A stretch of 64,000 nucleotides of DNA from Candidatus Woesearchaeota archaeon (GTDB lineage: Archaea; Nanobdellota; Nanobdellia; Woesearchaeales; DATGWN01): positions 8,171 through 72,170 of the forward strand of contig JBLKOU010000001.1 of assembly GCA_047603125.1 (NCBI GenBank). The letters run 5' to 3'. Numbering within the stretch: position 1 is the first letter of the stretch; every line of letters starts with the position of its first letter. This document shows positions 1 through 64,000 of the stretch, piece after piece. Both the position numbers and the translations under genes were made by a program. The notes beneath the pieces were generated by a model, which saw only the letters and a list, made by a program, of their open reading frames with translations, was not told the DNA's origin and did not search any database.

Positions 1-1218
1 CAAGAAGAGGTTGGTGAAACAGAGCAGGAAACGGTTAGTGAACAACCTGTGCAAGAAGAACAAGAGTCGGTAGAACAACCTGTGCGAGAACAAGAACAGA
101 GAGAACAACCCGCTGAGAGTGAACCGGTAAGTCCTCCCGAACAAGAAACACTATCAACACCCCAACAAACAAGTCAAATAGAACAAGATAGCTCTGTTTT
201 TTCTTTACAAACGGCACAACTTTTTACTCGCTCTATTATAATTATTCCAATTTTAATTTTATTACAAATTGCAAGCTCTTTATTTAGCGCATCACTATAT
301 TCAGAAAAAATTCAGCAACGTTTGCTTATTTTAAAAACAATTCCGCTTGCATTTTTTTGGTTTGTTTTGGGTAAGGTGACTGTGTATGCAACTCCTGTAT
401 TACTTGCTATAATTGCAACGATGTGGTTTGGAGATGCATTATCCTGGATGGTTTTCGTCTCATTTTTCATTGTCAGTCTTGTATATTTTTCCTATGGATT
501 TTTGGTAGCTGGTCTGGCGCAAAGCCAAAAAGAAAGTTCGTTTTATAATGTTGCGGGGATATCCCTACTCACACTCATCATTTTAGTTCCAACATTTGTT
601 GCACCGTTTTCACAACTTGGAGATATTTCTCCATTTACGAGCATCGTTTCAACTGCAAACATACTCTCATTAATTCCATTTTTATTTCTTGCGTTTGTAT
701 TTTTGATTGTTGGGTCCATAGTGTGGTCCCAAGAGACAATTATAGAAACGACGTCTTTAGCAAAAAAATTTCAGCTGTATAAAAACACACTCACTCGTCC
801 ATGGGGTCCAGTTTTGTTTGGTCTACTCGTTGTGCCGCTAGTGTGGCTTGTGCAATTACTTGGTATTGGGATTGTACTTGCAACATCTGTTTCTTTTTTG
901 GCATTAGTATTTGTCGGTTCTATTTTAGAAGAGTTTGCTCGAAACGCAATATTAACGCAAAAAAAAGATGCATTTTTAGTGGCATTGGGTTTTACATTTG
1001 CTGAGAAGTTTGTTTTGTTACTTACTATTTCCACATATTTGCAGGGTTTTGAATTTCTTATTTTAGGCGGGGTAATTGTTCCATTTTTAGCGCATAGTTT
1101 TTATGGGCTCCTTTTTTTATTTTTCCATAAATATATTCAATCGTACGGGGCATCTTGTATGATTACAGGAATTATTCATGGGTTTGTAAACTTACTTATT
1201 TTAGGGGTGTTACTATGA
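1..1218 (+). CDS. CPBP-family (CAAX protease/Abi-like) intramembrane metalloprotease, 5'-partial, with acidic Q/E-rich N-terminal low-complexity region
   Basis: Frame 1 is open from nt 1 (no in-window start needed; ORF track start at 49 is GTG); multi-TM hydrophobic body; motifs EEFAR (EExxxR), FLAHSF and HGFVN (HxxxN) near C-terminus typical of CPBP glutamic-type proteases. Confidence 0.6.
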   Translation, partial: QEEVGETEQETVSEQPVQEEQESVEQPVREQEQREQPAESEPVSPPEQETLSTPQQTSQIEQDSSVFSLQTAQLFTRSIIIIPILILLQIASSLFSASLYSEKIQQRLLILKTIPLAFFWFVLGKVTVYATPVLLAIIATMWFGDALSWMVFVSFFIVSLVYFSYGFLVAGLAQSQKESSFYNVAGISLLTLIILVPTFVAPFSQLGDISPFTSIVSTANILSLIPFLFLAFVFLIVGSIVWSQETIIETTSLAKKFQLYKNTLTRPWGPVLFGLLVVPLVWLVQLLGIGIVLATSVSFLALVFVGSILEEFARNAILTQKKDAFLVALGFTFAEKFVLLLTISTYLQGFEFLILGGVIVPFLAHSFYGLLFLFFHKYIQSYGASCMITGIIHGFVNLLILGVLL

Positions 1219-2222
1219 TTATACAAAAATTATTTTCTGATATGATTCGAGAAAAAAATTTCGTCTTTTTACTCATACTCTTACTCATTGTTGTACTTGG
1301 AATTGCGGTTTTGATTTCCTTAGTTGAGTATGTACACCATCCTGAAATGCTTTTATCTACAAGCCCAACAATTGGCTTTGTGAATCATATTCCTGGACAA
1401 ATTCCTTTTTTTGTCAATCAAGAATTTTTTACAGATGAGCAAATGGCGCATGAACAATTTATGGGTGGTGGTATAGATGCCTATGTGACCTTTGATCAAT
1501 TAATGGATGGTACGTATAATGTGACCATTATAGTCGATCAAGATGATCCACGTTCACAAGCACATATTTCCCTTCTTCGATTTTATTTAGAAACCGCGGA
1601 GTATAGATTACAGACACAACTCACTGGAGAATTATGGCCGAATCAGCTTCGCACAAATTTAGATAGAACTCGGGGGAAAAGTATGACTTATGATTTAGTT
1701 GTTCTGTACATGATTCCTATTTTGTTGTTAGTTGTTTCTTTTTTATTAGGAAACTACCTTATCGATGTTATTAGTGACGAATTTGAAAAAAAGACATTTG
1801 CGATATTACAAACTGCCATTCCTCTACACACCCTGATTCGTGATCTTATTATTTTTGTTCAGCTCATACATATACCTGTGCTGCTTCTATTTATGGGAAT
1901 ACTCTATTTACAATTTTCTTTTCTACAACAGTTTTGGTTGGTGTTTTTGTTTGTCAGCATTCTGGGGACATTCTTTTTTCTGTATGCTTTATTTTGTATT
2001 TTTTATGCAAAGCAAAAAGAGTACGCGCAATTGTTTTATAATATTGGGATATTTGCACTCTTAGGGGCGAGTCCGTTTTTGAGCTTTTTCCCACTCTATT
2101 TAATTACGCAGCTTATAGTGGGTGAGTTTTTACTCTTGATAATTTTAGGATATCTACTATGTGTTGTTTTTGCATACTTTGGATTATTATCATACTTACA
2201 AAAAGAATACTACGTTTATTAG
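1215..2222 (+). CDS. multi-pass membrane protein (possibly ABC-2-type permease-like), hypothetical
   Basis: ATGA start/stop overlap with upstream gene at 1215-1218 (MIIQKLF...); N-terminal TM, ~150-aa soluble loop, then 5-6 TM helices. Confidence 0.45.
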   Translation: MIIQKLFSDMIREKNFVFLLILLLIVVLGIAVLISLVEYVHHPEMLLSTSPTIGFVNHIPGQIPFFVNQEFFTDEQMAHEQFMGGGIDAYVTFDQLMDGTYNVTIIVDQDDPRSQAHISLLRFYLETAEYRLQTQLTGELWPNQLRTNLDRTRGKSMTYDLVVLYMIPILLLVVSFLLGNYLIDVISDEFEKKTFAILQTAIPLHTLIRDLIIFVQLIHIPVLLLFMGILYLQFSFLQQFWLVFLFVSILGTFFFLYALFCIFYAKQKEYAQLFYNIGIFALLGASPFLSFFPLYLITQLIVGEFLLLIILGYLLCVVFAYFGLLSYLQKEYYVY

Positions 2223-2231
2223 TCTGTTAAC

Positions 2232-2372
2232 TTATGCAACTGCGCTTACGATTTGGATGAGTCCTACAATTATAAAATACCCACCAACTAAGAGTCGTAA
2301 CGCTTTTGGAAACGCAAGGATAATGAGTCCAAAAAGCAAAGTTAACATTCCGATAATGAGTCCGGTTGCCAT
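2232..2372 (-). CDS. small hydrophobic protein (46 aa, two predicted TM helices), not in ORF track
   Basis: Minus-strand ATG at 2372; translation MATGLIIGMLTLLFGLIILAFPKALRLLVGGYFIIVGLIQIVSAVA, stop at 2232; competes with a compositionally odd +strand 103-aa ORF. Confidence 0.25.
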   Translation of the reverse strand: MATGLIIGMLTLLFGLIILAFPKALRLLVGGYFIIVGLIQIVSAVA

Positions 2373-2481
2373 AGTAAACCTATATTTTTCTTATTTAAAA
2401 AGCTATTGCGCGCCAGTAAAAAGGTTTTGTATCCTTATTGAACCACAAAGTATAAAAATAGAGCATTTGTGACCCATAGCT

Positions 2482-3090
2482 ATGGAAAAACTCACACAAG
2501 AACAACTTCGCGAACATATTGAAGAGGGATATATTCATTTTAGCACAATTGTTGAAATAATGGGAAAACCTAAGGAACATATTGAGCAAACTGCGCAAAA
2601 AATTGTTGAAAAGCTCAATGAAGACTCGCGCTTTATGGTTTTACAAGCAGGCGTGTCAGAAGCTGAATTAGTTGAGGATTCCAAGACGATGTATTCTTTA
2701 TTTATTGACTTTGAAATGCTTGCTCAAGATATGTCACGCTTATATGACTTTATTTTTGCGTATATGCCTTCATCAGTAGAAATACTCGAGCCTCAAACGC
2801 TTACGTTTAATACGAGTCAGGCAACAGGGATCTTAAATGATATTAACAGTCGCATTCATGATATGGATATGGAAGTAAAAAAATTGCGCCAAGTGCAAAA
2901 GCATATGTCCCAATCTATTGAAGTATTAATTTCTAATGCTATTACACTTTCTCTTCGCATCGGAAATGCAACATTAGAGCAGATTAGTGGTGAGACGGGT
3001 GTGGAAAAAGAACAGCTCAAACCTTTTTTAGAACGACTTGAAAAAGCAAAAAAGATTAAAAGGGAAGAAGACACATATATGTTACAATGA
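2482..3090 (+). CDS. hypothetical protein translationally coupled to scpB (possible ScpA/kleisin-like partner)
   Basis: 202 aa, ATGA overlap with ScpB start at 3087; alpha-helical charged sequence; no recognisable catalytic motif. Confidence 0.4.
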   Translation: MEKLTQEQLREHIEEGYIHFSTIVEIMGKPKEHIEQTAQKIVEKLNEDSRFMVLQAGVSEAELVEDSKTMYSLFIDFEMLAQDMSRLYDFIFAYMPSSVEILEPQTLTFNTSQATGILNDINSRIHDMDMEVKKLRQVQKHMSQSIEVLISNAITLSLRIGNATLEQISGETGVEKEQLKPFLERLEKAKKIKREEDTYMLQ

Positions 3091-3851
3091 GCACCCAAGC
3101 AGCGGTCGAGGCAATATTATTTGCCGCAGGAACATATGTTTCTAAAGAGAGAATTTGTGAGTTAGCGCAGATTTCTTCAAAAGAATGTGAGAGCATCTTA
3201 CAAGAGTTACATGCAAAATATGAACCCCATGAAACATTTGATTTAGTTATGCTGGGTGATACGGTAAAATTAACGGTTAAAAAAGATTATTTGAGCGTTG
3301 TTGAAAAAATTGCACCGGATACGGAATTATCAAAGACAGTCATTGAGACACTTGCAATTTTAGCGTGGAAATCACCGATGCTTCAGTCCGAGCTTGTCAA
3401 AGTCAGAAGTACAAAGGCATATGAGCATATTGGTGAGCTTCGTCAAAAAGGTCTTGTTTCCAAAGAAAAATATGGTAATACATATATATTAAAATTAACA
3501 CCGAAATTTTTTGAGTATTTTGATATTCAAGGCCGCCAAGATATTGAGCAATTGTTTGAGAAGTATCAAAAAGAAAAAGAGCCGGTTCAAACTAAAGTAG
3601 AAGAGTATAGGGAAAAAGAACAAGAGCAGCCCGAGAAAATAGTAGAAGGTCCATCACTTGATCAAATTAAGGATGATGAGAGAAAAACGCAAAAAGAATT
3701 CTTGCATGATTTTGAAAAAAAATTATCGGATGTAACAGAAAAAACAACTAAAGTTGTTCAAGAACTTCGTCATTTACATGAAGAACAAAAACAAGATTTA
3801 GAGCACGAGCCACAAGACACCGATGAGCAAAAAGAAGATAAGCAAGTTTAG
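3087..3851 (+). CDS. scpB: segregation and condensation protein B (ScpB) with C-terminal acidic/charged tail
   Basis: N-terminal EAILFAAGTYVS...ICELAQ and tandem winged-helix pattern typical of ScpB; E/K/Q-rich tail. Confidence 0.7.
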   Translation: MSTQAAVEAILFAAGTYVSKERICELAQISSKECESILQELHAKYEPHETFDLVMLGDTVKLTVKKDYLSVVEKIAPDTELSKTVIETLAILAWKSPMLQSELVKVRSTKAYEHIGELRQKGLVSKEKYGNTYILKLTPKFFEYFDIQGRQDIEQLFEKYQKEKEPVQTKVEEYREKEQEQPEKIVEGPSLDQIKDDERKTQKEFLHDFEKKLSDVTEKTTKVVQELRHLHEEQKQDLEHEPQDTDEQKEDKQV

Positions 3852-3865
3852 TAATTTCTTTAGAT

Positions 3866-4003
3866 ATGATTGTCCTTGTTCGTTGTACACAGTGTAGGCA
3901 AACTCAAAATTATCAAGCGCAGCCGCCCATAAGAAAGCAGCGTAAGCGATGTGTGTATTGTGGCAAATCGTTTCTTATTCGTGGCGCTCTTGTAAGAATG
4001 TGA
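3866..4003 (+). CDS. small C4 zinc-ribbon protein (45 aa; RpoP/Rpb12- or L40e-like), not in ORF track
   Basis: ATG at 3866; MIVLVRCTQCRQTQNYQAQPPIRKQRKRCVYCGKSFLIRGALVRM; CxxC-x16-CxxCG pattern; overlaps 3' end of convergent Nudix gene by 29 nt. Confidence 0.4.
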   Translation: MIVLVRCTQCRQTQNYQAQPPIRKQRKRCVYCGKSFLIRGALVRM

Positions 4004-4523
4004 GATACTTGGTGATGAGGGGTTGGAGTTTGGGTTGCGCAAATGTTTTTGATTCGGTGAAACTTATTGCGCGCGCAAGTCTCGTATTAGGTAAAATCAG
4101 ATTTTTTCTTTCAGGCTTTGCAAATGCGCCAAAGTATTGTGTGGTTTTGTAAGAGGTTTCATCTGAAAAGTGCGCTTCTTCACGAACGGCGTCTTGAAAT
4201 GAGTTTAGAGAAAATTTTGTGGGGTTGTTTTCAATAAAGAATTCTTCGTGTGTTTCTCGTAATGCTGCTTCTAAGTCTGTTTCGGGAAAATTATTGCATA
4301 TTTTTATCCTGCCTGCGGGAAATATAAAGGAGTGTGCTTGGCCTGTTTTGGAAAACATCCAAAAATAAGGACTTCCTTCGAGTACAAGTGCGAGTCCTGC
4401 GCATTTTTCATAGACTATGCGCGTACCGTTTCTTGGTGCTCCAAGCATGTAAAAATCATCCGATTTGATCATAGGTGTGTATATGTTTTCTAACCTTAAA
4501 TAGCTAGTGAATTTCGTGTTCAA
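3975..4523 (-). CDS. NUDIX hydrolase
   Basis: Nudix box G-x5-E-x7-REthEE (GRIKICNNFPETDLEAALRETHEEF). Confidence 0.7.
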   Translation of the reverse strand: MNTKFTSYLRLENIYTPMIKSDDFYMLGAPRNGTRIVYEKCAGLALVLEGSPYFWMFSKTGQAHSFIFPAGRIKICNNFPETDLEAALRETHEEFFIENNPTKFSLNSFQDAVREEAHFSDETSYKTTQYFGAFAKPERKNLILPNTRLARAISFTESKTFAQPKLQPLITKYLTFLQERHE

Positions 4524-4603
4524 AAACGATAAGTATTTAAAGGCAAATGATTGTCAAATGAGTAGAAAAAACAAAATTTTCTCGACGAGAAAAGTGACTT
4601 ATC

Positions 4604-7051
4604 ATGACTGACGATCAAATTCCAAAACCTCCTGCTATAGTAGAGACATTAATCGATTCTGAGTTATCTACCTCTTTTCTCTCGTATGCAATGAGTGTTA
4701 TTGTCAGTCGTGCTTTACCTGATGTTCGCGATGGGCTCAAACCCGTTCATAGAAGGATTTTGTATGCGATGCAGGATTTGGGTTTAGCTTCTAATCGTTC
4801 TTATAGAAAATCTGCGCGTATTGTTGGAGAAGTACTTGGTAAATATCACCCCCATGGTGATAGTGCAGTTTATGATTCGATGGTACGGCTTGCACAGCCG
4901 TTTTCGCTACGATACCCGCTAGTTGACGGACAGGGTAACTTTGGGTCCATGGATGGGGATAGAGCTGCTGCAATGCGTTATACAGAAGCAAGAATGGCAA
5001 AGGCTGCAGAGGCTATTTTAGAAGATATTGATAAAAAAACAGTTTCGTATGTACCTAATTTTGATGATTCGCTTGAAGAACCGTCCGTCTTGCCAGGGAA
5101 ATTTCCCTATTTATTGGTCAATGGTTCGACGGGAATTGCAGTAGGGATGGCAACAAATCTTGCTCCTCATAATCTAAAAGAAATAACAGCTGCATTAATT
5201 GCACTCATTGATAATCCTGAATTAGAATACACTGATTTAATGAATTACGTTACGGGTCCTGATTTTCCAACGGGTGCGCTTATTTGTGGGCGTTCGGGAA
5301 TAGCACAAGCGTATAAAACGGGGCATGGGAAAGTGTATGTTCGTGCCAAAACACATCAAGAAGTTGTTCATGCGCGTCAGGCAATTATTGTTGATGAAAT
5401 TCCTTATCAAGTAAATAAAGCGATGCTTATTGAGCAAATTGCAAATCTTGTAAAAGATAAAGTAATTGAAGGTATCTTTGACATTCGAGATGAGAGTGAT
5501 CGAAACGGCGTTCGCATGGTCATCGAATTAAAAAAGGATGGTCAGCCGGATATTATTTTAAATCAATTGTTTAAGCATACGCGTTTACAAGTGACTTTTA
5601 GTATTGCAAATTTATGTTTGGTTGATTCTGTTCCGAAAATTCTCACACTTAAAGAATTATTACAGCATCATATTGCGCATCGATTTGATGTAGTAACAAA
5701 ACGTATTGAGTTTGATCTGAAAAAAGCAAAGGATCGTGCGCATATTTTAGAGGGTCTGAAAAAAGCAATTGATGCAATTGATTTAACAATTAAAATTATT
5801 CGTGGCTCATCTTCAGTTGAGCAAGCGCGTAATGGATTAATGGAAGCACTTGAAATTGATCACATTCAAGCGCAAGCAATTTTGGATATGCGTTTACAAA
5901 AATTAACAGGCTTAGAGCGTGAAAAACTCATTGATGAGTTTAATCAATTGCTCTTATACATTGCAAATTTAGAAGAAATTTTAGCAGTTGATCAGAAACG
6001 ATATGACATTATAAAAGAAGAATTACAAGAACTCTCTGATAAATTTGGCGATGAGCGACGCACACAAATTATTGATGGCGATATTGGTGTGGATGATGAA
6101 GATTTAATTGAAGACGAAGATGTTGTAGTCACAATCACAAAAGATGGATATATTAAACGCATTGGTCTTGATACATACAGAGCACAAAATCGCGGCGGTC
6201 GAGGTATTGTTGGAACAACAACAAAAGATGATGATATTGTTAATTCACTTTTTGTTACGCGATCAAAAGCATTTATTTTGTTTTTCACAAATACGGGAAG
6301 GGTTCATTGGAAAAAAGTTTATCAAATACCTGAAGGTTCACGCCAAGCAAAAGGCCGTGCCATTGTTAATTTGCTTGCACTTGAAAAAGATGAATTCATT
6401 ACAGCAAGTATTCCTGTTCAAGAGTTCACAGAGGGTTCCTACTTAGTCTTATGTACAAAAAAAGGAACAGTGAAAAAATCATCCTTGCAAAGTTATGCAA
6501 GACCCCGTGCAGGTGGAATTCGTGCAATTGTCCTAAATGAGGGTGATGAGTTGATTCGTGCAGTTATGACAAACGGTGAAGATCAATTGCTCATTGCAAC
6601 AAAAAATGGACTTGCGGTGAGATTTCATGAAAAAGATGCACGTGAACTTGGTCGCGTGAGTCAGGGTGTGCGCGGTATTCGATTGCAAGAAAATGATCAT
6701 GTTATTGATATGGTTGTAGCAGCAGAGGATAAAACGCTTTTAACAATCACAGAAAATGGATATGGGAAACGAACACCAATTCCTGAGTATAGGCTCATTG
6801 GTCGTGGTGGAAAGGGGGTTATTAATATTAACTGTTCGCAGCGTAATGGCCCGGTTGTTGCAATCAAAGTTGTTGATGATGAGACTGGTTTATTATTTAT
6901 TTCTCAAAAGGGTATTGTTATGAGAACAAGAGCGGATCAAATTTCGGTTATTGGTCGAAATACGCAGGGTGTACGCATTATGCGTCTTGATGAAGATGAT
7001 ATTGTCGTTGCGTGTGCAAGAATTGTTCTTGAAGAAGTTTCAACGGATTGA
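4604..7051 (+). CDS. gyrA: DNA gyrase subunit A
   Basis: 815 aa; N-terminal signature ...[29 protein letters not shown], catalytic Tyr region, C-terminal beta-pinwheel repeats. Confidence 0.95.
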
Positions 7052-7624
7052 TTTATACATAACTTTTTTTTCAAACGGCCGTTTTTTGAAAAATTGTGAA
7101 AAGGAACGTGTGATTAAACTATCCCAATTATCTAAGAGTGTTTGTACTTCATCGACTTGAATTCCTGTTTTGATACTGATTTGTTCAGCGCTAAAATACT
7201 GTTTTGGGTGTGCATTCAAAAAATCAATGATAATATTGCTGCGTTTGGTGTCAATCCACAGGCCTTGATTGAGAAATTTTGTAATATTTTCTGTGAGTTT
7301 GTCATTTTTAGAAACACACAAAAGTGTGGGCTCAATAATTTTTTGCCTATTTCCTTCATAAATCATTGTTGTTTTAATGAGCTTTCCCATTTCTAATTTT
7401 TTGATGGAGTCATGAAGTGTTGACATTGAATGACCAATATGTTCTTTAATTGCGGGTGCTGTGGTTTTTTCATGTTTTGCAAGAAATTTAAGTATTTCTC
7501 GACAAATTGGTTGGGACCAGAGCTCGCGAATAGTTTGTTCATGTTTGAGGGTAATGTTTCGAGGTATAAAGTCAAGAATATGCTCACTTTTCGGGTCGTA
7601 GTATAAGATAACTTCTTGGGTCAT
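7040..7624 (-). CDS. winged-helix (ArsR/MarR-like) transcriptional regulator
   Basis: wHTH segment [44 protein letters not shown]. Confidence 0.5.
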
Positions 7625-7717
7625 AGGATATTTATTAATTAGGGATTATATAAATTTTGTTAATCCGAATAAGTGAATAAGTAGGTCATTATAGGAGCAA
7701 ATTTGAGCTTTTTTCAA

Positions 7718-8596
7718 TTAAAATAAGAAACTGAGAAAAAAACCAACTATGCTTCCCGCACCAACAAAGGGAATTGCAGGATAAAATCGTCCTTTTGTGG
7801 AGATGGCGTATAAAATCATAAGGCTGATGGTTGCAAAAATTCCAATACTTATACCCGTAAATACCGAACCGGTGTATTTCATAGCTGCTCCTGCAAAAAC
7901 AAGCGGGATAAATAAATCTCCACCGCCAAGAACGGCACCATCAACTGTTTTTTTTGTATTGTTTTTGATAGGTTGTTGCTCTGTTTTGGAGGAAATTTTG
8001 TGTGCATGTCCAAATGAGAGTCCTGCAAATAATCGGTTTTTGAGCTGTGCTTTTGCCAGCGTGACCATGTGTTTTGATTTATTAACCATGTATATGTCGT
8101 ACATTGCCAGAAAAAAGATCAGGGCAAAAGCTGAATAAATATTGATAATGGGAACAAAAATAGCTGCAATCCCGGGATAAATAAATAATTCTGTTGCATT
8201 ATTAATTGTTTGATGTTTGTTCGTGATTTTGAGATAGGCAAATAAAATGGCAAGTGTGAATGGAACATAAATAACGGAGATAAATGCAGTAAATGGTGTG
8301 AATGAAAAATAGAGCGCGATAACAATACTCAAAAAAAACCATAATTTCCAGATGCGGATGAATTGATATTTGATGAGTGTGAATAGCAAGATGGTCCCTA
8401 ATATAATTGCAACAATGATGGTAAGAAAGGTAAACGTTTCATTTTCAACTTGTGGTGGGGCAACAACATAGGTGTCGTGAATAACAGTTTGCTGTTCAGT
8501 TGCACTGCTAGGAAAATCAATATAGTAGGAAAGGATAAAAATGCCGATAAGTTGTGTTACAAGAAAGAATAGTACGACTTTTTTCTGTGCATTCAT
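7718..8596 (-). CDS. GxGD-type intramembrane aspartyl protease, presenilin/signal-peptide-peptidase homologue
   Basis: ~9 TM helices, 292 aa; YD (LAMYDIYMV), GxGD (LGGGDLFIPL) and PAL-like (FYPAIPF) motifs in presenilin-like order and spacing. Confidence 0.5.
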   Translation of the reverse strand: MNAQKKVVLFFLVTQLIGIFILSYYIDFPSSATEQQTVIHDTYVVAPPQVENETFTFLTIIVAIILGTILLFTLIKYQFIRIWKLWFFLSIVIALYFSFTPFTAFISVIYVPFTLAILFAYLKITNKHQTINNATELFIYPGIAAIFVPIINIYSAFALIFFLAMYDIYMVNKSKHMVTLAKAQLKNRLFAGLSFGHAHKISSKTEQQPIKNNTKKTVDGAVLGGGDLFIPLVFAGAAMKYTGSVFTGISIGIFATISLMILYAISTKGRFYPAIPFVGAGSIVGFFLSFLF

Positions 8597-8645
8597 GGTG
8601 TTGATGAAGGTGTATAGGTTAAAAATGTTTTGGCAACATTAATAT

Positions 8646-9122
8646 ATGATAAGGGTGCTTCTTTTAGTTATGCAACCGCCATTTTTATATATACAATTTC
8701 GCATTATTAGTTTTCCAGGGGATTCAGTTGATCAGCTTCGCGCGTTATTACAGAGCCTTGTTCCTTTGGATTTCAAAAAAGAACAGTTACAAATAGAGGA
8801 GCAAGTATTTACTGATCAGTTTGATAATAAACGTTTCATTCTCACACTTTCTTTACAAAAAACCCGTCATATTCGTGCGTGTGCGAATGAGTTATTTCCA
8901 AGTCAGGTTCGAAATTCCATACTTGAAACTCTTGACTCTCGTATTGATGAAGGCTGTCATTTGTATATTCGATATAAAAAAGATGCACTTTTAGAAACAC
9001 GCTTTTTATTAACAGACGGTGGTAATTGTGTGCACCTGACTTTTGCAGTTGCGTCATATCCAAAAAAAAGAGATATTGCTTGTCAGGCGGTCGAAAAGTA
9101 TTTAAAAGCATTTGACGTATAG
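8646..9122 (+). CDS. hypothetical protein
   Basis: 158-aa ORF; likely start at internal M (MQPPFLY, ~8673); no recognised motifs. Confidence 0.35.
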   Translation: MIRVLLLVMQPPFLYIQFRIISFPGDSVDQLRALLQSLVPLDFKKEQLQIEEQVFTDQFDNKRFILTLSLQKTRHIRACANELFPSQVRNSILETLDSRIDEGCHLYIRYKKDALLETRFLLTDGGNCVHLTFAVASYPKKRDIACQAVEKYLKAFDV

Positions 9123-9128
9123 TGTACT

Positions 9129-9326
9129 ATGGCAAGAAGACCACTTTCGGACTCATTTTTATTAGTAGCAATTCTTGGAGCAATTATTAGTGGTTATTAT
9201 ACGGTTTATGGTGCAATTTCGCCACCCTGGGGCTTTACATTAGTGTTAATGTTTATTATTTTTATTATCGCATCAATTGTTTCTGTAACACCAACAGATG
9301 AGCAATGGATGCACGAATCTCAATAA
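9129..9326 (+). CDS. small membrane protein (2 TM)
   Basis: 65 aa, two hydrophobic helices. Confidence 0.3.
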   Translation: MARRPLSDSFLLVAILGAIISGYYTVYGAISPPWGFTLVLMFIIFIIASIVSVTPTDEQWMHESQ

Positions 9327-9341
9327 GAGGGGGTAAACACA

Positions 9342-9641
9342 ATGATGGATGAATCAATACATTTAGCGGGATTTACAAATGTGAAATCAACGCAAGTAGA
9401 CATATTACACAAGAAAATAGGCCACTATGCATCAGTATTTCGCTTAAAAGGTGGTACTTTTGAAGAGCTACGTTTGACCAGAAAAGATATAGGGCCAAGT
9501 GAGCATCCAATTCACGATGTTCAGGTCAATCTTGTTCGTGGTTCGCAAGTTCTTCATGCAAGTTCGCAGGACAGAACGGTAACAACGGCTGTTGAGCAAG
9601 CTTTGCGTTTGATTGAGGATCAAATTGCTAAAGCTCAATGA
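9342..9641 (+). CDS. hypothetical protein with strong Shine-Dalgarno
   Basis: GAGGGGG 8 nt upstream of ATG; 99 aa. Confidence 0.45.
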   Translation: MMDESIHLAGFTNVKSTQVDILHKKIGHYASVFRLKGGTFEELRLTRKDIGPSEHPIHDVQVNLVRGSQVLHASSQDRTVTTAVEQALRLIEDQIAKAQ

Positions 9642-9927
9642 GTTGCTTTGCATTCCCATGGTAGAAGAAGGTTTGAATTTGTTTATCGTGGGTGTTTTCT
9701 AACAATTTTTTTATTTTTTCTAATTGTCGTTTTGCTTTCTTTAGACGATAGCTGCATTTGACTTCATACACGCGGATTCTATGCTTGTCTACTTGTAAAA
9801 GGTCAATTTCTGCAATAATTCGTTTTCTTGTAGAAAAGAGCTGATGATTTCTAATGATTTGAGAATTGTTCGTATTAAGCTTTGCTATAAGCTCATCTAG
9901 GTACTGGTCGTGTTTTAGGATTTGCAC
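9628..9927 (-). CDS. hypothetical basic protein (possible PD-(D/E)xK-like small nuclease fold)
   Basis: 99 aa; IAEIDLL...VYEVKCS pattern; weak. Confidence 0.35.
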   Translation of the reverse strand: MQILKHDQYLDELIAKLNTNNSQIIRNHQLFSTRKRIIAEIDLLQVDKHRIRVYEVKCSYRLKKAKRQLEKIKKLLENTHDKQIQTFFYHGNAKQLIEL

Positions 9928-10079
9928 ACCTCAGTATATGCTCTTTGTAGGTTGAAGTATATAAATGCTGTGTTTTTTGGGTGTGGGTGTATCCTCGTTG
10001 TTCAAAACGATAATTTTGTTCATTCATGATAAATAATTTTTTAATGAGATATTGAAACAGAAATAAAAAAGAAAAAAAG

Positions 10080-11303
10080 TTAATTAATAACAACAATCCC
10101 TACGCGGGAGTCTTGTGCTTTGAGTTTGGTTTCTCGACCAACTGTAAACTTCGCACGTGTTTTTTCTGCTGCTTTTACTAATTGACTCGTAATTTCTCCA
10201 TCAACAATAACTGCATGCACACCACCTTCAAGTCCTTCAATTGTCGATGTTGCTTCCGTGAGTGGCACTTTGCCGAGGATATTCATTTGTTCGTCCAAGA
10301 TGAGTGCTGCGTGTGAACCAACAAGGTCTTCAAGCATTGAGTTAAAGAGTTCCATCTCTTGATCATTTGCTTTTGGTGCGCGAACTGTTCGTTTTTGTGT
10401 GCTTTGTGTATTTTGATTGCGTTTATTATTTGTATTATTTTGTTGCGAATGACTTCGAAGTGAGTCTTTTGATGCAAGCTCTCCTTTCATCTGATCAGGA
10501 GTAACTTTTGCACGTAACGCTTTATGAATTTCTTTTTGCGTTAACTCTTCCACTTCTTTTCCATCGGGTGCTTTTGTGACAAAATCAATTTCTGTTACTG
10601 CAATTAATTCTTTAATATTGAGTAATCCTCCGCGGTCTCCATCAACAAAGACTGTAACTGTTTTTGTTTTACATAAATCAATGAGTGTTTGTGGAACTTT
10701 TGAACCATTCATTCCGATGACATTTTTGAATCCATATTTAAGAAGATGGACAACATCTGCGCGGCCTTCAACAACGATGATTTCATCACTCTCTGCAATG
10801 CCTGGGCCTGCAGGAAGCTTTTCACTTCCATATGTTGTAATTTCCATTGTTCGAACTGATTCAGCAACCGTATCTGCTAGTTCTTGCGAATCGGGCATGA
10901 TTGTATCGTTCATATTTTTCAATAATTCTTTTGCGCGCTCAACAATGTTTCGTCGCTTAGAAATTCGTACATCTTCAATTTTTTGTACGCGAATATGTGA
11001 ATTACATGGGCCTATGCGTTCAATAATTTCAAGTGCGGCAGCAACTATAACTGTTTCTGCTTTATCTAGTGATGAGGGGATAGTAATATCTCCTGTTGTT
11101 TTTCCTCCTTTTGATGTTGTTAACACTTCTATTCTTCCAATTCGACCGCTTCGTTGTAATTCTCGAAGCTCTAATTCTGAGCCTAAAAGACCTTCTGTTT
11201 GACCAAAGATTGCTCCGATAATATCGGGTCTATCTACGACCCCGTCAATTGTAATTGTTGCATGAACTATATATTTTCCTGAAATTGGACTAATTTTTGC
11301 CAT
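10080..11303 (-). CDS. dnaG: archaeal DnaG-type primase (TOPRIM domain)
   Basis: N-terminus MAKISPISGKYIVHATITIDGVVDRPDIIGAIFGQTEGLLG identical in pattern to archaeal DnaG; TOPRIM region EGRADV...DGDRGG. Confidence 0.9.
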   Translation of the reverse strand: MAKISPISGKYIVHATITIDGVVDRPDIIGAIFGQTEGLLGSELELRELQRSGRIGRIEVLTTSKGGKTTGDITIPSSLDKAETVIVAAALEIIERIGPCNSHIRVQKIEDVRISKRRNIVERAKELLKNMNDTIMPDSQELADTVAESVRTMEITTYGSEKLPAGPGIAESDEIIVVEGRADVVHLLKYGFKNVIGMNGSKVPQTLIDLCKTKTVTVFVDGDRGGLLNIKELIAVTEIDFVTKAPDGKEVEELTQKEIHKALRAKVTPDQMKGELASKDSLRSHSQQNNTNNKRNQNTQSTQKRTVRAPKANDQEMELFNSMLEDLVGSHAALILDEQMNILGKVPLTEATSTIEGLEGGVHAVIVDGEITSQLVKAAEKTRAKFTVGRETKLKAQDSRVGIVVIN

Positions 11304-11359
11304 TTTTTATTTCCTCCTTACTATTACAAGAACTTAAGAATGTGAATGAAAAGCTATGT

Positions 11360-11510
11360 AAAAATAGCCCGAAACACTAACCATGATGCGTCATAGCTGG
11401 GCATTACGCCTTTTGCTCTGTCAAGCACTCCCGTGTCGGGCTAGGTAGCGAGTGTGAATCTTAAGTGTGAATTGTAATAATGATAATCACTAGGTATGAC
11501 GCATCCTTTT
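11360..11510. other. structured intergenic element with two interleaved long-range complementary pairs (candidate ncRNA or regulatory structure)
   Basis: GCCCGAAACAC (11367-11377) pairs with GTGTCGGGC (11433-11441); GATGCGTCAT (11385-11394) pairs with ATGACGCATC (11496-11505); tandem GTGTGAAT motifs; lies between dnaG start and PPIase stop. Confidence 0.25.
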
Positions 11511-11573
11511 ATAAAGTTTATTATTTTAAACGTGGTGATTTCTAGTGATTATTTCTCGTTTTCTCGACGAGAA

Positions 11574-12578
11574 CTATCGGTATTCAATCACTGCTGCGTC
11601 AATAATACCTGCCACATATGCAGGAGCAAGGGACTGGAATTGAATTTGTCGGATATTTTCTTCAAGTGCTCCCCGAGTCTGATCGAATGTGAGTGTTTGT
11701 GCTTCTTGTCGATCGTATACTGCAATAATATGGTAGCCAAATGGTGTACTAACGGGGCCGATAATTTCTCCAATTTCTGTGGCAAATGCTGCCTGTTCGA
11801 ATTCAGCAACAGTAAGACCGCGAGTAACAGGACCTAAATCTCCGCCAAATTGTGCAGAATTTTGATCAAAGGAGTATTCTTGGGCAAATTGCGCAAAATT
11901 TTCCAGTGTAATTTGTTCATAGATATTTTGTGTCAATGTCAATGCCTGCCCTTGTGTAAGTTCACTTTGACATTGCTGGGATTGTTCATGACAGATAAGA
12001 ATGTGTGCTGCATAAACTGCTTCAGGAACAGAGAGGATTTGCTGGTTTGTCTGTTCATCAAATTCGATATTGTCGAGTGTTGAAAATAATTCTTGGAGTT
12101 GTTGCTCTTGAACTGGAATGTTTTGATAAACAGCGAAGTCTAAGAATGCTTCAATATATAATTCGTCCGTTATTCGCTTTGCAAAAATTTGCTCGAAGCG
12201 ATCTTGTGTGAGTCCGGACTGTTCAATTCGTTGTATATATTGCTCACTTGTTAATGTCTGTTCTAGTTGTGCTATTGAATCGCTAATAATTTGGTCAACA
12301 CGTGTTTGATTGAGCGTAACCTCGTTTTTCTTTGCTAAATTGACTAACAATGTTCTGTGTGCTAAGTCTTGTTGTATTTGTTCAAATGTCACATTAGGCT
12401 CGAGTACTTGTGCTTGTGCAAATACTGTTTGCAGTTCTTGTTGTGAGATTCTGTATGTCTGATCTCCGGTGTGAATGATAATTGCAGATCGATCTTGTAC
12501 AACAAATACGATCACAAAAGCGAGTAGTATAACCATTGCGATGGTAAAGAGTGCTTTATTTTGTTTGATTACTTTCAT
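11574..12578 (-). CDS. membrane-anchored PpiC/parvulin-type peptidyl-prolyl isomerase (PrsA/SurA-like)
   Basis: N-terminal TM anchor; parvulin motifs GGDLGPVTRGLTVAEFEQAAF and FGYHII. Confidence 0.75.
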   Translation of the reverse strand: MKVIKQNKALFTIAMVILLAFVIVFVVQDRSAIIIHTGDQTYRISQQELQTVFAQAQVLEPNVTFEQIQQDLAHRTLLVNLAKKNEVTLNQTRVDQIISDSIAQLEQTLTSEQYIQRIEQSGLTQDRFEQIFAKRITDELYIEAFLDFAVYQNIPVQEQQLQELFSTLDNIEFDEQTNQQILSVPEAVYAAHILICHEQSQQCQSELTQGQALTLTQNIYEQITLENFAQFAQEYSFDQNSAQFGGDLGPVTRGLTVAEFEQAAFATEIGEIIGPVSTPFGYHIIAVYDRQEAQTLTFDQTRGALEENIRQIQFQSLAPAYVAGIIDAAVIEYR

Positions 12579-12655
12579 AGTGTCAAACCCCTTAAGTGCT
12601 TCTTTTTCCTTTCTGATTTAAATGTTTTATTACAGGGGCTTCTTTCAATTTTTTT

Positions 12656-12700
12656 AAAAGAGCATGCAGATTTGGCTTAAGAGTCTCGCTTTGAGAATAT
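12656..12700 (+). repeat. repeat family A copy A1 (5' inverted-repeat module only: AAAAGAGCAYGCAGA..TCCCGCTTTGAGA)
   Basis: Matches the first 45 nt of copies at 15302, 31626 and the reverse complement of 26098-26141. Confidence 0.7.
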
Positions 12701-12749
12701 CATCCAACCGGGTTTGTGTAAAAAATCGAATTTTTATTTTACAGCAATA

Positions 12750-12860
12750 TTACGATTAATTCGGACTCGCGTATCTTGCCGACGAGGCGCTGCATAAATC
12801 GCGCCATGTCGTAATGAAGCATCAAGGTAATATTGCTTATCTCTTTTAATTTTTACACAA
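12750..12860. repeat. repeat family C module C1 (palindrome-rich, ends ..CAAGGTAATATTGCTTATCTCTTTTAATTTTT)
   Basis: Related to 40600-40730 and 42700-42850 (GCGCCAAGGnnTTATnnTTTTnTTTTG.CGCTAACTAA). Confidence 0.45.
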
Positions 12861-12923
12861 AGCCCATCCAACCATAAGGTTTATAAAGTCGTATTCCTGA
12901 AAAGGGTAAAAAGGGGGATTTTT

Positions 12924-14045
12924 ATGTTTAAAAAAGAACTAATTAACGTATTGTTTCTACTATTATTAGTAGTGTTAGCTTTCTGGTATTTCGGGGAAGT
13001 TAATGTCGATGATCAAGGACGTGCAATTTCTGCATATGACCCTTTTGGTCAACCAATGAAGACAGAATCGGTGTTTAGCGCTGTGTTTTTAATACCGATT
13101 CTTGCAGTGCTCTTATATACATTTATTATATTTCTTTCAGAAATTGCTGTACATAAACCGCACCTCGATAGATTTTTTGCAAAATTCTTTAGCTTTAAGC
13201 TTATTGTAATCTTTTTGTTCTTTGCAGTCTATTTATCAAAAATATTTGCAAATCAGCAAATGCTCTATATGGAACAATGGATCTTAATTCCAGCAGTAGC
13301 AATTGGATTTTGGTATGTAGGTCATATGTTTGAGCATTTGAAAGGAGATTATTTTGCACCATGGATTCGAAACCGAAGTCAACTTTGGGAAGACACACAT
13401 ATTATTGGTGAATGGTTGTTTAAAATTTGTGCAATTTTAATTTTGTTTGCGCTCTTTGTACCAGATCTCTTATTCGTGTTCTTAGTTGTACCACTTGTTG
13501 CTGTTTTGTTAATGATTTTTGTGTACAGTTTTGTTATTTTTTCAAAAGAACATGCACATCATAAACATCATGAAGAAGTGATGAAGCTAATTCATAAGTC
13601 GCATGATTCATCAACACATCATGTTGTTTCAAAAGCTGCAACGCCTCAAACTGTTGTTGAGCCTGAACCAAAAGTTGCTGTAAAAAAAGCAGCGAAGAAG
13701 GCAAAAAAGACACGCAAAAAGGCTGCAAAGAAAAAAACGACAAAGAAAAAGAAAACAACACGTAAAAAAGCGGTGACAAAAAAAGCAGCTGCAAAGCGTA
13801 CTACAAAGGCTGCGAAAAAAACTGCGAAAAAATCTTCTACGACTAAAAAAGCAAAGACGCGCAAAAAGGCTGCCAAAAAAACAACTGCAAAACGTTCGAC
13901 AAAGGTTGCAAAAAAAGCAGTGAAAAAAGCGTCTGTGCAAAAGAAGCGTACGTCAAAAAAAGCAAAAAAGGCTGTAACAAAAAAAGCAGCGAAAAAGCAA
14001 ACGAAAAAACGTGTTACAAAAAAAGCCGTTAAGAAACGGCGGTAA
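12924..14045 (+). CDS. polytopic membrane protein with histone-H1-like lysine/alanine-rich C-terminal tail
   Basis: GGGGG SD; ~6 TM helices then ~140 aa of KKAAKKTxKK repeats. Confidence 0.6.
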   Translation: MFKKELINVLFLLLLVVLAFWYFGEVNVDDQGRAISAYDPFGQPMKTESVFSAVFLIPILAVLLYTFIIFLSEIAVHKPHLDRFFAKFFSFKLIVIFLFFAVYLSKIFANQQMLYMEQWILIPAVAIGFWYVGHMFEHLKGDYFAPWIRNRSQLWEDTHIIGEWLFKICAILILFALFVPDLLFVFLVVPLVAVLLMIFVYSFVIFSKEHAHHKHHEEVMKLIHKSHDSSTHHVVSKAATPQTVVEPEPKVAVKKAAKKAKKTRKKAAKKKTTKKKKTTRKKAVTKKAAAKRTTKAAKKTAKKSSTTKKAKTRKKAAKKTTAKRSTKVAKKAVKKASVQKKRTSKKAKKAVTKKAAKKQTKKRVTKKAVKKRR

Positions 14046-14331
14046 TTTTTTTTGCAAAAACCATATTATTATTTTTTGTTCCCACAATATGAACCCGAGT
14101 ATGGTTCATATAAAGTGGTTTTCTTATATAAATCTGTGTTTGTGTTTCTTGCATGACTTGAATGATTGTTGAACCATCTTCGCGAACAGTACTATCTATG
14201 ATTGTTGCATAAAAGGATGTATCTTCATGTGTGAGAATGGCTTCTGTTTGTGGGTGTTTGAGTGTGGTGAGTAAGAGTAAACTGAGAATAAAAAAGGTCA
14301 GACTGAGTTTTATGAGTGTTTTTTCATCCAT
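14029..14331 (-). CDS. hypothetical membrane-anchored/exported protein
   Basis: 100 aa with N-terminal hydrophobic segment. Confidence 0.35.
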   Translation of the reverse strand: MDEKTLIKLSLTFFILSLLLLTTLKHPQTEAILTHEDTSFYATIIDSTVREDGSTIIQVMQETQTQIYIRKPLYMNHTRVHIVGTKNNNMVFAKKITAVS

Positions 14332-14388
14332 GTAATTTGTGAATGTTTTTGGGTTTAAATAAATAAAGAGAAAAAAAGTGAAAACTTT

Positions 14389-14988
14389 TCAAGAAAGTTG
14401 TTCATTTACAAATTCCCAGTTAATGCGTGTGAGAATTTGTTTGAGGTATTCTGGACGTTTGTTTTGATATGTCAGGTAATATGCATGTTCCCAAACATCG
14501 ATGCCAAGTAATGGCTTCTTTCCTTGGCTTAGAGGAGTATCTTGATTTGGTGTTGAGATAATTTCAAGAGAACCATCGCTATTTTGAACAAGCCATGCCC
14601 ATCCTGAACCAAAGCGTGTAAGTGCTGCGTTAGTTAATTCTTTTTCAAATGCATCATAAGAGCCAAATGTTTGTTCGATGAGTGTGGCAATTTTTCCTTT
14701 ACATTCCTGTTTTTGTGGGCTGAGCATTTGCCAGAAAAGTGTGTGATTATAATGTCCGCCACCATTGTTTTGTACGGCTGTTTTTATGCTATCTGGTAGA
14801 GTTTCTAAATTCTTTAAAAGTTCTTGTATATCTTTTTCAACCAAATCTGGATGGTCTTTAATTGCGTCATTGAGCTTATCAATATAGGTTTGGTGATGCT
14901 TTGTATGGTGAATGCGCATCGTTTTCTCGTCGATAACTGGTTCGAGTGCGTTGTATTCATATGCTAATGATGGTAGTGTGTGTATCAT
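14389..14988 (-). CDS. sod: Fe/Mn superoxide dismutase
   Basis: HHTKHHQTYIDKLN and DVWEHAYYL signatures; start moved to ATG 14988 (MIHTLPSLAYEYNALEP). Confidence 0.9.
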   Translation of the reverse strand: MIHTLPSLAYEYNALEPVIDEKTMRIHHTKHHQTYIDKLNDAIKDHPDLVEKDIQELLKNLETLPDSIKTAVQNNGGGHYNHTLFWQMLSPQKQECKGKIATLIEQTFGSYDAFEKELTNAALTRFGSGWAWLVQNSDGSLEIISTPNQDTPLSQGKKPLLGIDVWEHAYYLTYQNKRPEYLKQILTRINWEFVNEQLS

Positions 14989-15043
14989 AGGGATGTGTAT
15001 GTTTTCATCTTTTAAAAAATTAGTGAAGGTTTGATTTTTCTTT

Positions 15044-15225
15044 ATTGAGAGTTTCGCGGGTATAATACCCCGGACTTTAGTCCGCAAACTCTCAATTCAA
15101 AAGTTCGCGATTAGGTGAGAAGCGTAATACCCCGTCCCTTTAGGGCGGGGATACCTAGAAAAATTCCTAGTTTTCTGGGTTTGAAAAACTTGTGTTTTTC
15201 AATTAGCTTCGAGCAGCGAACTTTT
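15044..15225. other. inverted-repeat-rich structured intergenic region (three local hairpins closed by a 10-bp long-range helix)
   Basis: IR 15044-15059/15082-15096; GC-rich hairpin 15130-15150; AU hairpin 15181-15202; AAAAGTTCGC (15099-15108) pairs with GCGAACTTTT (15216-15225). Confidence 0.3.
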
Positions 15226-15301
15226 GTTATTCTAGTCGAGAGTGCCATATATCTTTGTTTGAAAGCTATTTTTACTTGTTTTATGTAATAATTATTTTTT
15301 T

Positions 15302-15409
15302 AAAAGAGCACGCAGATTTTGCTCAAGAGTCCCGCTTTGAGATTTGTGCGAAAATTCGTCTGCAAACAATCGCCAAATTTTCTGATTTTACTGCAAGGTG
15401 CTCTTTTTT
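15302..15409 (+). repeat. repeat family A copy A2 (complete short form, ~108 nt, terminal inverted repeats AAAAGAGCACGCAG / CTGCAAGGTGCTCTTTT)
   Basis: Near-identical to 31626-31732; TIRs are reverse complements. Confidence 0.8.
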
Positions 15410-15474
15410 CTTATTCCTTGGACGGGGTTTTCTTTAGCAAAACATTTTAAAAGGGTAAATCTCTCAAGAATGCT

Positions 15475-16503
15475 ATGTGGTATCAAACTTTAGGGTTTTC
15501 TTCGTATCCTTTGGATCCAAGAAGTAATCCCAATTTAATTGGCGTTTCTGATAAGGAAGAAGAGCTTGTAAATTATATTCGCTCAGGAACAATGTGCCTA
15601 CTTTCTGGCTTTACAGGAAGTGGGAAGACGAGTATGCTTGAACGGGTATCGAAGAGAAAAGATTTGTCCCAGTTTCGATTTATTTTTATATCTGCAGACG
15701 GCGTGAAAAAAAATTATGATATTCAGGATGCTATTAAGGAAGCGCGCTCCTTTGTTGATCTGATTACTTTTAAAAAACCGCGAAATATTGTTGTACTTTT
15801 GGATGAATCACACCTTGCGAACAGAATATTAACTGAGTCGATTAAGAGTAAATGGAATTACATTTATCCAGATGGAACAAAGATGATTCAATCCGTTGTT
15901 GTTTCTCAAATTGAATCGCAATTAGGGACGAATTTCTCAGGTTCATTTGTTGACCGATTAGGAAAGCGTGTTGTTAAAATGCGCCGGCTCACACATGAGG
16001 AGTTACAAGAAGTTTTGCGTTTGCGGTTAGATAATGGCAAGCAAAATTATATTGATTATTTTGCAAAGTCAGGTTTGAATTTTCTTTGCACAAGTGCAGA
16101 TGGTTCCGTTCGTCAATTATTAGAGTATACTGATGTATTATTTCGAAAACTTGTTGAAATGGATGCATTTGCAAAAGATGATTTTGAAATTGATAAACCT
16201 GTTGTATTTAATTTGTTACAAGCAAGTGGGCTTGTCAGCGAGCAAAAACCGAAATTCAACAAAGGACAATTTGACAAGGTCTTAGCAAATAAGCGGTATA
16301 TGGCAGCAGTTGAAATGTTTGAGCAGTTTGGTGCATTAAGTTGTGTTACACTGGCAGAAAAGCTGGATGTGACAAAACAAACGGCACAAAAACTCTTGCG
16401 TGAGCTCAAGCAAAAAGAAGTTATTTTGCAATCACATATTGAAGATGGGGAAGAGTGCTTTGTGTTGACACCTCGTGTGAAACATGAATTGGTACGACAA
16501 TGA
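15475..16503 (+). CDS. AAA+ ATPase with C-terminal winged-helix domain (divergent Orc1/Cdc6-like?)
   Basis: Walker A GFTGSGKTS, Walker B VVLLDES, C-terminal wHTH; Orc1/Cdc6 assignment is inference. Confidence 0.55.
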   Translation: MWYQTLGFSSYPLDPRSNPNLIGVSDKEEELVNYIRSGTMCLLSGFTGSGKTSMLERVSKRKDLSQFRFIFISADGVKKNYDIQDAIKEARSFVDLITFKKPRNIVVLLDESHLANRILTESIKSKWNYIYPDGTKMIQSVVVSQIESQLGTNFSGSFVDRLGKRVVKMRRLTHEELQEVLRLRLDNGKQNYIDYFAKSGLNFLCTSADGSVRQLLEYTDVLFRKLVEMDAFAKDDFEIDKPVVFNLLQASGLVSEQKPKFNKGQFDKVLANKRYMAAVEMFEQFGALSCVTLAEKLDVTKQTAQKLLRELKQKEVILQSHIEDGEECFVLTPRVKHELVRQ

Positions 16504-16850
16504 TTAGTGTTTGGATTATACTTGCAAGTTTGTATATATTATTTGGTTATGCGTGGTATTTCTGGTTGTTTCGCATACAAAAAAAGAAAACGCTCGAGCA
16601 GGTTGTTGTTCTAGCTGTTTCTGGACTGCTGGTGAGTGGTTTTTTAGTTATGAGTTATATATTCTTGCAAATTACTGATGCGCTTTTTGGGGCGCTTTTA
16701 GCATTTGTCGTGGCAATGTTTTTATTTGGCTTTCCATTTCGTGTTGTGAGTGCATTTTCAAACAGGCCAATCTGGTGGTATTTTTCTCATCTGGGGTTTT
16801 TTGTTATTACTTTTACAATCCTCGGTGGCCTGTGTGGGTTATTATTGTAG
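16500..16850 (+). CDS. membrane protein (3-4 TM), hypothetical
   Basis: ATGA overlap with upstream gene; hydrophobic. Confidence 0.4.
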   Translation: MISVWIILASLYILFGYAWYFWLFRIQKKKTLEQVVVLAVSGLLVSGFLVMSYIFLQITDALFGALLAFVVAMFLFGFPFRVVSAFSNRPIWWYFSHLGFFVITFTILGGLCGLLL

Positions 16851-16916
16851 TGTTTTCTTTGAAAAGCTGAGGAAATTTTTGTAAAATTTATAAACACTGA
16901 ACGTTTTCACACATTC

Positions 16917-17558
16917 ATGCGATATTCAATACAACGATCCAAAGTGGATCAAGAAAAGAAGCGACAAAAACGCCTTGTTGTTGTTGCGATTTTAATTATA
17001 GTGATGATGCTTTTTTCCATTTTCGCCTACGTAGGATTCTATGTGGTTGATGGTGGCGTGGGTGGTGCACAAACTATCCAAGATTCTGGTCTCACATTTC
17101 GTTCAGGAATGATGGGTGATCAATTTGTGTACCAAGCGCAAATAAATAGGGAACAGTACCTTTTTTCCTTGCTTCCAAGTGAGTTAGAAGCATATCCGGT
17201 TCCGGCTGAAGTTCGCGCTCGATTAGCTCAAGAGTCGGCATTTATTCTTGCACTTCAGCCTGAATTACTGACTGATCCACAAGTACAGCTGAGCATTGGC
17301 TTATTTGATCAATCCATGGGACAAATTGTCGTGGATTATGCGCTGACAAATCAAAGTGATATTTTTGATGAGCAAATTCCTATAGTGACTTGTCAAGATA
17401 CTGAGCAATTTGTTGTGCAATTACAACAAGGTCCTGAAAATGGTTTTTTTCTGGACGGAGATTGTTTGACAATTCAAGCTATTAGCTCGTTTGATGTTCG
17501 GTATTTATTTCATGCACTCTCTTACACACATTTAGGAGTATTACCTTATGAGCAGTAA
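16917..17558 (+). CDS. hypothetical membrane-anchored protein
   Basis: N-terminal TM after basic stretch. Confidence 0.4.
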   Translation: MRYSIQRSKVDQEKKRQKRLVVVAILIIVMMLFSIFAYVGFYVVDGGVGGAQTIQDSGLTFRSGMMGDQFVYQAQINREQYLFSLLPSELEAYPVPAEVRARLAQESAFILALQPELLTDPQVQLSIGLFDQSMGQIVVDYALTNQSDIFDEQIPIVTCQDTEQFVVQLQQGPENGFFLDGDCLTIQAISSFDVRYLFHALSYTHLGVLPYEQ

Positions 17559-18276
17559 AAAAAAGACAGAAAAAGACGTGACGTCGGATTCAAGTGATTC
17601 CATTGATGAACAAGTTGAGCAGGTTGAAAAACTTCGTGATGAAATTGATACAAATAATTATGCTCTTTTTGTTCTTATAGGCTTTTTAATATTAATACTG
17701 GGGATTTTTTTTGGCATTGGGCTGTATTTGCAATCAAGTCCAACACCTCACTATGTGGATATAGAACGCTATAATGATTTTGTGTTTTACAAAGATCAGG
17801 CAGGTGGCTGGGAAGTTGAAATTTACAAGGAAGATCAGCCTTATCACATATCGTTTTTTTTCTCGCCAAGCCAGGTTGAAAATATTTCACTTGATCCACT
17901 TGCGTACAGAGAGTTTTATTTACGCGATACTATCTATATTGCAATTGATCCACAGCTTCACGAGTATGACTTAATGCCTTCGGCAGCCTCAGCGAGTGTT
18001 GAGATTGGAAAAATTGTTGGGCAACGATATAATTTGCTCAATAAGAATACACCTGCCGCGCTCACACGACCGTACAGCAATGATTCAGATGTTCGCATTT
18101 TCAATTGCTCACAGATAACACCAACAACAGGTGTTGTAGAGTTTTTGTACGGAAATGAAACGCAAATTGATGTAGATGGCGGTTGTATTCAAATTCGAGC
18201 AAACTCAACTGCTGAGTTTCGTCGTGCTGCAACAAGGGTTGCATTTCAAATATTGGGAATCATGAGAGATGAGTGA
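17548..18276 (+). CDS. hypothetical membrane-anchored protein
   Basis: Overlaps upstream gene by 11 nt; acidic N-terminus then TM. Confidence 0.4.
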   Translation: MSSKKKTEKDVTSDSSDSIDEQVEQVEKLRDEIDTNNYALFVLIGFLILILGIFFGIGLYLQSSPTPHYVDIERYNDFVFYKDQAGGWEVEIYKEDQPYHISFFFSPSQVENISLDPLAYREFYLRDTIYIAIDPQLHEYDLMPSAASASVEIGKIVGQRYNLLNKNTPAALTRPYSNDSDVRIFNCSQITPTTGVVEFLYGNETQIDVDGGCIQIRANSTAEFRRAATRVAFQILGIMRDE

Positions 18277-18874
18277 TCATTATTATAGCCACGAACAACA
18301 AACTCCTATAGAAGAGACCACGTTTTCACATGTAATTGCTGGAAAAAAATTAACGATTACGACTGCAACGGGTCTATTCTCAAAAGAGCATGTGGATACG
18401 GGCTCTCAATTACTTTTAGAATATGCGCTCTTAAAACCGAATTGGCGAGTGCTTGATTTGGGTTGCGGGTATGGGATTGTTTCGTTAGGCGTGCTTTGTC
18501 GAGAACCGACATGCAAAGTCGTTGCAAGCGATATTACGCAACGTGCAGTCGAGTACACACAAAAAAATGCACAGCAAAATGGGCTTTCTCTTGTTGTCAA
18601 AAAAAGTGATGGTTTGGAAAATGTGGAACAAACCTTTGATACTATTTTACTGAATCCTCCCCAGTCTGCAGGTAAAGACGTTTGTGAGCGTCTCATACGA
18701 CAGGGTTATGAGCAGCTCGTTGTGGGCGGTATAATTCAAGTCGTTATACGAACAAAGAAAGGTGGTTCATCCATGCAGACTTTTTTACAGTCGCAATTTG
18801 GAAATGTACGTCCCATTGCTAAAAAAGGCGGGTTTAGAATTTTAGTAGCAAAAAAAGAAAAAAGTCACACCTAG
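18269..18874 (+). CDS. class I SAM-dependent methyltransferase, small MTase (RsmC/RlmG-type MTS domain)
   Basis: VLDLGCGYGIVSL SAM-binding motif I and ILLNPPQ (NPPQ) motif IV. Confidence 0.7.
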   Translation: MSDHYYSHEQQTPIEETTFSHVIAGKKLTITTATGLFSKEHVDTGSQLLLEYALLKPNWRVLDLGCGYGIVSLGVLCREPTCKVVASDITQRAVEYTQKNAQQNGLSLVVKKSDGLENVEQTFDTILLNPPQSAGKDVCERLIRQGYEQLVVGGIIQVVIRTKKGGSSMQTFLQSQFGNVRPIAKKGGFRILVAKKEKSHT

Positions 18875-18881
18875 GTGTGTT

Positions 18882-19073
18882 TTATTGTACAACAACACGA
18901 ATTTTCTTCTCAGAACTTGCATCACTTCGCAAGTTAACTAATGTAAATTTTTTGATTCCTTGCTTTTTTGCATAATCTTGTGCTGCTTGTTCTGTTTTGA
19001 ATGTTTTCGGACGAGGTGTTCGGTTTCGACCATTTTTTATGATGAGTTCTCGTTTTTTTAAGTGTGCACTCAT
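18882..19073 (-). CDS. small basic hypothetical protein downstream of rpl31e
   Basis: 63 aa; 4-nt overlap with L31e stop. Confidence 0.35.
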   Translation of the reverse strand: MSAHLKKRELIIKNGRNRTPRPKTFKTEQAAQDYAKKQGIKKFTLVNLRSDASSEKKIRVVVQ

Positions 19074-19567
19074 TTTTTTACCTCAGCTTTTTGCGCCTGT
19101 TTTTTTGCGGATTTTTCGCTTTCTTGCTTTTTTGGAGCAGGTTTTGGTTTTTGTGCAGCTGTTTTTACAGGTTTTGTTTCTTCAGGCTTTGCTTGTTTTT
19201 CTTGGCTTGGTTGTTGTTTTGGTTTTTCCTTTTGAGGTTCGTCTTCAATAACAACCTTTGGTTTAGGTGCTTGTGGTTTTTGTGGCTCTTCTTGTTTTTT
19301 CTCCACAACCGGTGCAGCTTCACCATATAAGCGTGCCATAACAACGCCTTTTTGGTCTTTTGTTGCAATAACTTTGACTTTATGAACAGGGTTAGTTATT
19401 CCATTTTGCCAAATATATTCGTTGAGTTTTGGTGTGAGTTTTACCTCGTCTGATTTCATATGTCGCTCTAAAAACGCATAGAGTGCACTAATTGCGCGCT
19501 TTGTTTTTTTCAGTCGTGGTGCAACTCGTGTTTTTTTTCGAAGTGTAATTGTGTATGTTCGTTCCAT
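19070..19567 (-). CDS. rpl31e: 50S ribosomal protein L31e with K/P/E-rich C-terminal extension
   Basis: TYTITLRKKTRVAPRLKKTKRAISALYAFLERHMKSDEVKLTPKLNEYIWQNGI matches L31e; start ATG 19567 (or GTG 19576). Confidence 0.8.
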   Translation of the reverse strand: MERTYTITLRKKTRVAPRLKKTKRAISALYAFLERHMKSDEVKLTPKLNEYIWQNGITNPVHKVKVIATKDQKGVVMARLYGEAAPVVEKKQEEPQKPQAPKPKVVIEDEPQKEKPKQQPSQEKQAKPEETKPVKTAAQKPKPAPKKQESEKSAKKQAQKAEVKK

Positions 19568-19576
19568 CTCATTCAC

Positions 19577-19750
19577 CTACGCTTTTGTTCGTGTTCGTCG
19601 CCAGTTACGCTTAACCGTTGTGTGACGTCCAGGATGAACTTTCTTTCCTTTTCCATAAATTTTTAGCACTGTCCAAAATGGCGCCCACCGTGTCATTTTT
19701 CCGAGTTTGATGAGTCGAATTTTTCTGCTTACATGTTTATTTGTTGCCAT
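19577..19750 (-). CDS. rpl39e: 50S ribosomal protein L39e (57 aa), not in ORF track
   Basis: MATNKHVSRKIRLIKLGKMTRWAPFWTVLKIYGKGKKVHPGRHTTVKRNWRRTRTKA; C-terminal KRNWRR motif and RLxKL/xPxW pattern of L39e; abuts L31e start, overlaps S19e stop by 14 nt. Confidence 0.7.
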   Translation of the reverse strand: MATNKHVSRKIRLIKLGKMTRWAPFWTVLKIYGKGKKVHPGRHTTVKRNWRRTRTKA

Positions 19751-20171
19751 TTTCTTTCACCGTATGTGCTGTTTTATCAAGGAGTTGAATACCTTGTGCC
19801 GTTATAATTCGACCTTTTCGATTTTGGATTTGTGTTTGTCGGATAAGTTTTGCAGCTTCTAATTGCTGAAGAACTTTTCGTAAAATATTTCCAGATCCTA
19901 ATTTGAATCGTGATGGCTTATGGCCACGTCGTTTTTTTCCACCGTATTTGACTCGAAGCTTATTTGTTCCAATAGGTCCTAAGTTTGCAACAGTTCGCAA
20001 AACCGCAGCACTTCGAAGATACCACCAGTCTTCTTGAATTGGTGGTCGTTCTTTATGAACTCCTGTTTTAACAAAAGCTGCCCATTGTGGTGGCGTAATT
20101 GCATCTTGTTCTTTTAGTTTTTTCGCGACTTCTTTTATGAGGTCACTTGGATTTACGTCTAAATAACTCAT
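19737..20171 (-). CDS. rps19e: 30S ribosomal protein S19e
   Basis: MSYLDVNPSDLIKEVAKKLKE...PPQWAAFVKTGVHKERPP...WWYLRSAAVLR; start at internal ATG 20171. Confidence 0.85.
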   Translation of the reverse strand: MSYLDVNPSDLIKEVAKKLKEQDAITPPQWAAFVKTGVHKERPPIQEDWWYLRSAAVLRTVANLGPIGTNKLRVKYGGKKRRGHKPSRFKLGSGNILRKVLQQLEAAKLIRQTQIQNRKGRIITAQGIQLLDKTAHTVKENGNK

Positions 20172-20285
20172 TGTGTTTCTCCTTCCAAACACAGAAATGT
20201 GTTTGTCTGTTGTGTTTTGCTCTCGCAAAAGGATGGTGCATAAAGTATGCACTAATGGGCAGAAATGGGGGTTTATTTATAAATG

Positions 20286-20954
20286 TTATTGTTGAGAGGG
20301 GTCATGTTTTCCAGCATCAAACAAAGACAGCTCTTTTTGCCCTTTTGGATGATAGAGTGCAGCCTTTTTTGCTCGAAAGGGATGGTGTTCTAGACAGCTC
20401 GCTTGATAATCACCATATGAACCGACCAGAATGGTCTGATCCGAGTCAGCAATCCGTTTGGTATAGGGTGCGTCCCGTCCACAGGCCTTTTTATTGACTT
20501 GGGTTGTGCAGACGCTTTTGAGTTTTTGAGTAGAATCGGCAATTGCTAAAAGTGCACCAATATGATCCTTATTATCGGCAAAAGAGAACGGGTCGAGTCG
20601 AAAATTGGTATCGAGCGCAGCGATATAAATAATTCGCCCAGTTGCACGCAAATATTGGCAGACTTCAATTATTTGTGAGTCAAAAAACATTGCCTCGTCA
20701 ATTCCAACGATTTTTGTTTGATCATGTACTTGTTCAATAATATCCTGGGCGCAGGTGAGTGCTTGACAAGTAAGGCGATGTTTTTTCGTGTGATCTACTA
20801 TTTGTGTTTCGCTGTATCGATTATCGATTGCGGGTTTGAAGACTTGAACGGGAATTTGTGCAAATTCGTACCGTTTGAGGTAACGAAGGAGTTCTGTGCT
20901 CTTTCCTGAGTACATGGGTCCAACAATGCAGTGAATTCTTGGTGTTAAATCCAT
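20286..20954 (-). CDS. tdk: thymidine kinase
   Basis: P-loop GPMYSGKSTELL, VGIDEAMFF, C-terminal Cys zinc ribbon. Confidence 0.9.
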   Translation of the reverse strand: MDLTPRIHCIVGPMYSGKSTELLRYLKRYEFAQIPVQVFKPAIDNRYSETQIVDHTKKHRLTCQALTCAQDIIEQVHDQTKIVGIDEAMFFDSQIIEVCQYLRATGRIIYIAALDTNFRLDPFSFADNKDHIGALLAIADSTQKLKSVCTTQVNKKACGRDAPYTKRIADSDQTILVGSYGDYQASCLEHHPFRAKKAALYHPKGQKELSLFDAGKHDPSQQ

Positions 20955-21041
20955 AGTAAGAGAGTAATTTTATTTTAATTTTATATACATTTAGTCCATA
21001 GAATATGAGTGTTTGAAACCATACTCAAAATGTAATGGATA

Positions 21042-21518
21042 TTATGAGAACAAAAAGAGCGCAAATATGCCCCCTGCTGATAGGCTGACAAATAACACTG
21101 TGCTGAGATGCTCAACAACTCCACCATTTTTTATGCGTCCATGAATGCGAATGGGAAACGGCCAGAATGGATAAATGCCTTTTCTTGTCAGTGCGTCTAA
21201 GAGAAGATGGGAACTATAGCCTATAAGAAATGCTCCAAGGTAGAGTGGGTTTAAAGAAAAGGGCGTTATTTTCGTTACACCCCAAAAAAGAATAATCCAC
21301 AGTATAATTCCTAGTAGTGAGTGGGTGAGTGTTCGATGGGGTAGTATCCAGTTAATAAACCAGAAATATTTTCCAACGCTACTTTTTCTGTTATCAATGT
21401 CTGGAAGGAGTGCGCTAAAGACAATAATGATGATAGTAATTAGGAGGGATGTCTCAAAAACAATGGTATAACACGTTGCAAGAAATAAAGCAAAAGCAAT
21501 ATGTGCGGGCGCGTTCAT
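21042..21518 (-). CDS. membrane-bound metal-dependent hydrolase (YdjM/DUF457 family)
   Basis: LPDIDNRKS...HRTLTHS...GYSSHLLLD His/Asp pattern of DUF457. Confidence 0.6.
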   Translation of the reverse strand: MNAPAHIAFALFLATCYTIVFETSLLITIIIIVFSALLPDIDNRKSSVGKYFWFINWILPHRTLTHSLLGIILWIILFWGVTKITPFSLNPLYLGAFLIGYSSHLLLDALTRKGIYPFWPFPIRIHGRIKNGGVVEHLSTVLFVSLSAGGIFALFLFS

Positions 21519-21525
21519 TTAGGTA

Positions 21526-22536
21526 TTGGCGAGCAAAGATTATTTAAAGTTTTGCTGTTTTACTTCAATTATGGCAGACATGATCGCATATGAAGCAATT
21601 ATTGAGGCAATACGTGAGAAGACAAAGCTAGACAAATCTACAATTGAGCAAAAAATTCAAGCTAAACAGGATGAATTCTCCGGTCTTATTTCTCAAGAAG
21701 GTGCTGCCCATATTGTCGCAAATGAATTGGGCGTGAATATGCTTGAACAACTTCAAAAACCAGTACTCATTGAGCAAATAAAGCCCCCTATGAGGCGTAT
21801 TTATCTTAAAGCGCGTGTCTTGCAAAAGTATGAACTTGTTGAGTTTGAAAAAGAATCTCGTTCGGGGAAAGTGCAATCGTTGCTATTAGGTGATTCCACA
21901 GGTACTATTCGGTTTACTTGTTGGCATGCGGATGTGCAAAAGCTCGAAGCGATTGATCCGGATGATACAATTAGTATTGAAAATGCCATATCTCGTGAAA
22001 ATCAAGGGCGAGTTGAGTTGCATGCAACGCCAGATACAACAATTAAAAAAATAGATGAGACAATAGAAGTCAAATTATTTTCACCACAATCTCAAGATGC
22101 GCCTGTGAGTACACTTGCACAAGTTGAACAAAAAACAGGTATGGTAACGGTTCATGGCGTGATTGTACAGATGAATCCTTTGGCGTTTTATTATGTTGAT
22201 CCACAAACAAATAAAAAAATAAAAGAAGATCAAATTGATGCGAATGTTCATCAAAAAGCCTGTCTTTGTAGTGTGCTCATAGATGATGGGACACATACGA
22301 TGCGTGTTGTTTTTTTTCGGGATGTTTGTGCGCAATTATTTGAAACATCAATTGAACAATTATATCAAGCAAAAGAGGCAGGAGAACTAGAAGCCTTGCA
22401 AAAACCAGTGTTTGGAAAGATGATACAAGTTCGAGCACGGATTAATGAGAACAATCTTTCTCAGGCAAAAGAATTAATCGCACTATCTGTTGAGGAGTAT
22501 ACATGGGAGCATCACGAGAACAATTTAAAGTCTTAA
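21526..22536 (+). CDS. RPA-like single-stranded DNA-binding protein (two OB folds)
   Basis: N-terminal GLISQEGAAHIVANELGV motif characteristic of euryarchaeal RPA; OB-fold-like segments; true start may be ATG 21571. Confidence 0.55.
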   Translation: MASKDYLKFCCFTSIMADMIAYEAIIEAIREKTKLDKSTIEQKIQAKQDEFSGLISQEGAAHIVANELGVNMLEQLQKPVLIEQIKPPMRRIYLKARVLQKYELVEFEKESRSGKVQSLLLGDSTGTIRFTCWHADVQKLEAIDPDDTISIENAISRENQGRVELHATPDTTIKKIDETIEVKLFSPQSQDAPVSTLAQVEQKTGMVTVHGVIVQMNPLAFYYVDPQTNKKIKEDQIDANVHQKACLCSVLIDDGTHTMRVVFFRDVCAQLFETSIEQLYQAKEAGELEALQKPVFGKMIQVRARINENNLSQAKELIALSVEEYTWEHHENNLKS

Positions 22537-23222
22537 ACGACGTGTTTGATGAGTTTACAGAACGAAATATTTTACGTTTAAGCGCTCAAGGATATTTTGA
22601 TCAGATTATTCGTTCCTGTTCCCTCGGAAAAGAAGCGCATATTTTTCTTGCAAAAACGCGAGATAATCGTCATGTTATTGTAAAAATTTACCGCTTAGAG
22701 AATTGTAATTTTAATAAAATGTATTCTTATATTAAAAGCGATCCTCGTTATCAGGATATTAAAGGAAAGAAAAGACAAATTATTTTTCAATGGGTTCAGC
22801 GAGAGTTTAGAAATTTACACCTTGCACGAGAAGCCGGTGTTCGTGTTCCGACGGTGCATACCTGCATGCATAATATTTTGGTTATGGAAGTTATTGGAAA
22901 TGAGCATGAACTTGCACCCCAGCTCAAAAATGTTTTGATTACAGAGGATATGTTTGAAGATTTACTTAATCAAGTTCGTTTGTTATATCAGAAAGCAAAG
23001 TTGGTTCACGGGGATTTGTCCAAATTTAATGTGCTTTTAGATGTTGACAAACCAGTAATTATTGATATGAGTCAGACAACATCTGTTCTTGATCCCAATG
23101 CAAAAGAATATTTGGAACGGGATATTAAAAATCTCGTTTCATATGCAAAAGGTCTTGGTTTTTCGTATACATTTGAGCAGATTTATCGATTTATTGTGAC
23201 GCCAGTTGATTTTTCTAAATAA
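22503..23222 (+). CDS. RIO-type serine/threonine protein kinase (Rio1-like)
   Basis: GKEAHIFLAK, LVHGDLSKFNVL and IIDMSQ catalytic/metal loops. Confidence 0.85.
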   Translation: MGASREQFKVLNDVFDEFTERNILRLSAQGYFDQIIRSCSLGKEAHIFLAKTRDNRHVIVKIYRLENCNFNKMYSYIKSDPRYQDIKGKKRQIIFQWVQREFRNLHLAREAGVRVPTVHTCMHNILVMEVIGNEHELAPQLKNVLITEDMFEDLLNQVRLLYQKAKLVHGDLSKFNVLLDVDKPVIIDMSQTTSVLDPNAKEYLERDIKNLVSYAKGLGFSYTFEQIYRFIVTPVDFSK

Positions 23223-23269
23223 AAATGAGTTACCGACACATTTAAAAAAGGTGCGAGATTCACATTCAT

Positions 23270-23875
23270 ATGACACCATCGCCTCCACAAGAAGATCTTA
23301 TTATTGAACATATACTCCGTGTCCCGAAAAGCCGTATCGCTGTTATTATTGGTACTGACGGAGTTACAAAGCGCCAAATTGAGTCGCAAACACAAACGCG
23401 TCTGACTATTGATTCCCATGAGGGAGATATTACGATTCAAGGTCGAGATGCAGTCAAATGTTTTGTTTCCAGAGACATTGTTAAAGCAATTGGTCGTGGT
23501 TTTAATCCTGAAATTGCATTATTTTTACTCAAATCTGATTATGCGTTTGAACTCATTGATATGGGTGAAGTTACGCGAAATAAAAATGATTTATTACGTG
23601 TGAAAGGTCGTATTATTGGAAAAGAAGGAAAGACTCGAGAAATTCTTGAAAAACAAACAGAAACACATATCTCGGTATTTGGAAAGACGGTTGGCATAAT
23701 CGGCGAAGTGGAGCATGTACTTGCTGCAAGACAAGCAGTCGATATGATTTTAGATGGTTCCCCTCACGCAAATGTCTACAAATGGTTGGAATCCAAAAAA
23801 CGAGCGCTCACTAAAACGCAATTATTGGGTAATTCTGTTGAAATCAAAGATGAGTTTAAAAAATACGTTGAGTGA
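23270..23875 (+). CDS. KH-domain RNA-binding protein (archaeal Dim2/Pno1-like), partner of RIO kinase
   Basis: Two KH-type GxxG regions (IIGTDGVTKRQI, IIGKEGKTREIL); conserved rio-KH gene order in archaea. Confidence 0.7.
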   Translation: MTPSPPQEDLIIEHILRVPKSRIAVIIGTDGVTKRQIESQTQTRLTIDSHEGDITIQGRDAVKCFVSRDIVKAIGRGFNPEIALFLLKSDYAFELIDMGEVTRNKNDLLRVKGRIIGKEGKTREILEKQTETHISVFGKTVGIIGEVEHVLAARQAVDMILDGSPHANVYKWLESKKRALTKTQLLGNSVEIKDEFKKYVE

Positions 23876-23908
23876 AATCCACAACTTTTTTAATATACTT
23901 TTCGCGTC

Positions 23909-24748
23909 ATGCTGTTAATGGATACGTATCGCAAATTTACAAAGGCAACACTTGCATGGTATAAACGGTATGGGCGAGATTTGCCTTGGCGAAACACGCA
24001 AGATCCTTATCACATTTTTGTCAGCGAGTGCATGTTACAGCAAACACAAGTTTCTCGAGTCATTCCTAAATATGAAGCCTTTTTGCAAGCATTTCCAACA
24101 GTCACTCATTTAGCCAATGCTTCATTACGCGATGTGATTGTTTTGTGGAGTGGATTAGGATATAATCGTCGAGCAAAATATTTATGGCAGGCAGCAAATG
24201 TTATTGTCAAAACACATAGTGGACATATTCCTGATGATCCCCAAAAACTTGAACAATTACCAGGTTTTGGTGCGTATAGTGCAAACGCGATTGCTGCATT
24301 TGCGTTTAATAAACCGGTTGTTGTTATTGATGCCAACATTAAACGCGTGTTTAATTATGTTTTTGGCTTGGAGCAGTCTGAAATTGCAAATGCAGTGGCA
24401 AGATGTGTTCCCAAAAATCATTCCCGGGATTTTTATAATGCATTGATGGATATTGGCTCACTATATTATAAGTCGACGAGCACATATGAAACGTATCCAT
24501 ATGCTTCTTTTTGTTTTTTTTATAATAAAAAATCCATTCCTCCTTTAAAAAAAGTGAAGCAAAAATCATTCAAGGATTCTGATAGATTTTATAGGGGGCA
24601 AATTCTCAAACAGCTTGTTCAAGCACAAGAATTGGATGCTGCCACATTAAATAAAGATACTCGGTACGCAATTGCATTATCCCAATTATGTGAGGAGGGT
24701 CTTGTCATGTGTGAAAAAAACCGTGTGTTTTTACCAAAAAGCTCATAA
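23909..24748 (+). CDS. HhH-GPD DNA glycosylase, MutY/Nth-like, apparently lacking the 4Fe-4S Cys loop
   Basis: LPWR..DPYHIFVSECMLQQTQV, LPGFGAYSANAIAAFAF, catalytic VIDANIKRV; no C-x6-C-x2-C-x5-C cluster downstream. Confidence 0.7.
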   Translation: MLLMDTYRKFTKATLAWYKRYGRDLPWRNTQDPYHIFVSECMLQQTQVSRVIPKYEAFLQAFPTVTHLANASLRDVIVLWSGLGYNRRAKYLWQAANVIVKTHSGHIPDDPQKLEQLPGFGAYSANAIAAFAFNKPVVVIDANIKRVFNYVFGLEQSEIANAVARCVPKNHSRDFYNALMDIGSLYYKSTSTYETYPYASFCFFYNKKSIPPLKKVKQKSFKDSDRFYRGQILKQLVQAQELDAATLNKDTRYAIALSQLCEEGLVMCEKNRVFLPKSS

Positions 24749-24750
24749 AT

Positions 24751-25212
24751 ATGAAGGTTTCTCCCCTAAGTATGATTTCGGAAGGTTTTGTTGTTGGAAG
24801 ATTTTTATTGGACGGGAAAACGACGTTTTTAAATAAAAAACTTCAATCGGTGCTTCCAAATATGATATTTGCACAAATAATTGATAGACCTGACCGGCAT
24901 CACGAAAGTTTAGAAGACAGTGCTTATTTTCTCACGCAATCGTATTTACAAACTCCTGAGTATAAATGGGGTCGAAATCGTGGTATATTGCCTGTATTTA
25001 ATGTTTCAGTGGATATATTAGTGGATGAACAAGTAGAACGCTCCTCTCAACTAGTATCTTTGGGTTTCAAGCCTATATTTGAGTATACGCCAAATGGTGT
25101 GAGAGACATCTGTTTGCAAAATGCGCGAAATTATTCGCATGAACAGGCAGAACATTTTTGTCATTTTTCTTCTCGATTTTTAGATAAGTATGTTTCTATG
25201 CGAAATAATTAA
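24751..25212 (+). CDS. hypothetical protein
   Basis: 153-aa ORF immediately after glycosylase gene. Confidence 0.35.
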   Translation: MKVSPLSMISEGFVVGRFLLDGKTTFLNKKLQSVLPNMIFAQIIDRPDRHHESLEDSAYFLTQSYLQTPEYKWGRNRGILPVFNVSVDILVDEQVERSSQLVSLGFKPIFEYTPNGVRDICLQNARNYSHEQAEHFCHFSSRFLDKYVSMRNN

Positions 25213-25225
25213 TATTGTCTGCTGA

Positions 25226-25921
25226 CTATGCAAAGTGGGAGAGTGTTGAACCCACATAGAATGCAATGAGTGCTGCTGCTCCTCCCAGAATAAGAATTTG
25301 TAGTCCGCTTGCAAACCAATGTTTATCGGTAAGTGCTGCTTTAAACGTTCCGAGGCCAAAAATAGTTGCGCCCGTGAGGCTTGTTGCAACAACAAATGGG
25401 TTTGCAATAAACATTGCAGAAAATAAATCAAGCACATAGGAGAATAATGGAACAAATCCAAAAAATAAAAATGAGAAAAAAGTCACTAGGGATGTTTTGA
25501 GCGGAGATTCTTGATGATTTTCAATGTGAAGCTCTTCATCCATAATCGTGTCTGCAAAGGTTTGCTTGTGTTTTACGAGTGTGTGTACGAGTTTATTTGC
25601 TTCATCTTTTGTGTAGTGATGCTTTCGATAAAATTTTTCTAGTTCTTCTTCTGATGCATTCAAGTGTGAGAGAATATCTTTTGTTACTTGTTTTCGTTCT
25701 TTATTTGTGTACTTATTTTTGGCTTCAATTCCTAAATAATTACTAATTGCGATTGTAAAACCGTGGGCAAGTAAATTAGCACTGCCAATAATGAGAATAA
25801 TATTTGCACCAAGTGAGGCTCCAGTAATACCTGATACGACGGCAAAGGTGGTGATTGTTCCAGTTAAACCTCCGTGGATAACATCCTGAATAAATCCTCC
25901 TTCATCCGGTCGTTGTTTCAT
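25226..25921 (-). CDS. VIT1/CCC1-family membrane iron/manganese transporter
   Basis: N-terminal GGLTGTITTFAVVSG and C-terminal TM cluster typical of the VIT family. Confidence 0.7.
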   Translation of the reverse strand: MKQRPDEGGFIQDVIHGGLTGTITTFAVVSGITGASLGANIILIIGSANLLAHGFTIAISNYLGIEAKNKYTNKERKQVTKDILSHLNASEEELEKFYRKHHYTKDEANKLVHTLVKHKQTFADTIMDEELHIENHQESPLKTSLVTFFSFLFFGFVPLFSYVLDLFSAMFIANPFVVATSLTGATIFGLGTFKAALTDKHWFASGLQILILGGAAALIAFYVGSTLSHFA

Positions 25922-25991
25922 TTGTGAAATATTTAGGGCTTATCTTTTTTAAAAATGTTTAGGATGATAAGGCTTCATCCAAAAAATAAGA

Positions 25992-26141
25992 AAAAAGAGC
26001 ACCTTGCAGCAAAATCAGAAAATTTAGTGATTGTTTGAAAGCTTCTTTCAAACTTGAGGATGAGAATCCGAAAAGTTGCAACTAATTTTTCGCATACTTC
26101 TCAAAGCGGGACTCTTGAGCCAAGTCTGCGTGCTCTTTTTT
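25992..26141 (-). repeat. repeat family A copy A4 (long form with ~45-nt internal hairpin module B inserted)
   Basis: Reverse complement carries both TIRs; internal perfect hairpin GTTTGAAAG-CTT-CTTTCAAAC; shares module B with 42619-42696. Confidence 0.8.
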
Positions 26142-26238
26142 GAAAACAATTATTGGATGAAGTCGGACGAAAAATAAAAGAATATACGCATGCACAAGCA
26201 ATAATTTTATAAACACATATCAGGCAGCTCATACTACG

Positions 26239-27888
26239 ATGAGTAAAGCAGAGCAATTAGCAACCAAGCAGCGTGAAATTGGTGTTGCAGAATTTTTTGC
26301 ACGAAATAGACATCTTCTTGGATTTGATAATAAAGTAAAAGCACTCATGACAACAATTAAAGAGGCTGTCGATAACTCCCTTGACGCATGTGAGGAGGCA
26401 GAAATACTTCCTGAAATTATTGTTGAAGTCATTGACATGGGCAATGATCGTTTTAAAGTAGTTATCGAGGATAATGGCCCTGGTATTGTGAAAAAACAAA
26501 TTCCAAAAATCTTTGCAAAACTCTTATATGGTTCGAAGTTTCATTCATTAAAAATGAGCCGTGGTCAACAAGGTATTGGTATCTCTGCATCTGTTTTATA
26601 TGGTCAGCTTACAACGGGCAGACCCGCAAAAATTACATCGAAAACGGGACCAACAGATCCTGCGCATTATTATGAATTGAAATTAAACACAAAAACAAAC
26701 GAGCCTGAAATTGTCACTGACACAATTATAGATTGGCCAAAGGAAAGTGGAACAAAAATTGAAATTGATTTGGAGGCAACATATCAAAAAGGCGCACGCT
26801 CGATTGATACGTATTTAAAACAAACAGCCATCACAAATCCGCATTGTACAATTATTTATACAAATCCGAAAGCTGAGCAAATTATTTTTCCACGAGCAAT
26901 TGAAGTTATTCCGGCAGCTGCTCAAGAAATTAAACCGCACCCATATGGGGTTGAATTAGGAACATTGCAGTCGATGTTAGAAATTACACCGGCAAAAACA
27001 GTTCAATCATTTTTACAAACTGAATTTTCACGTGTAAGCGCACAAGTTGCAAAAGAAATTTGTGAGAACGCAGCTTTATTGCCAAATACATCTCCGAAGA
27101 AAATAACGCGGGATCAAGCAGAAAAAATTATTCGTGCAATTGCCAAAACTAAGATTATGGCGCCGCCAACTGACTGTATTTCTCCAATTGGTCAAGATCA
27201 GCTAGAAAAAGGGTTGAAAAAAGAAATTAATGCGGAATTTTATACAACGATTACACGCTCACCAAGTGTGTATCGAGGAAACCCTTTTATTATAGAAGTT
27301 GCAATTGCCTACGGAGGAGATCAGCCTGCAGATCAGCTTGCAAATGTGATGCGATTTGCAAACCGAGTTCCACTTTTATATCAACAAGGAGGCTGTGCGG
27401 TAAATAAAGCAGTCTCAAGTTTAAATTGGAAGCCGTATGGGTTACAACAGAGTAGAGGTTCTGTACCTGCAGGTCCATTGACAATTGCTGTTCATATCGC
27501 TTCGGTCTGGGTTCCGTTTACTTCAGAGAGTAAGGAAGCGATTGCGCATTATCCTGAAATTATAAAGGAAATGAAATTAGCATTACAAGAAGTTGGAAGA
27601 AAACTGGGAACATATATTAATAAGAAAAAACGTGTTGGTGTTGAATTAAAAAAACGCTCCTACATTCAAAAATATATCCCACATGTAAGTGCTGCGTTGT
27701 TAAAATTATTAGAATTACCTGATGATAAAAAGGCAGATTTAGAAGAAAAGCTCGCTGCAATTTTAGAAAAAACGCGAGGAGAAATTGAAGAGCTTGCTTT
27801 TGATGCATCAAAAAATAAAGATTTTGACAAAGAATTTGCATCGATAGGAAGAAATGATCAAGAGGAGGAAACAGAAGATGAGTTCTAA
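26239..27888 (+). CDS. top6B: DNA topoisomerase VI subunit B
   Basis: GHKL ATPase Bergerat motifs ([20 protein letters not shown]), transducer domain. Confidence 0.95.
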
Positions 27889-28975
27889 GCAACCAAAGGC
27901 ATCATTAAAGCCAATTCAAGATGTAGCAAATCAAATTTACACAAATATTCTTGCATATAAACCGCCTATTTTATCGATGCCACTTCGTTCACTTTCAAAT
28001 GTATCGTATAATCCGAATGTTGGGTTTTTTGAATTAACAGGAAAATATAAGGATAGAAAATTAACGGCCTCAACAATTAAAACATTTGCACAAACTTTGC
28101 ACATGCTTACACTTGCAAAAGAATTAGCACTAGCAGCTGATGAGGCAACAAAAAGAGAAGCGTATTATATTTCAAAAAATTGGGGTGAAGCTAAGTTTAA
28201 TGAGCAGCCAGAATCCGATCTTGTCATGGATGATGTTGAGGCGATGCTTAGTGTAAACCGAGAAGTTATTGGTTTTATTCCAGAAGAGAAAGGTGGTGCT
28301 GTTGCTGGAAAGCTTGTTGTTCTTGATAAAGATGTCGATTCAGGTGAGCAGCTTCGCATTGATTGTACGAAATTTGGAAGTGGGGCATATTCTATTCCGA
28401 GCAAAGTTGAAGATCTTGGATTTGAGACTGATGCAACATTTATTTTAGCAATTGAAACGAGTGGTATGTTTCAACGATTAGCAAAACAAAATTATTGGAA
28501 AAAGGCAAATTGTATTCTCGTTGCAATGGGTGGTGTTCCAACAAGGGCAACACGGCGTTTTATTAGACGTTTATCAGATGAGAAAAATTTGCCAGTTTAT
28601 GTTTTTACTGATGGAGATTTTTATGGGTATTTTAATATTTATAGAACATTAAAAGTCGGTTCTGGAAATGCAGCACATATTAACGAATTTTTCTGTGTGC
28701 CAAATGCGCGTTTTATTGGTGTAACGCCCCAAGATATTATTGATTATAATTTACCAACGCATGCACTCAAAGATATTGATATTAAGCGCGGTCGAGATGC
28801 AGCAAAAAACGATCCATTTGTCCAAACGCATAAAGAATGGCAGCAAGCAATTGAGCAGATGACAAAGCTCAAAAAGCGTGTAGAGCAGCAAGCGTTTGCC
28901 AAGTATGGGCTTAATTATGTTATCGACACGTATTTACCTGAGAAGTTAGGCAATAAGAAAAAATGGTTGCCTTGA
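27854..28975 (+). CDS. top6A: DNA topoisomerase VI subunit A (Spo11-like)
   Basis: TOPRIM/5Y-CAP with [13 protein letters not shown]...[14 protein letters not shown]; may start at ATG 27878. Confidence 0.95.
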
Positions 28976-28980
28976 AGATA

Positions 28981-29766
28981 TCACATTAGATTAAACGCAA
29001 GTACTTCCACAAGCGCGGCTATTATTATTGTTAAAATTGCAAGTGTTCCGATGATTGCAGAATCTACTACAACATGATAGAATTTTGTACTTCCAATTTT
29101 CTCCCTGATTACTGCTTTGCTTAACACTCCTCCTGCAATGGCAATAAGGATATAACCAAGGCCTTCTAGTATAGTATGTGGAAGTACAGTGAGAAGTTGG
29201 ATGAAAAAAGATTGTGTTTGCTGTAATAAAAACACGACGCCAAAAAACATACCCCAAGTTGCAGCATTTATTGTGAGATAAAAAATCGATCCTGCGCCGT
29301 ATATGAGTGAAAGTGCAAACACTGCAAATAAGACTATGAGGTTATTTTGTAGGATGATGAGAAAAACATCTGGTGACGACGCACTTCCAACCATTCCTGT
29401 TAAGTGCAATAAATCTGAAAAGTATCTTGTTGCAAATTGAACGCCGAATATAAGTGGGATTGCGATATATGCTGTGAACACGCCAAAAAAAACAAAGAAA
29501 TATACTTTGATTATATCTATGTGATCTTTAAAAAGAAGGGTTGGTGATAATTTCTTTTCTCTAATCTCGACATTCTCTTCTTCTTTTAATAATGCATTGA
29601 GGGAAGGCAATAATAGCGCAGTAGTGAGCCCGATGCTCGCAATTCCAGTAAAACTGGGAAGTATTAGGTATGCTGCAAGAATACTAATGAGTGTATATCC
29701 CAAACCGAGAAAAAAAGAATGTTCTTTTTTTTCTATCCATTGAAGTTTAAAGTATTGCTCGAGCAT
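28981..29766 (-). CDS. polytopic membrane protein (SpoIIM/DUF95-like), hypothetical
   Basis: 6-7 TM helices. Confidence 0.4.
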   Translation of the reverse strand: MLEQYFKLQWIEKKEHSFFLGLGYTLISILAAYLILPSFTGIASIGLTTALLLPSLNALLKEEENVEIREKKLSPTLLFKDHIDIIKVYFFVFFGVFTAYIAIPLIFGVQFATRYFSDLLHLTGMVGSASSPDVFLIILQNNLIVLFAVFALSLIYGAGSIFYLTINAATWGMFFGVVFLLQQTQSFFIQLLTVLPHTILEGLGYILIAIAGGVLSKAVIREKIGSTKFYHVVVDSAIIGTLAILTIIIAALVEVLAFNLM

Positions 29767-29832
29767 ACTCTCTTTCTAAAAGATATATTTATAAACTTTT
29801 GTTTCTAAAATTGTATTAAGAGGTTTATTTTA

Positions 29833-30126
29833 ATGAAAAATCAGACACAACAAACAAATACAAATAACTCGAATTTTGCTTTTCTTGCCATAGTTGCAAT
29901 AGTAGCCATTGTTGCTATTGTCGTCCTTGTTAATCAAGGTTCGAGTATTGGTGCGGTGCATTATGTTACGCCGGATTCGGCTGGTGAATTAATAGAGATA
30001 TACGATCCTGAAACAGGTGATTTGATAGGATATGCATCTTGGACTATCTCTCCGTACTCATATACTAGTGAACATACCCACCAACAGTCAACAGTACGTG
30101 GTGTGGCTGTTAGTAGAAGCAAATAG
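29833..30126 (+). CDS. small exported/membrane-anchored protein with AIV tripeptide repeats
   Basis: AAGAGG SD; AIVAIVAIVAIV hydrophobic repeat. Confidence 0.4.
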   Translation: MKNQTQQTNTNNSNFAFLAIVAIVAIVAIVVLVNQGSSIGAVHYVTPDSAGELIEIYDPETGDLIGYASWTISPYSYTSEHTHQQSTVRGVAVSRSK

Positions 30127-30138
30127 AGAGAAGATTAT

Positions 30139-30810
30139 GTGAATTTGCATGTTTTCAGACTGATGAAAACTCATTATTTTTGGTCTTTTTTATTCTTATT
30201 TTTTCCCTGGATTGTAGTCCGTCCTAGTTCTCTTGAGATGCTTTCTCTTTTTTTATGGAGTTGTTATGCTGCAAGTTTCATATTCGGTTTAAGTTTATTA
30301 AACCACTTTCGAAAAGGCTGTTTTTTTGTTTTTATAGTTGTATTATCGGTGACCCTCGATTGGGCGGTAGACTTTTTATTTATGGGTCCTAGAAGTCAAT
30401 TGATGTGGCGGTTGCATGGAACATTTGATTTCATTCTTGCATTTCTTTTACATTTTTTGCTGGTTATAGTTCCGATAGTTTGGTTTTTTAAGAATATCTC
30501 GTTTATAAAGAAATATGATTCTGCAGTGTATCTAAACGTATTTTTGATAACATGTATATTGTCGTTATTCATAATTTTCATTCCTTTTTTGTATACAAAT
30601 CCTGCTTATAATATTAATTATGTTTTCGTGGATTGGCATGGTGTTGAAAAATCGATGTTCGATAATTTTCTGGTTCTTGGTTTTTATTTATTACGAATTG
30701 GTCTAAGCCTGCTAGTTATTTTTTATTTATTGAAATATTCTATATTAGAGAAAGCATTTAGTTTAATTAAGCGATATGTTTTGAAAAAGGGCTTCTCCAA
30801 ACATTTTTAA
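30139..30810 (+). CDS. polytopic membrane protein, hypothetical
   Basis: GTG start; 6 TM helices. Confidence 0.4.
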   Translation: MNLHVFRLMKTHYFWSFLFLFFPWIVVRPSSLEMLSLFLWSCYAASFIFGLSLLNHFRKGCFFVFIVVLSVTLDWAVDFLFMGPRSQLMWRLHGTFDFILAFLLHFLLVIVPIVWFFKNISFIKKYDSAVYLNVFLITCILSLFIIFIPFLYTNPAYNINYVFVDWHGVEKSMFDNFLVLGFYLLRIGLSLLVIFYLLKYSILEKAFSLIKRYVLKKGFSKHF

Positions 30811-30834
30811 ATTTCTTTTATTTTATTTTCTGGT

Positions 30835-31575
30835 ATGTATATGTGGCTCCTTTTTGCAATAGGTCTTATTTCTGGCATGTGTAGCTATATTTTTGGAATT
30901 GGTGGGGGAATTATAATCATACCTGCGCTTGTCTTATTTGCAAAAATGAGTATGCAACGTGCCGTCCCACTCTCATTGATTTCTATGATTCCAATTACAA
31001 TCATTTCAGCAACAACGCATTATTGGCAGGTCGGAAGTCAAGTTTCGGCATTTGTTGTTGTACTTTTAACGAGCGGAGCTTTACTTGGTTCATTTATAGG
31101 CTCGCATAGTGTTCATACTATCTCACATAAACTTGCAACAAGAATTCTTTGTGCTTTTTTAATTCTTATCGCATTTGTATTGGCAGAAGTCTTTTCTTTT
31201 GCGCCCGTTGCGCAGTTATCTTTTCTATTATTATTAGCAATTGGTTTTGGAATAGGATTTATTTGTGGATTTTTTGGAATGTCGGGTGGCTTTTTGCTCG
31301 TTCCCCTCTTGGTTATGCTTTTTTCATTTCCTTACTCGGTTGCAATTGCGACATCTCTTTTGAGTCTTACACCAATTCTTATTGCAAGTACGCTGTTTCA
31401 CCATGTTAATCTTCGATTTTATTTACATTCAACTGTTCAAATTGTTGTTGGTGCGTTTTTTGGAGTATTGCTGGGTTTCTTTCTGTCTCATTTAATTCCC
31501 GCACAGGGCTATACGTGGTTTTTCTCTCTATTTTTAGTATTTGTTGCAATTCGTCTTTGGTTTCGCGAGGGATAA
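30835..31575 (+). CDS. TauE/SafE (TSUP/DUF81) family anion exporter
   Basis: Two-repeat 4+4 TM architecture with GIGGGIIIIPAL and FFGMSGGFLLVPLL motifs. Confidence 0.7.
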   Translation: MYMWLLFAIGLISGMCSYIFGIGGGIIIIPALVLFAKMSMQRAVPLSLISMIPITIISATTHYWQVGSQVSAFVVVLLTSGALLGSFIGSHSVHTISHKLATRILCAFLILIAFVLAEVFSFAPVAQLSFLLLLAIGFGIGFICGFFGMSGGFLLVPLLVMLFSFPYSVAIATSLLSLTPILIASTLFHHVNLRFYLHSTVQIVVGAFFGVLLGFFLSHLIPAQGYTWFFSLFLVFVAIRLWFREG

Positions 31576-31625
31576 GATAGGGTAGTGCATTATCAAGAAC
31601 GGTTTCATCCAATAATTGTTTTCAG

Positions 31626-31732
31626 AAAAGAGCACGCAGACTTGACTCAAGAGTCCCGCTTTGAGAAGTATGCGAAAATTCGCTTGTATGAATCACCGAA
31701 TTTTCTAATTATACTGCAAGGTGCTCTTTTTT
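31626..31732 (+). repeat. repeat family A copy A3 (complete short form with TIRs)
   Basis: ~90% identical to 15302-15409. Confidence 0.8.
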
Positions 31733-31765
31733 CTTATTTTTTGGATGAAGCCATCAAGAACCAAA

Positions 31766-31779
31766 TGTTTATAAATAAA
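31766..31779 (+). promoter_or_regulatory. candidate archaeal TATA box for tRNA-Arg
   Basis: TTTATAAATA centred ~30 nt upstream of tRNA 5' end. Confidence 0.3.
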
Positions 31780-31802
31780 CTGATTTTGCAAATAAATATA
31801 AG

Positions 31803-31877
31803 GGACCAGTAGCTCAGTCTGGATAGAGCGACGGCCTTCTAAGCCGTAGGTCGGGGGTTCAAATCCCCTCTGGTTCA
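31803..31877 (+). tRNA. tRNA-Arg (anticodon TCT)
   Basis: Cloverleaf by eye: acceptor GGACCAG/CUGGUUC, D arm GCUC..GAGC, anticodon stem ACGGC/GCCGU with loop CUUCUAA, T arm GGGGG-UUCAAAU-CCCCU; no encoded CCA. Confidence 0.85.
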
Positions 31878-31909
31878 TTTTTTGAAAAAAGTTAGCTGGT
31901 ATGACTAAT

Positions 31910-32281
31910 TTAATATTCGATGCAAGTTATTCCTGGAATTTTTTCAAAATGTTTTTTGTTTCTCGTAAGAATTTTAGAAACACCGTTTGTGAGGTATGCA
32001 CTTGCAATAAGACAATCAAATCTTCCAATTTCGTCTCCTTTTTTCTGAAGTTCCTTGAATATATATGAGGCAAGCTTTATAGACTCAAAGCAGTTTGGTA
32101 TCTGCGTCGTATGCTTTTCAAAATCGAGTATGAGCATTTCTTCTTTCTTTGTTTTAGTTGCGCTCAAGCATTCAAAAAAAACAAGGTGGCTCATTGCCAA
32201 AACTTCAGTCATTTCTAGTGATTCTTGTGAAATGTTTTTTCTTTGTAAATCGATGAGAAAACTAGAGTCAACTCCGATCAT
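31910..32281 (-). CDS. vapC: PIN-domain ribonuclease toxin VapC
   Basis: MIGVDSSFLIDL (N-terminal Asp) and GRFDCLIASAYLTNGVSKILTRNKKHF (C-terminal Asp) PIN signature; start set at internal ATG 32281. Confidence 0.7.
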   Translation of the reverse strand: MIGVDSSFLIDLQRKNISQESLEMTEVLAMSHLVFFECLSATKTKKEEMLILDFEKHTTQIPNCFESIKLASYIFKELQKKGDEIGRFDCLIASAYLTNGVSKILTRNKKHFEKIPGITCIEY

Positions 32282-32648
32282 TGAGTTCACTCTCCATTTT
32301 TTTTCGATTATATTGGATTCTGTTGTTAAAATCGTTACCTTCTTTTTTGGATAAGGTTCCATAAAACTTATGCAAAAATTTATTAGCAGGTTGCGTCCTT
32401 TTTGTTAAGTCTAAAATTACTTGTGAGTAACTTCGTAACCCCTTTATTTGATTTAATGCCTCAATTGCCTGGGCGTTGAGTTCTATGGTCTTTTGGTTAT
32501 AATTGACTTGACTATCTTGGAGTATTATGTCTGAAAAACTTTTTTTTCCCTTTTTTCTTTTCAGATATTTGTACGCCTCATCCTTGATTGTAATATTTTT
32601 TACTATAACAAGTACTTGTGCAAGTAAAGAGTTATATATTTTATGCAA
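32268..32648 (-). CDS. vapB: VapB-like antitoxin (overlaps vapC start by 14 nt)
   Basis: ITIKDEAYKYLKRKKGKKSFSDIILQ matches the archaeal antitoxin motif (TIxxDEVYExLKxLKG.xSFSDVI); TTG start at 32648 uncertain. Confidence 0.45.
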   Translation of the reverse strand: MHKIYNSLLAQVLVIVKNITIKDEAYKYLKRKKGKKSFSDIILQDSQVNYNQKTIELNAQAIEALNQIKGLRSYSQVILDLTKRTQPANKFLHKFYGTLSKKEGNDFNNRIQYNRKKMESELNDRS

Positions 32649-32694
32649 ATCCTGAAGAAATCTTTTTAAAGGGGGTGTATTTTGCTATATTTAT

Positions 32695-32765
32695 GGGCGG
32701 ATGGCCAAGCAGTAAGGCAAGAGGCTGCAACCCTCTCATCCCGGGTGCAATTCCCGGTCCGCCCT
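32695..32765 (+). tRNA. tRNA-Cys (anticodon GCA)
   Basis: Acceptor GGGCGGA/UCCGCCC, anticodon stem AGAGG/CCUCU with loop CUGCAAC, T arm CCGGG-UGCAAUU-CCCGG; 71 nt. Confidence 0.7.
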
Positions 32766-32804
32766 TTTCTTTTCTAAAAAGCAACAATTCATATATTACG
32801 ATAG

Positions 32805-33125
32805 TTGAAGAATGGTATGGAATTAATAGAACAATATGTGAGAGGCATACGAGTTCAATTTCTGGGATTTTCTTTGTTTCTTATGCTCATTTCTGCGCTT
32901 TTTTTTCTCATTCGTGAACCATTGGTTGGAGGATTGATTCTTACCTGGAGTTTACTCTATTTGCTTTGTTGGCACATATTCAAAAAACCAGGAAACGGGC
33001 GATGGTTATTTGCACTTATTCTTGCGATTCTCGCGACACCTTTGATTCCTATTGGCACAATTTTTGCTTTGTTTGTTCTTGTTCGGTTATTATCAAGGGA
33101 AGTACGTGATTATTATTTTCAATAG
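32805..33125 (+). CDS. small membrane protein (3 TM), hypothetical
   Basis: Hydrophobic 106-aa ORF. Confidence 0.35.
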   Translation: MKNGMELIEQYVRGIRVQFLGFSLFLMLISALFFLIREPLVGGLILTWSLLYLLCWHIFKKPGNGRWLFALILAILATPLIPIGTIFALFVLVRLLSREVRDYYFQ

Positions 33126-33234
33126 AGACGCCGGAATCTTGCAATTTAGTGCCAGGTGTTTTTGTGTCTTCTTGTTTGGATGGGAACTTGAGTAATCCAA
33201 AAGATTCTTAAAGGAAAATTAACCAAATATATGT

Positions 33235-34323
33235 ATGAAGTGGTTTTTGCTCCTCGGTATCCTGGTATTACTTCCAATAAGTCTAAGTTTTTCAGAGCAA
33301 TATCTAAATGTTAACAGGAATACGTATCTGACAGTTCAGCCTCCGTATGAGCTTGTTCCTCAAATTGAATTATTAATGGATAGAAGCGCACAAATGCTTA
33401 CAGTACAAGTACAAGAAGAAGATGCTTCGGATAATCCCGGCGATTTATACAATCGATATACGGTAAATGCAAGCGCACCTTTTACACAAATCCGTGCAAT
33501 GATTCGCATGGAGAGAAGTGTAGAGCATGACCCTATTGTTTATGCCTATGAAAATCAAACACGAAAAGAGTTTACACCGGTTTTAGTGATGAGTGATAGT
33601 CGATATAGGACATTTTCTGTTTCTCTTCCTGGAGTACATGAATTTTATGTAGGTTTTGCAAGAGAGGAAGAGACAATCACGGTTCTAGAAGAAGAAACCG
33701 AAGATCAAAATAATCAAACAGTTCAAAATCAAACGCAGGACTCTCAACCGTCACCACCAACACTTGCAGGGGCAACTTCTCAACAGCCATCTTCGCAAGT
33801 ATTTGTCTATGTTGGCTTAGGAATCTTTGCACTTGTTGGAGTTTTTGTTGGAGTGGCAGTTGTTCGAAAAAAACGTGCGATGCGCACATACGATCATGAA
33901 AAAGTTGAGTTTCGTTTTCAAGGACAAACAGATATGCCTGTTCAGGATGAAAAAACAGAACCGCATAAAATTATCACTTCTCTTGAAGATGCAATTAAAG
34001 ATTTAGCTCGACAGCAAAAAACGGTTGGGGAGATGATGCTTGTTTTGATTAACCAAGGATTTGACGTTTCGCAGATATTGGACACAATTCGGGCAGTTGA
34101 GCCACAACTCTTAAAACAAACACCGCTTGCTCGTTTAGCAGCGGATATTGTTGCAAATAAGCAAACACATTTAGGTGATGACTTGCATCTACAGGCTTGG
34201 GAGAAGAAAATTCGGTATTTACTCTCTTTTGTTGCTCATAAAAAAAGTCAAGGGATGACAAAAGAGCAATTGTACAAAATCCTTTCTAATTGGCCCAAAG
34301 AAATATTGGATGAGATAGTATGA
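33235..34323 (+). CDS. bitopic membrane protein: signal peptide, extracellular domain, TM, cytoplasmic domain; hypothetical
   Basis: N-terminal signal; TM FVYVGLGIFALVGVFVGVAVV followed by RKKR. Confidence 0.45.
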   Translation: MKWFLLLGILVLLPISLSFSEQYLNVNRNTYLTVQPPYELVPQIELLMDRSAQMLTVQVQEEDASDNPGDLYNRYTVNASAPFTQIRAMIRMERSVEHDPIVYAYENQTRKEFTPVLVMSDSRYRTFSVSLPGVHEFYVGFAREEETITVLEEETEDQNNQTVQNQTQDSQPSPPTLAGATSQQPSSQVFVYVGLGIFALVGVFVGVAVVRKKRAMRTYDHEKVEFRFQGQTDMPVQDEKTEPHKIITSLEDAIKDLARQQKTVGEMMLVLINQGFDVSQILDTIRAVEPQLLKQTPLARLAADIVANKQTHLGDDLHLQAWEKKIRYLLSFVAHKKSQGMTKEQLYKILSNWPKEILDEIV

Positions 34324-35057
34324 AGCCATACACACTATTATTTGAGGATGCAAGTATGTATTTACTTGACACATTGGAACAAGATTTTCATTGCTCAGCA
34401 GGTGTTGTTCCAAAAGAACAACTCATTGTTGGAAAAACAGTTATGACGAAAAAAGGTGTGCAAGGGCATCTTTCAAAAACTCGTTTTGTGGATGGCTTTC
34501 GAAAATTAAAACGCGGCGCACAAATAATTACGCCAAAAGATATTGGCCATATTCTTGCACATACATTCGTTGATAAGCAAACGGTCTGTATTGATGCAGG
34601 TGCAGGAAGCGGTGCAATGTCGTGCGCACTCGCACATTATGCAAAAAAAGTATATTGTTATGATGTTCGCGAAGATCATTTGGCACTTGCACTTGATAAT
34701 GCACAAAAGCTTGGTTTGAAAAATGTAGTTGGCACATTACATGATGTGTATTCTGGTTTTAAACATAAAGCCGATGTTATTGTTCTGGATTTACCCGAAC
34801 CCTATAAATGTGTTGAGTCAAGTGCAAAAGCTCTTTCTATTGGTGGTTATTTAGTATGCTATGTTCCAGGTGCAAATCAGATGCATCAAGTAAGTGTTGC
34901 ACTAATGAATCATCCGAGTTTTCATGTGTTAAAATCAATAGAGTTAATAGAGCGTGAATGGAAAATTGGTGAGAAAGTACTGCGCCCGCAAACAAATAGT
35001 TGTATGCACACAGGATTTTTAGTGTTCGCAAAGAAAGTAAAAGATGTTGAGAATTAA
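34320..35057 (+). CDS. trmI: tRNA (adenine-N1)-methyltransferase TrmI (Gcd14 family)
   Basis: GCD14-like N-terminal beta domain; SAM motif VCIDAGAGSGAMS; VIVLDLPEP. Confidence 0.7.
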   Translation: MKPYTLLFEDASMYLLDTLEQDFHCSAGVVPKEQLIVGKTVMTKKGVQGHLSKTRFVDGFRKLKRGAQIITPKDIGHILAHTFVDKQTVCIDAGAGSGAMSCALAHYAKKVYCYDVREDHLALALDNAQKLGLKNVVGTLHDVYSGFKHKADVIVLDLPEPYKCVESSAKALSIGGYLVCYVPGANQMHQVSVALMNHPSFHVLKSIELIEREWKIGEKVLRPQTNSCMHTGFLVFAKKVKDVEN

Positions 35058-36817
35058 ATTTTATATAATTCGTTTTTTTGAATTTGCTCTTGTTCCATTT
35101 GTGAATGAGCTTTATTTGCCCGTGGTCTGTTTGTCTGTTCATCTCTACGAAATGTGAGTTGCACGTCTTGTAAAAAAGTGTTCATTCCTTCTTGTAGGCC
35201 AAATGGACCCATGACGTGACCTGATTTTGCAGGTTCACCTTCAAATACGAGGAGTTTATCACTGAGATAATCAATAAAAAGAAGGTCGTGGTCTATGATG
35301 AGTGCAGTTTTCCCATTTTCGACAGCAAAATCCTTGAGTATCTTTGAGACAACAAGTCGTTGTTCTGTATCTAAATATGCACTTGGCTCATCAAGCACAT
35401 AGAGGTTTGCTTCTTGGCTTAAACAGTACGCGATTGCAACATTTTGTAATTGTCCTCCGGAAAGAGAATTGAGAGGCTGGAGCGCAATCTTATCAAGTTG
35501 AAGTGGTTTTACTAAAATATGTTCGAATTTTTCAAATGCAGTTGAAAGAACATTCATAACAAGTTCTTCGCTTTGCGTATCAATATGTTGCGGTTTGTAT
35601 GAGATTTTTGTCTGTAAGTCAATTGTCCCATCTGTTGGTTTTTCTACACCAGCAAGCAATTTTGCAAATGTGGTTTTTCCAATACCGTTTTCTCCTAAAA
35701 TTCCAATTACATCTTTTCTTTGCAATTCTCCAGGTTTTACGGTGAGTGTAAACGATCCTTGCTTTTTTGTAAGCTGCGGCCATTGCGTTAAGGTTGCCTG
35801 TTCTTTATCTGAGCGTTCTTGACGAGTATGAAAGTGTATTTGATGATCGCGAAATTGGACATTCTCTTCTTTTAAATATCCATCCAAATACATATTAATT
35901 CCTGCTTTTGCAGATTTTGCTTGACTGACAATTCCGTATGCCGTTTGACTTCCATAAATGATGTGAATAACATCGGACATATAATCAAGCATAATTAAGT
36001 CGTGTTCAATGACCATAACGGCTGTGTGTTCATCAGCAAGTTCTCGGATAAATTTTGCCAATATGATGCGCTGTTTAATATCTAAAAAGCTAGAGGGCTC
36101 ATCAAAAATATAGACATTTGCTGTTTTTGTGGCAGTTGCACCGATTGCAACACGTTGGAGTTCTCCTCCAGAGAGTGTTTGTATGTCTTGGGTGAGTAAA
36201 GGTGCAAGATGTAATTTTTCAATAACCATTTGCAGACGAGTTTGATCTGAAGCTGCTTTTTCTAAGAGTGTTTGTACAGTGCCTTGAAACTGTGTTGGAA
36301 TAAAATTAATTGCTTGCGGTTTATATGCAACAGTGATTTTTTTATCTCTGAGTTGCTCAAAATATGTTTGGGCAATTGTTCCCTTATAATGATTGATAAG
36401 CTTTTGATATGTGGTGTCCGGCTCATTTTCTCCGAGGTTTGCAAACTCGATGCCACTTAATATTTTTACTGCTGTCGATTTTCCAATACCGTTTCTTCCA
36501 ACAAGCCCAACAACTTTTCCCATAACGGGGATAGGAAGATTATAGAGACGAAAACCATTTTCGCCATATCGATGAATGGGGTTACTTTGCGCTTCTTGGG
36601 GAAGTCTGACAAGTTTAATCGCGTTAAATGGACATTTTTTTGCACAGATTTGATGTGCTTGTGTTGTCACATCTTCTCCAATAGCTGCTTTTCCATCTTC
36701 GCCTATATGAAATCCTACGCCACCCATTCGATTTACAGGATCAAATTTAATACATTCATGTGCACAAGTGTGCGGACTACATCTTTGCTTATCGACAATA
36801 GCAAGTCTTTTTTCCAT
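35054..36817 (-). CDS. abcE1: ABCE1 (RNase L inhibitor/Rli1) ribosome-recycling ATPase
   Basis: N-terminal tandem 4Fe-4S ferredoxin cysteines (CSPHTCAHEC...CAKKCP) followed by two ABC domains; start at ATG 36817. Confidence 0.9.
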   Translation of the reverse strand: MEKRLAIVDKQRCSPHTCAHECIKFDPVNRMGGVGFHIGEDGKAAIGEDVTTQAHQICAKKCPFNAIKLVRLPQEAQSNPIHRYGENGFRLYNLPIPVMGKVVGLVGRNGIGKSTAVKILSGIEFANLGENEPDTTYQKLINHYKGTIAQTYFEQLRDKKITVAYKPQAINFIPTQFQGTVQTLLEKAASDQTRLQMVIEKLHLAPLLTQDIQTLSGGELQRVAIGATATKTANVYIFDEPSSFLDIKQRIILAKFIRELADEHTAVMVIEHDLIMLDYMSDVIHIIYGSQTAYGIVSQAKSAKAGINMYLDGYLKEENVQFRDHQIHFHTRQERSDKEQATLTQWPQLTKKQGSFTLTVKPGELQRKDVIGILGENGIGKTTFAKLLAGVEKPTDGTIDLQTKISYKPQHIDTQSEELVMNVLSTAFEKFEHILVKPLQLDKIALQPLNSLSGGQLQNVAIAYCLSQEANLYVLDEPSAYLDTEQRLVVSKILKDFAVENGKTALIIDHDLLFIDYLSDKLLVFEGEPAKSGHVMGPFGLQEGMNTFLQDVQLTFRRDEQTNRPRANKAHSQMEQEQIQKNELYKI

Positions 36818-36920
36818 GTGCGTGTGAACTTGTTTGTGTTTTATAAAGGTAGTGGGTCTATGGGCGTAATTGTGGTGATATTTCAATAAGTTTAAAAAAC
36901 CAAACAAAGTATAGTTTGTT

Positions 36921-39900
36921 ATGAGGTTTGCGTTATTTGTATTCGGACTCTTTTTACTCGCATCAGTGAGTATTTCCTTTGCACAAACACAGACCTATTT
37001 TGTGGAATTTGTGGATCAGAGTCCAGAATTAGAGTCGAGTCAGACCCTTCGAATACAATCTATGAATCAAATGTCACGGCAAGATATTCGCGAAGTGGCA
37101 CTTTCTCGGTTAGTTGATGATGAGGTGCGTGATACTCGATCAGGAGATATGCGCGTACAGCATTCGCAGATAGAGGAGTCATCATTGACTATTAGACATG
37201 TTTATGAACGCTATGGGAATATGATTGCCATGGATTTAACTCCTGAGCAAAAGTCTCAATTATTAGATTCAGAACTGGTAACAAGAATAACAAAAAGTTT
37301 GCCGGTGCAAGCGTTTTTAAGCGATACAATTGATTTACTTGATATACCTGCGATATGGGCTTTAGAAATAAATGGTGAGCCAGTGGTGGGTTCTCAAGTA
37401 ACAATTGCTGTAATTGATACTGGTATTGATTATACGCATAGTGCATTTGGTAATTGTGAGCGAACAGCAAATATTTCGGATGGAAGTTGCAGTAGAGTCA
37501 TAGGGGGTTATAATTATATAGATGGAAATGATGATCCTTTTGATGATAACGGTCATGGAACACATGTGGCTGCGATTGTCGGAGGGAATTGGGCTCAGCC
37601 AGGAGTGGCGCCCGGTGTTGATTTTCTTGCATATAAAGTATTGAATTCTACAGGTGGTGGAGATTTTAACGATGTTGTTGCTGCCATTGAGCGTGCGGTT
37701 GAAGATGGTGCCGATATTCTTGTTTTGAGTTTGGGAGCATATTGTGTGAACGGATATAATGGTAGTTGCGGACCAGAAGATGTTGTAAGTCAGCTTGTGA
37801 ATAATGCAACACTTCTTGATAATGTGAGTGTTGTTGTAGCAGCAGGGAATTGTGGGGGATCTCAATCGACTCAATGTCCTGATATTTATGGGGATCGCTC
37901 TATTGCAACACCAGGAGCAGCAAAGCACGCGTTGACGGTTGGTTCTATAACAAAATCAAATACGATTTCAGGTTTTAGTTCTCGCGGCCCTGTTGAGTGG
38001 ACAAATGCTTCAGGTGAGCAAAATATGACGAAGCCAAATATTGTTTCCTATGGAAGTTCAATTTCAGCGGCATGTTCTAGTGAAGATACTTTTTGTCCTC
38101 CTATACCTAATGCCAATATTTCTAAATCGGGCACATCTATGGCGGCTCCGCATGTTGCTGGTGCAGTAGCTCTTATTCGTCAAGTGGCGCCAGCACTATC
38201 TTCGGTGCAAATTAATGAGTTGTTGACATCAACGGCGCAAGATTTAGGATATGATAATAATACTCAAGGGATGGGGATGCTCAATATTACGAGGGCTTTG
38301 GGTGAAATTATTCCCATTGAGTTAGATATAATGGTTTATGAGAATGAAACTGCAGTTTTAGCAAATATCTCTGTAAATGGAACAAATTTGCAAAATTACA
38401 CGTTTTTATTTGCTCCAAATGCGTCGGCGCAATTTGTACAAATAACAAACAATACTGATCCTATAGAAAATGAACAGGTGTTCTCTCTTTTGAAAACCGA
38501 TATTGAAGATGGACAAACGCTTCACTTTGAATTAACAGCTTTCAATGTACAAGAGCAACAATTTTCATTAATCCAAAATTATACTTATTATGAAGCGCCG
38601 TTAATTACTGTTCATTCACCAATAAACCAAACAATATATGAGGCAAGTCCTATAGTTAATGTGAGCGTGACAAGCGCATCAGAAATTGATGAAATTTGGT
38701 TTTTACATAATGGTACGAATATGTCATATAATGACTCACCAAATTATACTTTTTCTCAAGGGATACACAATATAACTGTTTTTGCAAATAATACTTTTGG
38801 ACAACAATCCAGTGTCTTTATTGAGTTCACAGTTAATGATACTCTTGCACCAAGATTGACAATTCATTCTCCTCTCAATACGACATATCATGTTTCTCAA
38901 ATTCCTATAAACATTTCGGCAATAGACCCTCATCTTGACCAAATTTGGTTTTTTAATGGGACACATAATGTCACGTATGAAGATCCAATAACACTCTACT
39001 TTTCAGATGGGGTTCATACGCTAATAGCATATGCTAATGATACATTTGGAAATACAAATCAAACAAATGTGACATTTACAGTGGATACGACACCACCAGT
39101 TATTACATTAGAATCTGCTAATCTCACAAATGCAAGTAAGCCTCTTTATTATTTGCACGCTTCTACAAATAGGAATCTCACTCAAGCTAATATTACGTAT
39201 TTTAATAAAACATATCCTGCCCTCATAAATGAAACGAATGTAACATATCCTTTGTATGTTCCTGTTTTTAATGAAAGTTTTTCTGTTCAAATTTCTGTTC
39301 AAGATGTATTTAATAGAACTGCACAAAAAAATGTTTCTTTGCAAGTAAATTTCAACGGAACCATAAATGGCTCTGTTTTTGGAGATGCTTTTTCAATTGC
39401 AAGTGATGTTGAGGTTTCAGTTAATGTTACGAATCAAACAGATGTGCAGCCAATTCGTATCAATCGTATGCAAACAAATCGCTCGATAGTAGAATTTTCA
39501 CATAATTTTACACAGGGATCATTGTTTTTGAATGCAATTCGCATTCGTGTGGATGAACAGGAAAATGCATCGCGCGTGTTAGTTTCAGGCGTAAATAAAA
39601 CAAAAACGGTGTATTTAGAGTTGCAAGGAAATACTTCTCGATTTTCAAGTATTTGTGTGGTTGATCGTTTAGAGTTTGATTTTGTATCTGATTGCCCACT
39701 GTATGTGGACAAATTTCCGAACAGTACTGGTTCATATAATTTTACTCGCGATAATCAAACAATTCGCTTAGAAGGGTTGCAACATTCGCAAGTGCAGCAA
39801 GTTTGTACGGAGAGTTGGAGCTGTGTGGAGTGGTCAAGTTGTAGTAGTTCTGGTGAGCAAACCTGTGACGTTTATGATGATGCAAACAGTTGTGGTACTA

Positions 39901-40274
39901 CGCACAACCAACCAGTATTGACACAGAGTTGTACACCGCCATCCCAAGACCCAGGTAATGGTGGCGGAGATTCTCCAGGAGGCCCGGGCAGTTCAGGTTT
40001 TGTTCCTGCGAGTGCACCATCAACTCAAGAGCAGACACAGCAAACTGTTGAAACACCTTCTCAAAATCAAACATTTGAAGAAGAGCCACAAGAGGATTCA
40101 CGAGATCAACAAGAGCAACAGCCAGCACAAGAAGCTCAACCTGCTGTGCAACAAGGTGAACTAACAACGCCCGCACCGCCAGTATCTTTTTGGATATTTT
40201 TTGGAATTGCAACGCTTGTGAGTGCGGTAATCGTGGGCTTTATTTTACGCCATCGTCGAGAGAAATACATTTAA
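36921..40274 (+). CDS. secreted S8 subtilisin-like serine protease fused to large glycosylation-sequon-rich repeat domains with C-terminal TM anchor (cell-surface/S-layer-like)
   Basis: Signal peptide; catalytic triad VIDTGIDYTHSAF (Asp), HGTHVAAIVGG (His), GTSMAAPHVAGA (Ser); >50 N-x-S/T sequons; Cys-rich module; PGNGGGDSPGGPGSSG linker; TM + RHRREKYI. Confidence 0.9.
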   Translation: MRFALFVFGLFLLASVSISFAQTQTYFVEFVDQSPELESSQTLRIQSMNQMSRQDIREVALSRLVDDEVRDTRSGDMRVQHSQIEESSLTIRHVYERYGNMIAMDLTPEQKSQLLDSELVTRITKSLPVQAFLSDTIDLLDIPAIWALEINGEPVVGSQVTIAVIDTGIDYTHSAFGNCERTANISDGSCSRVIGGYNYIDGNDDPFDDNGHGTHVAAIVGGNWAQPGVAPGVDFLAYKVLNSTGGGDFNDVVAAIERAVEDGADILVLSLGAYCVNGYNGSCGPEDVVSQLVNNATLLDNVSVVVAAGNCGGSQSTQCPDIYGDRSIATPGAAKHALTVGSITKSNTISGFSSRGPVEWTNASGEQNMTKPNIVSYGSSISAACSSEDTFCPPIPNANISKSGTSMAAPHVAGAVALIRQVAPALSSVQINELLTSTAQDLGYDNNTQGMGMLNITRALGEIIPIELDIMVYENETAVLANISVNGTNLQNYTFLFAPNASAQFVQITNNTDPIENEQVFSLLKTDIEDGQTLHFELTAFNVQEQQFSLIQNYTYYEAPLITVHSPINQTIYEASPIVNVSVTSASEIDEIWFLHNGTNMSYNDSPNYTFSQGIHNITVFANNTFGQQSSVFIEFTVNDTLAPRLTIHSPLNTTYHVSQIPINISAIDPHLDQIWFFNGTHNVTYEDPITLYFSDGVHTLIAYANDTFGNTNQTNVTFTVDTTPPVITLESANLTNASKPLYYLHASTNRNLTQANITYFNKTYPALINETNVTYPLYVPVFNESFSVQISVQDVFNRTAQKNVSLQVNFNGTINGSVFGDAFSIASDVEVSVNVTNQTDVQPIRINRMQTNRSIVEFSHNFTQGSLFLNAIRIRVDEQENASRVLVSGVNKTKTVYLELQGNTSRFSSICVVDRLEFDFVSDCPLYVDKFPNSTGSYNFTRDNQTIRLEGLQHSQVQQVCTESWSCVEWSSCSSSGEQTCDVYDDANSCGTTHNQPVLTQSCTPPSQDPGNGGGDSPGGPGSSGFVPASAPSTQEQTQQTVETPSQNQTFEEEPQEDSRDQQEQQPAQEAQPAVQQGELTTPAPPVSFWIFFGIATLVSAVIVGFILRHRREKYI

Positions 40275-40297
40275 ACAAGTGGTTCTTTTTTGTGTAC

Positions 40298-40462
40298 ATG
40301 AAGTGCGCAATTACAGGAAAACCAATCGAAAAAACATTTCTCGATAAGCTTATTGGAACTGTCATTAAAGATGAGAATGGAAAAAAGTATTATGTGAGTG
40401 CACAGGCACAGCAAAAATATAAAACAAAAGCTGAACTTTTAAAACAGCTCTCATCCAAATAG
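40298..40462 (+). CDS. small hypothetical protein (54 aa)
   Basis: Internal ATG of 90-aa ORF; MKCAITGKPIEKTFLDKLIG... Confidence 0.25.
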   Translation: MKCAITGKPIEKTFLDKLIGTVIKDENGKKYYVSAQAQQKYKTKAELLKQLSSK

Positions 40463-40466
40463 AACA

Positions 40467-40538
40467 AGCCCCTGGCGTGATTTGAACACGCGACCTTTTG
40501 CTTACGAGGCAAACGCTCTACCACTGAGCTACAGAGGC
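40467..40538 (-). tRNA. tRNA-Thr (anticodon CGT)
   Basis: Reverse complement GCCUCUGUAGCUCAGUGGUAGAGCGUUUGCCUCGUAAGCAAAAGGUCGCGUGUUCAAAUCACGCCAGGGGCU; anticodon loop CUCGUAA; no CCA encoded. Confidence 0.85.
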
Positions 40539-40564
40539 TTATTTTTACTGAAAACAAGTCCCTC

Positions 40565-40574
40565 TTTATAATAA
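40565..40574 (-). promoter_or_regulatory. candidate TATA box for tRNA-Thr
   Basis: TTATTATAAA (minus strand) 27-36 nt upstream of tRNA 5' end. Confidence 0.3.
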
Positions 40575-40599
40575 TTTTGGAGATTTAGTCTAAGACAGA

Positions 40600-40730
40600 A
40601 GTAAATTCTAATGCGACGATTCTGAACAGTGGTTCATCTTGCGAATTTCTCCGGCGCAGAGCTTCGCGAAATTCTGATTATGCGCCAAGGCATTATAATT
40701 TTTTATTGTCGCTAACTAATTTTTTGACTG
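40600..40730. repeat. repeat family C module C2 (contains GGCGCA...TGCGCC inverted repeat and GCGCCAAGGCATTATAATTTTTTATTGTCGCTAACTAA tail)
   Basis: Homologous to 42700-42850 and partly 12750-12860. Confidence 0.5.
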
Positions 40731-40760
40731 TAAATTAAGAATGACTATATTTTTTTTATA

Positions 40761-41390
40761 CTAAGTTCGCATGCGAAAAATTTCATCCGCCTTTTCTTTT
40801 TCTACATCTAATGGCTCAAATTCTCCAAGGTCTTGTTTTGGAACGACTACTTGTGTTCGAGAAAGAGCTTTTGAATTAAGTAAAACCCAATTTGTGGAGT
40901 CATAGACAAGTGTAACATCGTGCAGATTTGTATCCTCCCATTGTTTGCCTCTTGCAGTATATGGGAGTGTAGAAATTGCTCCGACACGCATCCATTCAAT
41001 CCCTTTAGGATGACAACGAAGGAGTATGCTTCTATTTAAATCTCCACTGAGACCACAAGCTCCGGTACATGTTTCGTCTCCATGAATATCTGTTTGAACT
41101 GCATTTCTATAATATGCCTCTAATCCCCAGTATCCTCGAAGTCGTTGTGTGAGTGATAGATGGCGTGCATCATAGACAAGTGTGCGATTTGTCAGTGTGC
41201 CAATTGTATTGAGTAAGGTGTGGACTGGAAGTTCTGTTTGCTGAGCGAGCCATTGGTATTTTTCTTGAGAAGGTGGTGCAAGATTAAGTGGCGGGAGTTT
41301 TGGACGCAGTTGCACAATCTTTTCAATTCCATATCGTTCGTACGGTAATTCAAGTCTCACATGGGTTCCAAAATCGTATAAATCATCCAT
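40761..41390 (-). CDS. conserved hypothetical protein with HGDETCTGACG Cys motif
   Basis: 209 aa, no family assignable by eye. Confidence 0.45.
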   Translation of the reverse strand: MDDLYDFGTHVRLELPYERYGIEKIVQLRPKLPPLNLAPPSQEKYQWLAQQTELPVHTLLNTIGTLTNRTLVYDARHLSLTQRLRGYWGLEAYYRNAVQTDIHGDETCTGACGLSGDLNRSILLRCHPKGIEWMRVGAISTLPYTARGKQWEDTNLHDVTLVYDSTNWVLLNSKALSRTQVVVPKQDLGEFEPLDVEKEKADEIFRMRT

Positions 41391-41558
41391 GTTGGTATGA
41401 TTGATTTTGTTTTATAAGAATTATGTGTGTAACTATTTGAAAATTTTTCGGTTTTTACGCATTAATAATTATCTAAATAAGCTCTCTGTAAGCATACTTT
41501 TGGAAAAAATATAGCAAATATTTTTAAATAAAGAGTGCCAAAAGGACTATAAAAAGAG

Positions 41559-42599
41559 GTGTATGGGGTGTCTAGTTTTTTTACAACGGGGTATGGGCAA
41601 GTTCTTATTGTCTTTGCAATTCTATTCTTAACACACATTATTACTAGACTTATTCGAAAATTATTGAATTTTTACTTTGAAAAACATAATAAACGACATC
41701 AATCTCGCGTATCATTAACACAGCAAGCTCTTGTTCGTCATTTTATCGGCTTTATTATTTATTTGTTAGGTATTGGAGTTGCTATTTATACCGTTCCATC
41801 CTTGCGTTCATTGTCTATTTCATTGTTTGCGGGGGCGGGTGTTCTTGCAATTATCGTTGGTTTTGCATCCCGTGAGGCATTTTCAAATATTGTGAGTGGT
41901 ATTTTTATAGGAATTTTTATTCCATTTCGTGTTGGAGATATTATTTCATTAAAAGATGATATTTTGGGTGTTGTGGAAGATATTAATATGCGTCACACAA
42001 CACTTCGTACATTTGAGAACAAGCGAGTTATTATTCCAAATATGGTGATGAATGACGCAATTATTACCAATTTTAGTATTAATGATGAGCAAATGTGTCG
42101 CTTTGTTGATTTTGATATTAGCTATGACTCGGATATTGATCTTGCGATGAAAATTATGCAAGAACAGGCAGAAAAACATCCGTATTGTTTAGATATACGA
42201 ACCGGTGATCAGAAAAAACAACAAGTTCCAAAAGTTACTGTTCGAGTTATTAAACTCGGTGAGCATTATATTCGATTACGTGCATGGGTGTGGGCTGCAA
42301 ATCCAAGCGAAGCGTTTGTTCTTGGTTGTGACTTGAATAAGTCCATAAAAGAAGAATTTGATGCACAGGGTGTTGAAATTCCATTCCCTTACAGAACAAT
42401 GGTGATGAAAAAGGATTTACCAAAAGCAAAAAAATTGAGTGCGAAGCAAAAAAAAGCAGTGCAAAAACGTTTTGCAAATGCACTTTCTCCTATTCCAAAA
42501 GCAGTAGAAGATGATTCTGTTCAAAAACATGAAACGCTTTTGAATAAGTTAGCAAATATTAAACAATCGCTTTCTTCGAATTCACAAAAAGAAAAATAG
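41559..42599 (+). CDS. mscS: MscS-family small-conductance mechanosensitive channel
   Basis: 3 TM then FASREAFSNIVSGIFIGIFIPFRVGDIISL...GVVEDINMRHTTLRTFENKRVIIPN. Confidence 0.85.
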   Translation: MYGVSSFFTTGYGQVLIVFAILFLTHIITRLIRKLLNFYFEKHNKRHQSRVSLTQQALVRHFIGFIIYLLGIGVAIYTVPSLRSLSISLFAGAGVLAIIVGFASREAFSNIVSGIFIGIFIPFRVGDIISLKDDILGVVEDINMRHTTLRTFENKRVIIPNMVMNDAIITNFSINDEQMCRFVDFDISYDSDIDLAMKIMQEQAEKHPYCLDIRTGDQKKQQVPKVTVRVIKLGEHYIRLRAWVWAANPSEAFVLGCDLNKSIKEEFDAQGVEIPFPYRTMVMKKDLPKAKKLSAKQKKAVQKRFANALSPIPKAVEDDSVQKHETLLNKLANIKQSLSSNSQKEK

Positions 42600-42618
42600 A
42601 TGTAACGCCATTCTTAGA

Positions 42619-42696
42619 AAAAAGAGCACCTTGGCGAAAGGTTAGAAAATTCAGTGATTGGTTGAAAGCTTCTTTCAAACTTGAGGATGAGAATCC
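42619..42696 (-). repeat. repeat family A copy A5 (partial: one TIR plus hairpin module B)
   Basis: Matches 25992-26080 over ~78 nt, then continues into family C module. Confidence 0.7.
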
Positions 42697-42699
42697 GAA

Positions 42700-42850
42700 A
42701 AGTTGCTAGTAAATAGTCGACGACATTAATTTCGCATAACTCGGCGATTTCACGACAGCTGTCAAGTTTGCAAAATCAGAGCTGCATGAATCGCTCTGAT
42801 TTTTGATTTTACGCCAAGGAGTTATGCTTTTCTTTTGCCGCTAACTAAAA
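42700..42850. repeat. repeat family C module C3 (contains 10-bp inverted repeat AAATCAGAGC/GCTCTGATTT)
   Basis: Tail TTACGCCAAGGAGTTATGCTTTTCTTTTGCCGCTAACTAAAA matches C2. Confidence 0.5.
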
Positions 42851-42903
42851 TGTGAAAGGTTTTTTAATACATTTTTTAAAGAAAAGTTAGATTCACTAGA
42901 ATA

Positions 42904-43488
42904 ATGAAACCGTTAATTGTTTGTGCGAATCCTCACAGAAATGGTCATTGTAAATATATTCTTGATGTTATATGTGAGCAAGTTGGTGATTATGAACTTT
43001 TGGATTTATATCATGAGGAGTTTGATCCTCGCTTACACGAATCTGAATTGTATACAATTGGAAATGAGGCTTCTAAACAAACAAAGCAACTCCAAAATAA
43101 AGTAGAACAAAGTCCATTATTAATATTCATTTATCCCGTCTGGTGGAATAGTATGCCTGCAATGCTTAAAGGGTATTTTGACCGGGTGTATAGTGCAGGG
43201 TTTGCGTTTGAGTACAAAAGAATACCTGTGTTTAATATTCATGCACCAAAACCATTATTGAAAGGAAAACAAGCACTTATTTTTACAACAATGGGAGCAA
43301 AACATTGGATGGCTCCAACAATACTACGAAACCGATTCAAAAAACAGATACAATCTGATATTATGCGATTTTGTGGAATTCGCTCAAAAATATATTCTCT
43401 CTATGATTGTAAACAAAAGACATTGGAACAACGAAAGCCACACATTCGGCAGATGGTTATTCGTGCAATCAGAACCTATTTAAAATAA
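42904..43488 (+). CDS. flavodoxin-like fold NAD(P)H-dependent oxidoreductase (Flavodoxin_2/quinone reductase-like)
   Basis: MKPLIVCANPHRNGHC..., LIFIYPVWWNSMPAMLKGYFDRV. Confidence 0.55.
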   Translation: MKPLIVCANPHRNGHCKYILDVICEQVGDYELLDLYHEEFDPRLHESELYTIGNEASKQTKQLQNKVEQSPLLIFIYPVWWNSMPAMLKGYFDRVYSAGFAFEYKRIPVFNIHAPKPLLKGKQALIFTTMGAKHWMAPTILRNRFKKQIQSDIMRFCGIRSKIYSLYDCKQKTLEQRKPHIRQMVIRAIRTYLK

Positions 43489-43588
43489 AAAAGATTTCTT
43501 CTTCGGATGCCAACACTTGATAAAGCAAAATGGGCGGGGGAATACGTGATTTTCGGGAGAAAACCGTTTATTTATCGGAGATTAAATT

Positions 43589-43831
43589 TTATCCGTCAAG
43601 AAACTTCTCGGTTACGCCGATATGCACAAAATTTGCAACCTGAATGGCAGAGTTCTTTTTGAAATGCGTATTCTTTAAGCTTGGATGATCGGGTAGGGCA
43701 ATCGCAATATTGTGATGATAAACTCCTTCGTGCAATTGAATTAGCAGATCGTAAGTGTCAAAAACATATCCTTGCGCTTCAATGGGTAGGAAAAGATACC
43801 CATGTAATTTCTCGAGCCTATTTTCGTGCAT
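43589..43831 (-). CDS. hypothetical protein
   Basis: 80-aa ORF downstream of ferredoxin-like gene. Confidence 0.3.
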   Translation of the reverse strand: MHENRLEKLHGYLFLPIEAQGYVFDTYDLLIQLHEGVYHHNIAIALPDHPSLKNTHFKKNSAIQVANFVHIGVTEKFLDG

Positions 43832-43895
43832 TTGATGACTATTCGCAAGCAGTTAATAATCATCGCTCGGACTGGTCAGGTTTTCCCGATACACT

Positions 43896-44150
43896 TTAGT
43901 ATCGGAGTTTAATGTGTCCGGATTTGGCTTTACACTGGCAAGCAAGCCGCTCTTTCGGGTTCATGCCCATATCTTTTTCTTCTTGGGTTAATTCACTTAA
44001 ATTTTCTTCTCCCTGCTCAACTTCAACAAAGCAAGAACCGCAAATACCTTCCGTGCACCCGAATGGAACTCCTGCTCTTTCAGCTTCTTCTTTAAAGAAC
44101 TGTCCGTCGGGAATATCAAATTCCATGTCATTTATGATTACTTTTGCCAT
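43896..44150 (-). CDS. small [2Fe-2S] ferredoxin-like protein
   Basis: GCTEGICGSC...C.C cysteine pattern (C-x4-C-x2-C...C); divergent from suf operon. Confidence 0.55.
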   Translation of the reverse strand: MAKVIINDMEFDIPDGQFFKEEAERAGVPFGCTEGICGSCFVEVEQGEENLSELTQEEKDMGMNPKERLACQCKAKSGHIKLRY

Positions 44151-44229
44151 TATTTATGATGATTTTGTGAGTTTTTAAATATTTTATGGAGTGGCGGGGC
44201 TTTTAAAAAATATTACATAATCTTTATTA

Positions 44230-47200
44230 ATGGTCAGGAGTTTTCGATTATGTATGCACACGCAAGAAGAATTCACCATAGATAGGCAGCGCTATGATAG
44301 CGCAAATGAGGAGCGTTTACTCTATCGTGCAAAGGATGGGATTAGCGAGCAGCTTGTTAGAGAAATCTCAAAAAGCAAAAATGAGCCTGAGTGGATGCTT
44401 CAAAAGCGATTAAAGGGTTTTGAGCTGTTTTTAAAGATGGAAAATCCAACATGGGGGCCATCGCTTGAAAAATTAGATTTATCAAAAATTTCTTACTTTT
44501 TGCGTCCAGATGCAAAGAAAAATGCTACGAGTTGGGATGATGTCCCTGATGATATCAAAAATACATTTGATAAGCTGGGAATTCCAAAAGCAGAACGAGA
44601 AGCATTGGCTGGAGTTGGTGCACAATATGATTCTGAAACCGTGTATCATAATTTACAAAAAGAATTACAAGATCAAGGAGTGGTGTTTATTGATTGCGAT
44701 GAGGCTGTTCACAAATATCCTGATTTAGTAAAAAAATATTTTATGACAAGCTGTGTTCCTATGAATTTACATCGATATAGTGCGCTTCATGCTGCTGTTT
44801 GGTCGGGAGGGACATTTATTTATATTCCTAAGGGAGTCAAAGTAGAAAAGCCATTGCAAGCATACTTTCGTATGAATGCACGAAAAGGTGGGCAATTTGA
44901 GCATACGCTTATTATTGTTGATGAGGGTGCGGAGGTTTCTTATATTGAAGGGTGTTTTGGGGCAGGGACGCAGATAACGACAAATCCTGATTATAAGCCA
45001 ATTGAGCAAATTCGCTCAGGTGAAAAAATACTGACAAGCGAAGGAGAGTTTAAGCATTCAAAAGATATTCAAGCACAGCCATATACGGGTAAAATGGCAA
45101 AAATCCAACTCTGGGGTGATACGACGCAAACAATTAACGTGACGCAAGAACATCCATTTTTATATGTTGATAAAAAGCATGCTCGTGAGAAAAATAAGCA
45201 GTTTACTCCTCGCTGGAACATGCCAGCATATTTTCAAAAAGGAGATTATTTATGTATGCCGATTAATCAAGTTGTAAAACACAACGACGAACATACATTT
45301 GTGTATTTACGCCATATTGATGGGAAACGTGAACGCGTAGAATGGCCAGTTCAGGTGTCTGCAGAATTATTTCGGTTAATAGGGTACTATTTAGCACAAG
45401 GAAGTGTGAGTAGTAATGCGTATTTGAATTTTTCATTTCATTTTCAAGAGCGAGAGTATATTGAAGATGTGAAAAGATGTTTGAAAAAAGTATTTGGGAT
45501 AAAAAAAATACTGGAAATGCACCATAAAAAAAATAATGGGACGAGTTTAGTCGTTTGTTCTGTTGATTTGGCAAGAATCTTTAAAGAATTTGGAAAGAGC
45601 GCAAATACAAAATCATTGCCTGCATGGGTGATTTATGAAAAACCGCATCTACAAAAAGAACTGATTAAGGGCTGGTTTAGAGGGGATGGAAATTATTTTA
45701 AGAAAAAAACAGTTTCAGGGTTAAAAGAAGCAATACGAATAAATACGGTGAGTGAAAAATTGGCAAAACAGGCTCGTGATTTATTATTGCGTCAAGGCAT
45801 AGTTTCCTTTATTAATTCACAAGATCGTCAATCGACAAATAGACAAACTATGTATACTATAGGAATTGGCGGTGAATTTCTTCCCAAAATGGGGGAGCTT
45901 GTTGGAATTTCAATTTCAAAAACACTGAATGGGAAAAAGCGTGCGAGTATGTTCGGGATTGACAAGAAATTTGCATATATTCCTATACGTTCGATTACAT
46001 TTGAACAAGTAACAAATTATCCGGTATATAATTTTGGTGTGACTGATCATCAAACATTTACTGCTGGTGGCGTTGCCGTTCATAATTGCTCAGCTCCGGT
46101 ATACACTGAGAATTCGCTCCATGCAGGATGTGTAGAAATTCATGTCCTCAAAGGTGCAAGAGCAAGATATTCAAGTATTGAGAATTGGTCCAAAAATACG
46201 TATAATCTTAATACAAAGCGTGCCGTTGTTCATGATGATGGAATAATTGAATGGATTAACGGCAATTTAGGTTGCCTAACAGATTCATCAAAGGTATTTA
46301 CTAATCCCCGCGGTCCAAAAAATATATCTGCAATTTCACCGGGAGACAAAGTGCTCAGCTATGATTTTCAAGCAAAAAAAATTGTTCCTGGCACGGTTAA
46401 GCAAATGGTTTATAATGGGGATAGGGAGATTTTTGAAATAACGGCTGCAGGAAGAAGTTTAGAAGCAACTCAAAATCATCCTTTTTTAACATTAAGTAAG
46501 ACTCAAGATAATCCAAAAAAAAATTTTTATTCATATCAATGGAAACCATTGTCTCAGTTACAAGTGGGCGATATGATTTGTGTTACAAAAAACATTCCAA
46601 ACAAAGGCGAGTCTTTTCGTATACCTGCATTATCAGAATATTTACACGTTCAATCCAAAAATCAATATGCGTCTTTTTCCATGTCAACCAAACACCTCCA
46701 TAATTCGAAGATTACTATTCCAAAAAAGACCAATCCTGATTTGATGTGGCTATTAGGATTATTAATAGGGGATGGTTTTGTGGATGTTTCGCAAAATAAA
46801 ATTAATATTGCAACACATTATCTTGAAGATTATAGAGAATCGCAACTCATACGAATTCTTAAAGAGCAATTTAATTATACTGTAACTGAGAAAAAAGAAC
46901 GTTTTGTCATTATTAATTCGAAAAAACTTTGTGAATTATTTACAGTTCTTGGAGTATCGGGTACAGCAAAAACAAAACGTATACCTAATTGGGTTTATAC
47001 GCTTCCTGAAATTGAGATGGAGGCTTTTTTGGGAGGCTATTTTGATGCTGATGGACACGTACAAAAAAATGGTGCGTATTTAACAAGTTGTAATAAATCT
47101 TTATTAGAAGATTTTCGTTTATTGGCAATTCAATTAGGGTATGGTATTTCAAGAATATTTAAACATATGTCTGAGGGTACGAGAACAATTTTAGGGGTTG

Positions 47201-47997
47201 ATTGTATTGCTTCAGATAGTTTTCGATTGTTACTCAGTGGAGAAAAAATTTGTTCACTTGATTCGCGTTCGAAAAAGAAAAAGGCAAAGCTTTTACAAAT
47301 TACGTCAAAAAGAAATTTTCGAACAGCAAAGAATCAAAATTTCTCTTCAAAAACAACGGATGAAATTGGCTTTGCAAGAATTGATGCTATTATAAAAAAA
47401 GGTATACGTCCCACATTTGATATTGAGGTTGAAAAATATCACAATTTTATTGCTAATGGGCTGATTGTACATAATAGCGGAGTCACGATGCTCTACCCGG
47501 GTTCAATGTTGATGGGTGATCGTTCAAAATCTGATTTTATTGGTATTGCGCTAGCTAATAAAGATCAAAACCAAGATACTGGTTGTAAAATTATTCATAT
47601 CGGTGAGCAGACATCATCAACGATTACTTCCAAATCAATTAGTCTTAATGGCGGTATTTCAACATATCGTGGATTAGTGAGTATCCGAAAAGGTGCGAAA
47701 GGAGCAGCAACTAGTGTGGAGTGTGATGCGCTCATGATTGATAATGAGAGTCAATCAAATACATATCCGTATATGGATATTCATGAAAAAGATGTTGACG
47801 TTGCACATGAGGCTACTGTAGGAAAAATAAGTGAAGAGCAAATATTTTATTTAATGAGTCGTGGGTTGAGTGAAGAAGTTGCAAAGCAAATGATAGTTTC
47901 TGGTTTTATAGAACCAATTGTCAAAGAATTGCCACTTGAGTATGCAGTTGAATTAAATAAACTCATTGAATTAGAAATGGAGGGGAATTTAGGATGA
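44230..47997 (+). CDS. sufB: Fe-S cluster assembly protein SufB interrupted by two inteins
   Basis: Extein segments match SufB (DEGAEVSYIEG|CSAPVYTENSLHAG..., IEWINGNLG|SGVTMLYPGSMLMGD..., C-terminal SRGLSEEVAKQMIVSGF); 1255 aa = ~476 extein + 378 + 401 intein residues. Confidence 0.9.
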   Translation: MVRSFRLCMHTQEEFTIDRQRYDSANEERLLYRAKDGISEQLVREISKSKNEPEWMLQKRLKGFELFLKMENPTWGPSLEKLDLSKISYFLRPDAKKNATSWDDVPDDIKNTFDKLGIPKAEREALAGVGAQYDSETVYHNLQKELQDQGVVFIDCDEAVHKYPDLVKKYFMTSCVPMNLHRYSALHAAVWSGGTFIYIPKGVKVEKPLQAYFRMNARKGGQFEHTLIIVDEGAEVSYIEGCFGAGTQITTNPDYKPIEQIRSGEKILTSEGEFKHSKDIQAQPYTGKMAKIQLWGDTTQTINVTQEHPFLYVDKKHAREKNKQFTPRWNMPAYFQKGDYLCMPINQVVKHNDEHTFVYLRHIDGKRERVEWPVQVSAELFRLIGYYLAQGSVSSNAYLNFSFHFQEREYIEDVKRCLKKVFGIKKILEMHHKKNNGTSLVVCSVDLARIFKEFGKSANTKSLPAWVIYEKPHLQKELIKGWFRGDGNYFKKKTVSGLKEAIRINTVSEKLAKQARDLLLRQGIVSFINSQDRQSTNRQTMYTIGIGGEFLPKMGELVGISISKTLNGKKRASMFGIDKKFAYIPIRSITFEQVTNYPVYNFGVTDHQTFTAGGVAVHNCSAPVYTENSLHAGCVEIHVLKGARARYSSIENWSKNTYNLNTKRAVVHDDGIIEWINGNLGCLTDSSKVFTNPRGPKNISAISPGDKVLSYDFQAKKIVPGTVKQMVYNGDREIFEITAAGRSLEATQNHPFLTLSKTQDNPKKNFYSYQWKPLSQLQVGDMICVTKNIPNKGESFRIPALSEYLHVQSKNQYASFSMSTKHLHNSKITIPKKTNPDLMWLLGLLIGDGFVDVSQNKINIATHYLEDYRESQLIRILKEQFNYTVTEKKERFVIINSKKLCELFTVLGVSGTAKTKRIPNWVYTLPEIEMEAFLGGYFDADGHVQKNGAYLTSCNKSLLEDFRLLAIQLGYGISRIFKHMSEGTRTILGVDCIASDSFRLLLSGEKICSLDSRSKKKKAKLLQITSKRNFRTAKNQNFSSKTTDEIGFARIDAIIKKGIRPTFDIEVEKYHNFIANGLIVHNSGVTMLYPGSMLMGDRSKSDFIGIALANKDQNQDTGCKIIHIGEQTSSTITSKSISLNGGISTYRGLVSIRKGAKGAATSVECDALMIDNESQSNTYPYMDIHEKDVDVAHEATVGKISEEQIFYLMSRGLSEEVAKQMIVSGFIEPIVKELPLEYAVELNKLIELEMEGNLG
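44953..46086 (+). mobile_element. SufB intein 1 with LAGLIDADG homing-endonuclease domain
   Basis: Starts Cys (CFGAGTQ), ends HN before +1 Cys (CSAPVY); DOD motifs LIGYYLAQGSV and IKGWFRGDGNY. Confidence 0.85.
46273..47475 (+). mobile_element. SufB intein 2 with LAGLIDADG homing-endonuclease domain
   Basis: Starts Cys (CLTDSS), ends GLIVHN before +1 Ser (SGVTM); DOD motifs LLGLLIGDGFVD and FLGGYFDADGHV. Confidence 0.85.
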
Positions 47998-48932
47998 AGT
48001 ATGGCTTGTATATACGTGTCGATCCCTTCGTTGAGCTAGATTTTTCAAATGCAAGTCAAAAGTATAAACCAACTATTCAAGGCGATGCAGTTGAAATTAC
48101 TCGAAAAAAAAATGCAGGGGAGTTTGATGCAGACGTACCTGAATATACGCATATCAGTAGCAATAAAAATCAACGCATACTTATTACTGATGATGTTGCA
48201 AAAACGATTTCTCACGGTGTTATAGTTGAATGTTTTACCAATTGTCAAATTCATTATCAACTGACTTCAAAAGCTCAAGCTCTTGTGAAATTACCAATTA
48301 TTATTATTGCACATGCAAATAGTCATGTTGAATTTTTTGGAACAATTCGCCCAGAAAATTCTCATGCGGTGATTTCTCGAACGGCTAGAGTTTTAGAAGG
48401 TGCAAGAGTGGACTGGAATGAGTTACATATTGGTGGAGATTTTATTCGAGCGCCTTATTTGAATCTTTTAGAAAAACCAGAAGCCACAGGTAATATTCGT
48501 GTGTATTCGGTTGCAAGAGATGAGCATAAACACGACATTTATACTGAATCGCGACATATTGCCAATCATACCAATAGCGATATTATTACACGAAGCGTTC
48601 TTTTAGATAAATCGCAAACATTGAGTAGAGGGCTTGTTCGAATTGAAAAGGATGCATTTGGTTCACAAGGATATGAAAAACAAGACGCACTCCTTTTAGG
48701 TGAGCACGCGCAAGCTGATGCCATACCAAATTTAGAAATACAAAACCACGATGTCAGTTGTAGTCATGGTTCAACTGTAGGTCGCATTGATCAAGATGCG
48801 CTTTTCTATTTGAGAAGTCGTGGGATTTCATTGGAACAAGCGCAGCGTCTCATTATTTATAGTTACTTTGCTCCCTTTTTAGAAAATCAAGAGTCTGTTG
48901 CAAAAATACTTCAAGAGGTCTTAGAATTATGA
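47994..48932 (+). CDS. sufD: Fe-S cluster assembly protein SufD
   Basis: C-terminal helical SufBD signature (DALFYLRSRGISLEQAQRLIIYSYF); ATGA coupling to sufB. Confidence 0.85.
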   Translation: MKYGLYIRVDPFVELDFSNASQKYKPTIQGDAVEITRKKNAGEFDADVPEYTHISSNKNQRILITDDVAKTISHGVIVECFTNCQIHYQLTSKAQALVKLPIIIIAHANSHVEFFGTIRPENSHAVISRTARVLEGARVDWNELHIGGDFIRAPYLNLLEKPEATGNIRVYSVARDEHKHDIYTESRHIANHTNSDIITRSVLLDKSQTLSRGLVRIEKDAFGSQGYEKQDALLLGEHAQADAIPNLEIQNHDVSCSHGSTVGRIDQDALFYLRSRGISLEQAQRLIIYSYFAPFLENQESVAKILQEVLEL

Positions 48933-50077
48933 TGCAAAAGGCAGATTTTCCTTTCTTTGAAAAAAATCCAAATTTACTTTATTTAGATTCTGCTGCGACA
49001 TCTCTCAAGCCACAAGTGATGATTGATGCTGTTCAACAGTACTATACTGCACAAAGTGTAAGTGTGCATCGTGGATTATATCCTTTAGCAAAAAAAGTAA
49101 CGGATGAATTTGAAATGGCACGATCAATTATTGCGCAGGCAATAAACGCGAGACCCGAACAAATCGTTTTTGTGCCAAGTGTTACGTATGCATTGACAAT
49201 GCTTGCTAATAATCTTGCTTGCGGTAAACGGGTGTTATTGACAGACTTAGAACATCATGCAAATCTTGTCTGCTGGCTTGAGCAAAAAAAGAAGGGCGCG
49301 CATATTGATTTTTTATCGTTGACTCAAACCTTTGATGTGGAGTATGATGTGAACAAAATAAAAAACGCATCTATTATTTCTACAACGCATGTCTCAAATG
49401 TGACCGGAACAGTTGTTGATGTGAAACGACTGCGTCAATTTTCGCCAAATGCAACAATTATTGTCGATGGGGCACAAGCATTTGGACATATGCCTGTAGA
49501 TGTACAAGAATTAGATTGTGATTTTTATGTTTTTAGTGCACATAAATCGCTTGGGCCAACGGGCCTGGGTATGTTGTATGTGAAAGATCCTGAAGCTTTG
49601 AATCCTTTTGTTTTTGGGGGCAATATGGTTGAGCAAGTAACACAAAAGGGTGCGACATTTGTTAAAGCTCCCCATGTATTTGAAGCAGGAACACCTGCGA
49701 TTGCACAAGTCCTTGGTTTTGCAAAGTCGGTTGCATATTTACAAGAGCATTCAATTGAGCGTATTCACTCCTACATTTGTGGGTTGACAAATTTTGCAAA
49801 AGAACAACTCTCACAAATTCAAGGTTGTACATTGTATGTGCATGAACAGAGTCCGGGAATACTCTCATTTTCTGTTTCTGGTAAGCATGCACAAGATATA
49901 GTAACATTTTTAGGAGAAAGAGGCGTTTGTGTTCGTTCGGGTCATCACTGTGCAATGCCACTTATTGAAAAAATTTGTAAAGAGGGTACTGTTCGTGTAA
50001 GTTTACATGCATATAATACAAAAGAGGATATACAATTGTTTTGTAAATATTTACAAGAAGTATTACAGGTGATATAA
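48929..50077 (+). CDS. sufS: cysteine desulfurase SufS (class V aminotransferase)
   Basis: LYLDSAATSLKP, PLP-Lys region FYVFSAHKSLGPTGLGMLYV, C-terminal catalytic Cys (SGHHCAMP). Confidence 0.9.
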   Translation: MMQKADFPFFEKNPNLLYLDSAATSLKPQVMIDAVQQYYTAQSVSVHRGLYPLAKKVTDEFEMARSIIAQAINARPEQIVFVPSVTYALTMLANNLACGKRVLLTDLEHHANLVCWLEQKKKGAHIDFLSLTQTFDVEYDVNKIKNASIISTTHVSNVTGTVVDVKRLRQFSPNATIIVDGAQAFGHMPVDVQELDCDFYVFSAHKSLGPTGLGMLYVKDPEALNPFVFGGNMVEQVTQKGATFVKAPHVFEAGTPAIAQVLGFAKSVAYLQEHSIERIHSYICGLTNFAKEQLSQIQGCTLYVHEQSPGILSFSVSGKHAQDIVTFLGERGVCVRSGHHCAMPLIEKICKEGTVRVSLHAYNTKEDIQLFCKYLQEVLQVI

Positions 50078-50808
50078 TGTTAGAAATAAAAGATCTTCAT
50101 GTAGAAATTGATGGAAAAAAAATATTGAAAGGATTAAACTTGACAATACAAAAGGGAAAGGTTCATGCACTTATGGGACCAAATGGCTCAGGAAAATCAA
50201 CACTAGCAAATGTTATTATGGGTCATCCAAAATATGAGATAACGCAGGGTCAGATTTTACTTGATGGAAAAGATATTACAGAATTAGAAGCAGATGAGCG
50301 TTCTCGAGCAGGTTTATTTTTATCGTTTCAGTATCCTCAAGAAATCCCTGGTTTGACAATTAATCAATATCTTCGAGCGATTACTAATGAACATCGAGAG
50401 AAAAAATTATCAATATTACAATTCAAAAAAGAATTAGGTGAAAAGCTTGCACTTTTAGATATGAGTCCTGAATTTACGTCTCGGTATTTAAATCACGGCT
50501 TTTCTGGTGGAGAAAAAAAACGAAGTGAGATTTTACAATTATTGCTCGTAAATCCGCGAGTAGCAATATTGGATGAAACTGATAGTGGTCTTGATATTGA
50601 TGCACTCAAAGCAGTTTCTCAAGGGGTAAATGTCTATATGGGTGGCGAGAAGGCAGTGCTCATAATTACACATTATAAGAGAATTCTCGAGCATATCAAA
50701 CCGGACAAACTTTCAATACTCATTGATGGAAAAATCGCACTTGATGGTGATGGTTCCCTTGTTGACCAATTAGAAGCAAAAGGGTATGGCTGGATTGAGC
50801 ATGATTGA
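50077..50808 (+). CDS. sufC: Fe-S cluster assembly ATPase SufC
   Basis: Walker A GPNGSGKST, signature FSGGEKKR, Walker B ILDETDSGLD. Confidence 0.9.
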   Translation: MLEIKDLHVEIDGKKILKGLNLTIQKGKVHALMGPNGSGKSTLANVIMGHPKYEITQGQILLDGKDITELEADERSRAGLFLSFQYPQEIPGLTINQYLRAITNEHREKKLSILQFKKELGEKLALLDMSPEFTSRYLNHGFSGGEKKRSEILQLLLVNPRVAILDETDSGLDIDALKAVSQGVNVYMGGEKAVLIITHYKRILEHIKPDKLSILIDGKIALDGDGSLVDQLEAKGYGWIEHD

Positions 50809-50816
50809 TTGCATGG

Positions 50817-51521
50817 TCATTTTTGAAATGTTTTATGGACAGTGATGTCTGTAAATTTTCCATTTTCTATATTGCGCGAAATTTCTTGAATAGTGAATGT
50901 TTTTTCTTGAAATGTATTAACGTGGAGTAATAAGTCAGGAATATGATTAATTTTGGGAATATGATTAATATCAAACCATTGCAGTTCTCCTTCTTTATGA
51001 TTTTCTAACTGTGTTCCTTTCGGATTATCAACTCGGACGCTATAGAGTATATGACTGTAAGTAAATTGGTTATCTTCATAGGTATGGATGTGTTTTATTC
51101 CAGAAAATGTTAAATCTCCGGTTAGTCCTGTCTCTTCTAAGAGTTCAGTTGCTGCTGTTTGAGAAAGAAATTGGTCAAACTCAATCTTTCCTCCAGGGAG
51201 TCCCCAAAGATTCTTGAAAGGTTCTTTTGCACGCTTCATGAGAAGTATTTTATTATCTTTGAAAATACCCAAAACGACAACACTCAATGGTTGTTTTGTT
51301 TTCTTTCCGCTCTCCCCATTGATAAATGTGACATGCCCTTTTCCTTTTGTTGTTAATGAATATGAGCCGTCTTCTTGCTTGAAAATCAGGTTCTGTTCTT
51401 CAAGCATTTGAATGTGGTATGCAAATGTATTTGATCTTCCTTTTTTTTGCCACAATTCGTTAAACGATTGTTTTGAGTGGTAGAGGAGTTGTTTGAGTAT
51501 TTGTTCTTGAATTTCGTTCAT
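50817..51521 (-). CDS. winged-helix DNA-binding domain fused to NUDIX hydrolase (NrtR-like, inverted domain order)
   Basis: N-terminal HTH (ILKQLLYHSKQSFNELWQ...) plus Nudix box GGKIEFDQFLSQTAATELLEETG. Confidence 0.65.
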   Translation of the reverse strand: MNEIQEQILKQLLYHSKQSFNELWQKKGRSNTFAYHIQMLEEQNLIFKQEDGSYSLTTKGKGHVTFINGESGKKTKQPLSVVVLGIFKDNKILLMKRAKEPFKNLWGLPGGKIEFDQFLSQTAATELLEETGLTGDLTFSGIKHIHTYEDNQFTYSHILYSVRVDNPKGTQLENHKEGELQWFDINHIPKINHIPDLLLHVNTFQEKTFTIQEISRNIENGKFTDITVHKTFQK

Positions 51522-51581
51522 GGGATTAGGGTAGTTGCTTGTTATATATAAATTACTATCTCAAAATAATTTGACAAGCGA

Positions 51582-52643
51582 TTAGTCTTTCTCTTCAATA
51601 ATCCCGCCACCATAGCAATAAAAGTCATCATAGAATACGGCAAACTGTCCTGGCGCAATTCCTTGGTCATTTCCGTCAATTTGAACAAAGTATTCATCAT
51701 TTTCTTGTTTGATTGTGCAGGAGTAGATTTGTTTTCCATGCCTGAGTTTTACTTTGAGTTTTGTTAAAGGGGGCTGAGTGGGAATCCAGTTTATGTTTTT
51801 TACCCAAAATGAGTTTCGTTGTTTTTGCTCATAGTTGTTTGAGATATATATGATATTTTTTTGTGCGTCTTTTTTAACAACATACCATGGGCCATGATTG
51901 AGTCCTTCCCCAATTGCGCGTCGTTGTCCGAGCGTATAAAACCAATAACCTTTATGTGTTCCAACTTTTTTTTGCGTATCTATATCAATGATGTCTCCAG
52001 GTTTAGTGCCGAGATAATGTTCTAAAAAATCGCTGTATTTAATTTTTCCAAGAAAGCAGATTCCTTGCGAGTCTTTTCTGTCTTTGTTTGGAAGTTGAAA
52101 CGTTTGAGCGAGTTGGCGAATTTCTTGTTTGGTATAAGGTGCAAGCGGAAATAACGCTCGCGCAAGTTGTTTTTGTGACATACGTGCAAGAAAATAGGTT
52201 TGATCTTTTATTGGATCGCGAACGCGTTTGAGTTTGTAGCCGTGGGGTGTTTTTTCTATATCTGCATAATGTCCTGTTGCAACTTTTTCAAATGAGTCAT
52301 CAATTGCATCAAAAAAGGCATCAAATTTTACAGTGGCATTACAGAGCATGTCAGGGTTAGGCGTCCTGCCTTGCTTTACCTCTGCAATTGCATAGCTGAC
52401 TACTCGTTCCCAATAGTGTTTTTGCAAATTAATAATTTTTAGAGGGATGTGTAATTGTGAACAAACCTTTTGTACATATTCGAGATCTTCTTGCCAGGGA
52501 CAAGTTCCTAAATAGGAAACATCATCTTCTAGCCAAATTTTCAGATAAAATGCGTGCACATCATGACCTTGTTTTTGCAAAAGTGCAAGGGCTACTGATG
52601 AGTCAACTCCTCCTGAGACAAGTACGGCTATTTTCATACTCAT
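51582..52643 (-). CDS. mnmA: tRNA-specific 2-thiouridylase MnmA (bacterial type)
   Basis: PP-loop SGGVDSS, TPNPDMLCN catalytic Cys region; start at ATG 52643/52637. Confidence 0.85.
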   Translation of the reverse strand: MSMKIAVLVSGGVDSSVALALLQKQGHDVHAFYLKIWLEDDVSYLGTCPWQEDLEYVQKVCSQLHIPLKIINLQKHYWERVVSYAIAEVKQGRTPNPDMLCNATVKFDAFFDAIDDSFEKVATGHYADIEKTPHGYKLKRVRDPIKDQTYFLARMSQKQLARALFPLAPYTKQEIRQLAQTFQLPNKDRKDSQGICFLGKIKYSDFLEHYLGTKPGDIIDIDTQKKVGTHKGYWFYTLGQRRAIGEGLNHGPWYVVKKDAQKNIIYISNNYEQKQRNSFWVKNINWIPTQPPLTKLKVKLRHGKQIYSCTIKQENDEYFVQIDGNDQGIAPGQFAVFYDDFYCYGGGIIEEKD

Positions 52644-52734
52644 TGGTATATTTGGTTTATTTAAAAAGATAGTTGGTTTTTTGTGTGAGTTGTCTTTCAG
52701 AATACTTTTAAACAATGAGTTTTTTTGTAAATAT

Positions 52735-52965
52735 ATGAAAACGAAAAAAATACTCTTGCAACTACCCACATGTCCGTATTGTGCACGAGCACGAGGGGCA
52801 TTAGATGAGAAAAAAATTGAGTATGAGATTATGAATGTTAAACCTGATGATCGTACGCTTGTAAAGCTGCTTTCAGGTCAAGAATCCGTACCGATTTTAG
52901 TTGAAGTTGTAGGGAGCGAGAACCAAGATGTTGATATAGAGAAATGGGCACATGAAAACTTTTGA
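52735..52965 (+). CDS. glutaredoxin-like thioredoxin-fold protein
   Basis: CPYC active site; start at internal ATG 52735. Confidence 0.7.
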   Translation: MKTKKILLQLPTCPYCARARGALDEKKIEYEIMNVKPDDRTLVKLLSGQESVPILVEVVGSENQDVDIEKWAHENF

Positions 52966-53401
52966 TTTTTCGCTAAAAGATAAGGATGGAGTTGTCCATG
53001 CGTTGAGTAAGTGCTCGCATGAAATAGTTGTATTGTTTTTTTATCCAAAAGATAATACACCGGGTTGTTCAATTGAGTCTAAAGAATTTTCTCATTTGTA
53101 TGAGCAGTTTTTATCTCAGGGTATTCAGGTGTTTGGAATTTCAGGTGGTGATCAACAATCAAAGGAGAAATTCTGTGAGAAATATAATTTGCAAATGCCA
53201 ATGTTAATTGACACGGACTTTTCTGTTAGCAAAGAATTTGGTGTTTATGGTGAGAAATCATTTATGGGAAAAAAATATATGGGTCTAAGTCGAGAAACAT
53301 TTGTGCTTGATAAAAATCGAAAAGTAGTGAAACATTTTCCCAAAGTTAAACCCTTAGGACACGCAAAGGAAGTATTAGAGTGGATACAAGACAATATGTA
53401 A
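52952..53401 (+). CDS. bcp: peroxiredoxin Bcp (AhpC/TSA family)
   Basis: FFYPKDNTPGCS peroxidatic Cys motif. Confidence 0.85.
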   Translation: MKTFDFSLKDKDGVVHALSKCSHEIVVLFFYPKDNTPGCSIESKEFSHLYEQFLSQGIQVFGISGGDQQSKEKFCEKYNLQMPMLIDTDFSVSKEFGVYGEKSFMGKKYMGLSRETFVLDKNRKVVKHFPKVKPLGHAKEVLEWIQDNM

Positions 53402-53829
53402 CGGTTGCATTTATTATTGCAAGTATTGTTAATTTTTTTCTTTCTGTATTTATTTATCTTTCAAAAATTCAAGCAAATCTAGGGGCTGATGGTGCACTTA
53501 CCGGCTGTTTTTTGGATGGTGGTTGTGGGACTGTGCAAACAAGTCATTATGCGACGACGCTTGGTATTTCTAATCCATTATATGGGGTTGTTGCGTTCTT
53601 TTTCTTGACTGTATTTTTCACGTGGTCTCTGTTTGCAAACCCGAAGTATGGGTTAATTGCTTTTGTTGATGGTGTTATGGCGCTTGGAACATTGTTTTCT
53701 GTGTGGTTGCTGTATGTGCAGTATATTATCTTGCAAGAAACATGCATCTATTGTTTATGGGTGGATAGTATTATGATTGGTATGTTTATCGTATACTTTG
53801 CATATTGGCGCTGGTTTTTTGTGAAATAG
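53380..53829 (+). CDS. vitamin K epoxide reductase (VKOR) family membrane oxidoreductase
   Basis: Loop Cys pair TGCFLDGGCG and TM CxxC (TCIYCLW); 4-5 TM. Confidence 0.7.
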   Translation: MDTRQYVTVAFIIASIVNFFLSVFIYLSKIQANLGADGALTGCFLDGGCGTVQTSHYATTLGISNPLYGVVAFFFLTVFFTWSLFANPKYGLIAFVDGVMALGTLFSVWLLYVQYIILQETCIYCLWVDSIMIGMFIVYFAYWRWFFVK

Positions 53830-53920
53830 GTGTGTGGATACTCTGAGAATGTTTTATAAAGGTGTTTGCTAAAAAAATACCTATGGCAGATTTGAAATTA
53901 GTAAGCATGGGATTTTTTAT

Positions 53921-54253
53921 GTGCATCATTGGATTACTTATTCTTGGGCTCCTTGGATTTTATTCGGGCTGATGGTTTTAGGCATTGGCTTAGGAAAGGG
54001 CGAGGATTCTTTTTCTTTTAAACCATTGCTGATTATATTTGTCGTAGTTTTTCTGCTTGGAGCGTTTGTCGTCCAGTCAACAAAACCCTTGGCTGTCTAT
54101 TCATTTTCTGAAACGTGTGATTCTTCAGGTCCTGTAATTTATCCTATGGAGTATTATAGTGAGTGCCAGCGTGCATGTGCGAAGTTTGATAATGCGCATT
54201 CACACATTGAATGTACGAGCGGCGTTTTGCATTGTGTGTGCAGGGAACGGTGA
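53921..54253 (+). CDS. membrane-anchored protein with Cys-rich C-terminal domain (possible VKOR substrate/partner)
   Basis: 2 TM then 7 Cys in 50 aa. Confidence 0.4.
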   Translation: MHHWITYSWAPWILFGLMVLGIGLGKGEDSFSFKPLLIIFVVVFLLGAFVVQSTKPLAVYSFSETCDSSGPVIYPMEYYSECQRACAKFDNAHSHIECTSGVLHCVCRER

Positions 54254-54349
54254 AAAGTTTAGGTGTTGGGTTGCTAAATATATTGTAATCTTGCTCTAAT
54301 GAACTAAAAAATCACAACATTTATAAAGAGAACATACATACCGGTTGGT

Positions 54350-54904
54350 ATGTCAACAAAAGACAAGATACTTGCAACGGCATTTATGCTATTTGCAAGA
54401 CAGGGTTTTGAAGCAACAGGTGTGAATCAAATAGTCTCCAAAGCAAAAGTCACAAAGGGCGCGCTCTATCATCACTTTTCAAGTAAGGATGAGTTATTGT
54501 TGGCAGTCATAGATTATATTCAGGAAGCTGGACGTGAGCAGCTTCAATTTCAAGCAAAAAATAAAACTGATTTTAAAAAAAAGCTTTTGGATTTTTCTCA
54601 GACGCATCAAAATTTCATACGAAAGAATGCTGATTTATTGAATTTTAATTTGGAATTACTTATGCTTGCTAGAAAAAATGCTGATCTGAAAAAAACAATA
54701 TTGGCAAAAAGTGATGAAAGTTTACAAATCATTGTCAGCATTGTCGAACAAGGAAAGGCTTATGGGTACTTTTCCAATCAAGACCCAAAACTATTAGTAT
54801 TAAAAATTGTCATGATGTTAAAATCAATGGGAATCTTTTTTTCCATGGGTATTAAAGAAGATTATACGAGTGTTTGGAAATCGTTTGTGGGTGATGTGTT
54901 ATGA
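54350..54904 (+). CDS. TetR-family transcriptional regulator
   Basis: N-terminal HTH ILATAFMLFARQGFEATGVNQIVSKAKVTKGALYHHF. Confidence 0.8.
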   Translation: MSTKDKILATAFMLFARQGFEATGVNQIVSKAKVTKGALYHHFSSKDELLLAVIDYIQEAGREQLQFQAKNKTDFKKKLLDFSQTHQNFIRKNADLLNFNLELLMLARKNADLKKTILAKSDESLQIIVSIVEQGKAYGYFSNQDPKLLVLKIVMMLKSMGIFFSMGIKEDYTSVWKSFVGDVL

Positions 54905-55632
54905 CGGATGTCGTTATTGAATTAAAGGATGTGAAAAAAATATACAAAATGGGTAAAACCAAAGTCCATGCGCTTGACGGTGTAACATTACAAGTAAAAA
55001 AAGGAGAGTTTGTCTCTATTGTTGGAAAGTCGGGGAGTGGAAAATCGACGCTTGTTAATCAAGTAGGATGCCTTGATACGCCAACTACGGGAGAAGTATT
55101 GCTTTCTGGAAAAAATATTGCAAAATTACATGAAAGTCGACTTGCACAAATTCGTGGGAAAAAAATTGGTTTTATATTTCAAACATTTAATCTCATGCCG
55201 ACATTGAGCGTGTATGAAAATATTGCATTGCCAATGGCGTTTCAGGGAATAAGTGATAGTGCGATGGATAAAAATGTTAAAATGGCGCTTGAGCTTGTTG
55301 ATCTTCAAGACCGTGCGCACCATAAACCTGCGGAATTATCTGGTGGGCAGCGACAGAGAGTTGCAATTGCGCGTGCACTTGCAAATAATCCAGAAGTTAT
55401 TCTTGCAGATGAGCCAACTGGAAACCTCGATAGTAAAACGGGAAGACAGATAATGGAGTTTTTACTGCAACTACATGAGAAAAATAGTGTTACTATAATT
55501 ATGGTAACACATGATGACGATTTAGCCAAATGGGCACAGAGAACAGTAGTGCTTTCTGATGGTAAAATAATCAAAGAACTAAAACATACAAAGGCGGTGC
55601 GAACTGCCGCAATAAAAGCATATAGAGGTTGA
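54901..55632 (+). CDS. ABC transporter ATP-binding protein (MacB/LolD/FtsE type)
   Basis: Walker A GKSGSGKST, signature LSGGQRQRVAIARAL, Walker B ILADEPTGNLD. Confidence 0.9.
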   Translation: MTDVVIELKDVKKIYKMGKTKVHALDGVTLQVKKGEFVSIVGKSGSGKSTLVNQVGCLDTPTTGEVLLSGKNIAKLHESRLAQIRGKKIGFIFQTFNLMPTLSVYENIALPMAFQGISDSAMDKNVKMALELVDLQDRAHHKPAELSGGQRQRVAIARALANNPEVILADEPTGNLDSKTGRQIMEFLLQLHEKNSVTIIMVTHDDDLAKWAQRTVVLSDGKIIKELKHTKAVRTAAIKAYRG

Positions 55633-56867
55633 ACATGAAAAAAATATATACTGCAATAGTACTGATGTTAATGCTTCCCATAGTCGCATTTGCAACAGAT
55701 GATCAAACATTGCTTCGCGTTGAGTTTTTAAACCAACGACCTGATCCTGTAGAGCCAGGTTCATTTGTCGAGCTTCGATGGCGTGTCAATAATTTAGGGG
55801 GAGAATCAAAGAATTTTGTTTTTGAAATAGTCCCTTCTGATACATTTCGCATTAGTGAAGGAGAACGCCAGATTGAAAGAACAATTGGAGGGTTTGCAAG
55901 TAGCAATAATGCGGCAACGATATTTTATCGAGTAGCTGTAGATCAGGGTGCAACAGAAGGTGATAATAAAATTCGTCTGCGATACTATTCAAAAGATCAG
56001 CCCCATGTTGTGCGAGAAATTGAGCAAACAGTTCGCATTGAATCCCAGCAAGGATTAGTACAAATTGCAAATGTTCAAGTAGATCCTGCAAAAATAAAAA
56101 TTGGTGAAACATTTGAAGTTTCTTTAGATGTGAATAATTTAGGAACGCAGTTTTTAAATAATGTTCAACTTCGACTTATTACAGATAACACTGGTTTTGT
56201 TCCAATTGGTTCGTCCAATCAAAAAGTTATTCGTCAAATTCCCGGTCAAGGAGAAGGGTCATTTTCCTTTACATTTTTAGCAGACTCTTCGACACAGGTT
56301 CGAGCGTATACAATACCTGCGATTTTAACATATACGGATAACCTGGGTCGTGCTTATGAGCAGTCAACAAACATTGGTTTATCCATTGATGGAACACCAA
56401 AATACTTGACCAATATCGAGAGAAGTGAAATCATTACATCCGGTTCATCAGGAGAAATTGTTGTTTCTGTTTCTAATATAGGAAAGGGAAATATGAATTT
56501 TGTTGTGCTTGAACTCATGGATACGCAAGATTACACGGTGTTGACGCCACGTTCCTCAGCAAAAGATTATTTGGGAAATTTAGAAAGCGATGATTTTCAG
56601 ACATCTCAATACCAGATTCATGTAAAAAACACGGATAAAGAAGAAATTCCGCTTCGCTTTACTATGTATTATAATGATGCATATAATAAAGCCTATACTG
56701 ATCAATTTGAAATTCCGCTCCGTGTTTTCACACCAGATCAGGCACGTGAAGTTGGTTTGATTTCAAATGGTGGACCTGGATTTTTCACATACATTATACT
56801 CTTAGTCATTGTCGGTTTTGGAGTGTACTGGTATCGAAAGAAACGTCGTTTACAAGAAGAGGAGTAA
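55629..56867 (+). CDS. exported beta-rich protein with C-terminal TM anchor (DUF11/CARDB-like), ABC-associated
   Basis: Signal peptide, repetitive beta-strand pattern, C-terminal TM + RKKRR. Confidence 0.5.
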   Translation: MNMKKIYTAIVLMLMLPIVAFATDDQTLLRVEFLNQRPDPVEPGSFVELRWRVNNLGGESKNFVFEIVPSDTFRISEGERQIERTIGGFASSNNAATIFYRVAVDQGATEGDNKIRLRYYSKDQPHVVREIEQTVRIESQQGLVQIANVQVDPAKIKIGETFEVSLDVNNLGTQFLNNVQLRLITDNTGFVPIGSSNQKVIRQIPGQGEGSFSFTFLADSSTQVRAYTIPAILTYTDNLGRAYEQSTNIGLSIDGTPKYLTNIERSEIITSGSSGEIVVSVSNIGKGNMNFVVLELMDTQDYTVLTPRSSAKDYLGNLESDDFQTSQYQIHVKNTDKEEIPLRFTMYYNDAYNKAYTDQFEIPLRVFTPDQAREVGLISNGGPGFFTYIILLVIVGFGVYWYRKKRRLQEEE

Positions 56868-56881
56868 ACATATTTTTGTAA

Positions 56882-58099
56882 TTGACAATGATAAATCCTC
56901 GAGTATTCAAACTAGCAGTACATGCGATTCAATCGCGAAGTATACGTAGTTGGATTACTATTTTGGGAATCATTGTTTCAATTGCAGTTATTTTTATTTT
57001 ATTGACATTAACATCTGGTTTAACAGGTGCGATTGTTGAATTATTTGAAGATTTTGGAACAAATAGAATTTTTATTGCAAGTAGTGAAGCACAGATGGGT
57101 GACCCCAGTTCTCTCATGCGCTCTCGTCTTACTGATTCGTTGATTGATAGAATTGAACGAGAGCCCTATGTTGATGTAGCAATTGCCGGCAAGATGGACA
57201 TGACAATGGTGCGGTATAGAAATACCGATCGTTTTATTGCGCTATATGGATTGCCAAACACCAATGTGGATAAAGTCGCTCGCGCGTATGCATTTGATAG
57301 AGATCTTGACTCGGGAACATTTTGGAGAACCAATGAGCACAATGTCATTATTTTAGGATACAATGTTGCAAACAATCCTGACGATTATTTTGGTCGTGAA
57401 ATATTTTTACGAAATTCCATGACTATTGGGAATCAGTCCTTTCGAGTCATTGGTGTGTATAAACGCTTAGGAACGCCTGATGATGACTTAATTTATTTGC
57501 CGCTAGAAGATTTACGTCAACTAACTGGGGAGCAAGAACGCATAGATTTTATTGATGTGATTGTCAATCCGGGGTATGATATGCGTGTGGCAGAAGATCG
57601 GTTGACTCGTTTATTAGATCGACTTGTTGGTGAAGAAAATGTAATGATTATGACGCCAGAAGGAATACTTCGCCAGTTTGAGCAGATTCTTGGTATTGTG
57701 CAAGGGCTCTTATTGGCAATAGCATCAATTAGTTTATTGGTAGGTGCAATAGGTATTGCAAATACGATGTTTACGAGTGTTTTAGAGCGTGAAAAAGAAA
57801 TAGGCGTTCTCAAAGCTGTTGGTGCAAAAAATAGTGATATTTTGCAGTTGTTTATGTTTGAGAGTGGACTTATTGGACTTATAGGGGGCATTATTGGTGT
57901 GCTTATTGGAATCGGAGCATCGTACTTAATTGGTTTTATTGTCAGCTCCATTGGTTTTGAGTATTTACTCATCACTATATCGCCACTTTATGTGGCGTTT
58001 TGTTTATTGTTTGCATTTATTGTCGGAGCACTTTCGGGGTTTTTACCAAGTTATGTCGCATCCAGAAAAAAAATTGTGGACACATTGAGGGAACAATAA
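56882..58099 (+). CDS. ABC transporter permease, FtsX/MacB family
   Basis: TM1, large extracytoplasmic domain, three C-terminal TM with FtsX-family pattern. Confidence 0.8.
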   Translation: MTMINPRVFKLAVHAIQSRSIRSWITILGIIVSIAVIFILLTLTSGLTGAIVELFEDFGTNRIFIASSEAQMGDPSSLMRSRLTDSLIDRIEREPYVDVAIAGKMDMTMVRYRNTDRFIALYGLPNTNVDKVARAYAFDRDLDSGTFWRTNEHNVIILGYNVANNPDDYFGREIFLRNSMTIGNQSFRVIGVYKRLGTPDDDLIYLPLEDLRQLTGEQERIDFIDVIVNPGYDMRVAEDRLTRLLDRLVGEENVMIMTPEGILRQFEQILGIVQGLLLAIASISLLVGAIGIANTMFTSVLEREKEIGVLKAVGAKNSDILQLFMFESGLIGLIGGIIGVLIGIGASYLIGFIVSSIGFEYLLITISPLYVAFCLLFAFIVGALSGFLPSYVASRKKIVDTLREQ

Positions 58100-58100
58100 A

Positions 58101-59297
58101 ATGGTATTGCTTTCACTTATAATAAAACAGATGACGCAACGAAAATTGCGCTCAAGTTTAACAATTGTAGGAATTTTTATAGGAATTAGTGCCCTTGTCT
58201 CCCTTATTTTACTTGCGGGTGCACTTGAGCGTGGTGTTGGTGCACAATTGGATAGTTTTGGTGCGGATGTTATTTTAATAGCGCCTTTGACTGCGGTAGG
58301 AGGTGGTCCGCCATCGGGTATTGGTTCATTTACAACGACGGAAACTGAAATTGTTCGTTCTATTCCACAAGTTCTCTCCGTAAGTGAATTACTCAATGAA
58401 CGAGTCGATATGCGTTTAGGAAGAGAAGAGAAACGAAAACGTGTGCAAGGCGTTACACTTGGTTCTGGTAGGGATATACAAACCTTTGAAGAATTTATTC
58501 GCGTCGATGTTCGAGCAGGTCGGCATTTGCAACAAGGGGATACTCGATCATTAGTTGTTGGAGATAGATTTGCACGAGAATTTTTTGAAAAAGAATTATT
58601 TGTTGGAAGTTCTGTTCGAATTAATGAGCAACGGTTCACAATCATCGGTATTTTTGAACGTCAGGGAACACAGGATGTGGATAATGCTGTATATACGTCA
58701 ATTGAAGATATGCGAAATATTGTTGGAGATAATCGCGCACTCACAGCATTATCTGCACGCATTGCGCCAGGCGTTGATTTAGAGATTATGGAAGAGCGTA
58801 TAAAAACACGCTTAGAACGTGCTCGCGGTGTTGAAGATGTTGCAGTGACAACTGCGGCACAAATTCGTGAGCAAATTGGAAGCTTTTTGCTTGCAATAAA
58901 TATTGTTGTTATCAGTGTTGCACTCATTAGTTTATTTGTTGGCGCACTTGGCGTAACAAATTCATTATATACTTCAGTATTGCAACGAACACGCGAGATT
59001 GGAACGATGAAGGCGATTGGCGCAAAAAATTCACAAATTTTGAAAATTTTTGTTCTCGAATCTGCCTTTTTTGGACTTGTCGGAGGACTCATTGGTATTG
59101 CACTAGGGGTGTTACTTGCAGGAAGCTTTATGGCTATACTTAATACATTTGGCTTTATTCGTTTAACATTGGATATTGAATTAGAACTCCTTATTGGAGC
59201 ACTTATTTTTAGTGTGGGGTTGGGGATAGTGGCCGGATTTTTGCCGGCGTACCGGGCTTCTTTGCAAAAACCCGTGGATGCGCTTCGCTATGAGTGA
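58101..59297 (+). CDS. ABC transporter permease, FtsX/MacB family (second copy)
   Basis: Paralogue of the preceding gene, same architecture. Confidence 0.8.
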   Translation: MVLLSLIIKQMTQRKLRSSLTIVGIFIGISALVSLILLAGALERGVGAQLDSFGADVILIAPLTAVGGGPPSGIGSFTTTETEIVRSIPQVLSVSELLNERVDMRLGREEKRKRVQGVTLGSGRDIQTFEEFIRVDVRAGRHLQQGDTRSLVVGDRFAREFFEKELFVGSSVRINEQRFTIIGIFERQGTQDVDNAVYTSIEDMRNIVGDNRALTALSARIAPGVDLEIMEERIKTRLERARGVEDVAVTTAAQIREQIGSFLLAINIVVISVALISLFVGALGVTNSLYTSVLQRTREIGTMKAIGAKNSQILKIFVLESAFFGLVGGLIGIALGVLLAGSFMAILNTFGFIRLTLDIELELLIGALIFSVGLGIVAGFLPAYRASLQKPVDALRYE

Positions 59298-60003
59298 GGG
59301 GAATATTATTGTACTTGAGAATTTTTCGAATCTTAAAATCAAGCTCTTGTTTTTCTCCATCACTTAAGACTGCGTTTTTATTATAGAACTCAATTTTCAT
59401 TGGTTCATAGCGAAACGTTCTATCTTGAACAGCAAGTTCGCTGTGAATAGGGTCTGCTTTGGCGTTATACACAATACTTGGAAGCACATATTTTGGTGTT
59501 TGATAGAGTTTTGTAATGGCGCTGGTAATTGTTCGTAAAATAGGTGTCTTTTGAAATGATTCAGGAATATTTGGCTTTGCCGTTGAGCGCATTTTAATAG
59601 CGTATTGCATGAATTGTTGGTGGGCTCGAAAATCTGTTTGCGAGTGAAATGTATCAAACGTGGAGTGGGAGTGTCCAACGCCAGTGATTCGCTTTTTTTT
59701 CGACTGAAAATAATTGAGTGCTTCTTGGACTTGACTTGCTGGTATGTCATATGTTGTTGGTGTAATGGTTTGTTTGGTTGCAAGGTGTATGTCGTTAATG
59801 TCAATAATTGTTTGATGCCTTTTATGCGTTACATTTCCGCCATAAATGAATCCGACTTCTGTTTTTGCTTGTCCTAATTGATGAATACGAGTAGAAATAT
59901 ATTGAGACGCAAGATGAATTTTATAATCCATGCGAACAACCGGTGTATTGAGGTTGTTGAGTTGTTGTGCAAGTTCGTTTTCGGGTCTTTGTCTTAGTTC
60001 CAT
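59209..60003 (-). CDS. JAB/MPN (JAMM) metallopeptidase, deubiquitinase-like
   Basis: Complete JAMM motif E...GHSHSTFDTFHSQTD (HxHx7Sx2D); overlaps E1 gene by 10 nt; 3' end overlaps convergent FtsX gene by 89 nt. Confidence 0.75.
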   Translation of the reverse strand: MELRQRPENELAQQLNNLNTPVVRMDYKIHLASQYISTRIHQLGQAKTEVGFIYGGNVTHKRHQTIIDINDIHLATKQTITPTTYDIPASQVQEALNYFQSKKKRITGVGHSHSTFDTFHSQTDFRAHQQFMQYAIKMRSTAKPNIPESFQKTPILRTITSAITKLYQTPKYVLPSIVYNAKADPIHSELAVQDRTFRYEPMKIEFYNKNAVLSDGEKQELDFKIRKILKYNNIPLTHSEAHPRVFAKKPGTPAKIRPLSPTPH

Positions 60004-61274
60004 TTTGTATACCTGAGTTTTCTTTTTTCAAAGGGTGTGTACGAGAACATGAATTCTGGTGTGATGGGGTTATTTGTTGTCGTTCGTTGCCTAGCAAGAA
60101 GTGTCATTGCTGCACCTATGAACATGTTTGGAATAATAACGGACGGATTGACTTGTCTTGCACAGCTTTGCGTTCTTTGTTGTCTTCGGGGCTGATCTTT
60201 GTGCAAATGGAGTTTTCTTTGCTCACTTAATGTCGGAGTTTTATTTGGAAGATACGATGTGATCATTCCGACAGTTGTATTACATGAACCTTCGATAAGA
60301 GGAATGGAGTACGTGCTTGCAAGCTCGCTTGCAATTTTTCTTGAAGCGACAGTATCAGTGCAGCAAAATATGAGGTCGAAGTTTGAAAAGTCTCCAAAAT
60401 TACTTTTCGTGAGTTTTGCTTGAACGGGCGTGATATTTGACAGCTCTTGTGCGAGTGCTTGTACTTTTGGTTTGCCGACATGGCGCGTGTATAAAATTTG
60501 TCTGTTGAGGTTACTCTCTTCAACTTTATCAAAATCAATAACGGTGATTTTTGAGCGCGTATCTCTTGAAAGCGAAGCGGCACAATAGGTTCCAATTCCT
60601 CCTGCACCGATGATAAGAACATTTCCTAGGTCTTTTGCAAGTCTTGTGCAGCTATGGCCATCAAAGAGTTGTGCATAAGGGTTAAACGAAATACTGTGTC
60701 CTTGTTGTAGGTGGTATTCGTTTTGAAATGGAATGTTTTTTTTGCGAATTTCATCAAGAACAGTCGCGCCCATACAATACTGCACTGCTAAGTCGGGCGG
60801 AGTTAATTGATGGCTCATTGTTTGTAAATATTGTGCACTTGGTGAATTTTTTTCTAAGAATCGCATGCGTGTTTGATGTCCGTTTTGTGTGAGTATAAAC
60901 GATTCTTTTCTTCCAAAGTCTTGATATGCGTGAACATGATCCTGGCAAATAATGTGTCGTTTTGTTTGAAAATATGAAGCAAGTTCAGGAAATGGTTTAG
61001 TTCGCATGACATTGACGGTATTTGTTGCGTCATAGTCTTGGAGTATGGCGTGAAAACTTTGCGCATTACTTTTTTTTTCTTTTTTTGAAAATCCAGGGAC
61101 GGGAAAAATATCATTTTCATCATTGTCATAGACGTGAATATTTTGTACACCTAGGCCGATGAGTCCCTGCGTAATAACTTGGGTGAGTTCTGTGATTGGG
61201 TAGAGGGCAACTGATTCTTGTTCAATGCGCGCATACTCTTGTTTGAAAGCCTCGGCGTTAGCAGCTGTTCTCAT
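59994..61274 (-). CDS. E1-like ubiquitin-activating enzyme (ThiF/MoeB fold) with ~200-aa N-terminal extension
   Basis: Rossmann/ATP loop VLIIGAGGIGTY...VIDFDKVEESNLNRQ; candidate catalytic Cys in DLIFCCTDTVASR. Confidence 0.8.
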   Translation of the reverse strand: MRTAANAEAFKQEYARIEQESVALYPITELTQVITQGLIGLGVQNIHVYDNDENDIFPVPGFSKKEKKSNAQSFHAILQDYDATNTVNVMRTKPFPELASYFQTKRHIICQDHVHAYQDFGRKESFILTQNGHQTRMRFLEKNSPSAQYLQTMSHQLTPPDLAVQYCMGATVLDEIRKKNIPFQNEYHLQQGHSISFNPYAQLFDGHSCTRLAKDLGNVLIIGAGGIGTYCAASLSRDTRSKITVIDFDKVEESNLNRQILYTRHVGKPKVQALAQELSNITPVQAKLTKSNFGDFSNFDLIFCCTDTVASRKIASELASTYSIPLIEGSCNTTVGMITSYLPNKTPTLSEQRKLHLHKDQPRRQQRTQSCARQVNPSVIIPNMFIGAAMTLLARQRTTTNNPITPEFMFSYTPFEKRKLRYTKWN

Positions 61275-62158
61275 GCTATCACCCGTGATGTAAGTTCTCG
61301 CATTCTTTGCGCTGTTGGAACAGTTGGGTGAGGTGGATTTTTCAAAACCATACGTGCATGCTCAAGAGTAATTTTTACTTGTTCACTTCGATCTCGATTT
61401 TCTAATGAATATCGTTTTTCTTTTACAAAACCTGAAATTTGAAAACGTCTATCTCCGTTGTAACAAATATCTCCGTTTTCAAAAACATAAAAATGCTCAT
61501 AGGGAATATTTTTCACATAGGGGTATTTGAGAAGGGTAATTTCTTTGTTTTGTTCATTAATGGAGAAATCTGCTTGAATATGTGCTGGCGCAAATTGATA
61601 GGTTCGGTTTTTGTAGCGCATGCGAATGGGTTCAGTTACATAGCTAATGGATAAGAGTGTATTTTGTGCTTGTGCAGTTTTTTTTATTTGGTATGGTGAA
61701 TTATTTGCGTTTGTTGCAGGTTGTCGCATAGGTTGTGTAAGTCCTTTGAAAAAGCGTTGACCATTAATGTGTAAATCGTATGAGAGTAGCGCTGAATGAA
61801 AATTGGTGATTGTTCTATTGTATAGAAGAACGGGTCGTTCGTGAAATGTTTTTTGTTTGATTTGTCTGGCGGTGGTTAATTGTTCGATGAGTTGATCGAC
61901 ACAGGACTGTTTTGTTGAGAGTCTAGTGAAAAACTCTGCAGTTTCACTTTTTTCTAAATTCCAAAATTTTTCTTTTGAAGTTTTGTAGTGATTTGGTTGT
62001 CTGTTCTTTTGTGAGGGTCGTAAAATATATGCGTCATTTTCAAAAAAAAGAATGGGAGTAGATTCAAAGGGAATCATACGCTCCTCCAAACGAACTGACT
62101 GAATATCGCAAATCAACGTGTTTGTAGTTTTCTCCATCCAGTTGTAGATGTTCAACAA
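61271..62158 (-). CDS. E2-like (UBC-fold) ubiquitin-conjugating enzyme homologue with N-terminal extension
   Basis: KYPYVKNIPYEHFYVFENGDICYNGD aligns to the UBC active-site region YPFKPPKVxFxTKIYHPNIxxNGxICLDIL; downstream NPPHP resembles the UBC PNPxxP; start may be ATG 62077. Confidence 0.5.
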   Translation of the reverse strand: MLNIYNWMEKTTNTLICDIQSVRLEERMIPFESTPILFFENDAYILRPSQKNRQPNHYKTSKEKFWNLEKSETAEFFTRLSTKQSCVDQLIEQLTTARQIKQKTFHERPVLLYNRTITNFHSALLSYDLHINGQRFFKGLTQPMRQPATNANNSPYQIKKTAQAQNTLLSISYVTEPIRMRYKNRTYQFAPAHIQADFSINEQNKEITLLKYPYVKNIPYEHFYVFENGDICYNGDRRFQISGFVKEKRYSLENRDRSEQVKITLEHARMVLKNPPHPTVPTAQRMRELTSRVIA

Positions 62159-62585
62159 GACTGCCTAGGTGATTGCTAACTTTGTCTTCAAGGCGCATTT
62201 CTAAGTTGTAATTGCCATCTGACTTTCCAAAAAGTTTGACATCGGGAACTTGTACTTCATTGCGATAAGTACCTGCAATTTCTCTTTGACTGGGTGTGTA
62301 TTCTGCGTTATGCTCGTTTGCATTTGGGTCGAGAATCCTCTCAACCAGGTCTTTAAAGGTGTAGTTTGGTTTGATATCAACAAAACGGTAAATACCTTCA
62401 TGTTCGAGTTCTTCTCCACTGGGAAGTATCATTGTCGCAAGGTCATCTGGATTACCCCGCGAGAGTCGTGCGAGTATGGGTTGGGCCATATACTTGCTAT
62501 TGCCGGATGGCTCTAATAATTTTAGAACGATTTCTTGAAAGATTTTCTGGTTTTTTTGTTCACGTTCTCGACGGGGGCAAAGCAA
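62064..62585 (-). CDS. candidate tandem ubiquitin-like (ISG15-like) protein precursor with C-terminal GG plus 5-residue tail
   Basis: Ends ...KHVDLRYSVSSFGG-AYDSL (compare Ub ...LHLVLRLRGG); second half has a beta-grasp-like beta-beta-alpha pattern; likely start ATG 62489. Confidence 0.35.
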   Translation of the reverse strand: MLCPRREREQKNQKIFQEIVLKLLEPSGNSKYMAQPILARLSRGNPDDLATMILPSGEELEHEGIYRFVDIKPNYTFKDLVERILDPNANEHNAEYTPSQREIAGTYRNEVQVPDVKLFGKSDGNYNLEMRLEDKVSNHLGSLVEHLQLDGENYKHVDLRYSVSSFGGAYDSL

Positions 62586-62623
62586 AACATTTATATACTT
62601 AAAAGCCGGTTTTTTTTTCTAGA

Positions 62624-64000
62624 ATGTTTTCACGGGGTCAGGTAGCTGTTTTTGTAATAGTGGGTGTGGTAGTGTTGTTGCTCGCATCGGTGTATTTTAT
62701 GTACCAATCTGCCCTTGATGTTGGTGATTCTGAGGTTTCTCGAACGGTTTCTGAAGTTGTGCCTGATGAGTTTATTCGCGTTCGTGAGTTTGTTCAGCAA
62801 TGTTTAAATGATATTGGTCTACGTGGTCTTGAAAAAGCAGCGTCCCAAGGCGGATATATTTATCCTGAGCGGTTTGGTATACAGGCGCAGCATTTTGCTC
62901 CGACCACTTCAAATGCATTTACGCTTGCCCAGGGTTCTAATCCTGTTCCGTATTGGTATTACTTGGCAACGCCTAATGATTGTTCGGGTAATTGTATTTT
63001 TTTATCAGAGCAACCATATTTGCGTGGGCCTGAGCCTGATAGTATACAATCCCAGTTAAATTCCTACGTCCGTGAAGAGTTGCCGTTTTGTATTCGTGGT
63101 TTTACTGCGCTTGGTGATGAGGGTTTTACTGTTGAAGTGCTTGGGGACTTTGAAGTTTTTACATATTTTCATGATCAAAATGTTCAATTCTTTTTAGAGT
63201 ATCCTCTTGAAGTGACTTTTCAAGAATCGACATCCCGTGTGAGTGAGTATCAAGTGTATGTGGATGTTCCATTCATGCGTTTGTATGAGTTGGCTGCGAT
63301 GCTTACTGGTTTGCAATCTGAATTTCGGTATTTAGAACACACAACTATGGAGTTAATTTCTTTGTATAGTGGGTTAGATAGAAATAAACTTCCGCCGACA
63401 AGCGGGAGTACATATGAGTATGTTGCCGCACTGTTTTGGCCAGTTACGCAAGTAGAGTTTATGCTTCGTGATATTTTGCAAACATATGTCAGTGCGGTGC
63501 AAGTGCAAGGGGTTTCTAATTATATGGATCGTACTGAGCAGTTTATGCACCTCGATGGTCCGCAGAGTCGTGTGCTTGCAATTCAGCGTTTGTATGAAAA
63601 ATTTGATTTGCCTTTGGGTGTGATTCCCTATGATGGGCCAGTTACTGTTCCTCAAAATTTAATTGAACGGTATGGCGAGGAGTTAGCTGAGACGATTGTT
63701 CGAAGTACACAGCGGGCAGAACCAAATCCTGATTTTGTTCAACGTTTTGGTCGTTTTGAAGTGTATCACTCATATAGTGGTCAACAAATGTATTTTAATG
63801 TTAATGATGATGGCGGTTTGATAAAGCCAAATTCGCTCTCCGTTGATTTTTTTGGTCTCTTACCGTTTGGTTTTCAACAATACGATGTGTTGTATGATGT
63901 TGCATACCCAGTACTTGTTGAAGTATATGATCCTGACGCACTTGGTGGACAAGGGTTTACGTTTGCATTTGGTTTAGAGACAAATGTCGAGAATAATGAG
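62624..64000 (+). CDS. exported/membrane-anchored protein, 3'-partial (runs off window), not in ORF track
   Basis: ATG 62624, N-terminal TM (VAVFVIVGVVVLLLASVYF), >458 codons open to nt 64000; G+T-rich codon usage distinct from neighbours. Confidence 0.6.
   Translation, partial: MFSRGQVAVFVIVGVVVLLLASVYFMYQSALDVGDSEVSRTVSEVVPDEFIRVREFVQQCLNDIGLRGLEKAASQGGYIYPERFGIQAQHFAPTTSNAFTLAQGSNPVPYWYYLATPNDCSGNCIFLSEQPYLRGPEPDSIQSQLNSYVREELPFCIRGFTALGDEGFTVEVLGDFEVFTYFHDQNVQFFLEYPLEVTFQESTSRVSEYQVYVDVPFMRLYELAAMLTGLQSEFRYLEHTTMELISLYSGLDRNKLPPTSGSTYEYVAALFWPVTQVEFMLRDILQTYVSAVQVQGVSNYMDRTEQFMHLDGPQSRVLAIQRLYEKFDLPLGVIPYDGPVTVPQNLIERYGEELAETIVRSTQRAEPNPDFVQRFGRFEVYHSYSGQQMYFNVNDDGGLIKPNSLSVDFFGLLPFGFQQYDVLYDVAYPVLVEVYDPDALGGQGFTFAFGLETNVENNE

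Follow-up and report, generated by a model that had tools for sequence, protein, structure and literature searches.

The closest described counterparts of the sequences analysed here are PATEs (palindrome-associated transposable elements) and the RNAs made from the 3′ ends of archaeal tnpB genes. An 8-bp 'RE-like tetraloop' hairpin with a UUCA or UUUA loop has been reported from HgcC, from PATE-derived RNAs and from the 3′ transcripts of archaeal tnpB genes; Halobacterium expresses PATE-derived RNAs, and their over-expression has an effect on growth (PMC4615843). PATEs have been described together with relics that consist of termini only (PMC3119063), and the transcription of such elements in archaea is known (PMC4615843, PMC3119063, PMC10055086).

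We compared with these systems a 486-nt spacer (14989–15474) on a contig of a Candidatus Woesearchaeota archaeon. All positions are those of the window, i.e. the whole 64-kb stretch of DNA that was analysed. Like an archaeal oriC, the spacer is a long stretch between genes that precedes an Orc/Cdc6-like gene and contains both an AT-rich tract and a repeated motif with G and C, and the earlier note had proposed it as a candidate replication origin or a structured RNA. We lean towards a mosaic reading, in which small sequences from non-autonomous mobile elements lie where the sod and AAA+ promoters diverge. With ORFs called from ATG only, it is tied as the second longest gap, in keeping with its description as one of the longest in the window. 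The features of the spacer and its borders are as follows.

14389–14988, minus strand: sod, Fe/Mn superoxide dismutase (Pfam Sod_Fe_C, 4.6e-41; Sod_Fe_N, 9.6e-29), the left boundary of the spacer
15010–15019, both orientations possible: palindromic TATA-like box TTTTAAAAAA, assigned as the sod promoter
15044–15096, plus strand: hairpin A, with an 11-bp perfect stem, a three-way junction and the small hairpins GGGUA/UACCC and GGAC/GUCC
15063–15095, plus strand: unit 1, TAATA-CCCCGGAC-TTTA-GTCCGC-AAACTC-TCAA, which resembles a TnpB right end (hairpin, 6 nt, TCAA) in degenerate form
15098–15226, plus strand: module B, a four-way junction bearing three hairpins, set within a 9-bp helix, an internal loop and an outer, perfect 11-bp helix
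15130–15150, plus strand: H1, GC-rich hairpin CCCCGUCCC-UUUA-GGGCGGGG, the type known as 'RE-like tetraloop' at IS200/IS605 (TnpB/IS1341) ends
15153–15180 and 15182–15201, plus strand: H2 and H3, A/U-rich hairpins of the four-way junction
15277–15429, plus strand: decayed copy of the family A MITE, holding the AT-rich stretch 15283–15307
15445–15452, plus strand: TATA box TTTTAAAA of the AAA+ gene, which fits the genome promoter pattern ACATTTWTAAA
15475–16503, plus strand: AAA+ ATPase with a C-terminal winged helix (342 aa), to the right of the spacer

Across the genes of this genome, the end of the TATA 8-mer lies 21–23 nt ahead of the ATG. The sod ATG is 22 nt downstream of its TATA 8-mer, and TTTTAAAA lies 22 nt ahead of the AAA+ ATG at 15475, a layout that recurs upstream of the homologues of this gene; the AAA+ mRNA appears to be leaderless. 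Where the same promoter spacing is read from the TTTTAAAAAA box on the plus strand, it stops 2–5 nt short of hairpin A. The box is thus a possible divergent promoter, for which the sequence would place a plus-strand transcript start near 15039–15042. A T-rich tract lies downstream of the module, after 15226.

The region 15044–15226 comprises 183 bp of nested palindromes and has the most stable predicted fold of the whole window on either strand. Taken as 15040–15230, it folds at −79.5 kcal/mol on the plus strand (z −7.73 relative to shuffles) and at −72.0 kcal/mol on the minus strand (z −7.89), the plus-strand fold being better by 7.5 kcal/mol. None of 200 shuffles folded as stably, and the region ranked first among 1,596 sliding 190-nt windows on both strands (plus-strand mean −37.7, sd 7.0). 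Eight helices with short loops take up around two-thirds of its bases and form a compact three-way junction and a compact four-way junction.

The inverted repeat that the earlier note placed at 15044–15096 exists, but has 11 perfect base pairs (15044–15054/15086–15096) rather than 15; it closes the small three-way junction of hairpin A. A long-range helix was likewise correctly recognized but is 11 bp and perfect (15098–15108/15216–15226) rather than 10 bp, and an additional 9-bp helix (15119–15128/15202–15210) closes the four-way junction. The GC-rich hairpin CCCCGTCCC/GGGCGGGG is present, at 15130–15150, while the single AU hairpin proved to be two, H2 and H3. Module B spans 129 bp with no evident target duplication. 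All of its pairs are Watson–Crick except for three G·U pairs, each of which lies on the plus strand and is an A·C mismatch on the minus strand. No second copy of module B was found in the window or in any of the loci retrieved for comparison, and no relatives of H2 or H3 were found.

Exact matches to the H1 21-mer occur at the left end of an element encoding a 390-aa TnpB (locus L036) and, in locus L037, 7 nt past a C-terminal fragment of TnpB. A model built from 48 TnpB right ends (R2) scored H1 at 26.1 bits (E 4e-4 for the whole window) on the plus strand only, with 9.9 bits on the minus strand. H1 fits the sub-terminal, strand-specific 8-bp GC-rich hairpin of these ends, with its U·G wobble and UUYA loop; covariation is seen within this IS200/IS605 family hairpin. 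The pattern GAATCCCCG..CGGGG..TCAA was found at at least 120 IMG/VR loci. A TnpB RuvC-III motif lies no more than 330 nt upstream in 71 of 125 matches, and the free interior of the matches is mostly TCCTT(T/C)AGGG, as in H1. A 36-nt hairpin consensus matched 3,028 plasmid records, and several of the top matches coincide with annotated TnpB.

This likeness is confined to the hairpin. R2 aligns over model positions 11–31 only; the H1 flanks are TAATA and ATACCTAGAA, with neither the GAAT 5′ of the hairpin nor the AGGATG-TCAA tail (the cleavage site) 3′ of it. The GAAT and AGGATGTCAA flanks of the TnpB elements similarly have no match around H1, so that the shared part is the 21–22-nt hairpin alone, and comparison with 113 right-end regions gave no similarity to the ωRNA scaffold. 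No transposase was detected in Pfam scans of 41 ORFs of the window, tblastn with a TnpB matched neither the window nor any of 30 loci from related archaea, and neither tnpA nor tnpB was seen in them. Separately, we noted that a 19-nt core of the hairpin is also a terminator-like hairpin in an unrelated phage, and there is therefore a small chance that H1 converged on the TnpB hairpin.

Unit 1 lies 62 nt upstream of the GC-rich hairpin, is degenerate and has the same orientation. It has in common with unit 2 (the H1 unit) the 10-mer TAATACCCCG and CTTTAG. It also resembles the right end of L036, GAAT-CCCCGGTCTTTAGGCCGGGG-GTGGAG-TCAA, with a TCAA 6 nt past the hairpin, and gives a weak R2 score of 5.8 bits.

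A family A repeat had been noted in the spacer, and it is indeed present at 15277–15429, with an inner 10-bp stem AAAAGAGCAC/GTGCTCTTTT (15302–15311/15398–15407). The AT-rich stretch was also confirmed, with seven T residues instead of the eight reported. nhmmer identified other family A copies at 31603–31765 and 12648–12747 and 33124–33204 (plus strand) and at 26160–25950 and 42673–42614 (minus strand), i.e. at least six copies in 64 kb; the elements are 152–194 bp long and have no coding capacity. At 31601–31752 the copy ends in the inverted repeats GGTTTCATCCAA/TTGGATGAAGCC and is flanked by a perfect target duplication of 9 bp, ATCAAGAAC, and the copy at 26164–25971 has a 7/9 target duplication. 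With terminal inverted repeats, target duplication, several non-coding copies, family A is a textbook MITE. The proposed DNA unwinding element (DUE) aligns inside it. A collinear likeness between hairpin A and the family A core was not significant by nhmmer and was dropped.

The assignment of the 342-aa AAA+ protein to Orc1/Cdc6 stands in part. The Walker A and B motifs, the lid and the C-terminal winged helix are present and the nearest folds are Orc/Cdc6, but family-level models do not recognize it: NCBIfam orc1/cdc6 and Pfam Cdc6_C gave no match, and its best family matches are to generic AAA domains (E ~1e-4). In a profile search against the PDB, Cdc6/Orc1 appeared only at E 0.006–0.04. 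Its identity to Orc1/Cdc6 is ∼15%, with RuvB, RFC, TnsC and DnaA scoring only slightly lower, and it differs further in having a distinctive conserved N-terminal motif, W..LGF..YPLDPRSNPNL.G. The motif specific to initiators is an extra helix after β2; the predicted structure has two helices (83–90 and 93–98) between β2 and β3. The winged helix is MarR/HTH_11-like. The family is conserved in Woesearchaeota and Nanobdellota, the protein of the closest relative being 70% identical. This unannotated Orc/Cdc6-like family of Woesearchaeota may merit a study of its own, as to whether it is an initiator paralogue or something else.

If the spacer were a chromosomal origin, possibly a minor or dormant one, the TAATACCCCG..CTTTAG units would act as ORB-like sites beside an AT-rich unwinding element, together with an inverted partial copy at 15420–15431, and the adjacent Orc/Cdc6-like protein would bind them. 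The motif TACCCCGKMC (with up to one mismatch) does occur eight times in the window, where 2.3 would be expected, and three of these occurrences are in the spacer; two direct copies and one inverted copy surround the AT-rich tract, and the nearest structures of the downstream protein are those of Cdc6/Orc1. Genes for GyrA, a DnaG-like Toprim protein and topoisomerase VI, all replication-related, lie near the spacer, which would also suit an origin. The GC skew argues against this reading. Within the 64-kb window there is no switch at 15 kb and the skew is positive on both sides: it is +0.03 to +0.24 in all 2-kb windows except one (−0.014, 10–12 kb), and the cumulative skew climbs monotonically from a minimum at position 344. 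This is independent of gene orientation, with means of 0.125 for 46 plus-strand genes and 0.114 for 24 minus-strand genes. In ∼8 relatives' loci, the skew does change from negative to positive at the AAA+ gene, but there it tracks gene orientation and was therefore rejected as evidence of an origin. The arrangement is also not conserved. The spacer that precedes the homologous gene in 25 relatives ranges from 23 to 655 nt and is 250 nt or shorter in 19, the five longest being 471–655 nt; in the two closest relatives it is 29 nt (86 nt by the gene calls of the record) and 112 nt. The neighbouring genes vary (RLI/ABCE1, ParE, adenylate kinase), and the 15044–15226 module is found in none of the 25. 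The mini-ORB core, which we take to be TTCCAGTGGAAAC, has no match in the spacer at up to three mismatches. Finally, the repeated unit matches a transposon hairpin, the adjacent protein reaches no Orc1/Cdc6 HMM, and both the AT-rich tract and the inverted third motif lie within the decayed MITE copy, the latter in a mutated terminal repeat where we judged it a chance occurrence. The proposal of a replication origin is thus not supported, and we regard even a minor one as very improbable. An operator cluster is comparably hard to sustain, although the palindromes lie between divergent promoters, include repeated and inverted motifs and adjoin a gene whose MarR/HTH_11-like product would be a candidate binder in the control of sod, the AAA+ gene or both. 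The helices nest in one compact multi-branched fold instead of forming spaced dyads, the motifs are missing upstream of AAA+ homologues, both promoters lie outside the module (each ∼22 nt from its own start codon) and the key motif is accounted for by the transposon hairpin, so that such a function is highly unlikely.

A structured RNA deserves more credit, although we still consider it unlikely. Here the module would be, or lie within, a lineage-specific plus-strand ncRNA gene of ∼190–250 nt, with helices under selection, that contains or has co-opted the transposon-type hairpin. It might serve as an orphan ωRNA-like guide or decoy, or in regulation, expressed along with sod from the TATA box that the two share. 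The extreme, largely paired and multiply branched fold, the restriction of G·U pairs to the plus strand, the consensus-like TATA box at the right distance and the downstream T-rich tract are all compatible with a plus-strand transcript, and the Halobacterium RNAs cited above provide a precedent. Against this, the helices are near-perfect Watson–Crick on both strands, resembling young DNA palindromes, and no family or homologue was identified. Rfam 15, including SRP RNA, RNase P RNA and HgcC, gave no match in the spacer at the gathering score and nothing meaningful to E 10 (best E 2.5 or worse, well under threshold); the only matches at threshold in the window were three tRNAs. The three-way junction and long closing helix recall the layout of SRP RNA, but the helix-8 motifs are absent. 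A minus-strand 10-mer, AAAGUCCGGG, resembles CR-I of RNase P RNA, but lies at the wrong module end, and an RNase P RNA completed from there would run into sod. 5S rRNA, H/ACA and C/D RNAs and riboswitches were considered, again with no Rfam match. No module homologue was found by nhmmer in the window and 30 loci, by a single-sequence model (R1) in 432 kb of DNA from related archaea and in TnpB loci totalling 0.9 Mb, or by blastn of phage and plasmid collections. A metagenome scan with TAATACCCCGN{7,15}CGGGGATACC returned five unrelated GC-rich contigs, and viral scans gave 0 matches to the hairpin A unit and 0 to the family A core. In the absence of a module homologue there is therefore no covariation evidence. 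The more specific proposal, that 15044–15226 is a selected and expressed ∼190-nt RNA built around a domesticated TnpB-type right-end hairpin, divergent from the sod TATA box and with a new regulatory or decoy role, seems to us improbable. If true, it would represent an orphan RNA, ωRNA-like or derived from a PATE, in a DPANN archaeon that has no TnpB close by.

The mobile-element mosaic is the most likely explanation: on this reading the hairpin-rich gap would be largely ordinary, made up of a transposon-type hairpin module and a MITE copy. The spacer would be long and rich in inverted repeats because non-coding sequences derived from mobile elements sit between the sod and AAA+ promoters. One piece would be the 183-bp palindrome module, as a PATE-like or terminal-only transposon relic with no adjoining tnpA or tnpB; the other would be an old copy of the scattered 152–194-bp MITE, bringing the AT-rich stretch. 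What is shown is that the inverted repeats belong to these elements themselves and do not serve to bind an initiator. By analogy with its family, the IS200/IS605-type hairpin would be recognized by TnpA in single-stranded DNA and would form the 3′ stem-loop in the guide RNA (ωRNA) of TnpB. Plus-strand transcription of the module is probable; it would start ∼25 nt past the palindromic TATA box shared with sod and terminate in the T-rich tract that follows 15226, giving a highly stable RNA of ∼190–250 nt, comparable to the PATE-derived intergenic RNAs of haloarchaea. Also counting against the mosaic are the following: the module is single-copy within the window; a perfect inverted repeat of 11 bp closes module B, where PATEs are defined as lacking inverted terminal repeats; and the remaining helices (∼50 bp, nearly all Watson–Crick) have no identified source.

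A long, inverted-repeat-rich spacer beside an Orc/Cdc6-like gene is insufficient for calling an archaeal origin; small mobile elements can mimic the picture, with repeats, GC hairpins and AT-rich tracts. If our reading is correct, even a small DPANN genome holds MITEs and IS200/IS605-derived palindromic relics at its promoters, where such elements can be transcribed and can reshape intergenic regions.

Compared with an archaeal oriC, the locus differs in having no skew switch and no conserved arrangement, in the mobile-element derivation of its repeats and AT-rich tract, and in a gene that is not Orc1/Cdc6 at the family level. SMR-A of Haloquadratum is ∼110 bp long, with prominent inverted terminal repeats and no target duplication, and is associated with PATEs. 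Module B resembles it in size and shape (129 bp, 11-bp perfect terminal inverted repeats). Unlike SMRs and MITEs, however, module B occurs once in the window and no relative of it was detected, and whereas SMR-A inserts into a PATE palindrome, here the palindrome is inside the repeat-bounded module. PATEs combine non-coding sequence and palindromes close to the ends, related to those of IS605, with a lack of terminal inverted repeats and of target duplication; the module has one clear palindrome and one weak one, no evident target duplication and 11-bp inverted repeats at its bounds. It differs from PATEs in that H1 lacks the GAAT and AGGATGTCAA flanks and sits inside a four-way junction that helices of 11 bp and 9 bp close, in the missing ωRNA scaffold likeness, in the single copy seen and in having no tnpB or tnpA in view. 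Like PATEs and the tnpB 3′ RNAs (VNG_R0052, HgcC; ωRNA/sotRNA), the module is non-coding and intergenic, and its H1 has an 8–9-bp GC-rich stem with the same U·G wobble and UUUA loop on one strand only. Its degenerate second unit, in direct orientation, also recalls fused left-end and right-end palindromes.

The window, from a Candidatus Woesearchaeota MAG, is ordinary chromosome. Its genes include gyrA, a DnaG-like Toprim protein, a PpiC-type isomerase, sod, ribosomal proteins L31e and S19e, thymidine kinase, an OB-fold protein, RIO1, topoisomerase VI A and B, RLI/ABCE1, SufB/SufD/SufS and three tRNAs; no tnpA or tnpB was in view. Intein sequences enlarge the SufB gene (44230-47997; 1,255 aa), in which Intein_splicing, two LAGLIDADG_3 stretches and Hint-type domains were recognised. 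A membrane protein (12924-14045) has an SdpI-like region and a long Lys/Ala/Thr-rich C-terminal tail, which consists of imperfect tandem repeats of ~96-105 nt each (13682-14022).

The spacer and its structured module (hairpin A and module B)
14989-15474: spacer; sod (minus strand) on one side, 342-aa AAA+/winged-helix gene (plus strand) on the other
15044-15096: hairpin A; 11-bp perfect stem closing a three-way junction
15098-15226: module B, one base after hairpin A; 11-bp perfect closing helix, internal loop, 9-bp helix, four-way junction
15130-15150: H1; GC-rich hairpin on the module B four-way junction, beside two A/U-rich hairpins

The structures of the module are real and statistically extreme. 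The fold of 15040-15230 gave −79.5 kcal/mol (z −7.73) on the plus strand and −72.0 kcal/mol (z −7.89) on the minus strand, and the module ranked top in stability among 1,596 sliding 190-nt windows on both strands (plus strand mean −37.7, sd 7.0). The earlier description of the spacer as rich in inverted repeats was accurate, except that the 15-bp repeat and the 10-bp long-range helix are both 11 bp. The module is present once in the window and, outside H1, had no detectable relative in the relatives' loci, the TnpB loci or the phage and plasmid collections. Four further non-coding gaps are also long (9642-10079, 32363-32816, 40275-40760 and 41391-41987; 438-597 nt). Two have tRNAs inside, and all fold less stably than the module; a GTG-started MscS-like ORF may cover part of the last.

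A replication origin, which the earlier note had put forward as a candidate, is very unlikely at this locus: skew, conservation in relatives, the identity of the AT-rich ‘DUE’ and a mini-ORB search all failed to support one. The cumulative skew curve climbs throughout, from 344 to 64000, and does not bend at 15 kb. GC skew was above zero in all 2-kb windows but one and was unrelated to gene orientation, with means of 0.125 for the 46 plus strand genes and 0.114 for the 24 minus strand genes. Therefore, the whole window looks like a single replichore. This skew is strong (~+0.12 mean, read on the plus strand, for the genes of either strand). Several relatives differ: their skew changes sign near the AAA+ gene in step with gene orientation, and so is uninformative about an origin. 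We fetched the surroundings of the homologous gene in 25 relatives; the upstream spacer ranged from 23 to 655 nt (≤250 nt in 19 of the 25), and none of these loci held module-like sequence. In the two closest relatives (~70% identity) the upstream neighbour is RLI/ABCE1 in divergent orientation, and the spacers measure 29 nt (86 nt with the gene calls of the record itself) and 112 nt. A small 2Fe-2S ferredoxin gene often comes after the AAA+ gene. The mini-ORB core was absent from the spacer and occurred at chance frequency in the window.

The ‘DUE’ (15283-15307) makes up the 5′ portion of a copy of family A, a dispersed repeat that is a MITE.

Family A copies found by nhmmer, in addition to the spacer copy (15277-15429)
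31603-31765, plus strand
26160-25950, minus strand
12648-12747, plus strand
42673-42614, minus strand
33124-33204, plus strand

The 152-bp copy at 31601-31752 has terminal inverted repeats GGTTTCATCCAA/TTGGATGAAGCC, with a perfect 9-bp direct repeat, ATCAAGAAC, on either side; a 194-bp copy (26164-25971) has a 7/9 duplication. The terminal repeats of the spacer copy have decayed, and its mutated 3′ repeat (GGACGGGGTT vs GGATGAAGCC in other copies) produced the inverted ‘third motif’ that mimicked ORBs flanking the DUE. Several copies stop 12-30 nt upstream of the TATA box of a downstream gene or tRNA; these boxes fit the genome promoter pattern ACATTTWTAAA, in which the 8-mer ends 21-23 nt ahead of the start codon. 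Members of family A are 152-194 bp long, with 12-bp terminal inverted repeats and a 9-bp target duplication. At least six lie within 64 kb of this small DPANN genome, one directly upstream of tRNA-Arg (31803), and none was found in relatives or public collections. Long forms hold an extra ~42-nt insert (25989-26092 vs 42616-42719, 88% identical).

The AAA+ protein has the same sequence as NCBI ACMXYF_00150, which is encoded on a 76.8-kb contig. Its 61 homologues come chiefly from Woesearchaeota and Nanobdellota MAGs, some under other names, with weak 24-25% matches in Aenigmatarchaeota; Walker A, Walker B and several Arg and Asn positions are invariant. No Pfam or NCBIfam Orc1/Cdc6 model matched, and sequence and profile matches to PDB Cdc6/Orc1 entries were marginal (E 0.006-0.04). 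The protein is predicted to function in the manner of winged-helix AAA+ proteins of the Orc/Cdc6 type, and may or may not be a member of the Orc1/Cdc6 family. This unannotated family of ~345 aa (15475-16503 and relatives' loci L001-L030), conserved mainly in Woesearchaeota and Nanobdellota, has Cdc6/Orc1 as its nearest fold, yet matches none of the Orc1/Cdc6 sequence models. Its N-terminal motif W..LGF..YPLDPRSNPNL.G is invariant.

H1 probably derives from a transposon. Its 21-mer CCCCGTCCCTTTAGGGCGGGG, scanned for exact matches, occurred in two IMG/VR contigs. In L036 it lies ~166 nt upstream of a 390-aa TnpB (matching OrfB_IS605, Cas12f1-like TNB and HTH_OrfB_IS605), i.e. at the left end, and the right end reads GAAT-CCCCGGTCTTTAGGCCGGGG-GTGGAG-TCAA. 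In L037 it lies 7 nt past a TnpB C-terminal fragment ending ...HDRDINAAKNIL. Rfam 15 matched neither element. The generalised pattern GAATCCCCGN{7,12}CGGGGN{5,8}TCAA matched at least 120 IMG/VR loci, with a TnpB RuvC-III motif ≤330 nt upstream in 71 of 125 matches; the unconstrained interior was mostly TCCTT(T/C)AGGG, with the same wobble and loop as H1. A 36-nt consensus matched 3,028 bacterial and haloarchaeal plasmid records, TnpB being annotated under several best matches. In a covariance model of 48 such ends the distal pairs covary. On H1 the model reached 26.1 bits (E 4e-4 across 64 kb; minus strand 9.9 bits), aligning the hairpin only and leaving out the GAAT and AGGATGTCAA flanks. The repeated motif TAATACCCCG..CTTTAG (15063-15081 and 15125-15143) corresponds to two units of this hairpin type. 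The first looks like a right end, with TCAA 6 nt after its hairpin, though in degenerate form and at a weak score (5.8 bits).

Across bacteria, archaea and phage contigs, conservation of the TnpB right-end segment GAATCCCCG-TCCTT(T/C)AGGG-CGGGG-AGGATG-TCAA is extraordinary (L036 2281-2301 and 900-935; L037 641-680; three copies in a further locus, L054).

The module is likely to be transcribed, by prediction. A palindromic TATA box, TTTTAAAAAA (15010-15019; box 15010-15017), is separated from the sod ATG by 22 nt and, on its other side, from the first module helix by ~27 nt; read in the latter direction, it predicts a start at ~15039-15042, just ahead of hairpin A, and a T-rich tract follows the closing helix of module B. 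This box could be a bidirectional promoter. Further points in favour of an RNA are a fold stability unmatched by any other window, the plus strand orientation of H1 and the non-Watson-Crick pairs, which are G.U on the plus strand in three of three cases. However, near-perfect helices, with a minus strand fold nearly as stable, are what young palindromes in DNA would show; Rfam gave no match to the module or spacer, and covariation is absent because no homologue of the module was found. We consider an independently selected RNA unlikely, and an exapted ωRNA-like RNA more doubtful still.

The preferred explanation for the spacer is a patchwork of palindromic sequences that derive from small mobile elements, lie between two promoters and are possibly transcribed. 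We infer that the module may be a relic like a palindrome-associated transposable element (PATE), because it has one strong motif, one weak motif and a neighbouring MITE. PATEs, terminal-only relics and small repeats associating with PATEs have been described (PMC3119063), and PATEs carrying ωRNA have been noted (PMC10055086). H1 corresponds to a hairpin already described as the ‘RE-like tetraloop’ (8-bp stem; loop UUCA or UUUA), which is found 3′-terminally in archaeal IS1341-type tnpB transcripts and also in intergenic PATE-derived RNAs and HgcC RNAs (PMC4615843). On this reading the locus adds one more example of element types already known.

Follow-up and report, generated by a model that had tools for sequence, protein, structure and literature searches.

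A family of small structured transposons (MITEs) beside promoters in a Woesearchaeota genome

Introduction

The DPANN archaea have small, compact genomes and their mobile DNA is little known. A census of MITEs gives very high densities in DPANN genomes, with 105 MITEs/Mb in a Woesearchaea genome (retrieved passages of PMC11602168). As described in those passages and in the ones retrieved from PMC10969869, archaeal MITEs (SM1-SM4 of Sulfolobus solfataricus and the DPANN catalogue) are small, non-coding, multicopy and intergenic, carry terminal inverted repeats (TIRs) and target duplications, and depend on mobilisation in trans. The family described here agrees with them in its small size, its lack of coding capacity and its multiple intergenic copies; it has TIRs and target duplications too, and is probably also mobilised in trans.

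A second point of comparison is the IS903 group (IS5 family), with which our family shares a 9-bp target duplication and which its GGC-type termini (GGCTT) resemble. IS903B has the inverted repeat GGCTTTGTTGAATAAATC and a 9-bp direct repeat (PMC10569121), and the target motif of IS903 is WTTYA-N9-TRAAW (PMC2577343, Table 1). Unlike IS903, however, the elements reported here have a DPANN archaeon as host, their interior is a conserved three-helix fold, and one sub-family (copies F and H) has other ends.

The family also resembles bcr1 of the Bacillus cereus group, Correia of Neisseria and the pneumococcal RUP, BOX and SPRITE repeats in its stable folds, with compensatory changes between sub-families, in its terminator-like tails and in its position near regulatory regions. 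The target duplication is TTTAT in bcr1 and TA in Correia. For SPRITE and BOX, and for the clustering of copies, the likeness is taken from the retrieved passages of PMC10969869. All of these repeats differ from our family in their ends and in the lengths of their duplications, and their hosts are bacteria with sigma-70 promoters, whereas the family described here lies in a register fixed to the putative archaeal BRE/TATA. A more distant comparison, by analogy only, is with the LTR retrotransposons Ty3 and Ty1, which integrate at Pol III genes, and Tf1, which integrates at Pol II promoters, all three being tethered through protein contacts. These elements and our family alike lie at a constant distance from a core promoter to which TBP and a TFIIB-family factor bind, and both spare coding sequence, but the pattern seen here can be explained by a simple sequence preference.

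Here we follow up an earlier note, made from the letters of the DNA alone, which had reported a dispersed repeat in five copies and read it either as a non-autonomous transposable element or as a family of structured small RNAs. We conclude that the repeat is a family of small non-coding transposons (MITEs) of ~150-195 bp, a new family of a known kind, which is unusual for MITEs in its fixed promoter register and its deeply conserved fold. The whole explanation, namely a structured MITE family that is moved by a DDE transposase with 9-bp duplications and inserted at the upstream edge of promoters, is given a probability of about 0.8.

The window and its genes

The window is the whole stretch of DNA analysed, 64 kb of a chromosomal contig from a Candidatus Woesearchaeota MAG (a DPANN archaeon). 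It has a G+C content of 35-41%, and the listed genes occupy ~88.5% of it. Archaeal housekeeping genes are present (Topo VI A and B, gyrase A, ScpB, L31e, S19e and RIO1), together with three tRNAs, SufBCD/SufS and an RLI-type ABC protein. The Topo VI B protein matches MFT4311642.1 at 100% identity and the runner-up match reaches only 78%, which marks the host as a DPANN archaeon with no close relative among sequenced organisms.

Gyrase A (4604-7051, plus strand) and both Topo VI subunits (26239-28975, plus strand) are encoded on this same Woesearchaeota contig. The SufB gene (44230-47997, plus strand; 1255 aa) is split by two inteins with LAGLIDADG homing-endonuclease domains.

Copies of the repeat in the window

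All five loci of the earlier note hold the repeat. Its 41-nt 5′ motif lies at 12656, 15302, 26099 (minus strand) and 31626 with 0-3 mismatches, 0 matches being expected in shuffles, and the 3′ arm CTGCAAGGTGCTCTTTTTTCT matches at 15391, 25989 (minus strand), 31714 and 42616 (minus strand). The count of five was too low, however. A sequence profile of copies A, B and C recovers eight intergenic members, and the window holds at least nine in all, with I, F, G and H added. Every one of them is intergenic, as had been claimed, and they occur in both orientations among unrelated housekeeping genes. Diverged sub-families thus belong to the family that were beyond the reach of the earlier note. The members and the perfect target-site duplications are as follows (bit scores are those of the covariance model described below).

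12638 to 12700, plus strand: copy D, a 5′ fragment with TIR, P1 5′ arm and P2
12701 to 12709: left target-site duplication of copy I, CATCCAACC, 9/9 identical to 12865-12873
12710 to 12864, plus strand: copy I, complete member of a diverged sub-family, 48 bits with the model from A, B and C only
12865 to 12873: right target-site duplication of copy I, CATCCAACC, then ATAAGG and TTTATAAA, the predicted promoter of gene 12924
15277 to 15429, plus strand: copy A, core intact, outer termini diverged, 170 bits
25971 to 26164, minus strand: copy C, intact long form of 194 nt, 174 bits
31592 to 31600: left target-site duplication of copy B, ATCAAGAAC, 9/9 identical to 31753-31761 with zero offset from the TIR ends
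31601 to 31752, plus strand: copy B, intact short form of 152 nt, 185 bits
31753 to 31761: right target-site duplication of copy B, ATCAAGAAC, then CAAATG (predicted BRE) and TTTATAAA (predicted TATA of tRNA-Arg)
33097 to 33187, plus strand: copy G, 3′ half only, decayed, with TTGGATGGGAAC at its end, E 5e-14 after profile iteration, gene 33235 being downstream
~40585 to 40719 (outer limits approximate), plus strand: copy H, diverged, of the sub-family of F, match 40602-40709, 26.8 bits, E 6e-4
42614 to 42720, minus strand: copy E, truncated long form with 3′ arm, P3 3′ side and 41-nt insert, abutting F, 88% identity
42714 to 42848, plus strand: copy F, full-length diverged member, match 42714-42847, 58 bits

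Copy A, the locus of the earlier note, lies between the divergent SOD and AAA-ATPase genes. VIT1 and Topo VI B, likewise divergent, flank copy C, and copy B has a TauE-like gene and tRNA-Arg on its two sides. Element lengths are 152-194 nt, below the bound of ~500 bp for prokaryotic MITEs, the short form being ~150 nt and the form with a 41-nt insert 194 nt. The elements have no coding capacity. They contain only spurious ORFs, and the KEHADxxQESRFE frames, which are indeed present (15255-15437, 31585-31812 and, on the minus strand, 26082-26216) should not be called genes in annotation; their peptides have no homologue among 5.8 billion proteins. Identities are graded (B-C 90%, A-B 80%, D ~66%, G ~58%), spanning 90% to under 60% across the family, and D, E and G are truncated relics.

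Copies cluster or abut at 12.6-12.9 kb and at 42.6-42.85 kb. At the first of these places only a 5′ arm, at 12656, had been noticed. Copy D is indeed a 5′ fragment, but the complete, diverged copy I stands directly beside it. We rejected D as a full decayed copy: the covariance model shows that its apparent 3′ part is the separate element I, and since this neighbour has its own TIR and duplication, D is a 5′ fragment only. Downstream of the MscS gene (42600-42900), the truncated E on the minus strand meets the complete F on the plus strand head to head. A faint likeness between the sequence that follows F (GTGAAAGGTTTTTTAATAC) and the end that E lacks suggests an insertion of F into E.

Two neighbouring loci were recorded in passing. 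The ORF at 12924-14045 (plus strand; 373 aa) consists of Lys/Ala-rich tandem repeats (AKKAAKK-like) without a Pfam match and may encode a basic nucleic-acid-binding protein. A VapB-like antitoxin and PIN-domain toxin pair (31910-32648, minus strand) adjoins copy B, between tRNA-Arg and tRNA-Cys.

Termini, duplications and internal architecture

The complete copies had been put at ~108 nt, but the unit is longer. When the copies were aligned with their flanks, homology ran ~25 nt past the former limits on both sides, to the coordinates given above for A, B and C. At the outer ends, 12 nt form a pair of inverted repeats (GGTTTCATCCAA...TTGGATGAAGCC for copy B, GACTTCATCCAA...TTGGATGAAGCC for copy C), and the true termini of the family, from B and C, read GGYTTCATCCAA / TTGGATGAAGCC. 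In copy I the TIR extends to 16-17 bp (GGGTTTGTGTAAAAAAT / reverse complement GGCTTTGTGTAAAAAT). TIRs are thus 12-17 bp long and start GG(C/T/G)TT, and next inward comes a T-rich spacer, both spacers being T-rich on the same strand. The ends formerly taken for the TIR, AAAAGAGCAC / GTGCTCTTTT, are perfect 10-nt inverted repeats as stated, but they constitute an internal stem, P1, and not the terminus, because the terminal 12-nt inverted repeats with their direct repeats lie outside it.

The target-site duplications are 9 bp long. They are perfect in B and I, match at 7/9 positions in C (TTTTCGTCC / TTATCATCC) and at 5/9 in A; the chance of one 9/9 match at a fixed offset is ~7e-6, given the base composition. 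The earlier note had made its MITE reading depend on defined boundaries and target-site duplications, and both are found in B and I. The F/H sub-family has different ends (TTAGTTAGCG...) and a common 3′ tail (...CGCTAACTAA), and no clear target duplication was seen for it. Compared with the IS903B inverted repeat, the end of I (GGCTTTGTGTAAAAAT) agrees at 12/16 positions, the first 8 nt being identical, and the end of B at 11/16; this likeness is suggestive only, because the compared stretch is short and AT-rich.

Inside the spacers, the P1 stem comprises 10 bp and, beyond a 3-nt AAG bulge, a further 4 bp; its bulge motif CAAGG is invariant. Within P1 lie two hairpins, the small P2 on the 5′ side (CTCAAG...TTTGAG) and the central P3 (GAAAATTCG / CGAATTTTC). 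The corresponding P1 is GCAATATTAC-GAT / ATC-AAG-GTAATATTGC in copy I and GCATAACTC-GGCG / CGCC-AAG-GAGTTATGC in copy F, whose P3 is AAAATCAGAGC / GCTCTGATTTT. The 41-nt insert of copy C (AACTTTTCGG...GCTTTC) sits inside the P3 loop and is found in C and E only, where it is identical at 40/41 positions. It contains the inserted hairpin that had been described, GTTTGAAAG-AAG-CTTTCAAAC, at 26033 and 42660. Because the insert is bounded by AAC...AAC microhomology, insertion or deletion could each explain the two forms.

Known RNA motifs were also compared by eye. Readings of the AAG bulge as a K-turn or as a bulge-helix-bulge were rejected, since the flanking bases and their order do not fit. An archaeal C/D box sRNA, defined by box C (RUGAUGA) 5′ and box D (CUGA) 3′ at ~50-70 nt apart, was rejected too: CTGA precedes an imperfect GGATGA, and order and spacing are wrong on both strands.

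Position relative to promoters

The motif nAAAnn followed by TTTWWAAA starts 33-40 nt before most start codons in the window and before the tRNA genes (for example at 8630, 15440, 16883, 25960, 29799, 30799, 31763 and 32658). Judged by position and consensus, this is the predicted archaeal BRE/TATA, and most mRNAs would therefore be leaderless. Next to five element ends, namely the 3′ ends of copies A, B, C and I and the 5′ end of D, a TATA-like octamer begins after exactly 9 nt, corresponding to the duplication, and a further 6 nt, the predicted BRE (AAAACA, CAAATG, TAAACA, ATAAGG and AAAACA); for D, the putative TATA is that of the PPIase gene on the minus strand. The density of such octamers in intergenic DNA is 0.007 per position and strand. 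Under uniform intergenic insertion, the exact register of 5/10 ends has P ~4e-9, a value that is indicative only because the octamer pattern was defined after the data were seen. Copy G is offset from the register by 2 nt, F lies 17 nt (not 9) from the next predicted BRE, and the limits of H are uncertain. Insertion at the edge of promoters is not described for archaeal MITEs in the retrieved passages of PMC10969869 and PMC11602168.

The 9-mers at the element ends are mutually unrelated and the same promoter consensus is found at genes without an element; therefore the promoter is the host's and not the element's. For this reason we rejected the conserved tail past the 3′ end as a part of the element, this being the generic promoter consensus. 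Of the five precisely placed copies, four sit between divergent promoters.

On the promoter side, the flanks of the duplicated 9 bp (TAAAC, CAAAT, AAAAC, ATAAG and AAAAC) have the RAA core of the TRAAW half of the IS903 motif in 5/5 cases. The opposite flanks fit the palindromic target motif inconsistently, so it is the promoter side alone that fits. A preference for an A-rich flank can by itself explain the promoter-edge placement, and this is the economical reading: A-rich intergenic hexamers are mostly predicted BREs, and a flank preference of the transposase would then yield the observed register with no need for contact with the transcription machinery. We also considered a bolder version, which we hold to be doubtful, in which the transposition machinery recognises the archaeal pre-initiation region (a TBP/TFB-bound or bent BRE/TATA) and integrates in fixed register at its upstream edge, the P1-P2-P3 fold then being required for the reaction or expressed as RNA. 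Such recognition, if true, would be the archaeal counterpart of promoter-tethered integration in eukaryotes.

A fold conserved across sub-families

A covariance model was built solely from copies A, B and C with the P1-P2-P3 structure and was run unfiltered over the window. It scored F at 58, I at 48 and H at 27 bits, with everything else at 25 bits or below; the sequence-only profile, by comparison, gave F 13 bits. Nearly all stem positions of F, I and H differ from A, B and C, and the pairing is kept. In a six-sequence alignment that was itself fitted to the covariance model, 92% of cells pair and 31/41 base pairs are altered on both sides. Its covariation score of 0.68 compares with 0.20 in shuffled alignments (0/500 reach it) and 0.07-0.14 with the partners slid, where 38-46% of cells were paired. 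Covariation is strong in all five helices, and single-sequence folds of I, F and H independently give the same helices. No significant covariation was present in a first five-sequence MAFFT alignment; it became clear only after the diverged full-length members were added. Unpaired motifs are conserved as well, namely CAAGG, the P3 loop ATRAATC and the joining (J) segment YTRATTWTR. A three-helix interior conserved in this way, with invariant unpaired motifs, is more than ordinary MITEs need.

The covariation that the earlier note had asked for is therefore abundant, and its suggestion of structured small RNAs stands as regards structure. As regards RNA, the evidence falls short, because there is no preference for one strand and the majority of copies sit between divergent promoters. 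Were these genes for small non-coding RNAs, they would yield the three-way P1-P2-P3 fold and the U-run behind it as their functional product, with the repeats as paralogues, or as MITE-borne RNAs turned functional. Covariation in every helix and the invariance of the unpaired motifs speak for such genes. So do T-runs right after P1 in every sub-family, oligo-T being the archaeal termination signal, the T-richness of both spacers on the same strand and the core of copy A, which was kept though the termini decayed and whose outer helix still pairs through G.U. However, copies A, B, C and I lack a conserved BRE/TATA at the proper distance upstream of P1, the two strands differ little in how well they fold (F is more stable on the minus strand), and fragments D, E and G are unable to form the fold. 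G.U against A.C pairs in the stems number 13 to 7, which is indecisive, and Rfam returned no match to copies B and C but noise even at E up to 10 (at the gathering threshold it found the three tRNAs of the window only). Gene paralogy would, moreover, leave the TIRs and 9-bp duplications unexplained. With the divergent promoters around four of the five precisely placed copies also against them, we consider RNA genes unlikely.

Could the copies instead have been retained as cis-acting modules, insulators or terminators upstream of core promoters, or regulator sites, their position reflecting selection? The constant spacing to the putative TATA would agree with exaptation of this kind, two T6 runs point toward the downstream gene in A, B and C, a dimeric factor could bind the palindromic ends, and copy A has kept its core in place. 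No regulon is apparent, however, because the downstream genes are unrelated (AAA ATPase, VIT1, tRNA-Arg, PPIase and the Lys-rich protein). Copy D has the opposite orientation relative to its promoter, and divergent regions have no upstream transcription to terminate. Furthermore, it is the 9 bp of the duplication that fix the exact register, and these are the footprint of an insertion reaction and not of later selection. Exaptation is, in our judgement, distinctly improbable.

Under our preferred reading of a mobile MITE family, the fold may act at the level of DNA. Between copies A and B there are 3/67 mismatches in the inner core and ~28/98 in the termini. That the core of A was kept while its termini diverged is unexpected for a dead selfish copy, and may point to selection, or to gene conversion, acting on the core. 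With modest confidence we rank a DNA-level role first, either in bringing the two ends into synapsis, the element being shorter than the DNA persistence length, or in palindrome correction.

Likely mode of mobilisation

The TIRs and 9-bp repeats, dispersal among unrelated genes, graded identities and relics together fit a mobile family and not a local duplication. In the mechanism that we propose, a DDE transposase, most likely an IS903-like member of the IS5 family whose gene would lie elsewhere in the genome, would bind the element termini and insert the element through 9-bp staggered cuts, on the 9 bp directly upstream of a BRE/TATA core promoter. The choice of site is probably caused by a preference of this transposase for an A-rich flank beside the duplicated 9 bp, like that in the IS903 motif; such sites would also spare the core promoter in a genome that is ~88% coding. 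The hairpin-rich interior would join the ends of a very short element or permit palindrome correction. A Pfam scan of ~60 ORFs found no transposase within the window; the putative autonomous partner and its IS903 assignment are inferred from a terminus of ~16 nt, a half-site and the length of the duplication.

A derivative of a single-strand transposon (IS200/IS605-type, palindrome-associated), or of another hairpin-recognising system, would use the sub-terminal stems as recognition sites. In copy A the sub-terminal hairpins with their bulges are better conserved than the extreme ends, and the spacers are strand-asymmetric, both as such a system would have it. IS200/IS605 elements, however, have neither terminal inverted repeats nor target duplication, whereas two copies here have perfect 9-bp duplications beside TIRs of 12-17 bp, and a conserved tetranucleotide 5′ of the elements is absent. 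We therefore disfavour an IS200/IS605 palindrome-associated element or REP, and regard this origin as very improbable.

Local segmental duplication, which the earlier note thought more likely should copies exist in this window alone, or a chance likeness of AT-rich promoter regions, can be put aside as next to impossible: copies are indeed known from the 64-kb window alone and the sequence past the 3′ end is similar in A, B and C, but that tail is the generic promoter consensus, also present at element-free genes, the flanks are otherwise unrelated, and the motif counts (0 chance matches expected for the core motifs), the 9-bp duplications and the covariance-model matches refute both.

If the MITE reading and the other findings hold, the genome contains a dense family, with ~140 copies per Mb should the window be typical. 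Each precisely placed copy would flag the upstream edge of a BRE/TATA and so serve as a natural core-promoter marker. The family would also offer a tractable case for how short transposons choose promoter-edge sites, and would open the way to asking why an elaborate fold persists in a selfish element whose sub-families have diverged.

Distribution in other genomes

Public collections were searched for further copies. Exact-word scans of 185,579 species-representative genomes (GTDB) gave 0 matches for one core word, and a second scan of the GTDB species genomes gave 55 matches, to an 18-mer only and attributable to chance, one of them inside a Woesearchaeota coding region. The 5′ hairpin word had one match in the JGI metagenomes and two in IMG/VR, all in unrelated coding sequence, and the 3′ arm had 0 matches in IMG/VR. 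The three JGI and IMG/VR matches are the same coding sequence, a phage gene as judged by its presence on IMG/VR contigs. BLASTN against plasmid and phage records found no match to the family, and a profile search found no member at the corresponding loci of the closest relatives. These relatives (75-78% Topo VI B identity) have different neighbours at the loci, and their spacers upstream of Topo VI B measure 25-400 nt. The family is therefore lineage-restricted and without copies in any public collection searched. Its density in the window (~140/Mb) is like that of the Woesearchaea genome in the census (retrieved passages of PMC11602168).

A structured region beside copy A

Between the SOD gene and copy A lies a further region (15098-15226, plus strand) with a very stable, multi-branch fold. 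An 11-bp closing stem (CAAAAGTTCGC / GCGAACTTTTG) encloses three hairpins, one of them G+C-rich, and the RNA MFE is -55.7 kcal/mol, with a z of -7.3 for the plus strand and of -6.5 for the minus strand. The region is single-copy, with no other copy in the window and no Rfam match, and we regard it as a candidate unannotated ncRNA or other structured element. A 12-nt inverted repeat (15126-15137 / 15420-15431, 11/12) joins it to the 3′ end of copy A.

Follow-up and report, generated by a model that had tools for sequence, protein, structure and literature searches.

What does a large subtilase bearing an unusual number of N-glycosylation sequons do at the surface of an archaeon, and how is such a protein built? 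The question is raised by a long open reading frame (ORF) in a 64-kb stretch of DNA (hereafter, the window) from a Candidatus Woesearchaeota archaeon, and it bears on a wider problem, as little is understood of how surfaces work in DPANN archaea, which rely on other cells. A sequence-only reading of the window had interpreted the product as an archaeal S-layer or surface glycoprotein with built-in protease activity, possibly involved in attachment or host surface remodelling. The explanation that we put forward here, and that we consider likely, is that the gene product is a type I membrane-anchored surface subtilisin-like serine protease of Woesearchaeota (DPANN), probably N-glycosylated, and that its membrane-proximal part constitutes a reusable display cassette.

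Locus and domain anatomy

The ORF coincides exactly with the span previously delimited, 36921..40274 (+), and encodes 1117 aa from an ATG that is the first start past an in-frame stop (Table 1). The TATA-box-like element upstream fits an archaeal promoter and would give rise to a leaderless or short-leader mRNA, and the T-rich run following the gene is possibly an archaeal oligo-T terminator; scans for sigma-70 promoters and bacterial terminators yielded background level only, as expected for an archaeon. Topoisomerase VI and ABCE1 mark the window as archaeal, and the ABCE1 encoded near the protease matches a Candidatus Woesearchaeota protein with 100% identity, which assigns the sequence to a MAG of the DPANN lineage Woesearchaeota, in keeping with the small-genome archaeal host that had been suggested. 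No operon partners were found for the protease gene, and none of the scanned ORFs of the window matched AglB/STT3.

Table 1. Features of the protease gene and its flanks; positions are counted from the first nucleotide of the window.
Feature	Position	Strand	Residues (aa)	Remarks and basis
TATA-box-like element TTTAAAAAA	36891..36899	+		centred ~26 nt upstream of the ATG; sequence read directly
Putative signal peptide, Sec-type (MRFALFVFGLFLLASVSISFA / QTQ)	36921..36983	+	1-21	hydrophobic aa 1-23; modelled helix aa 2-16
Putative propeptide, I9-like	36984..37340	+	22-140	zero sequons; model fold, sub-threshold Pfam
S8 (subtilase) catalytic domain	37341..38315	+	141-465	10 sequons; Pfam, alignments, model
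Catalytic Asp	37416-37418	+	D166	motif VIDTGID
Catalytic His	37554-37556	+	H212	motif HGTHVA
Oxyanion Asn	37848-37850	+	N310	motif AAGN
Catalytic Ser	38136-38138	+	S406	motif GTSMAAPH
Beta domain D1	38316..38588	+	466-556	7 sequons; strands 467-555, pLDDT 47-71 (low to moderate)
Two tandem Ig-like repeats	38589..39092	+	557-640, 641-724	16 sequons; Big_7/Big_13 type
D4, Ig/FnIII-like beta sandwich	39093..39356	+	725-812	11 sequons (12.5 per 100 aa)
Domain X	39357..39794	+	813-958	all-beta, first half of cassette; exhaustive phmmer search, alignments, HMM
6-Cys module (CTESWSCVEWSSCSSSGEQTCDVYDDANSCGTTHNQPVLTQSC)	39795..39941	+	959-1007	a single copy here of a widespread repeat (~45 aa)
Stalk	39942..40172	+	1008-1084	disordered, acidic, Q/P/G/E/S/T-rich; pI 4.1, pLDDT <50 over 1008-1087
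C-terminal TM helix, tail RHRREKYI, TAA stop	40173..40274	+	~1085-1111 (helix)	hydropathy; modelled helix 1089-1116
T-rich run ttcttttttgtgt	40283..40295	+		9 nt past the stop; sequence read directly

Of the prepro-S8 protease that had been claimed, the S8 domain and its intact D/H/S triad are borne out by the N-terminal part of the protein, which also has a putative propeptide. Cleavage of the signal peptide is predicted after aa 21, where small residues at -3/-1 (S-F-A) agree with the von Heijne rule. For the propeptide, the match to Pfam Inhibitor_I9 is sub-threshold (E 0.017, 16.2 bits, under the 21.2 cut-off), but the AlphaFold model of aa 24-125 displays an I9-like beta-alpha-beta-beta-alpha-beta pattern (E24-30, H53-66, E90-95, E101-106, H108-115, E120-125), and Foldseek aligns unprocessed pro-subtilisin E (3whi) over 459 columns with a target-normalised TM-score of 0.84; PF05922 is found in many homologs of the protease. 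Peptidase_S8 (PF00082), another of the Pfam families that had been expected, matches aa 157-452 over its complete profile (1-288 of 288) and far above threshold (E 5.5e-49, 167.4 bits, cut-off 21.8). D166, H212, N310 and S406 do not vary, either in a 121-sequence alignment or among 36 aligned homologs. The S8 domain, modelled mostly at pLDDT >90, contains four pairs of Cys residues close to one another in sequence (179/190, 275/283, 311/319 and 385/392), and its relatives among PDB sequences are Tk-SP (3afg/9ues, E ~2e-32) and subtilisins. The S8 match is unbroken and compact, and there was no match to the PA domain (PF02225). Some distant homologs do contain PF02225.

Beyond the catalytic domain, the protein is predicted to form a rod of five beta-sandwich domains. 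An HMM derived from the Ig-like repeats, which match Pfam Big_7 (E 1.3e-5) and Big_13 (E 1.6e-4), detects exactly two copies in the protease, at aa 557-640 and 641-724, whereas the remaining domains are distinct from these and visible only in structure models. D1 obtained no family match in the profile scan, the model of aa 723-1010 is all beta with a pLDDT of 88.3, and the structural matches are generic Ig/FnIII sandwiches. The ~750 aa of repeat domains initially described are modelled as beta sandwiches, as proposed, but the non-catalytic ectodomain spans ~620 aa (466-1084) and just two of its units are detectable as sequence repeats. No tandem repeats were found in the DNA of the gene; its repeats are old and visible at the protein level only. 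Beta-sandwich domains and a TM anchor, the absence of which had been named as the mark of a purely secreted protease, are both present according to structure models and hydropathy, respectively.

Directional enrichment of N-glycosylation sequons

The protein contains 56 N-x-S/T sequons, far above the 14.8±3.4 observed in composition-preserving shuffles (maximum 27), in agreement with the extreme density, with dozens of sequons, noted beforehand. The enrichment is concentrated in aa 470-960, where 45 sequons are found against 10.1±2.7 in shuffles and 45 of the 55 Asn residues (82%) lie within sequons. Because the reverse motif, S/T-x-N, occurs in this same region about as often as expected (11 vs 10.1), the enrichment is directional, not compositional. 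All 56 sequons fall in the mature part of the protein, the signal peptide and propeptide having none. Sequon density amounts to 5.0 per 100 aa in the protease and is at most 2.1 in every other ORF of the window, with pooled cytoplasmic neighbours contributing only 5 sequons in 2324 aa (0.2 per 100 aa). Eleven sequon positions are shared by the protease and its homolog P0001 (36% overall identity), and sequons are also kept in the consensus of the cassette described below. The 56 sequons are most likely N-glycosylated by an archaeal oligosaccharyltransferase; for one DPANN archaeon in culture, both AglB and surface peptidases rich in sequons have been reported (bioRxiv 10.1101/2023.10.27.564410).

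A membrane-proximal cassette shared with unrelated ectodomains

A word-based homolog search with aa 465-1010 recovered the Ig repeats only, the part to which homologs P0121-P0137 are confined, and an exhaustive search was needed to reveal the relatives of the cassette. Domain X, which is without a curated family, is modelled at pLDDT 90-97 and features conserved sequons and an invariant Cys pair, C912/C925 (C190/C203 in the fragment). The Cys module (Cys positions 962, 968, 974, 982, 991 and 1004) obtained 705 matches at E<=1e-3 in the exhaustive phmmer search, many of them with 2-10 tandem copies. Hundreds of cluster representatives contain it, in 1-10 copies each, among them Woesearchaeota and Nanoarchaeota proteins, at least one protein of a CPR bacterium (Kerfeldbacteria; P0273) and an otherwise unrelated protein, P0258, that also has the S-layer domain PF07752/TIGR01567 of Methanosarcina type.

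Across 38 sequences, the first, third, fifth and sixth Cys of the module are invariant, while the second and fourth are both present in 14 and both absent in 24, never occurring alone. This covariation therefore points to a disulfide bond and hence to an extracytoplasmic location; in the protease, the fourth Cys is displaced by three residues with respect to its relatives. We take the module to resemble TSP1/TSR (W-x-x-W / Q-x-R / 6-Cys). A scan of aa 954-1010 at E<=10 found no family, Pfam TSP_1 included, and searches of Pfam, NCBIfam and PDB sequences with the query segment and with the tandem-repeat proteins P0353, P0284, P0258 and P0262 returned no match to the module.

A profile of the cassette built from 37 relatives matches the protease over aa 808-1009 with an HMM E of 2e-60. 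In 35 of these relatives the cassette is followed by a TM helix located 58-267 aa downstream, the corresponding gap in the protease being 77 aa. At least 15 of the 37 have an S8 domain alongside the cassette, which among the relatives is joined to many unrelated ectodomains. The stalk of the protease carries a single sequon. LPXTG is absent from the C-terminus (...PAPPVSFWIFFGIATLVSAVIVGFILRHRREKYI), and NCBIfam CTERM models scanned at E<=10 against the C-terminal 50 and 158 residues revealed no PGF-CTERM, archaeosortase or exosortase signal. The 6-Cys module, stalk, single TM helix and basic tail listed by the sequence-only reading could all be located, supporting a surface-exposed, membrane-anchored layout. 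As part of the explanation that we favor, domain X and the Cys module (~190 aa) would combine with the stalk and TM helix into a reusable membrane-proximal cassette for the display of various ectodomains in the lineage.

Homologs and mosaic composition

The best homolog among 5.8 billion proteins shares 36% identity with the protease and no close ortholog was found; when GTDB representative genomes were searched, the protein matched only an unrelated Acidobacteria S8 (28% identity). A family of Woesearchaeota and Nanoarchaeota S8 peptidases, unnamed and including P0336 (MBW3015359.1, annotated as [quoted passage not shown]), P0259, P0271 and P0277, shares with the protease the same succession of signal peptide, S8, variable beta-rich middle, domain X and Cys module, low-complexity spacer and TM helix, as well as a high sequon density (2-5 per 100 aa). 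The S8 domains of these proteins, however, are just 32-33% identical to that of the protease, whereas the S8 domain of P0001, which is TM-anchored but lacks the cassette, is 49% identical. The protease is therefore a mosaic rather than a simple ortholog. The P0001 locus showed no shared synteny or operon partner, and literature searches on DPANN subtilases and on the Cys repeat found nothing specific. The family is already in databases, mostly without a name, and the protease is a real and fairly ordinary member of it.

Discussion

The domain order lends itself to a simple working model. The Sec signal peptide would direct export, and the I9-like propeptide, following the subtilase paradigm, would chaperone the folding of the S8 domain before its autocatalytic removal. 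The mature domain, catalytically competent, would then sit at the tip of a rod in which the five beta-sandwich domains are followed by the 6-Cys module, held by disulfides, with the disordered acidic stalk (~80 aa) linking the rod to the single C-terminal TM helix and the basic tail lying inside the cell. Glycans may shield rod and enzyme from proteolysis, including self-digestion, and contribute to the cell's glycocalyx. The most likely role is extracellular or contact-dependent proteolysis, which could provide a small-genome, auxotrophic cell with peptides and might target surface proteins of a host or neighbour.

Several other readings of the same architecture deserve consideration. The protein could be the precursor of a released soluble protease, tethered transiently by its C-terminal extension until the anchor is cleaved off. 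C-terminal extensions are commonly processed off in bacterial and archaeal subtilases, and the ~80-aa disordered stalk, with its one sequon, would offer an obvious protease-accessible site; yet the cassette keeps a TM helix behind it in 35 of the 37 relatives, which argues for anchoring as the selected function, and the dense sequons along the entire rod suggest a long-lived exposed structure, so that we regard release as quite unlikely. Even less credible, to the point of being nearly negligible, is a protein that acts mainly as an adhesin or structural fibril with an inactive or vestigial protease domain. Its rod-like tandem beta sandwiches do match adhesins in Foldseek (SiiE, the ice-binding RTX adhesin), but the catalytic Asp, His and Ser and the oxyanion Asn, with motifs DTG, HGTH and GTSMAAP, are intact and invariant in an S8 domain modelled at pLDDT >90. 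An S-layer lattice glycoprotein, or integral S-layer subunit, with built-in protease is in our view very improbable. Many archaeal S-layer glycoproteins exhibit a similar layout of signal peptide, Ig-like domains, many sequons, Thr/Pro/Gln-rich stalk and TM anchor, the Deinococcus HPI S-layer appears among the Foldseek matches, and the Cys module is linked to an S-layer domain (PF07752/TIGR01567), indirectly and in this one instance, through P0258. These structural matches are nevertheless to generic Ig/FnIII sandwiches, and Pfam and NCBIfam scans of the whole protein and its parts detected neither an S-layer family domain (e.g. PF07752/TIGR01567) nor an archaeosortase signal, so this element of the sequence-only reading found no support. 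The S-layer candidate of Nanobdella, MJ1_0160, is moreover a non-enzymatic Ig-fold protein and its top-expressed gene, unlike the thermopsin-like peptidases of that organism, which are not highly expressed (bioRxiv 10.1101/2023.10.27.564410). The presence of one cassette under many unrelated ectodomains fits a display anchor better than a lattice subunit.

An anchored, active surface protease could also serve an episymbiotic role, attaching to or proteolytically opening a host surface layer, rather than general nutrition. The Woesearchaeota lineage and the occurrence of the Cys module in P0273, from a CPR bacterium and hence another ultra-small episymbiotic lineage, point in this direction, and the same speculation has been published for Nanobdella aerobiophila MJ1_0076 and MJ1_0361, thermopsin-like peptidases that combine 4-7 Ig-like folds with 14-49 N-glycosylation sites, have a TM helix at the C-terminus and were proposed to act on host S-layer proteins (bioRxiv 10.1101/2023.10.27.564410). 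These are thermopsin-family enzymes and not S8 proteases, and the likeness is drawn from their published description. Conversely, the protease shows neither a lectin-like nor an adhesin-specific domain, its gene has no operon partners, and peptidase secretion for organic-matter decomposition has been inferred for members of one Woesearchaeota subgroup (PMC8421398). Attachment or host-surface remodelling is a plausible speculation with a DPANN parallel, and a specifically episymbiotic role is possible, if doubtful. Somewhat less probable still is that the cassette represents an undescribed, lineage-spanning surface-display and contact module of ultra-small episymbiotic prokaryotes, with a Cys module held by three disulfides. 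If the module were to span or bind the envelope of a partner, this protein and others like it would reach the host surface as proteases that act on contact.

The protease itself leaves current understanding unchanged, and the delimitation of domain X and the ~45-aa Cys repeat, two uncurated and widely distributed extracellular modules, is the more useful by-product, as family models of both could improve the annotation of DPANN and CPR surface proteomes. With a sequon density among the highest in its family, the protease is a good candidate for glycoproteomics, and it is well suited to asking whether enzymes of this type serve the cell's nutrition or alter the envelope of a host.

Several known proteases share part of this design. 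SpyCEP (5xya/7edd), retrieved by Foldseek, likewise presents a prepro-S8 protease on a series of FnIII/Ig-like domains with a Pro/Gly/Ser/Thr-rich spacer at the cell surface, as do the Gram-positive cell-envelope proteinases lactocepin PrtP and C5a peptidase ScpA. Those bacterial enzymes have a PA insertion in the catalytic domain and are attached to peptidoglycan through LPXTG and sortase, whereas the protease combines a compact catalytic domain with a TM helix anchor and N-glycosylation sequons. Among archaea, pyrolysin (Pyrococcus furiosus) and STABLE, bound to the Staphylothermus marinus S-layer, are large glycosylated envelope-associated S8 proteases; pyrolysin-type enzymes have large catalytic-domain insertions, of which none was seen in the protease, judging from its compact Pfam match. 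The best solved relative both by sequence and by fold (Foldseek E 1e-25) is Tk-SP of Thermococcus kodakarensis, in which an N-terminal propeptide likewise precedes the S8 domain and C-terminal beta structure follows it; the 3afg chain (539 residues), however, has a single C-terminal beta domain and lacks the five-domain rod, Cys module, stalk and TM helix. Both Tk-SP (3afg) and pro-subtilisin E (3whi), the nearest relatives of known structure, are active enzymes made with a propeptide. Along with Tk-SP, fervidolysin is found among the Foldseek relatives that possess extra C-terminal domains.

Domain organization of the protease

The open reading frame at 36921..40274 (+) is single and unbroken, encodes 1117 aa and begins with the first start codon after the in-frame stop, an ATG. 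The Pfam Peptidase_S8 profile matches aa 157-452 (E 5.5e-49), with all 288 profile positions aligned continuously, and the active site can be taken as intact, since two alignments, one of 121 homologs and one of 36, show no variation at D166, H212, the oxyanion Asn310 or S406. Both the profile match and the catalytic residues place the protease in family S8.

Two AlphaFold2 models were obtained, one for aa 723-1010 (with 37 relatives) and one for the full-length protein. The former is all beta (mean pLDDT 88.3, pTM 0.79), and the latter (mean pLDDT 74) contains the segments listed in the table below. The prepro-S8 architecture with an intact triad that had been proposed from sequence alone is supported, and the other C-terminal features of that reading were found as described: a six-cysteine module (Cys 962, 968, 974, 982, 991 and 1004), a Q/P/G/E/S-rich stalk (aa 1008-1084, pI 4.1) and one transmembrane (TM) segment followed by the short basic tail RHRREKYI. 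The same reading had assigned some 750 aa to repeat domains; beta sandwiches are indeed present, but they cover about 500 aa and constitute five different domains, because only aa 557-640 and 641-724, of the Big_7/Big_13 type, repeat one another in sequence.

The closest fold to the full-length model is that of ProN-Tk-SP (3afg), followed by unprocessed pro-subtilisin E (3whi; target-normalised TM-score 0.84, with the propeptide inside the alignment), with further matches to Vpr, SpyCEP and fervidolysin, and a PDB sequence search agrees. Among 5.8 billion proteins searched there is no close ortholog, and the best match (P0001) shares 36% identity over 68% of the length. S8 matches number in the thousands, many of them giant multidomain proteins; named matches of this kind come mostly from Woesearchaeota, Nanoarchaeota, Aenigmarchaeota or Anstonellales, and a few named matches are bacterial. 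Several S8 relatives carry a TM helix and basic tail at their C-terminus, and in P0001 the helix precedes a long K/S-rich tail.

Features of the protease (aa) and of neighboring loci (window positions, nt)
Feature	Position	Strand	Source or context
Signal helix	aa 2-16		Full-length AlphaFold2 model
Propeptide, beta-alpha-beta-beta-alpha-beta	aa 24-125		Full-length AlphaFold2 model
S8 domain, pLDDT mostly >90	after propeptide		Full-length AlphaFold2 model
Beta domain 1 of five	aa 467-555		Full-length AlphaFold2 model
Beta domain 2 of five	aa 561-638		Full-length AlphaFold2 model
Beta domain 3 of five	aa 645-721		Full-length AlphaFold2 model
Beta domain 4 of five	aa 728-808		Full-length AlphaFold2 model
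Beta domain 5 of five	aa 832-953		Full-length AlphaFold2 model
Cys-module small sheet	aa 956-1003		Full-length AlphaFold2 model
Disordered stretch	aa 1008-1087		Full-length AlphaFold2 model
TM helix	aa 1089-1116		Full-length AlphaFold2 model
tRNA-Thr(CGU)	40466-40539	-	Convergent
SufD	47994-48932		After intein-bearing SufB/SufD-core ORF
Class-V aminotransferase, SufS-like	48929-50077		After SufD
MacB/FtsX-type ABC permeases	56882-58099, 58101-59297	+	Directly 3' of CARDB-domain gene

Distribution of N-glycosylation sequons

The protease contains 56 N-x-S/T sequons, the dozens noted earlier, versus 14.8±3.4 in composition-preserving shuffles (shuffle maximum 27). Most fall within aa 470-960, where 45 are seen against 10.1±2.7 expected from shuffles, a 4.5-fold enrichment that engages 45 of the 55 Asn residues in the segment. 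The enrichment is directional, since the reverse motif S/T-x-N stands at expectation in the same segment (11 seen, 10.1 expected) and neither Q-x-S/T nor D-x-S/T is enriched. No sequons occur in the signal peptide and propeptide, and four cytoplasmic neighbors hold five in 2324 pooled residues; per 100 aa, the protease reaches 5.0 and every other ORF in the window 2.1 or less. This pattern is the one to be expected of an exported protein selected for N-glycosylation. Equal density (3.5-5.1 per 100 aa) is seen in six database relatives (P0001, P0006, P0007, P0012, P0031 and P0092), and 11 sequon positions are common to the query and P0001.

The spaced motif N-x-x-S/T is absent from aa 470-960 (window 38329-39800), where 10.5±2.7 instances are expected, and the residue following a sequon in this segment is never Ser or Thr. 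Such a pattern would fit sequons placed on beta strands of alternating exposure.

The membrane-proximal cassette

An exhaustive phmmer search of 1.84 billion representatives with aa 723-1010 (E<=1e-3) returned 705 matches in two classes. The first carries the Cys module alone, a unit of about 45 aa (consensus CTExWxCxxWSxCSxxxQxRTCxDxNxCGTTxxxPxLTQSC) present in 1-10 tandem copies. In the second, a unit of about 190 aa joins one Cys module to a preceding domain X, an uncharacterised beta domain (aa ~813-958 of the query) in which one Cys pair is invariant and sequons are conserved. Proteins of this second class, 37 in number, are all sequon-rich; 35 have a TM helix 58-267 aa downstream of the cassette, and at least 15 contain an S8 domain, the rest having a different N-terminal part or lacking one. 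The annotation of one member reads 'S8 family serine peptidase [Candidatus Woesearchaeota archaeon]'; a further cluster comprises hypothetical proteins of Woesearchaeota and Nanoarchaeota. Within the 64 kb of the window the cassette occurs once. In most cassette relatives a calcium-binding-like D-x-D-x-D-G-x-x-D-x-x-D motif lies just before domain X; it is absent at this position in the query, which has NFNGTINGSVFGD in its place.

Searches of Pfam-A, NCBIfam and PDB sequences found no counterpart of the Cys module. Its cysteines C1, C3, C5 and C6 are invariant in 38/38 sequences, and C2 and C4 occur together (14/38) or not at all (24/38), never singly, which is strong covariation evidence for a predicted C2-C4 disulfide; two more bonds would be expected among C1, C3, C5 and C6. 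C4 is shifted in three of the 14 modules bearing the pair, the query among them. Four Cys modules occur in one protein of the CPR bacterium Candidatus Kerfeldbacteria. In P0258, a 731-aa NCBI protein encoded on a 16-kb contig, six Cys modules alternate with four partial S-layer duplication domains of the Methanosarcina type (PF07752/TIGR01567) ahead of a TM end, an arrangement suggesting a spacer or stalk role for the module within true S-layer-type proteins.

Judged by sequence identity, the query is a mosaic protein: its S8 domain shares 49% with that of P0001, which lacks the cassette, against 32-33% with cassette-bearing S8 proteins, and its cassette region shares 42-44% with those of S8 proteins that carry one, for example P0259, P0271 and P0277. 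It belongs to an existing, unnamed group, the Woesearchaeota cassette-bearing S8 proteins.

Interpretation and known parallels

With domains, active-site residues, sequon statistics and cassette conservation observed directly, the best-supported reading is that of a type I membrane-anchored, putatively N-glycosylated and predicted catalytically competent surface subtilase. Following Sec export, signal-peptide cleavage and autocatalytic removal of the propeptide, the subtilase would be displayed at the tip of a beta-sandwich rod coated by glycans on occupied sequons and held by the conserved membrane-proximal cassette with its putative disulfides; its presumed activity and substrate may serve to feed the cell or to act on a partner's envelope. 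The sequence-only reading had taken its architecture to fit an S-layer/surface glycoprotein. Its observations are confirmed and its interpretation is supported in part, the S-layer label being unsupported because family-profile scans found no S-layer domain in the protease and no archaeosortase signal was found; the cassette, moreover, is common to many different ectodomains.

In function, the protease resembles the cell-envelope proteinases of Gram-positive bacteria, SpyCEP, PrtP and ScpA among them, but it is archaeal and has neither a PA insertion nor an LPXTG anchor. The envelope-bound archaeal subtilases pyrolysin and STABLE protease offer further parallels. The feature is robust and clearly bounded. 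As a type of enzyme the protease is ordinary, and novelty lies chiefly in the uncurated cassette of Cys module and domain X. The gain is modest: two undescribed extracellular modules are delimited, found both in ultra-small archaea and in at least one CPR bacterium.

Thermopsin-like surface proteins of Nanobdella aerobiophila combine 4-7 Ig folds with a C-terminal TM helix and have 14-49 N-glycosylation sites; the study speculates that the S-layer of the host is what they act on, and it reports aglB in the same genome (bioRxiv 10.1101/2023.10.27.564410). Comparative genomics has led to the proposal that members of one Woesearchaeota subgroup may secrete peptidases for the breakdown of organic matter (PMC8421398).

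Genomic context

The divergent gene upstream of the protease encodes ABCE1/RLI. The ORF as listed (35054-36907 (-), 617 aa, TTG start) is over-extended; from an internal Met (36817) the product has 587 aa and is 100% identical to P0138, a Candidatus Woesearchaeota protein. The true intergenic gap is thus about 100 bp and holds a TATA-like box (TTTAAAAAA) centred about 26 nt upstream of the protease ATG. A T-run lies downstream of the stop codon, and the gene looks monocistronic. Between this T-run and the tRNA-Thr gene lies a putative 55-aa Lys-rich ORF (40298-40462 (+); MKCAITGKPIEK...).

Elsewhere the window encodes a bacterial-type DNA gyrase A subunit (GyrA) alongside the archaeal topoisomerase VI B and A subunits (4604-7051 (+), 26239-28975 (+)), as well as a Trm61-like methyltransferase, MscS, SufBD and tRNAs. 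Together with the ABCE1 match, this gene content marks the source as a DPANN archaeon, in keeping with the small-genome archaeon assumed in the sequence-only reading. No oligosaccharyltransferase was found among its scanned ORFs. At 49-2222 (+), multi-TM ORFs overlap in different frames (49-1218, at least eight TM; 1155-2222, six TM); neither matches a Pfam family or STT3/AglB, and they may represent either two orphan membrane proteins or a single large one broken by a frameshift. Another orphan type I membrane protein, matching no Pfam family, is encoded at 33235-34323 (+); its 362 aa comprise a signal peptide, a Q/S/T/P-rich stretch, one TM helix near the middle (aa 185-213) and, on the cytoplasmic side, a domain of about 150 aa. 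A 1255-aa SufB/SufD-core protein (44230-47997 (+)) is split by inteins, Pfam detecting Intein_splicing (two stretches), LAGLIDADG_3 homing-endonuclease domains (three stretches) and Hint modules. Finally, the gene at 55629-56867 (+), whose CARDB-domain product has a signal peptide and a C-terminal TM helix, directly precedes two ABC permease genes, and the three genes (55629-59297) may form an export or surface module.

Follow-up and report, generated by a model that had tools for sequence, protein, structure and literature searches.

Two predicted class-1 inteins in the sufB gene of a Woesearchaeota archaeon, one with a probably impaired homing endonuclease

The window analysed here is a 64,000-nucleotide stretch of DNA from a Candidatus Woesearchaeota archaeon, and within it positions 44230..47997 of the forward strand form one uninterrupted 3768-nt open reading frame of 1255 amino acids plus stop, the precursor of SufB. 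The locus has a suf operon context, with sufD-like, sufS and sufC genes directly after sufB and start and stop codons that overlap or lie adjacent, and a ferredoxin gene diverges upstream. A promoter and terminator scan gave about what shuffled sequence would give with a sigma-70 model, which is uninformative for an archaeon. The true start of the precursor is possibly the ATG at 44254 (Met9) and not 44230, as the NCBI copy (P0001; 1247 aa, 100% identity) begins there. NCBI annotates the precursor as 'SufD family', yet it is SufB. The features are listed below, with a slash marking intein junctions here and throughout.

43896..44150, reverse strand: 2Fe-2S ferredoxin gene, 84 aa, divergent and upstream of sufB
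44230..47997, forward strand: sufB precursor open reading frame, 1255 aa plus stop, with ATG 44254 as the other candidate start
44230..44952, forward strand: N-extein, aa 1-241, C-terminal end ...VSYIEG
44953..46086, forward strand: intein 1, 378 aa (aa 242-619), at site Y, with Cys1, T64-x-x-H67, Asn360, H377-N378 and +1 Cys
45376..45405, forward strand: intein 1 LAGLIDADG motif 1 (LIGYYLAQGS), with Gln149 (codon 45397-45399, CAA)
45661..45690, forward strand: intein 1 LAGLIDADG motif 2 (LIKGWFRGDG), catalytic Asp245 kept
46087..46272, forward strand: middle extein, 62 aa, CSAPVY...EWINGNLG
46273..47475, forward strand: intein 2, 401 aa (aa 682-1082), at site Z, with Cys1, T66-x-x-H69, Asp383, His390, H400-N401 and +1 Ser
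46750..46776, forward strand: intein 2 LAGLIDADG motif 1 (LLGLLIGDG), catalytic Asp167
47026..47055, forward strand: intein 2 LAGLIDADG motif 2 (FLGGYFDADG), catalytic Asp260
47476..47997, forward strand: C-extein, 173 aa plus stop, SGVTMLYP...EMEGNLG, containing the equivalents of E. coli C405, H433 and E434
47994..48932, forward strand: sufD-like gene, 312 aa, its start overlapping the sufB stop
48929..50077, forward strand: sufS cysteine desulfurase gene, 382 aa, 3' of the sufD-like gene
50077..50808, forward strand: sufC ATPase gene, 243 aa, 3' of sufS
Empty site Y, 42-bp sequence, predicted target of the intein 1 endonuclease: gaggtttcttatattgaaggg / tgctcagctccggtatacact
Empty site Z, 42-bp sequence, predicted target of the intein 2 endonuclease: tggattaacggcaatttaggt / agcggagtcacgatgctctac

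Taking out residues 242-619 and 682-1082 leaves 476 amino acids (241 + 62 + 173). The joined exteins match the TIGR01980 sufB model in a single stretch (residues 20-467 against model positions 3-448 of 448), scoring 699.4 bits where the precursor scores 651.3 bits and the curated cutoff is 346.4, and they match PF01458 in a single stretch as well (1-232 of 232); in the unspliced precursor both matches are broken into three. Alignment with E. coli SufB (5awf_A, E 6e-106) likewise runs unbroken over both junctions and reveals that Y224, R226, N228, C254, W287, K303, C405, H433 and E434 are all kept, while Q285 is replaced by Glu. The exteins depart from the family at 2 of 174 conserved positions, which is the family median. 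The original prediction of a SufB carrying two inteins, whose exteins alone form a contiguous SufB, is thus borne out, and its insert lengths (378 and 401 aa) and boundary residues were all exact.

Both inserts have the hallmarks of class-1 inteins (Cys1, TxxH, a terminal His-Asn and a +1 Cys or Ser) and are predicted from these residues and from structural models to splice. Intein 1 (YIEG/CFGAGT...GVAVHN/CSAP) occupies site Y, which corresponds to E. coli G253/C254, such that its +1 Cys aligns with C254, and intein 2 (NGNLG/CLTDSS...GLIVHN/SGVTM) occupies site Z, corresponding to G322/S323. The two belong to different, distantly related families with about 22% identity to each other, and hidden Markov models of three intein families found no additional intein within the window. 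For intein 2, C1, H69, D383, H400 and N401 are present in 73-74 of 74 family members, block F has its D383 and H390, a single one of 77 highly conserved family positions deviates, and scores exceed the cutoffs (in brackets) for PF14890 at 65.9 (35.8), TIGR01443 at 35.7 (15.6) and TIGR01445 at 25.6 (24.5).

Intein 1 keeps the principal splicing residues of its family (C1, H67, H377 and N378 in 66/66 members, T64 in 65/66), with 4 of 84 highly conserved family positions deviating. Its block F is noncanonical. Class-1 inteins usually carry Asp in this block and canonical inteins a His, where intein 1 has Asn360 and Gln367 respectively. Because Asn360 is invariant across the intein 1 family (66/66) and also in a broader alignment, we regard it as a family trait and not as decay; at the second position, 60 of 66 members have Glu. 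Against PF14890 (Intein_splicing) intein 1 reaches 25.5, under the cutoff of 35.8, and it has no match to the TIGR models of intein N- and C-termini (TIGR01443, TIGR01445). Intein 2 has the splicing residues of every block examined; intein 1 has Cys1, TxxH and His-Asn, and a noncanonical block F that its family shares.

Structural prediction points to a Hint fold in both inteins, as confident AlphaFold models (pLDDT 94.2 for intein 1 and 91.8 for intein 2) match solved inteins. The top Foldseek matches are complete inteins that carry an endonuclease, namely the TliVMA intein 7qsu (E 1.6e-18 and 1.2e-23, respectively, TM about 0.7), PI-SceI, PI-PkoII and PI-PfuI, and I-DmoI comes after these. 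For intein 1 a sequence search of the PDB found nothing, although the fold search did. Both predicted folds resemble the TliVMA/PhoVMA inteins, PI-SceI, PI-PkoII and PI-PfuI over the Hint and endonuclease domains alike (E 1e-14 to 1e-23, TM 0.6-0.75), but identity is just 12-19%, the host proteins differ, and in intein 1 the first catalytic acid is replaced by Gln.

Each insert contains two LAGLIDADG motifs, as first proposed, and scores far above chance against LAGLIDADG_3 (PF14528; 61.4 bits for intein 1 and 54.4 bits for intein 2, cutoff 22.5); matches of the predicted structures to I-DmoI and I-OnuI agree with the alpha-beta-beta-alpha-beta-beta-alpha fold of a monomeric, two-motif LAGLIDADG endonuclease. 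In the AlphaFold models the two LAGLIDADG helices of intein 1 end exactly at Q149 and D245 and those of intein 2 at D167 and D260, so that an acidic residue closes both helices in intein 2 but only that of motif 2 in intein 1. Where the intein 1 endonuclease should have its first catalytic carboxylate, Glu stands in 64 of 66 members of the family and at 80/80 genome loci, the latter retrieved by a pattern ending one residue short of position 149. The Gln149 codon, CAA, is a single base from GAA, and as it is known from one metagenome-assembled contig it could be an assembly or sequencing error. Given Gln where the family has Glu, the intein 1 endonuclease is probably impaired, with its fold kept and its full catalytic competence doubtful. 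Catalytic intactness, a matter raised by the original prediction, thus appears to hold for intein 2, whose endonuclease looks intact, and not for intein 1.

Comparison with homologues revealed three recurrent intein sites in SufB (X, Y and Z), occupied, over DPANN archaea, CPR bacteria and Chloroflexi, singly and in every combination. In biased samples, each consisting of the top 120 matches of a different query, the Y+Z double allele is carried by at least 17 of the 120 highest-ranking homologues (own sequence excluded), and X+Z, X+Y and triple X+Y+Z alleles are seen as well; none of the 120 nearest exteins (71-80% identity) has an intein, and their YIEG/CSAP and NGNxG/SxVTM sites are intact; and in a tree of the exteins the double-intein allele is nested among intein-free ones. 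The Y+Z allele ranges over DPANN archaea, CPR bacteria and Chloroflexi, and in species-representative genomes with a site-Y intein the open reading frame is at least 1200 aa long in at least 10 of about 55. These counts do not bear out the earlier description of a double-intein allele as uncommon, and we consider the finding largely ordinary because the two-intein arrangement is common in the lineage.

An active or recent invasion, which had been proposed from the double allele, is not supported either. A search of 5.8 billion proteins turned up nothing nearly identical to intein 1 or intein 2, whose best matches reach 62% and 59% identity, respectively, in both cases lower than the identity that the exteins share with those proteins. 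Base composition is uniform, with GC3 like that of the neighbouring genes, and scans of viral contigs with both inteins returned distant relatives only (24-28% identity) and no sign of a viral vector. We reject a recent horizontal arrival, as there is neither a close donor nor a compositional anomaly. By sequence comparison, both inteins appear to be long established and diverged, and the families to which they belong are widespread in DPANN archaea, CPR bacteria and Chloroflexi.

We consider it highly probable, from sequence and structural models, that this sufB carries two independent, self-excising class-1 inteins of the large kind, in which a LAGLIDADG homing-endonuclease domain is set into a Hint splicing domain, both predicted to splice, with probable endonuclease decay in intein 1. 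Translation of sufB would yield the 1255-aa precursor, from which each intein would excise itself in four steps: an N-S acyl shift at Cys1, trans-esterification to the +1 residue (Cys for intein 1, Ser for intein 2), cyclisation of the terminal Asn and a final acyl shift. Because the catalytic residues are intact, we infer that the three exteins are ligated into a normal 476-aa SufB, which would partner the co-transcribed SufD, SufS and SufC. At the DNA level the inteins would spread when the endonuclease cuts an empty sufB allele that is then repaired from an intein-containing copy. With one of its two catalytic carboxylates lost (Glu149 to Gln), the intein 1 endonuclease is probably inactive, or a nickase at best, and intein 1 may represent an early step in the decay phase of the homing cycle.

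A precursor that has lost splicing at either insert or at both, leaving sufB a disabled, decaying locus in an organism that gets its Fe-S clusters otherwise, would be in keeping with the reduced genomes of DPANN, with the noncanonical block F of intein 1 (Asn360, Gln367) and with its sub-threshold scores against intein splicing models. We think this very improbable, since the 3768-nt open reading frame is intact with all nucleophiles, TxxH and His-Asn present, the exteins have no more departures than the family median, sufD, sufS and sufC come next, their start and stop codons overlapping, and Asn360 is shared by the whole family. Still harder to credit is an artefact in which reads from a population with a site-Y intein were joined to reads from one with a site-Z intein. 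Alleles with either intein alone are common among related organisms, and the DNA comes from a metagenome-assembled genome, but the Y+Z architecture is found on 17 other independent contigs from different sources, with further cases in a representative library and a genome collection, and the 62-aa middle extein is continuous with uniform composition across the region. We reject such a chimera on account of the same architecture on many independent contigs.

Two-intein host proteins and SufB inteins both have published precedents. The M. tuberculosis SufB intein lies at G252/C253, with His at -5, C+1 at 612 and a 235-aa C-extein (PMC8891592). The host protein (Rv1461, 'Pps1') is the same, and, on the coordinates published for it, the site appears to match that of intein 1: M. 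tuberculosis SufB has a Gly(-1)/Cys1 junction with a +1 Cys, compared with YIEG/C and a +1 Cys in the Woesearchaeota SufB (HYIEG/C in homologues), and after both excisions 235 aa remain from the site to the C-terminus, as in the mycobacterial C-extein. The two inteins are alike in class (class 1), in length (about 360-380 aa) and in having a LAGLIDADG endonuclease domain, but M. tuberculosis SufB has one intein whereas the Woesearchaeota SufB has two and its host is a DPANN archaeon. In a representative-library search with intein 1, no recognisable mycobacterial SufB surfaced, and an 846-aa protein matching at 253-611 was absent from the top 150 matches. The comparison with known SufB intein sites that the original prediction suggested points, on these coordinates, to a match for intein 1. 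Published SufB sites vary by species (M. leprae 'SufB-b', M. xenopi, Ferroplasma acidarmanus; PMC8891592, PMC5050341), in agreement with the finding of sites X, Y and Z; no account of SufB alleles with two or three inteins in DPANN, CPR or Chloroflexi turned up in the searchable literature. M. smegmatis DnaB also contains two inteins in one host protein (PMC6195587); there, as here, they come from different families, interrupt an essential protein and must both splice, but the host differs, as the SufB pair, separated by 62 residues, interrupts the beta-helix core of an Fe-S scaffold.

The mycobacterial precedent suggests another reading, in which the inteins, and chiefly intein 1, were domesticated as a conditional-splicing switch, an endonuclease-dead redox gate on SufB where a Cys1-Cys+1 disulfide formed in oxidative stress would delay SufB maturation until conditions allow. 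The +1 Cys of intein 1 aligns with the persulfide acceptor E. coli C254 (bioRxiv 10.64898/2026.05.18.725997), the insertion site appears to match that of M. tuberculosis SufB (PMC8891592), whose splicing is stopped by oxidation through a Cys1-Cys+1 disulfide (PMC8529194), and intact splicing residues with loss of the endonuclease Glu fit retention for a host function. We nevertheless judge domestication unlikely: the endonuclease motif is intact in 64/66 family members, which indicates selfish homing of the ordinary sort, the majority of close SufB relatives are intein-free, so that the host can do without the intein, and a single substitution on a single contig is thin evidence.

The two-intein sufB is thus a further instance of a familiar kind of intein, and no new mechanism emerges from the window. 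Mycobacterial SufB inteins have been studied as possible stress sensors and drug targets, and in this uncultured archaeon the persulfide-acceptor Cys site and a second site are both occupied. If true, a redox gate would extend the conditional-splicing idea from M. tuberculosis SufB to DPANN archaea. Three SufB sites in every combination, together with abundant empty alleles, make up a large natural dataset on the intein homing cycle, one that would lie in a metabolic gene and not in a replication gene.

A single uninterrupted open reading frame (44230-47997, + strand; 1255 aa) encodes SufB interrupted twice. Once both inserts are removed, the exteins (241 + 62 + 173 aa) form a 476-aa product that matches the SufB equivalog model TIGR01980 in one stretch (699.4 bits, model positions 3-448 of 448) and PF01458 likewise; in the precursor each match is split into three stretches. 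The alignment of E. coli SufB (5awf_A) to this product runs unbroken over both junctions (E 6e-106). Every detail of the predicted two-intein SufB and its boundaries was thereby borne out, with a contiguous SufB after excision. The inserts are as follows (slashes mark junctions):

44953-46086 (+), intein 1, aa 242-619, 378 aa, YIEG/CFGAGT...GVAVHN/CSAP
46273-47475 (+), intein 2, aa 682-1082, 401 aa, NGNLG/CLTDSS...GLIVHN/SGVTM

The start of sufB has two candidate codons, 44230 and ATG 44254. The identical NCBI protein (P0001, 1247 aa) begins at the latter (Met9), which lies 13 nt downstream of an AGGAG (44236-44240), and the TIGR01980 match does not begin until residue 20 in the longer frame. 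P0001 is named 'MAG: SufD family Fe-S cluster assembly protein [Candidatus Woesearchaeota archaeon]', a label that on profile evidence is a misnomer, as the precursor scores 651 bits against the TIGR01980 cutoff of 346. This wrong name is also attached to many of the homologues that have inteins.

sufB is the first gene of a suf cluster whose next genes overlap or abut at start and stop codons, and a divergently oriented 2Fe-2S ferredoxin gene lies upstream. The joint presence of GyrA, topoisomerase VI subunit B and ABCE1/RLI confirms an archaeal genome. The S8 subtilase has numerous N-x-S/T sequons, a linker rich in Pro, Gln and Glu, and a hydrophobic anchor at its C terminus, and is likely a surface protease that is glycosylated. 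HMMs of three SufB intein families found no further inteins in the window.

4604-7048 (+), GyrA, intein-free here and a frequent intein host elsewhere
26239-27885 (+), topoisomerase VI subunit B
35054-36904 (-), ABCE1/RLI
36921-40274 (+), S8 subtilase, 1117 aa
47994-48932, sufD-like gene, downstream of sufB
48929-50077, sufS
50077-50808, sufC

By sequence, both inserts carry the defining residues of class-1 inteins: Cys1, T64-x-x-H67, terminal H377-N378 and a +1 Cys in intein 1; Cys1, T66-x-x-H69, block F D383 and H390, terminal H400-N401 and a +1 Ser in intein 2. Among same-site inteins extracted from the 120 best homologues, these splicing residues are kept in 65-66 of 66 members of the intein 1 family and 73-74 of 74 of the intein 2 family, and the window's two copies deviate at few of the highly conserved family positions (4 of 84 and 1 of 77, respectively). 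Intein 2 exceeds the cutoff in curated intein profiles. Intein 1 falls below that of Pfam Intein_splicing (25.5 against 35.8) and has no match to the TIGR intein N- and C-terminal models, and we therefore examined its fold. AlphaFold2 models built from the family alignments were confident (pLDDT 94.2 and pTM 0.91 for intein 1; 91.8 and 0.90 for intein 2), and the top Foldseek match in the PDB for both was TliVMA (7qsu; E 1.6e-18 and 1.2e-23, TM ~0.7). PI-SceI, PI-PkoII and PI-PfuI came next, so that the leading matches are full-length endonuclease-bearing inteins, ahead of free-standing LAGLIDADG enzymes (I-DmoI). Block F of intein 1 has Asn, where inteins usually have Asp, in 66/66 family members, and the canonical His position (aa 367, nt 46051-46053) is Gln, where the family has Glu (60/66), His (4) or Gln (2); this non-canonical block appears from the alignment to be a family trait and not decay. 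Gln367 is also a second Glu-to-Gln difference of intein 1 from its family consensus. At only ~22% identity to each other, the two inteins are independent elements and not a duplication.

Aligned to E. coli SufB, intein 1 occupies G253/C254 (site Y) and intein 2 G322/S323 (site Z). The +1 Cys used in splicing of intein 1 thus corresponds to C254, which is accepted as the first residue of SufB to take up persulfide (bioRxiv 10.64898/2026.05.18.725997). The M. tuberculosis SufB precursor is interrupted at Gly252(-1)/Cys253(C1), with Cys612 as +1 residue, His at -5 and -38, Asp at -36 and a C-extein of 235 aa (PMC8891592). Here, too, 235 aa follow site Y after excision; its homologues read HYIEG/C, and -36 is Glu instead of Asp, within a conserved V-x-x-P-L-Q-A-Y-F-R segment. 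These correspondences indicate that site Y is the M. tuberculosis site. SufB inteins of Ferroplasma, M. xenopi and M. leprae ('SufB-b') are reported to occupy different sites (PMC8891592; PMC5050341).

Each intein contains two LAGLIDADG motifs (PF14528, 61 bits in intein 1 and 54 bits in intein 2), and in both models the two helices terminate precisely where the catalytic residues are expected. The endonuclease residues of intein 2 (D167 and D260) are each kept in 72-73 of 74 relatives, and this enzyme looks intact. In intein 1 the second catalytic position is preserved (D245) and the first is Gln149 (LIGYYLAQGS; codon CAA at 45397-45399). Of the 66 family members, 64 have Glu at position 149 and the window copy alone has Gln; Glu also occupies this position in 80/80 species-representative genome loci, a count unbiased there as the retrieval pattern ended one residue before it. 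In LAGLIDADG enzymes these carboxylates coordinate the metal ions of catalysis, and replacing them with amides eliminates or severely impairs cleavage. We infer from this residue, read from one assembled contig, that the endonuclease of intein 1 lacks activity or can at most nick DNA. That one of the two endonucleases has lost a catalytic Glu, a change apparently unique to this copy, is the sole unexpected detail of the allele.

Mapping insertions in the 120 best full-length homologues revealed three recurrent sites, X, Y and Z. Site X is filled in 8/120 (P0014-P0017, P0032, P0043, P0073 and P0103) and empty in the window (GAQYD/SETVY, ~nt 44629-44634).

Intein sites and alleles among the 120 homologues (single-site counts approximate; combinations exact in the length-filtered set)
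Site X: extein 134/135, GAQYE/S, E. coli D147/S148
Site Y: YIEG/CSAP
Site Z: NGNxG/SxVTM
Y only: about 45
Z only: about 48
Y+Z: 17 besides the window
X+Z: 2
X+Y: 2
X+Y+Z (1567-1636 aa): 4

At least 10 of ~55 species-representative genomes with a site-Y intein have ORFs of ≥1200 aa, so double alleles are common among carriers; together with the 17 other Y+Z homologues, this does not support the original prediction's view of them as uncommon. Site-X inteins share 33-40% identity with the site-Z family and only ~22% with the site-Y family; this, with a +1 Ser at X and Z alike, suggests that a single family reached a second site within sufB. One homologue (P0023, 995 aa) has a 148-aa site-Z mini-intein lacking the endonuclease domain beside a full-length site-Y intein, and it reads as a later decay stage of the site-Z family. 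Hosts include archaea, DPANN and others (Woesearchaeota, Nanoarchaeota, Pacearchaeota, Aenigmatarchaeota, Micrarchaeota and Bathyarchaeia), CPR bacteria (among them Magasanikbacteria, Woesebacteria and Saccharibacteria) and other bacteria (Omnitrophota, Chloroflexi and Dormibacterota). None of the 120 SufB proteins closest to the window extein (71-80% identity, the majority from Woesearchaeota) has an intein, and their target sites are intact. In a neighbour-joining extein tree, whose sample is biased by pooling top matches of two different queries, the window allele falls in a clade of 9 whose other 8 members are intein-free, and states change at least 32 times for Y and 27 for Z. Such scattered occurrence is the classic pattern for homing elements. 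More distant relatives of intein 1 from the representative library (30-34% identity; P0246, P0248, P0260, P0265 and P0281) interrupt other proteins within CxxCxxC 4Fe-4S ferredoxin-type motifs (...HN/CVFCGFC..., ...SN/CVDACPF...), sometimes twice per protein; inteins of this lineage seem to insert preferentially into the cysteine motifs of Fe-S proteins.

The double allele had also been read as marking an active or recent invasion, and we saw no sign of recent arrival. The inteins of the homologues share 45-62% identity with intein 1 at Y and 42-54% with intein 2 at Z, and the exteins of the same proteins share 60-76% with the extein here. No copy of intein 1 closer than 62% was found among 1.84 billion representatives, and the best match to intein 2 among 5.8 billion proteins is 59%. 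GC3 of the two inteins (0.27 and 0.21) is in line with that of the exteins and the adjacent suf genes (0.22-0.30). Searches with both inteins found no close viral relatives, viral contigs giving only 24-28% identity. Both inteins look like long-resident, diverged copies.

The two-intein identification is correct and real, of a kind of allele already known. That the double allele is an assembly chimera is unlikely given the same architecture on many independent contigs, and a pseudogene is likewise unlikely, the ORF being intact and the exteins conserved. Retention of intein 1 as a redox-sensitive gate, a reading compatible with the splicing and homing model below, seems improbable; in its favour, Cys1 and the +1 Cys (the C254 equivalent) match the two cysteines whose disulfide is inhibitory in the SufB intein of M. 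tuberculosis (PMC8529194).

Given the observed architecture, conserved catalytic residues, predicted folds, site identities and population pattern, the precursor would undergo two independent class-1 splicing reactions to yield a functional 476-aa SufB. Both families would have dispersed through endonuclease-driven homing into sufB alleles without an intein. Intein 2 may have kept its mobility, and intein 1 may have entered a decay phase through Glu149 to Gln.
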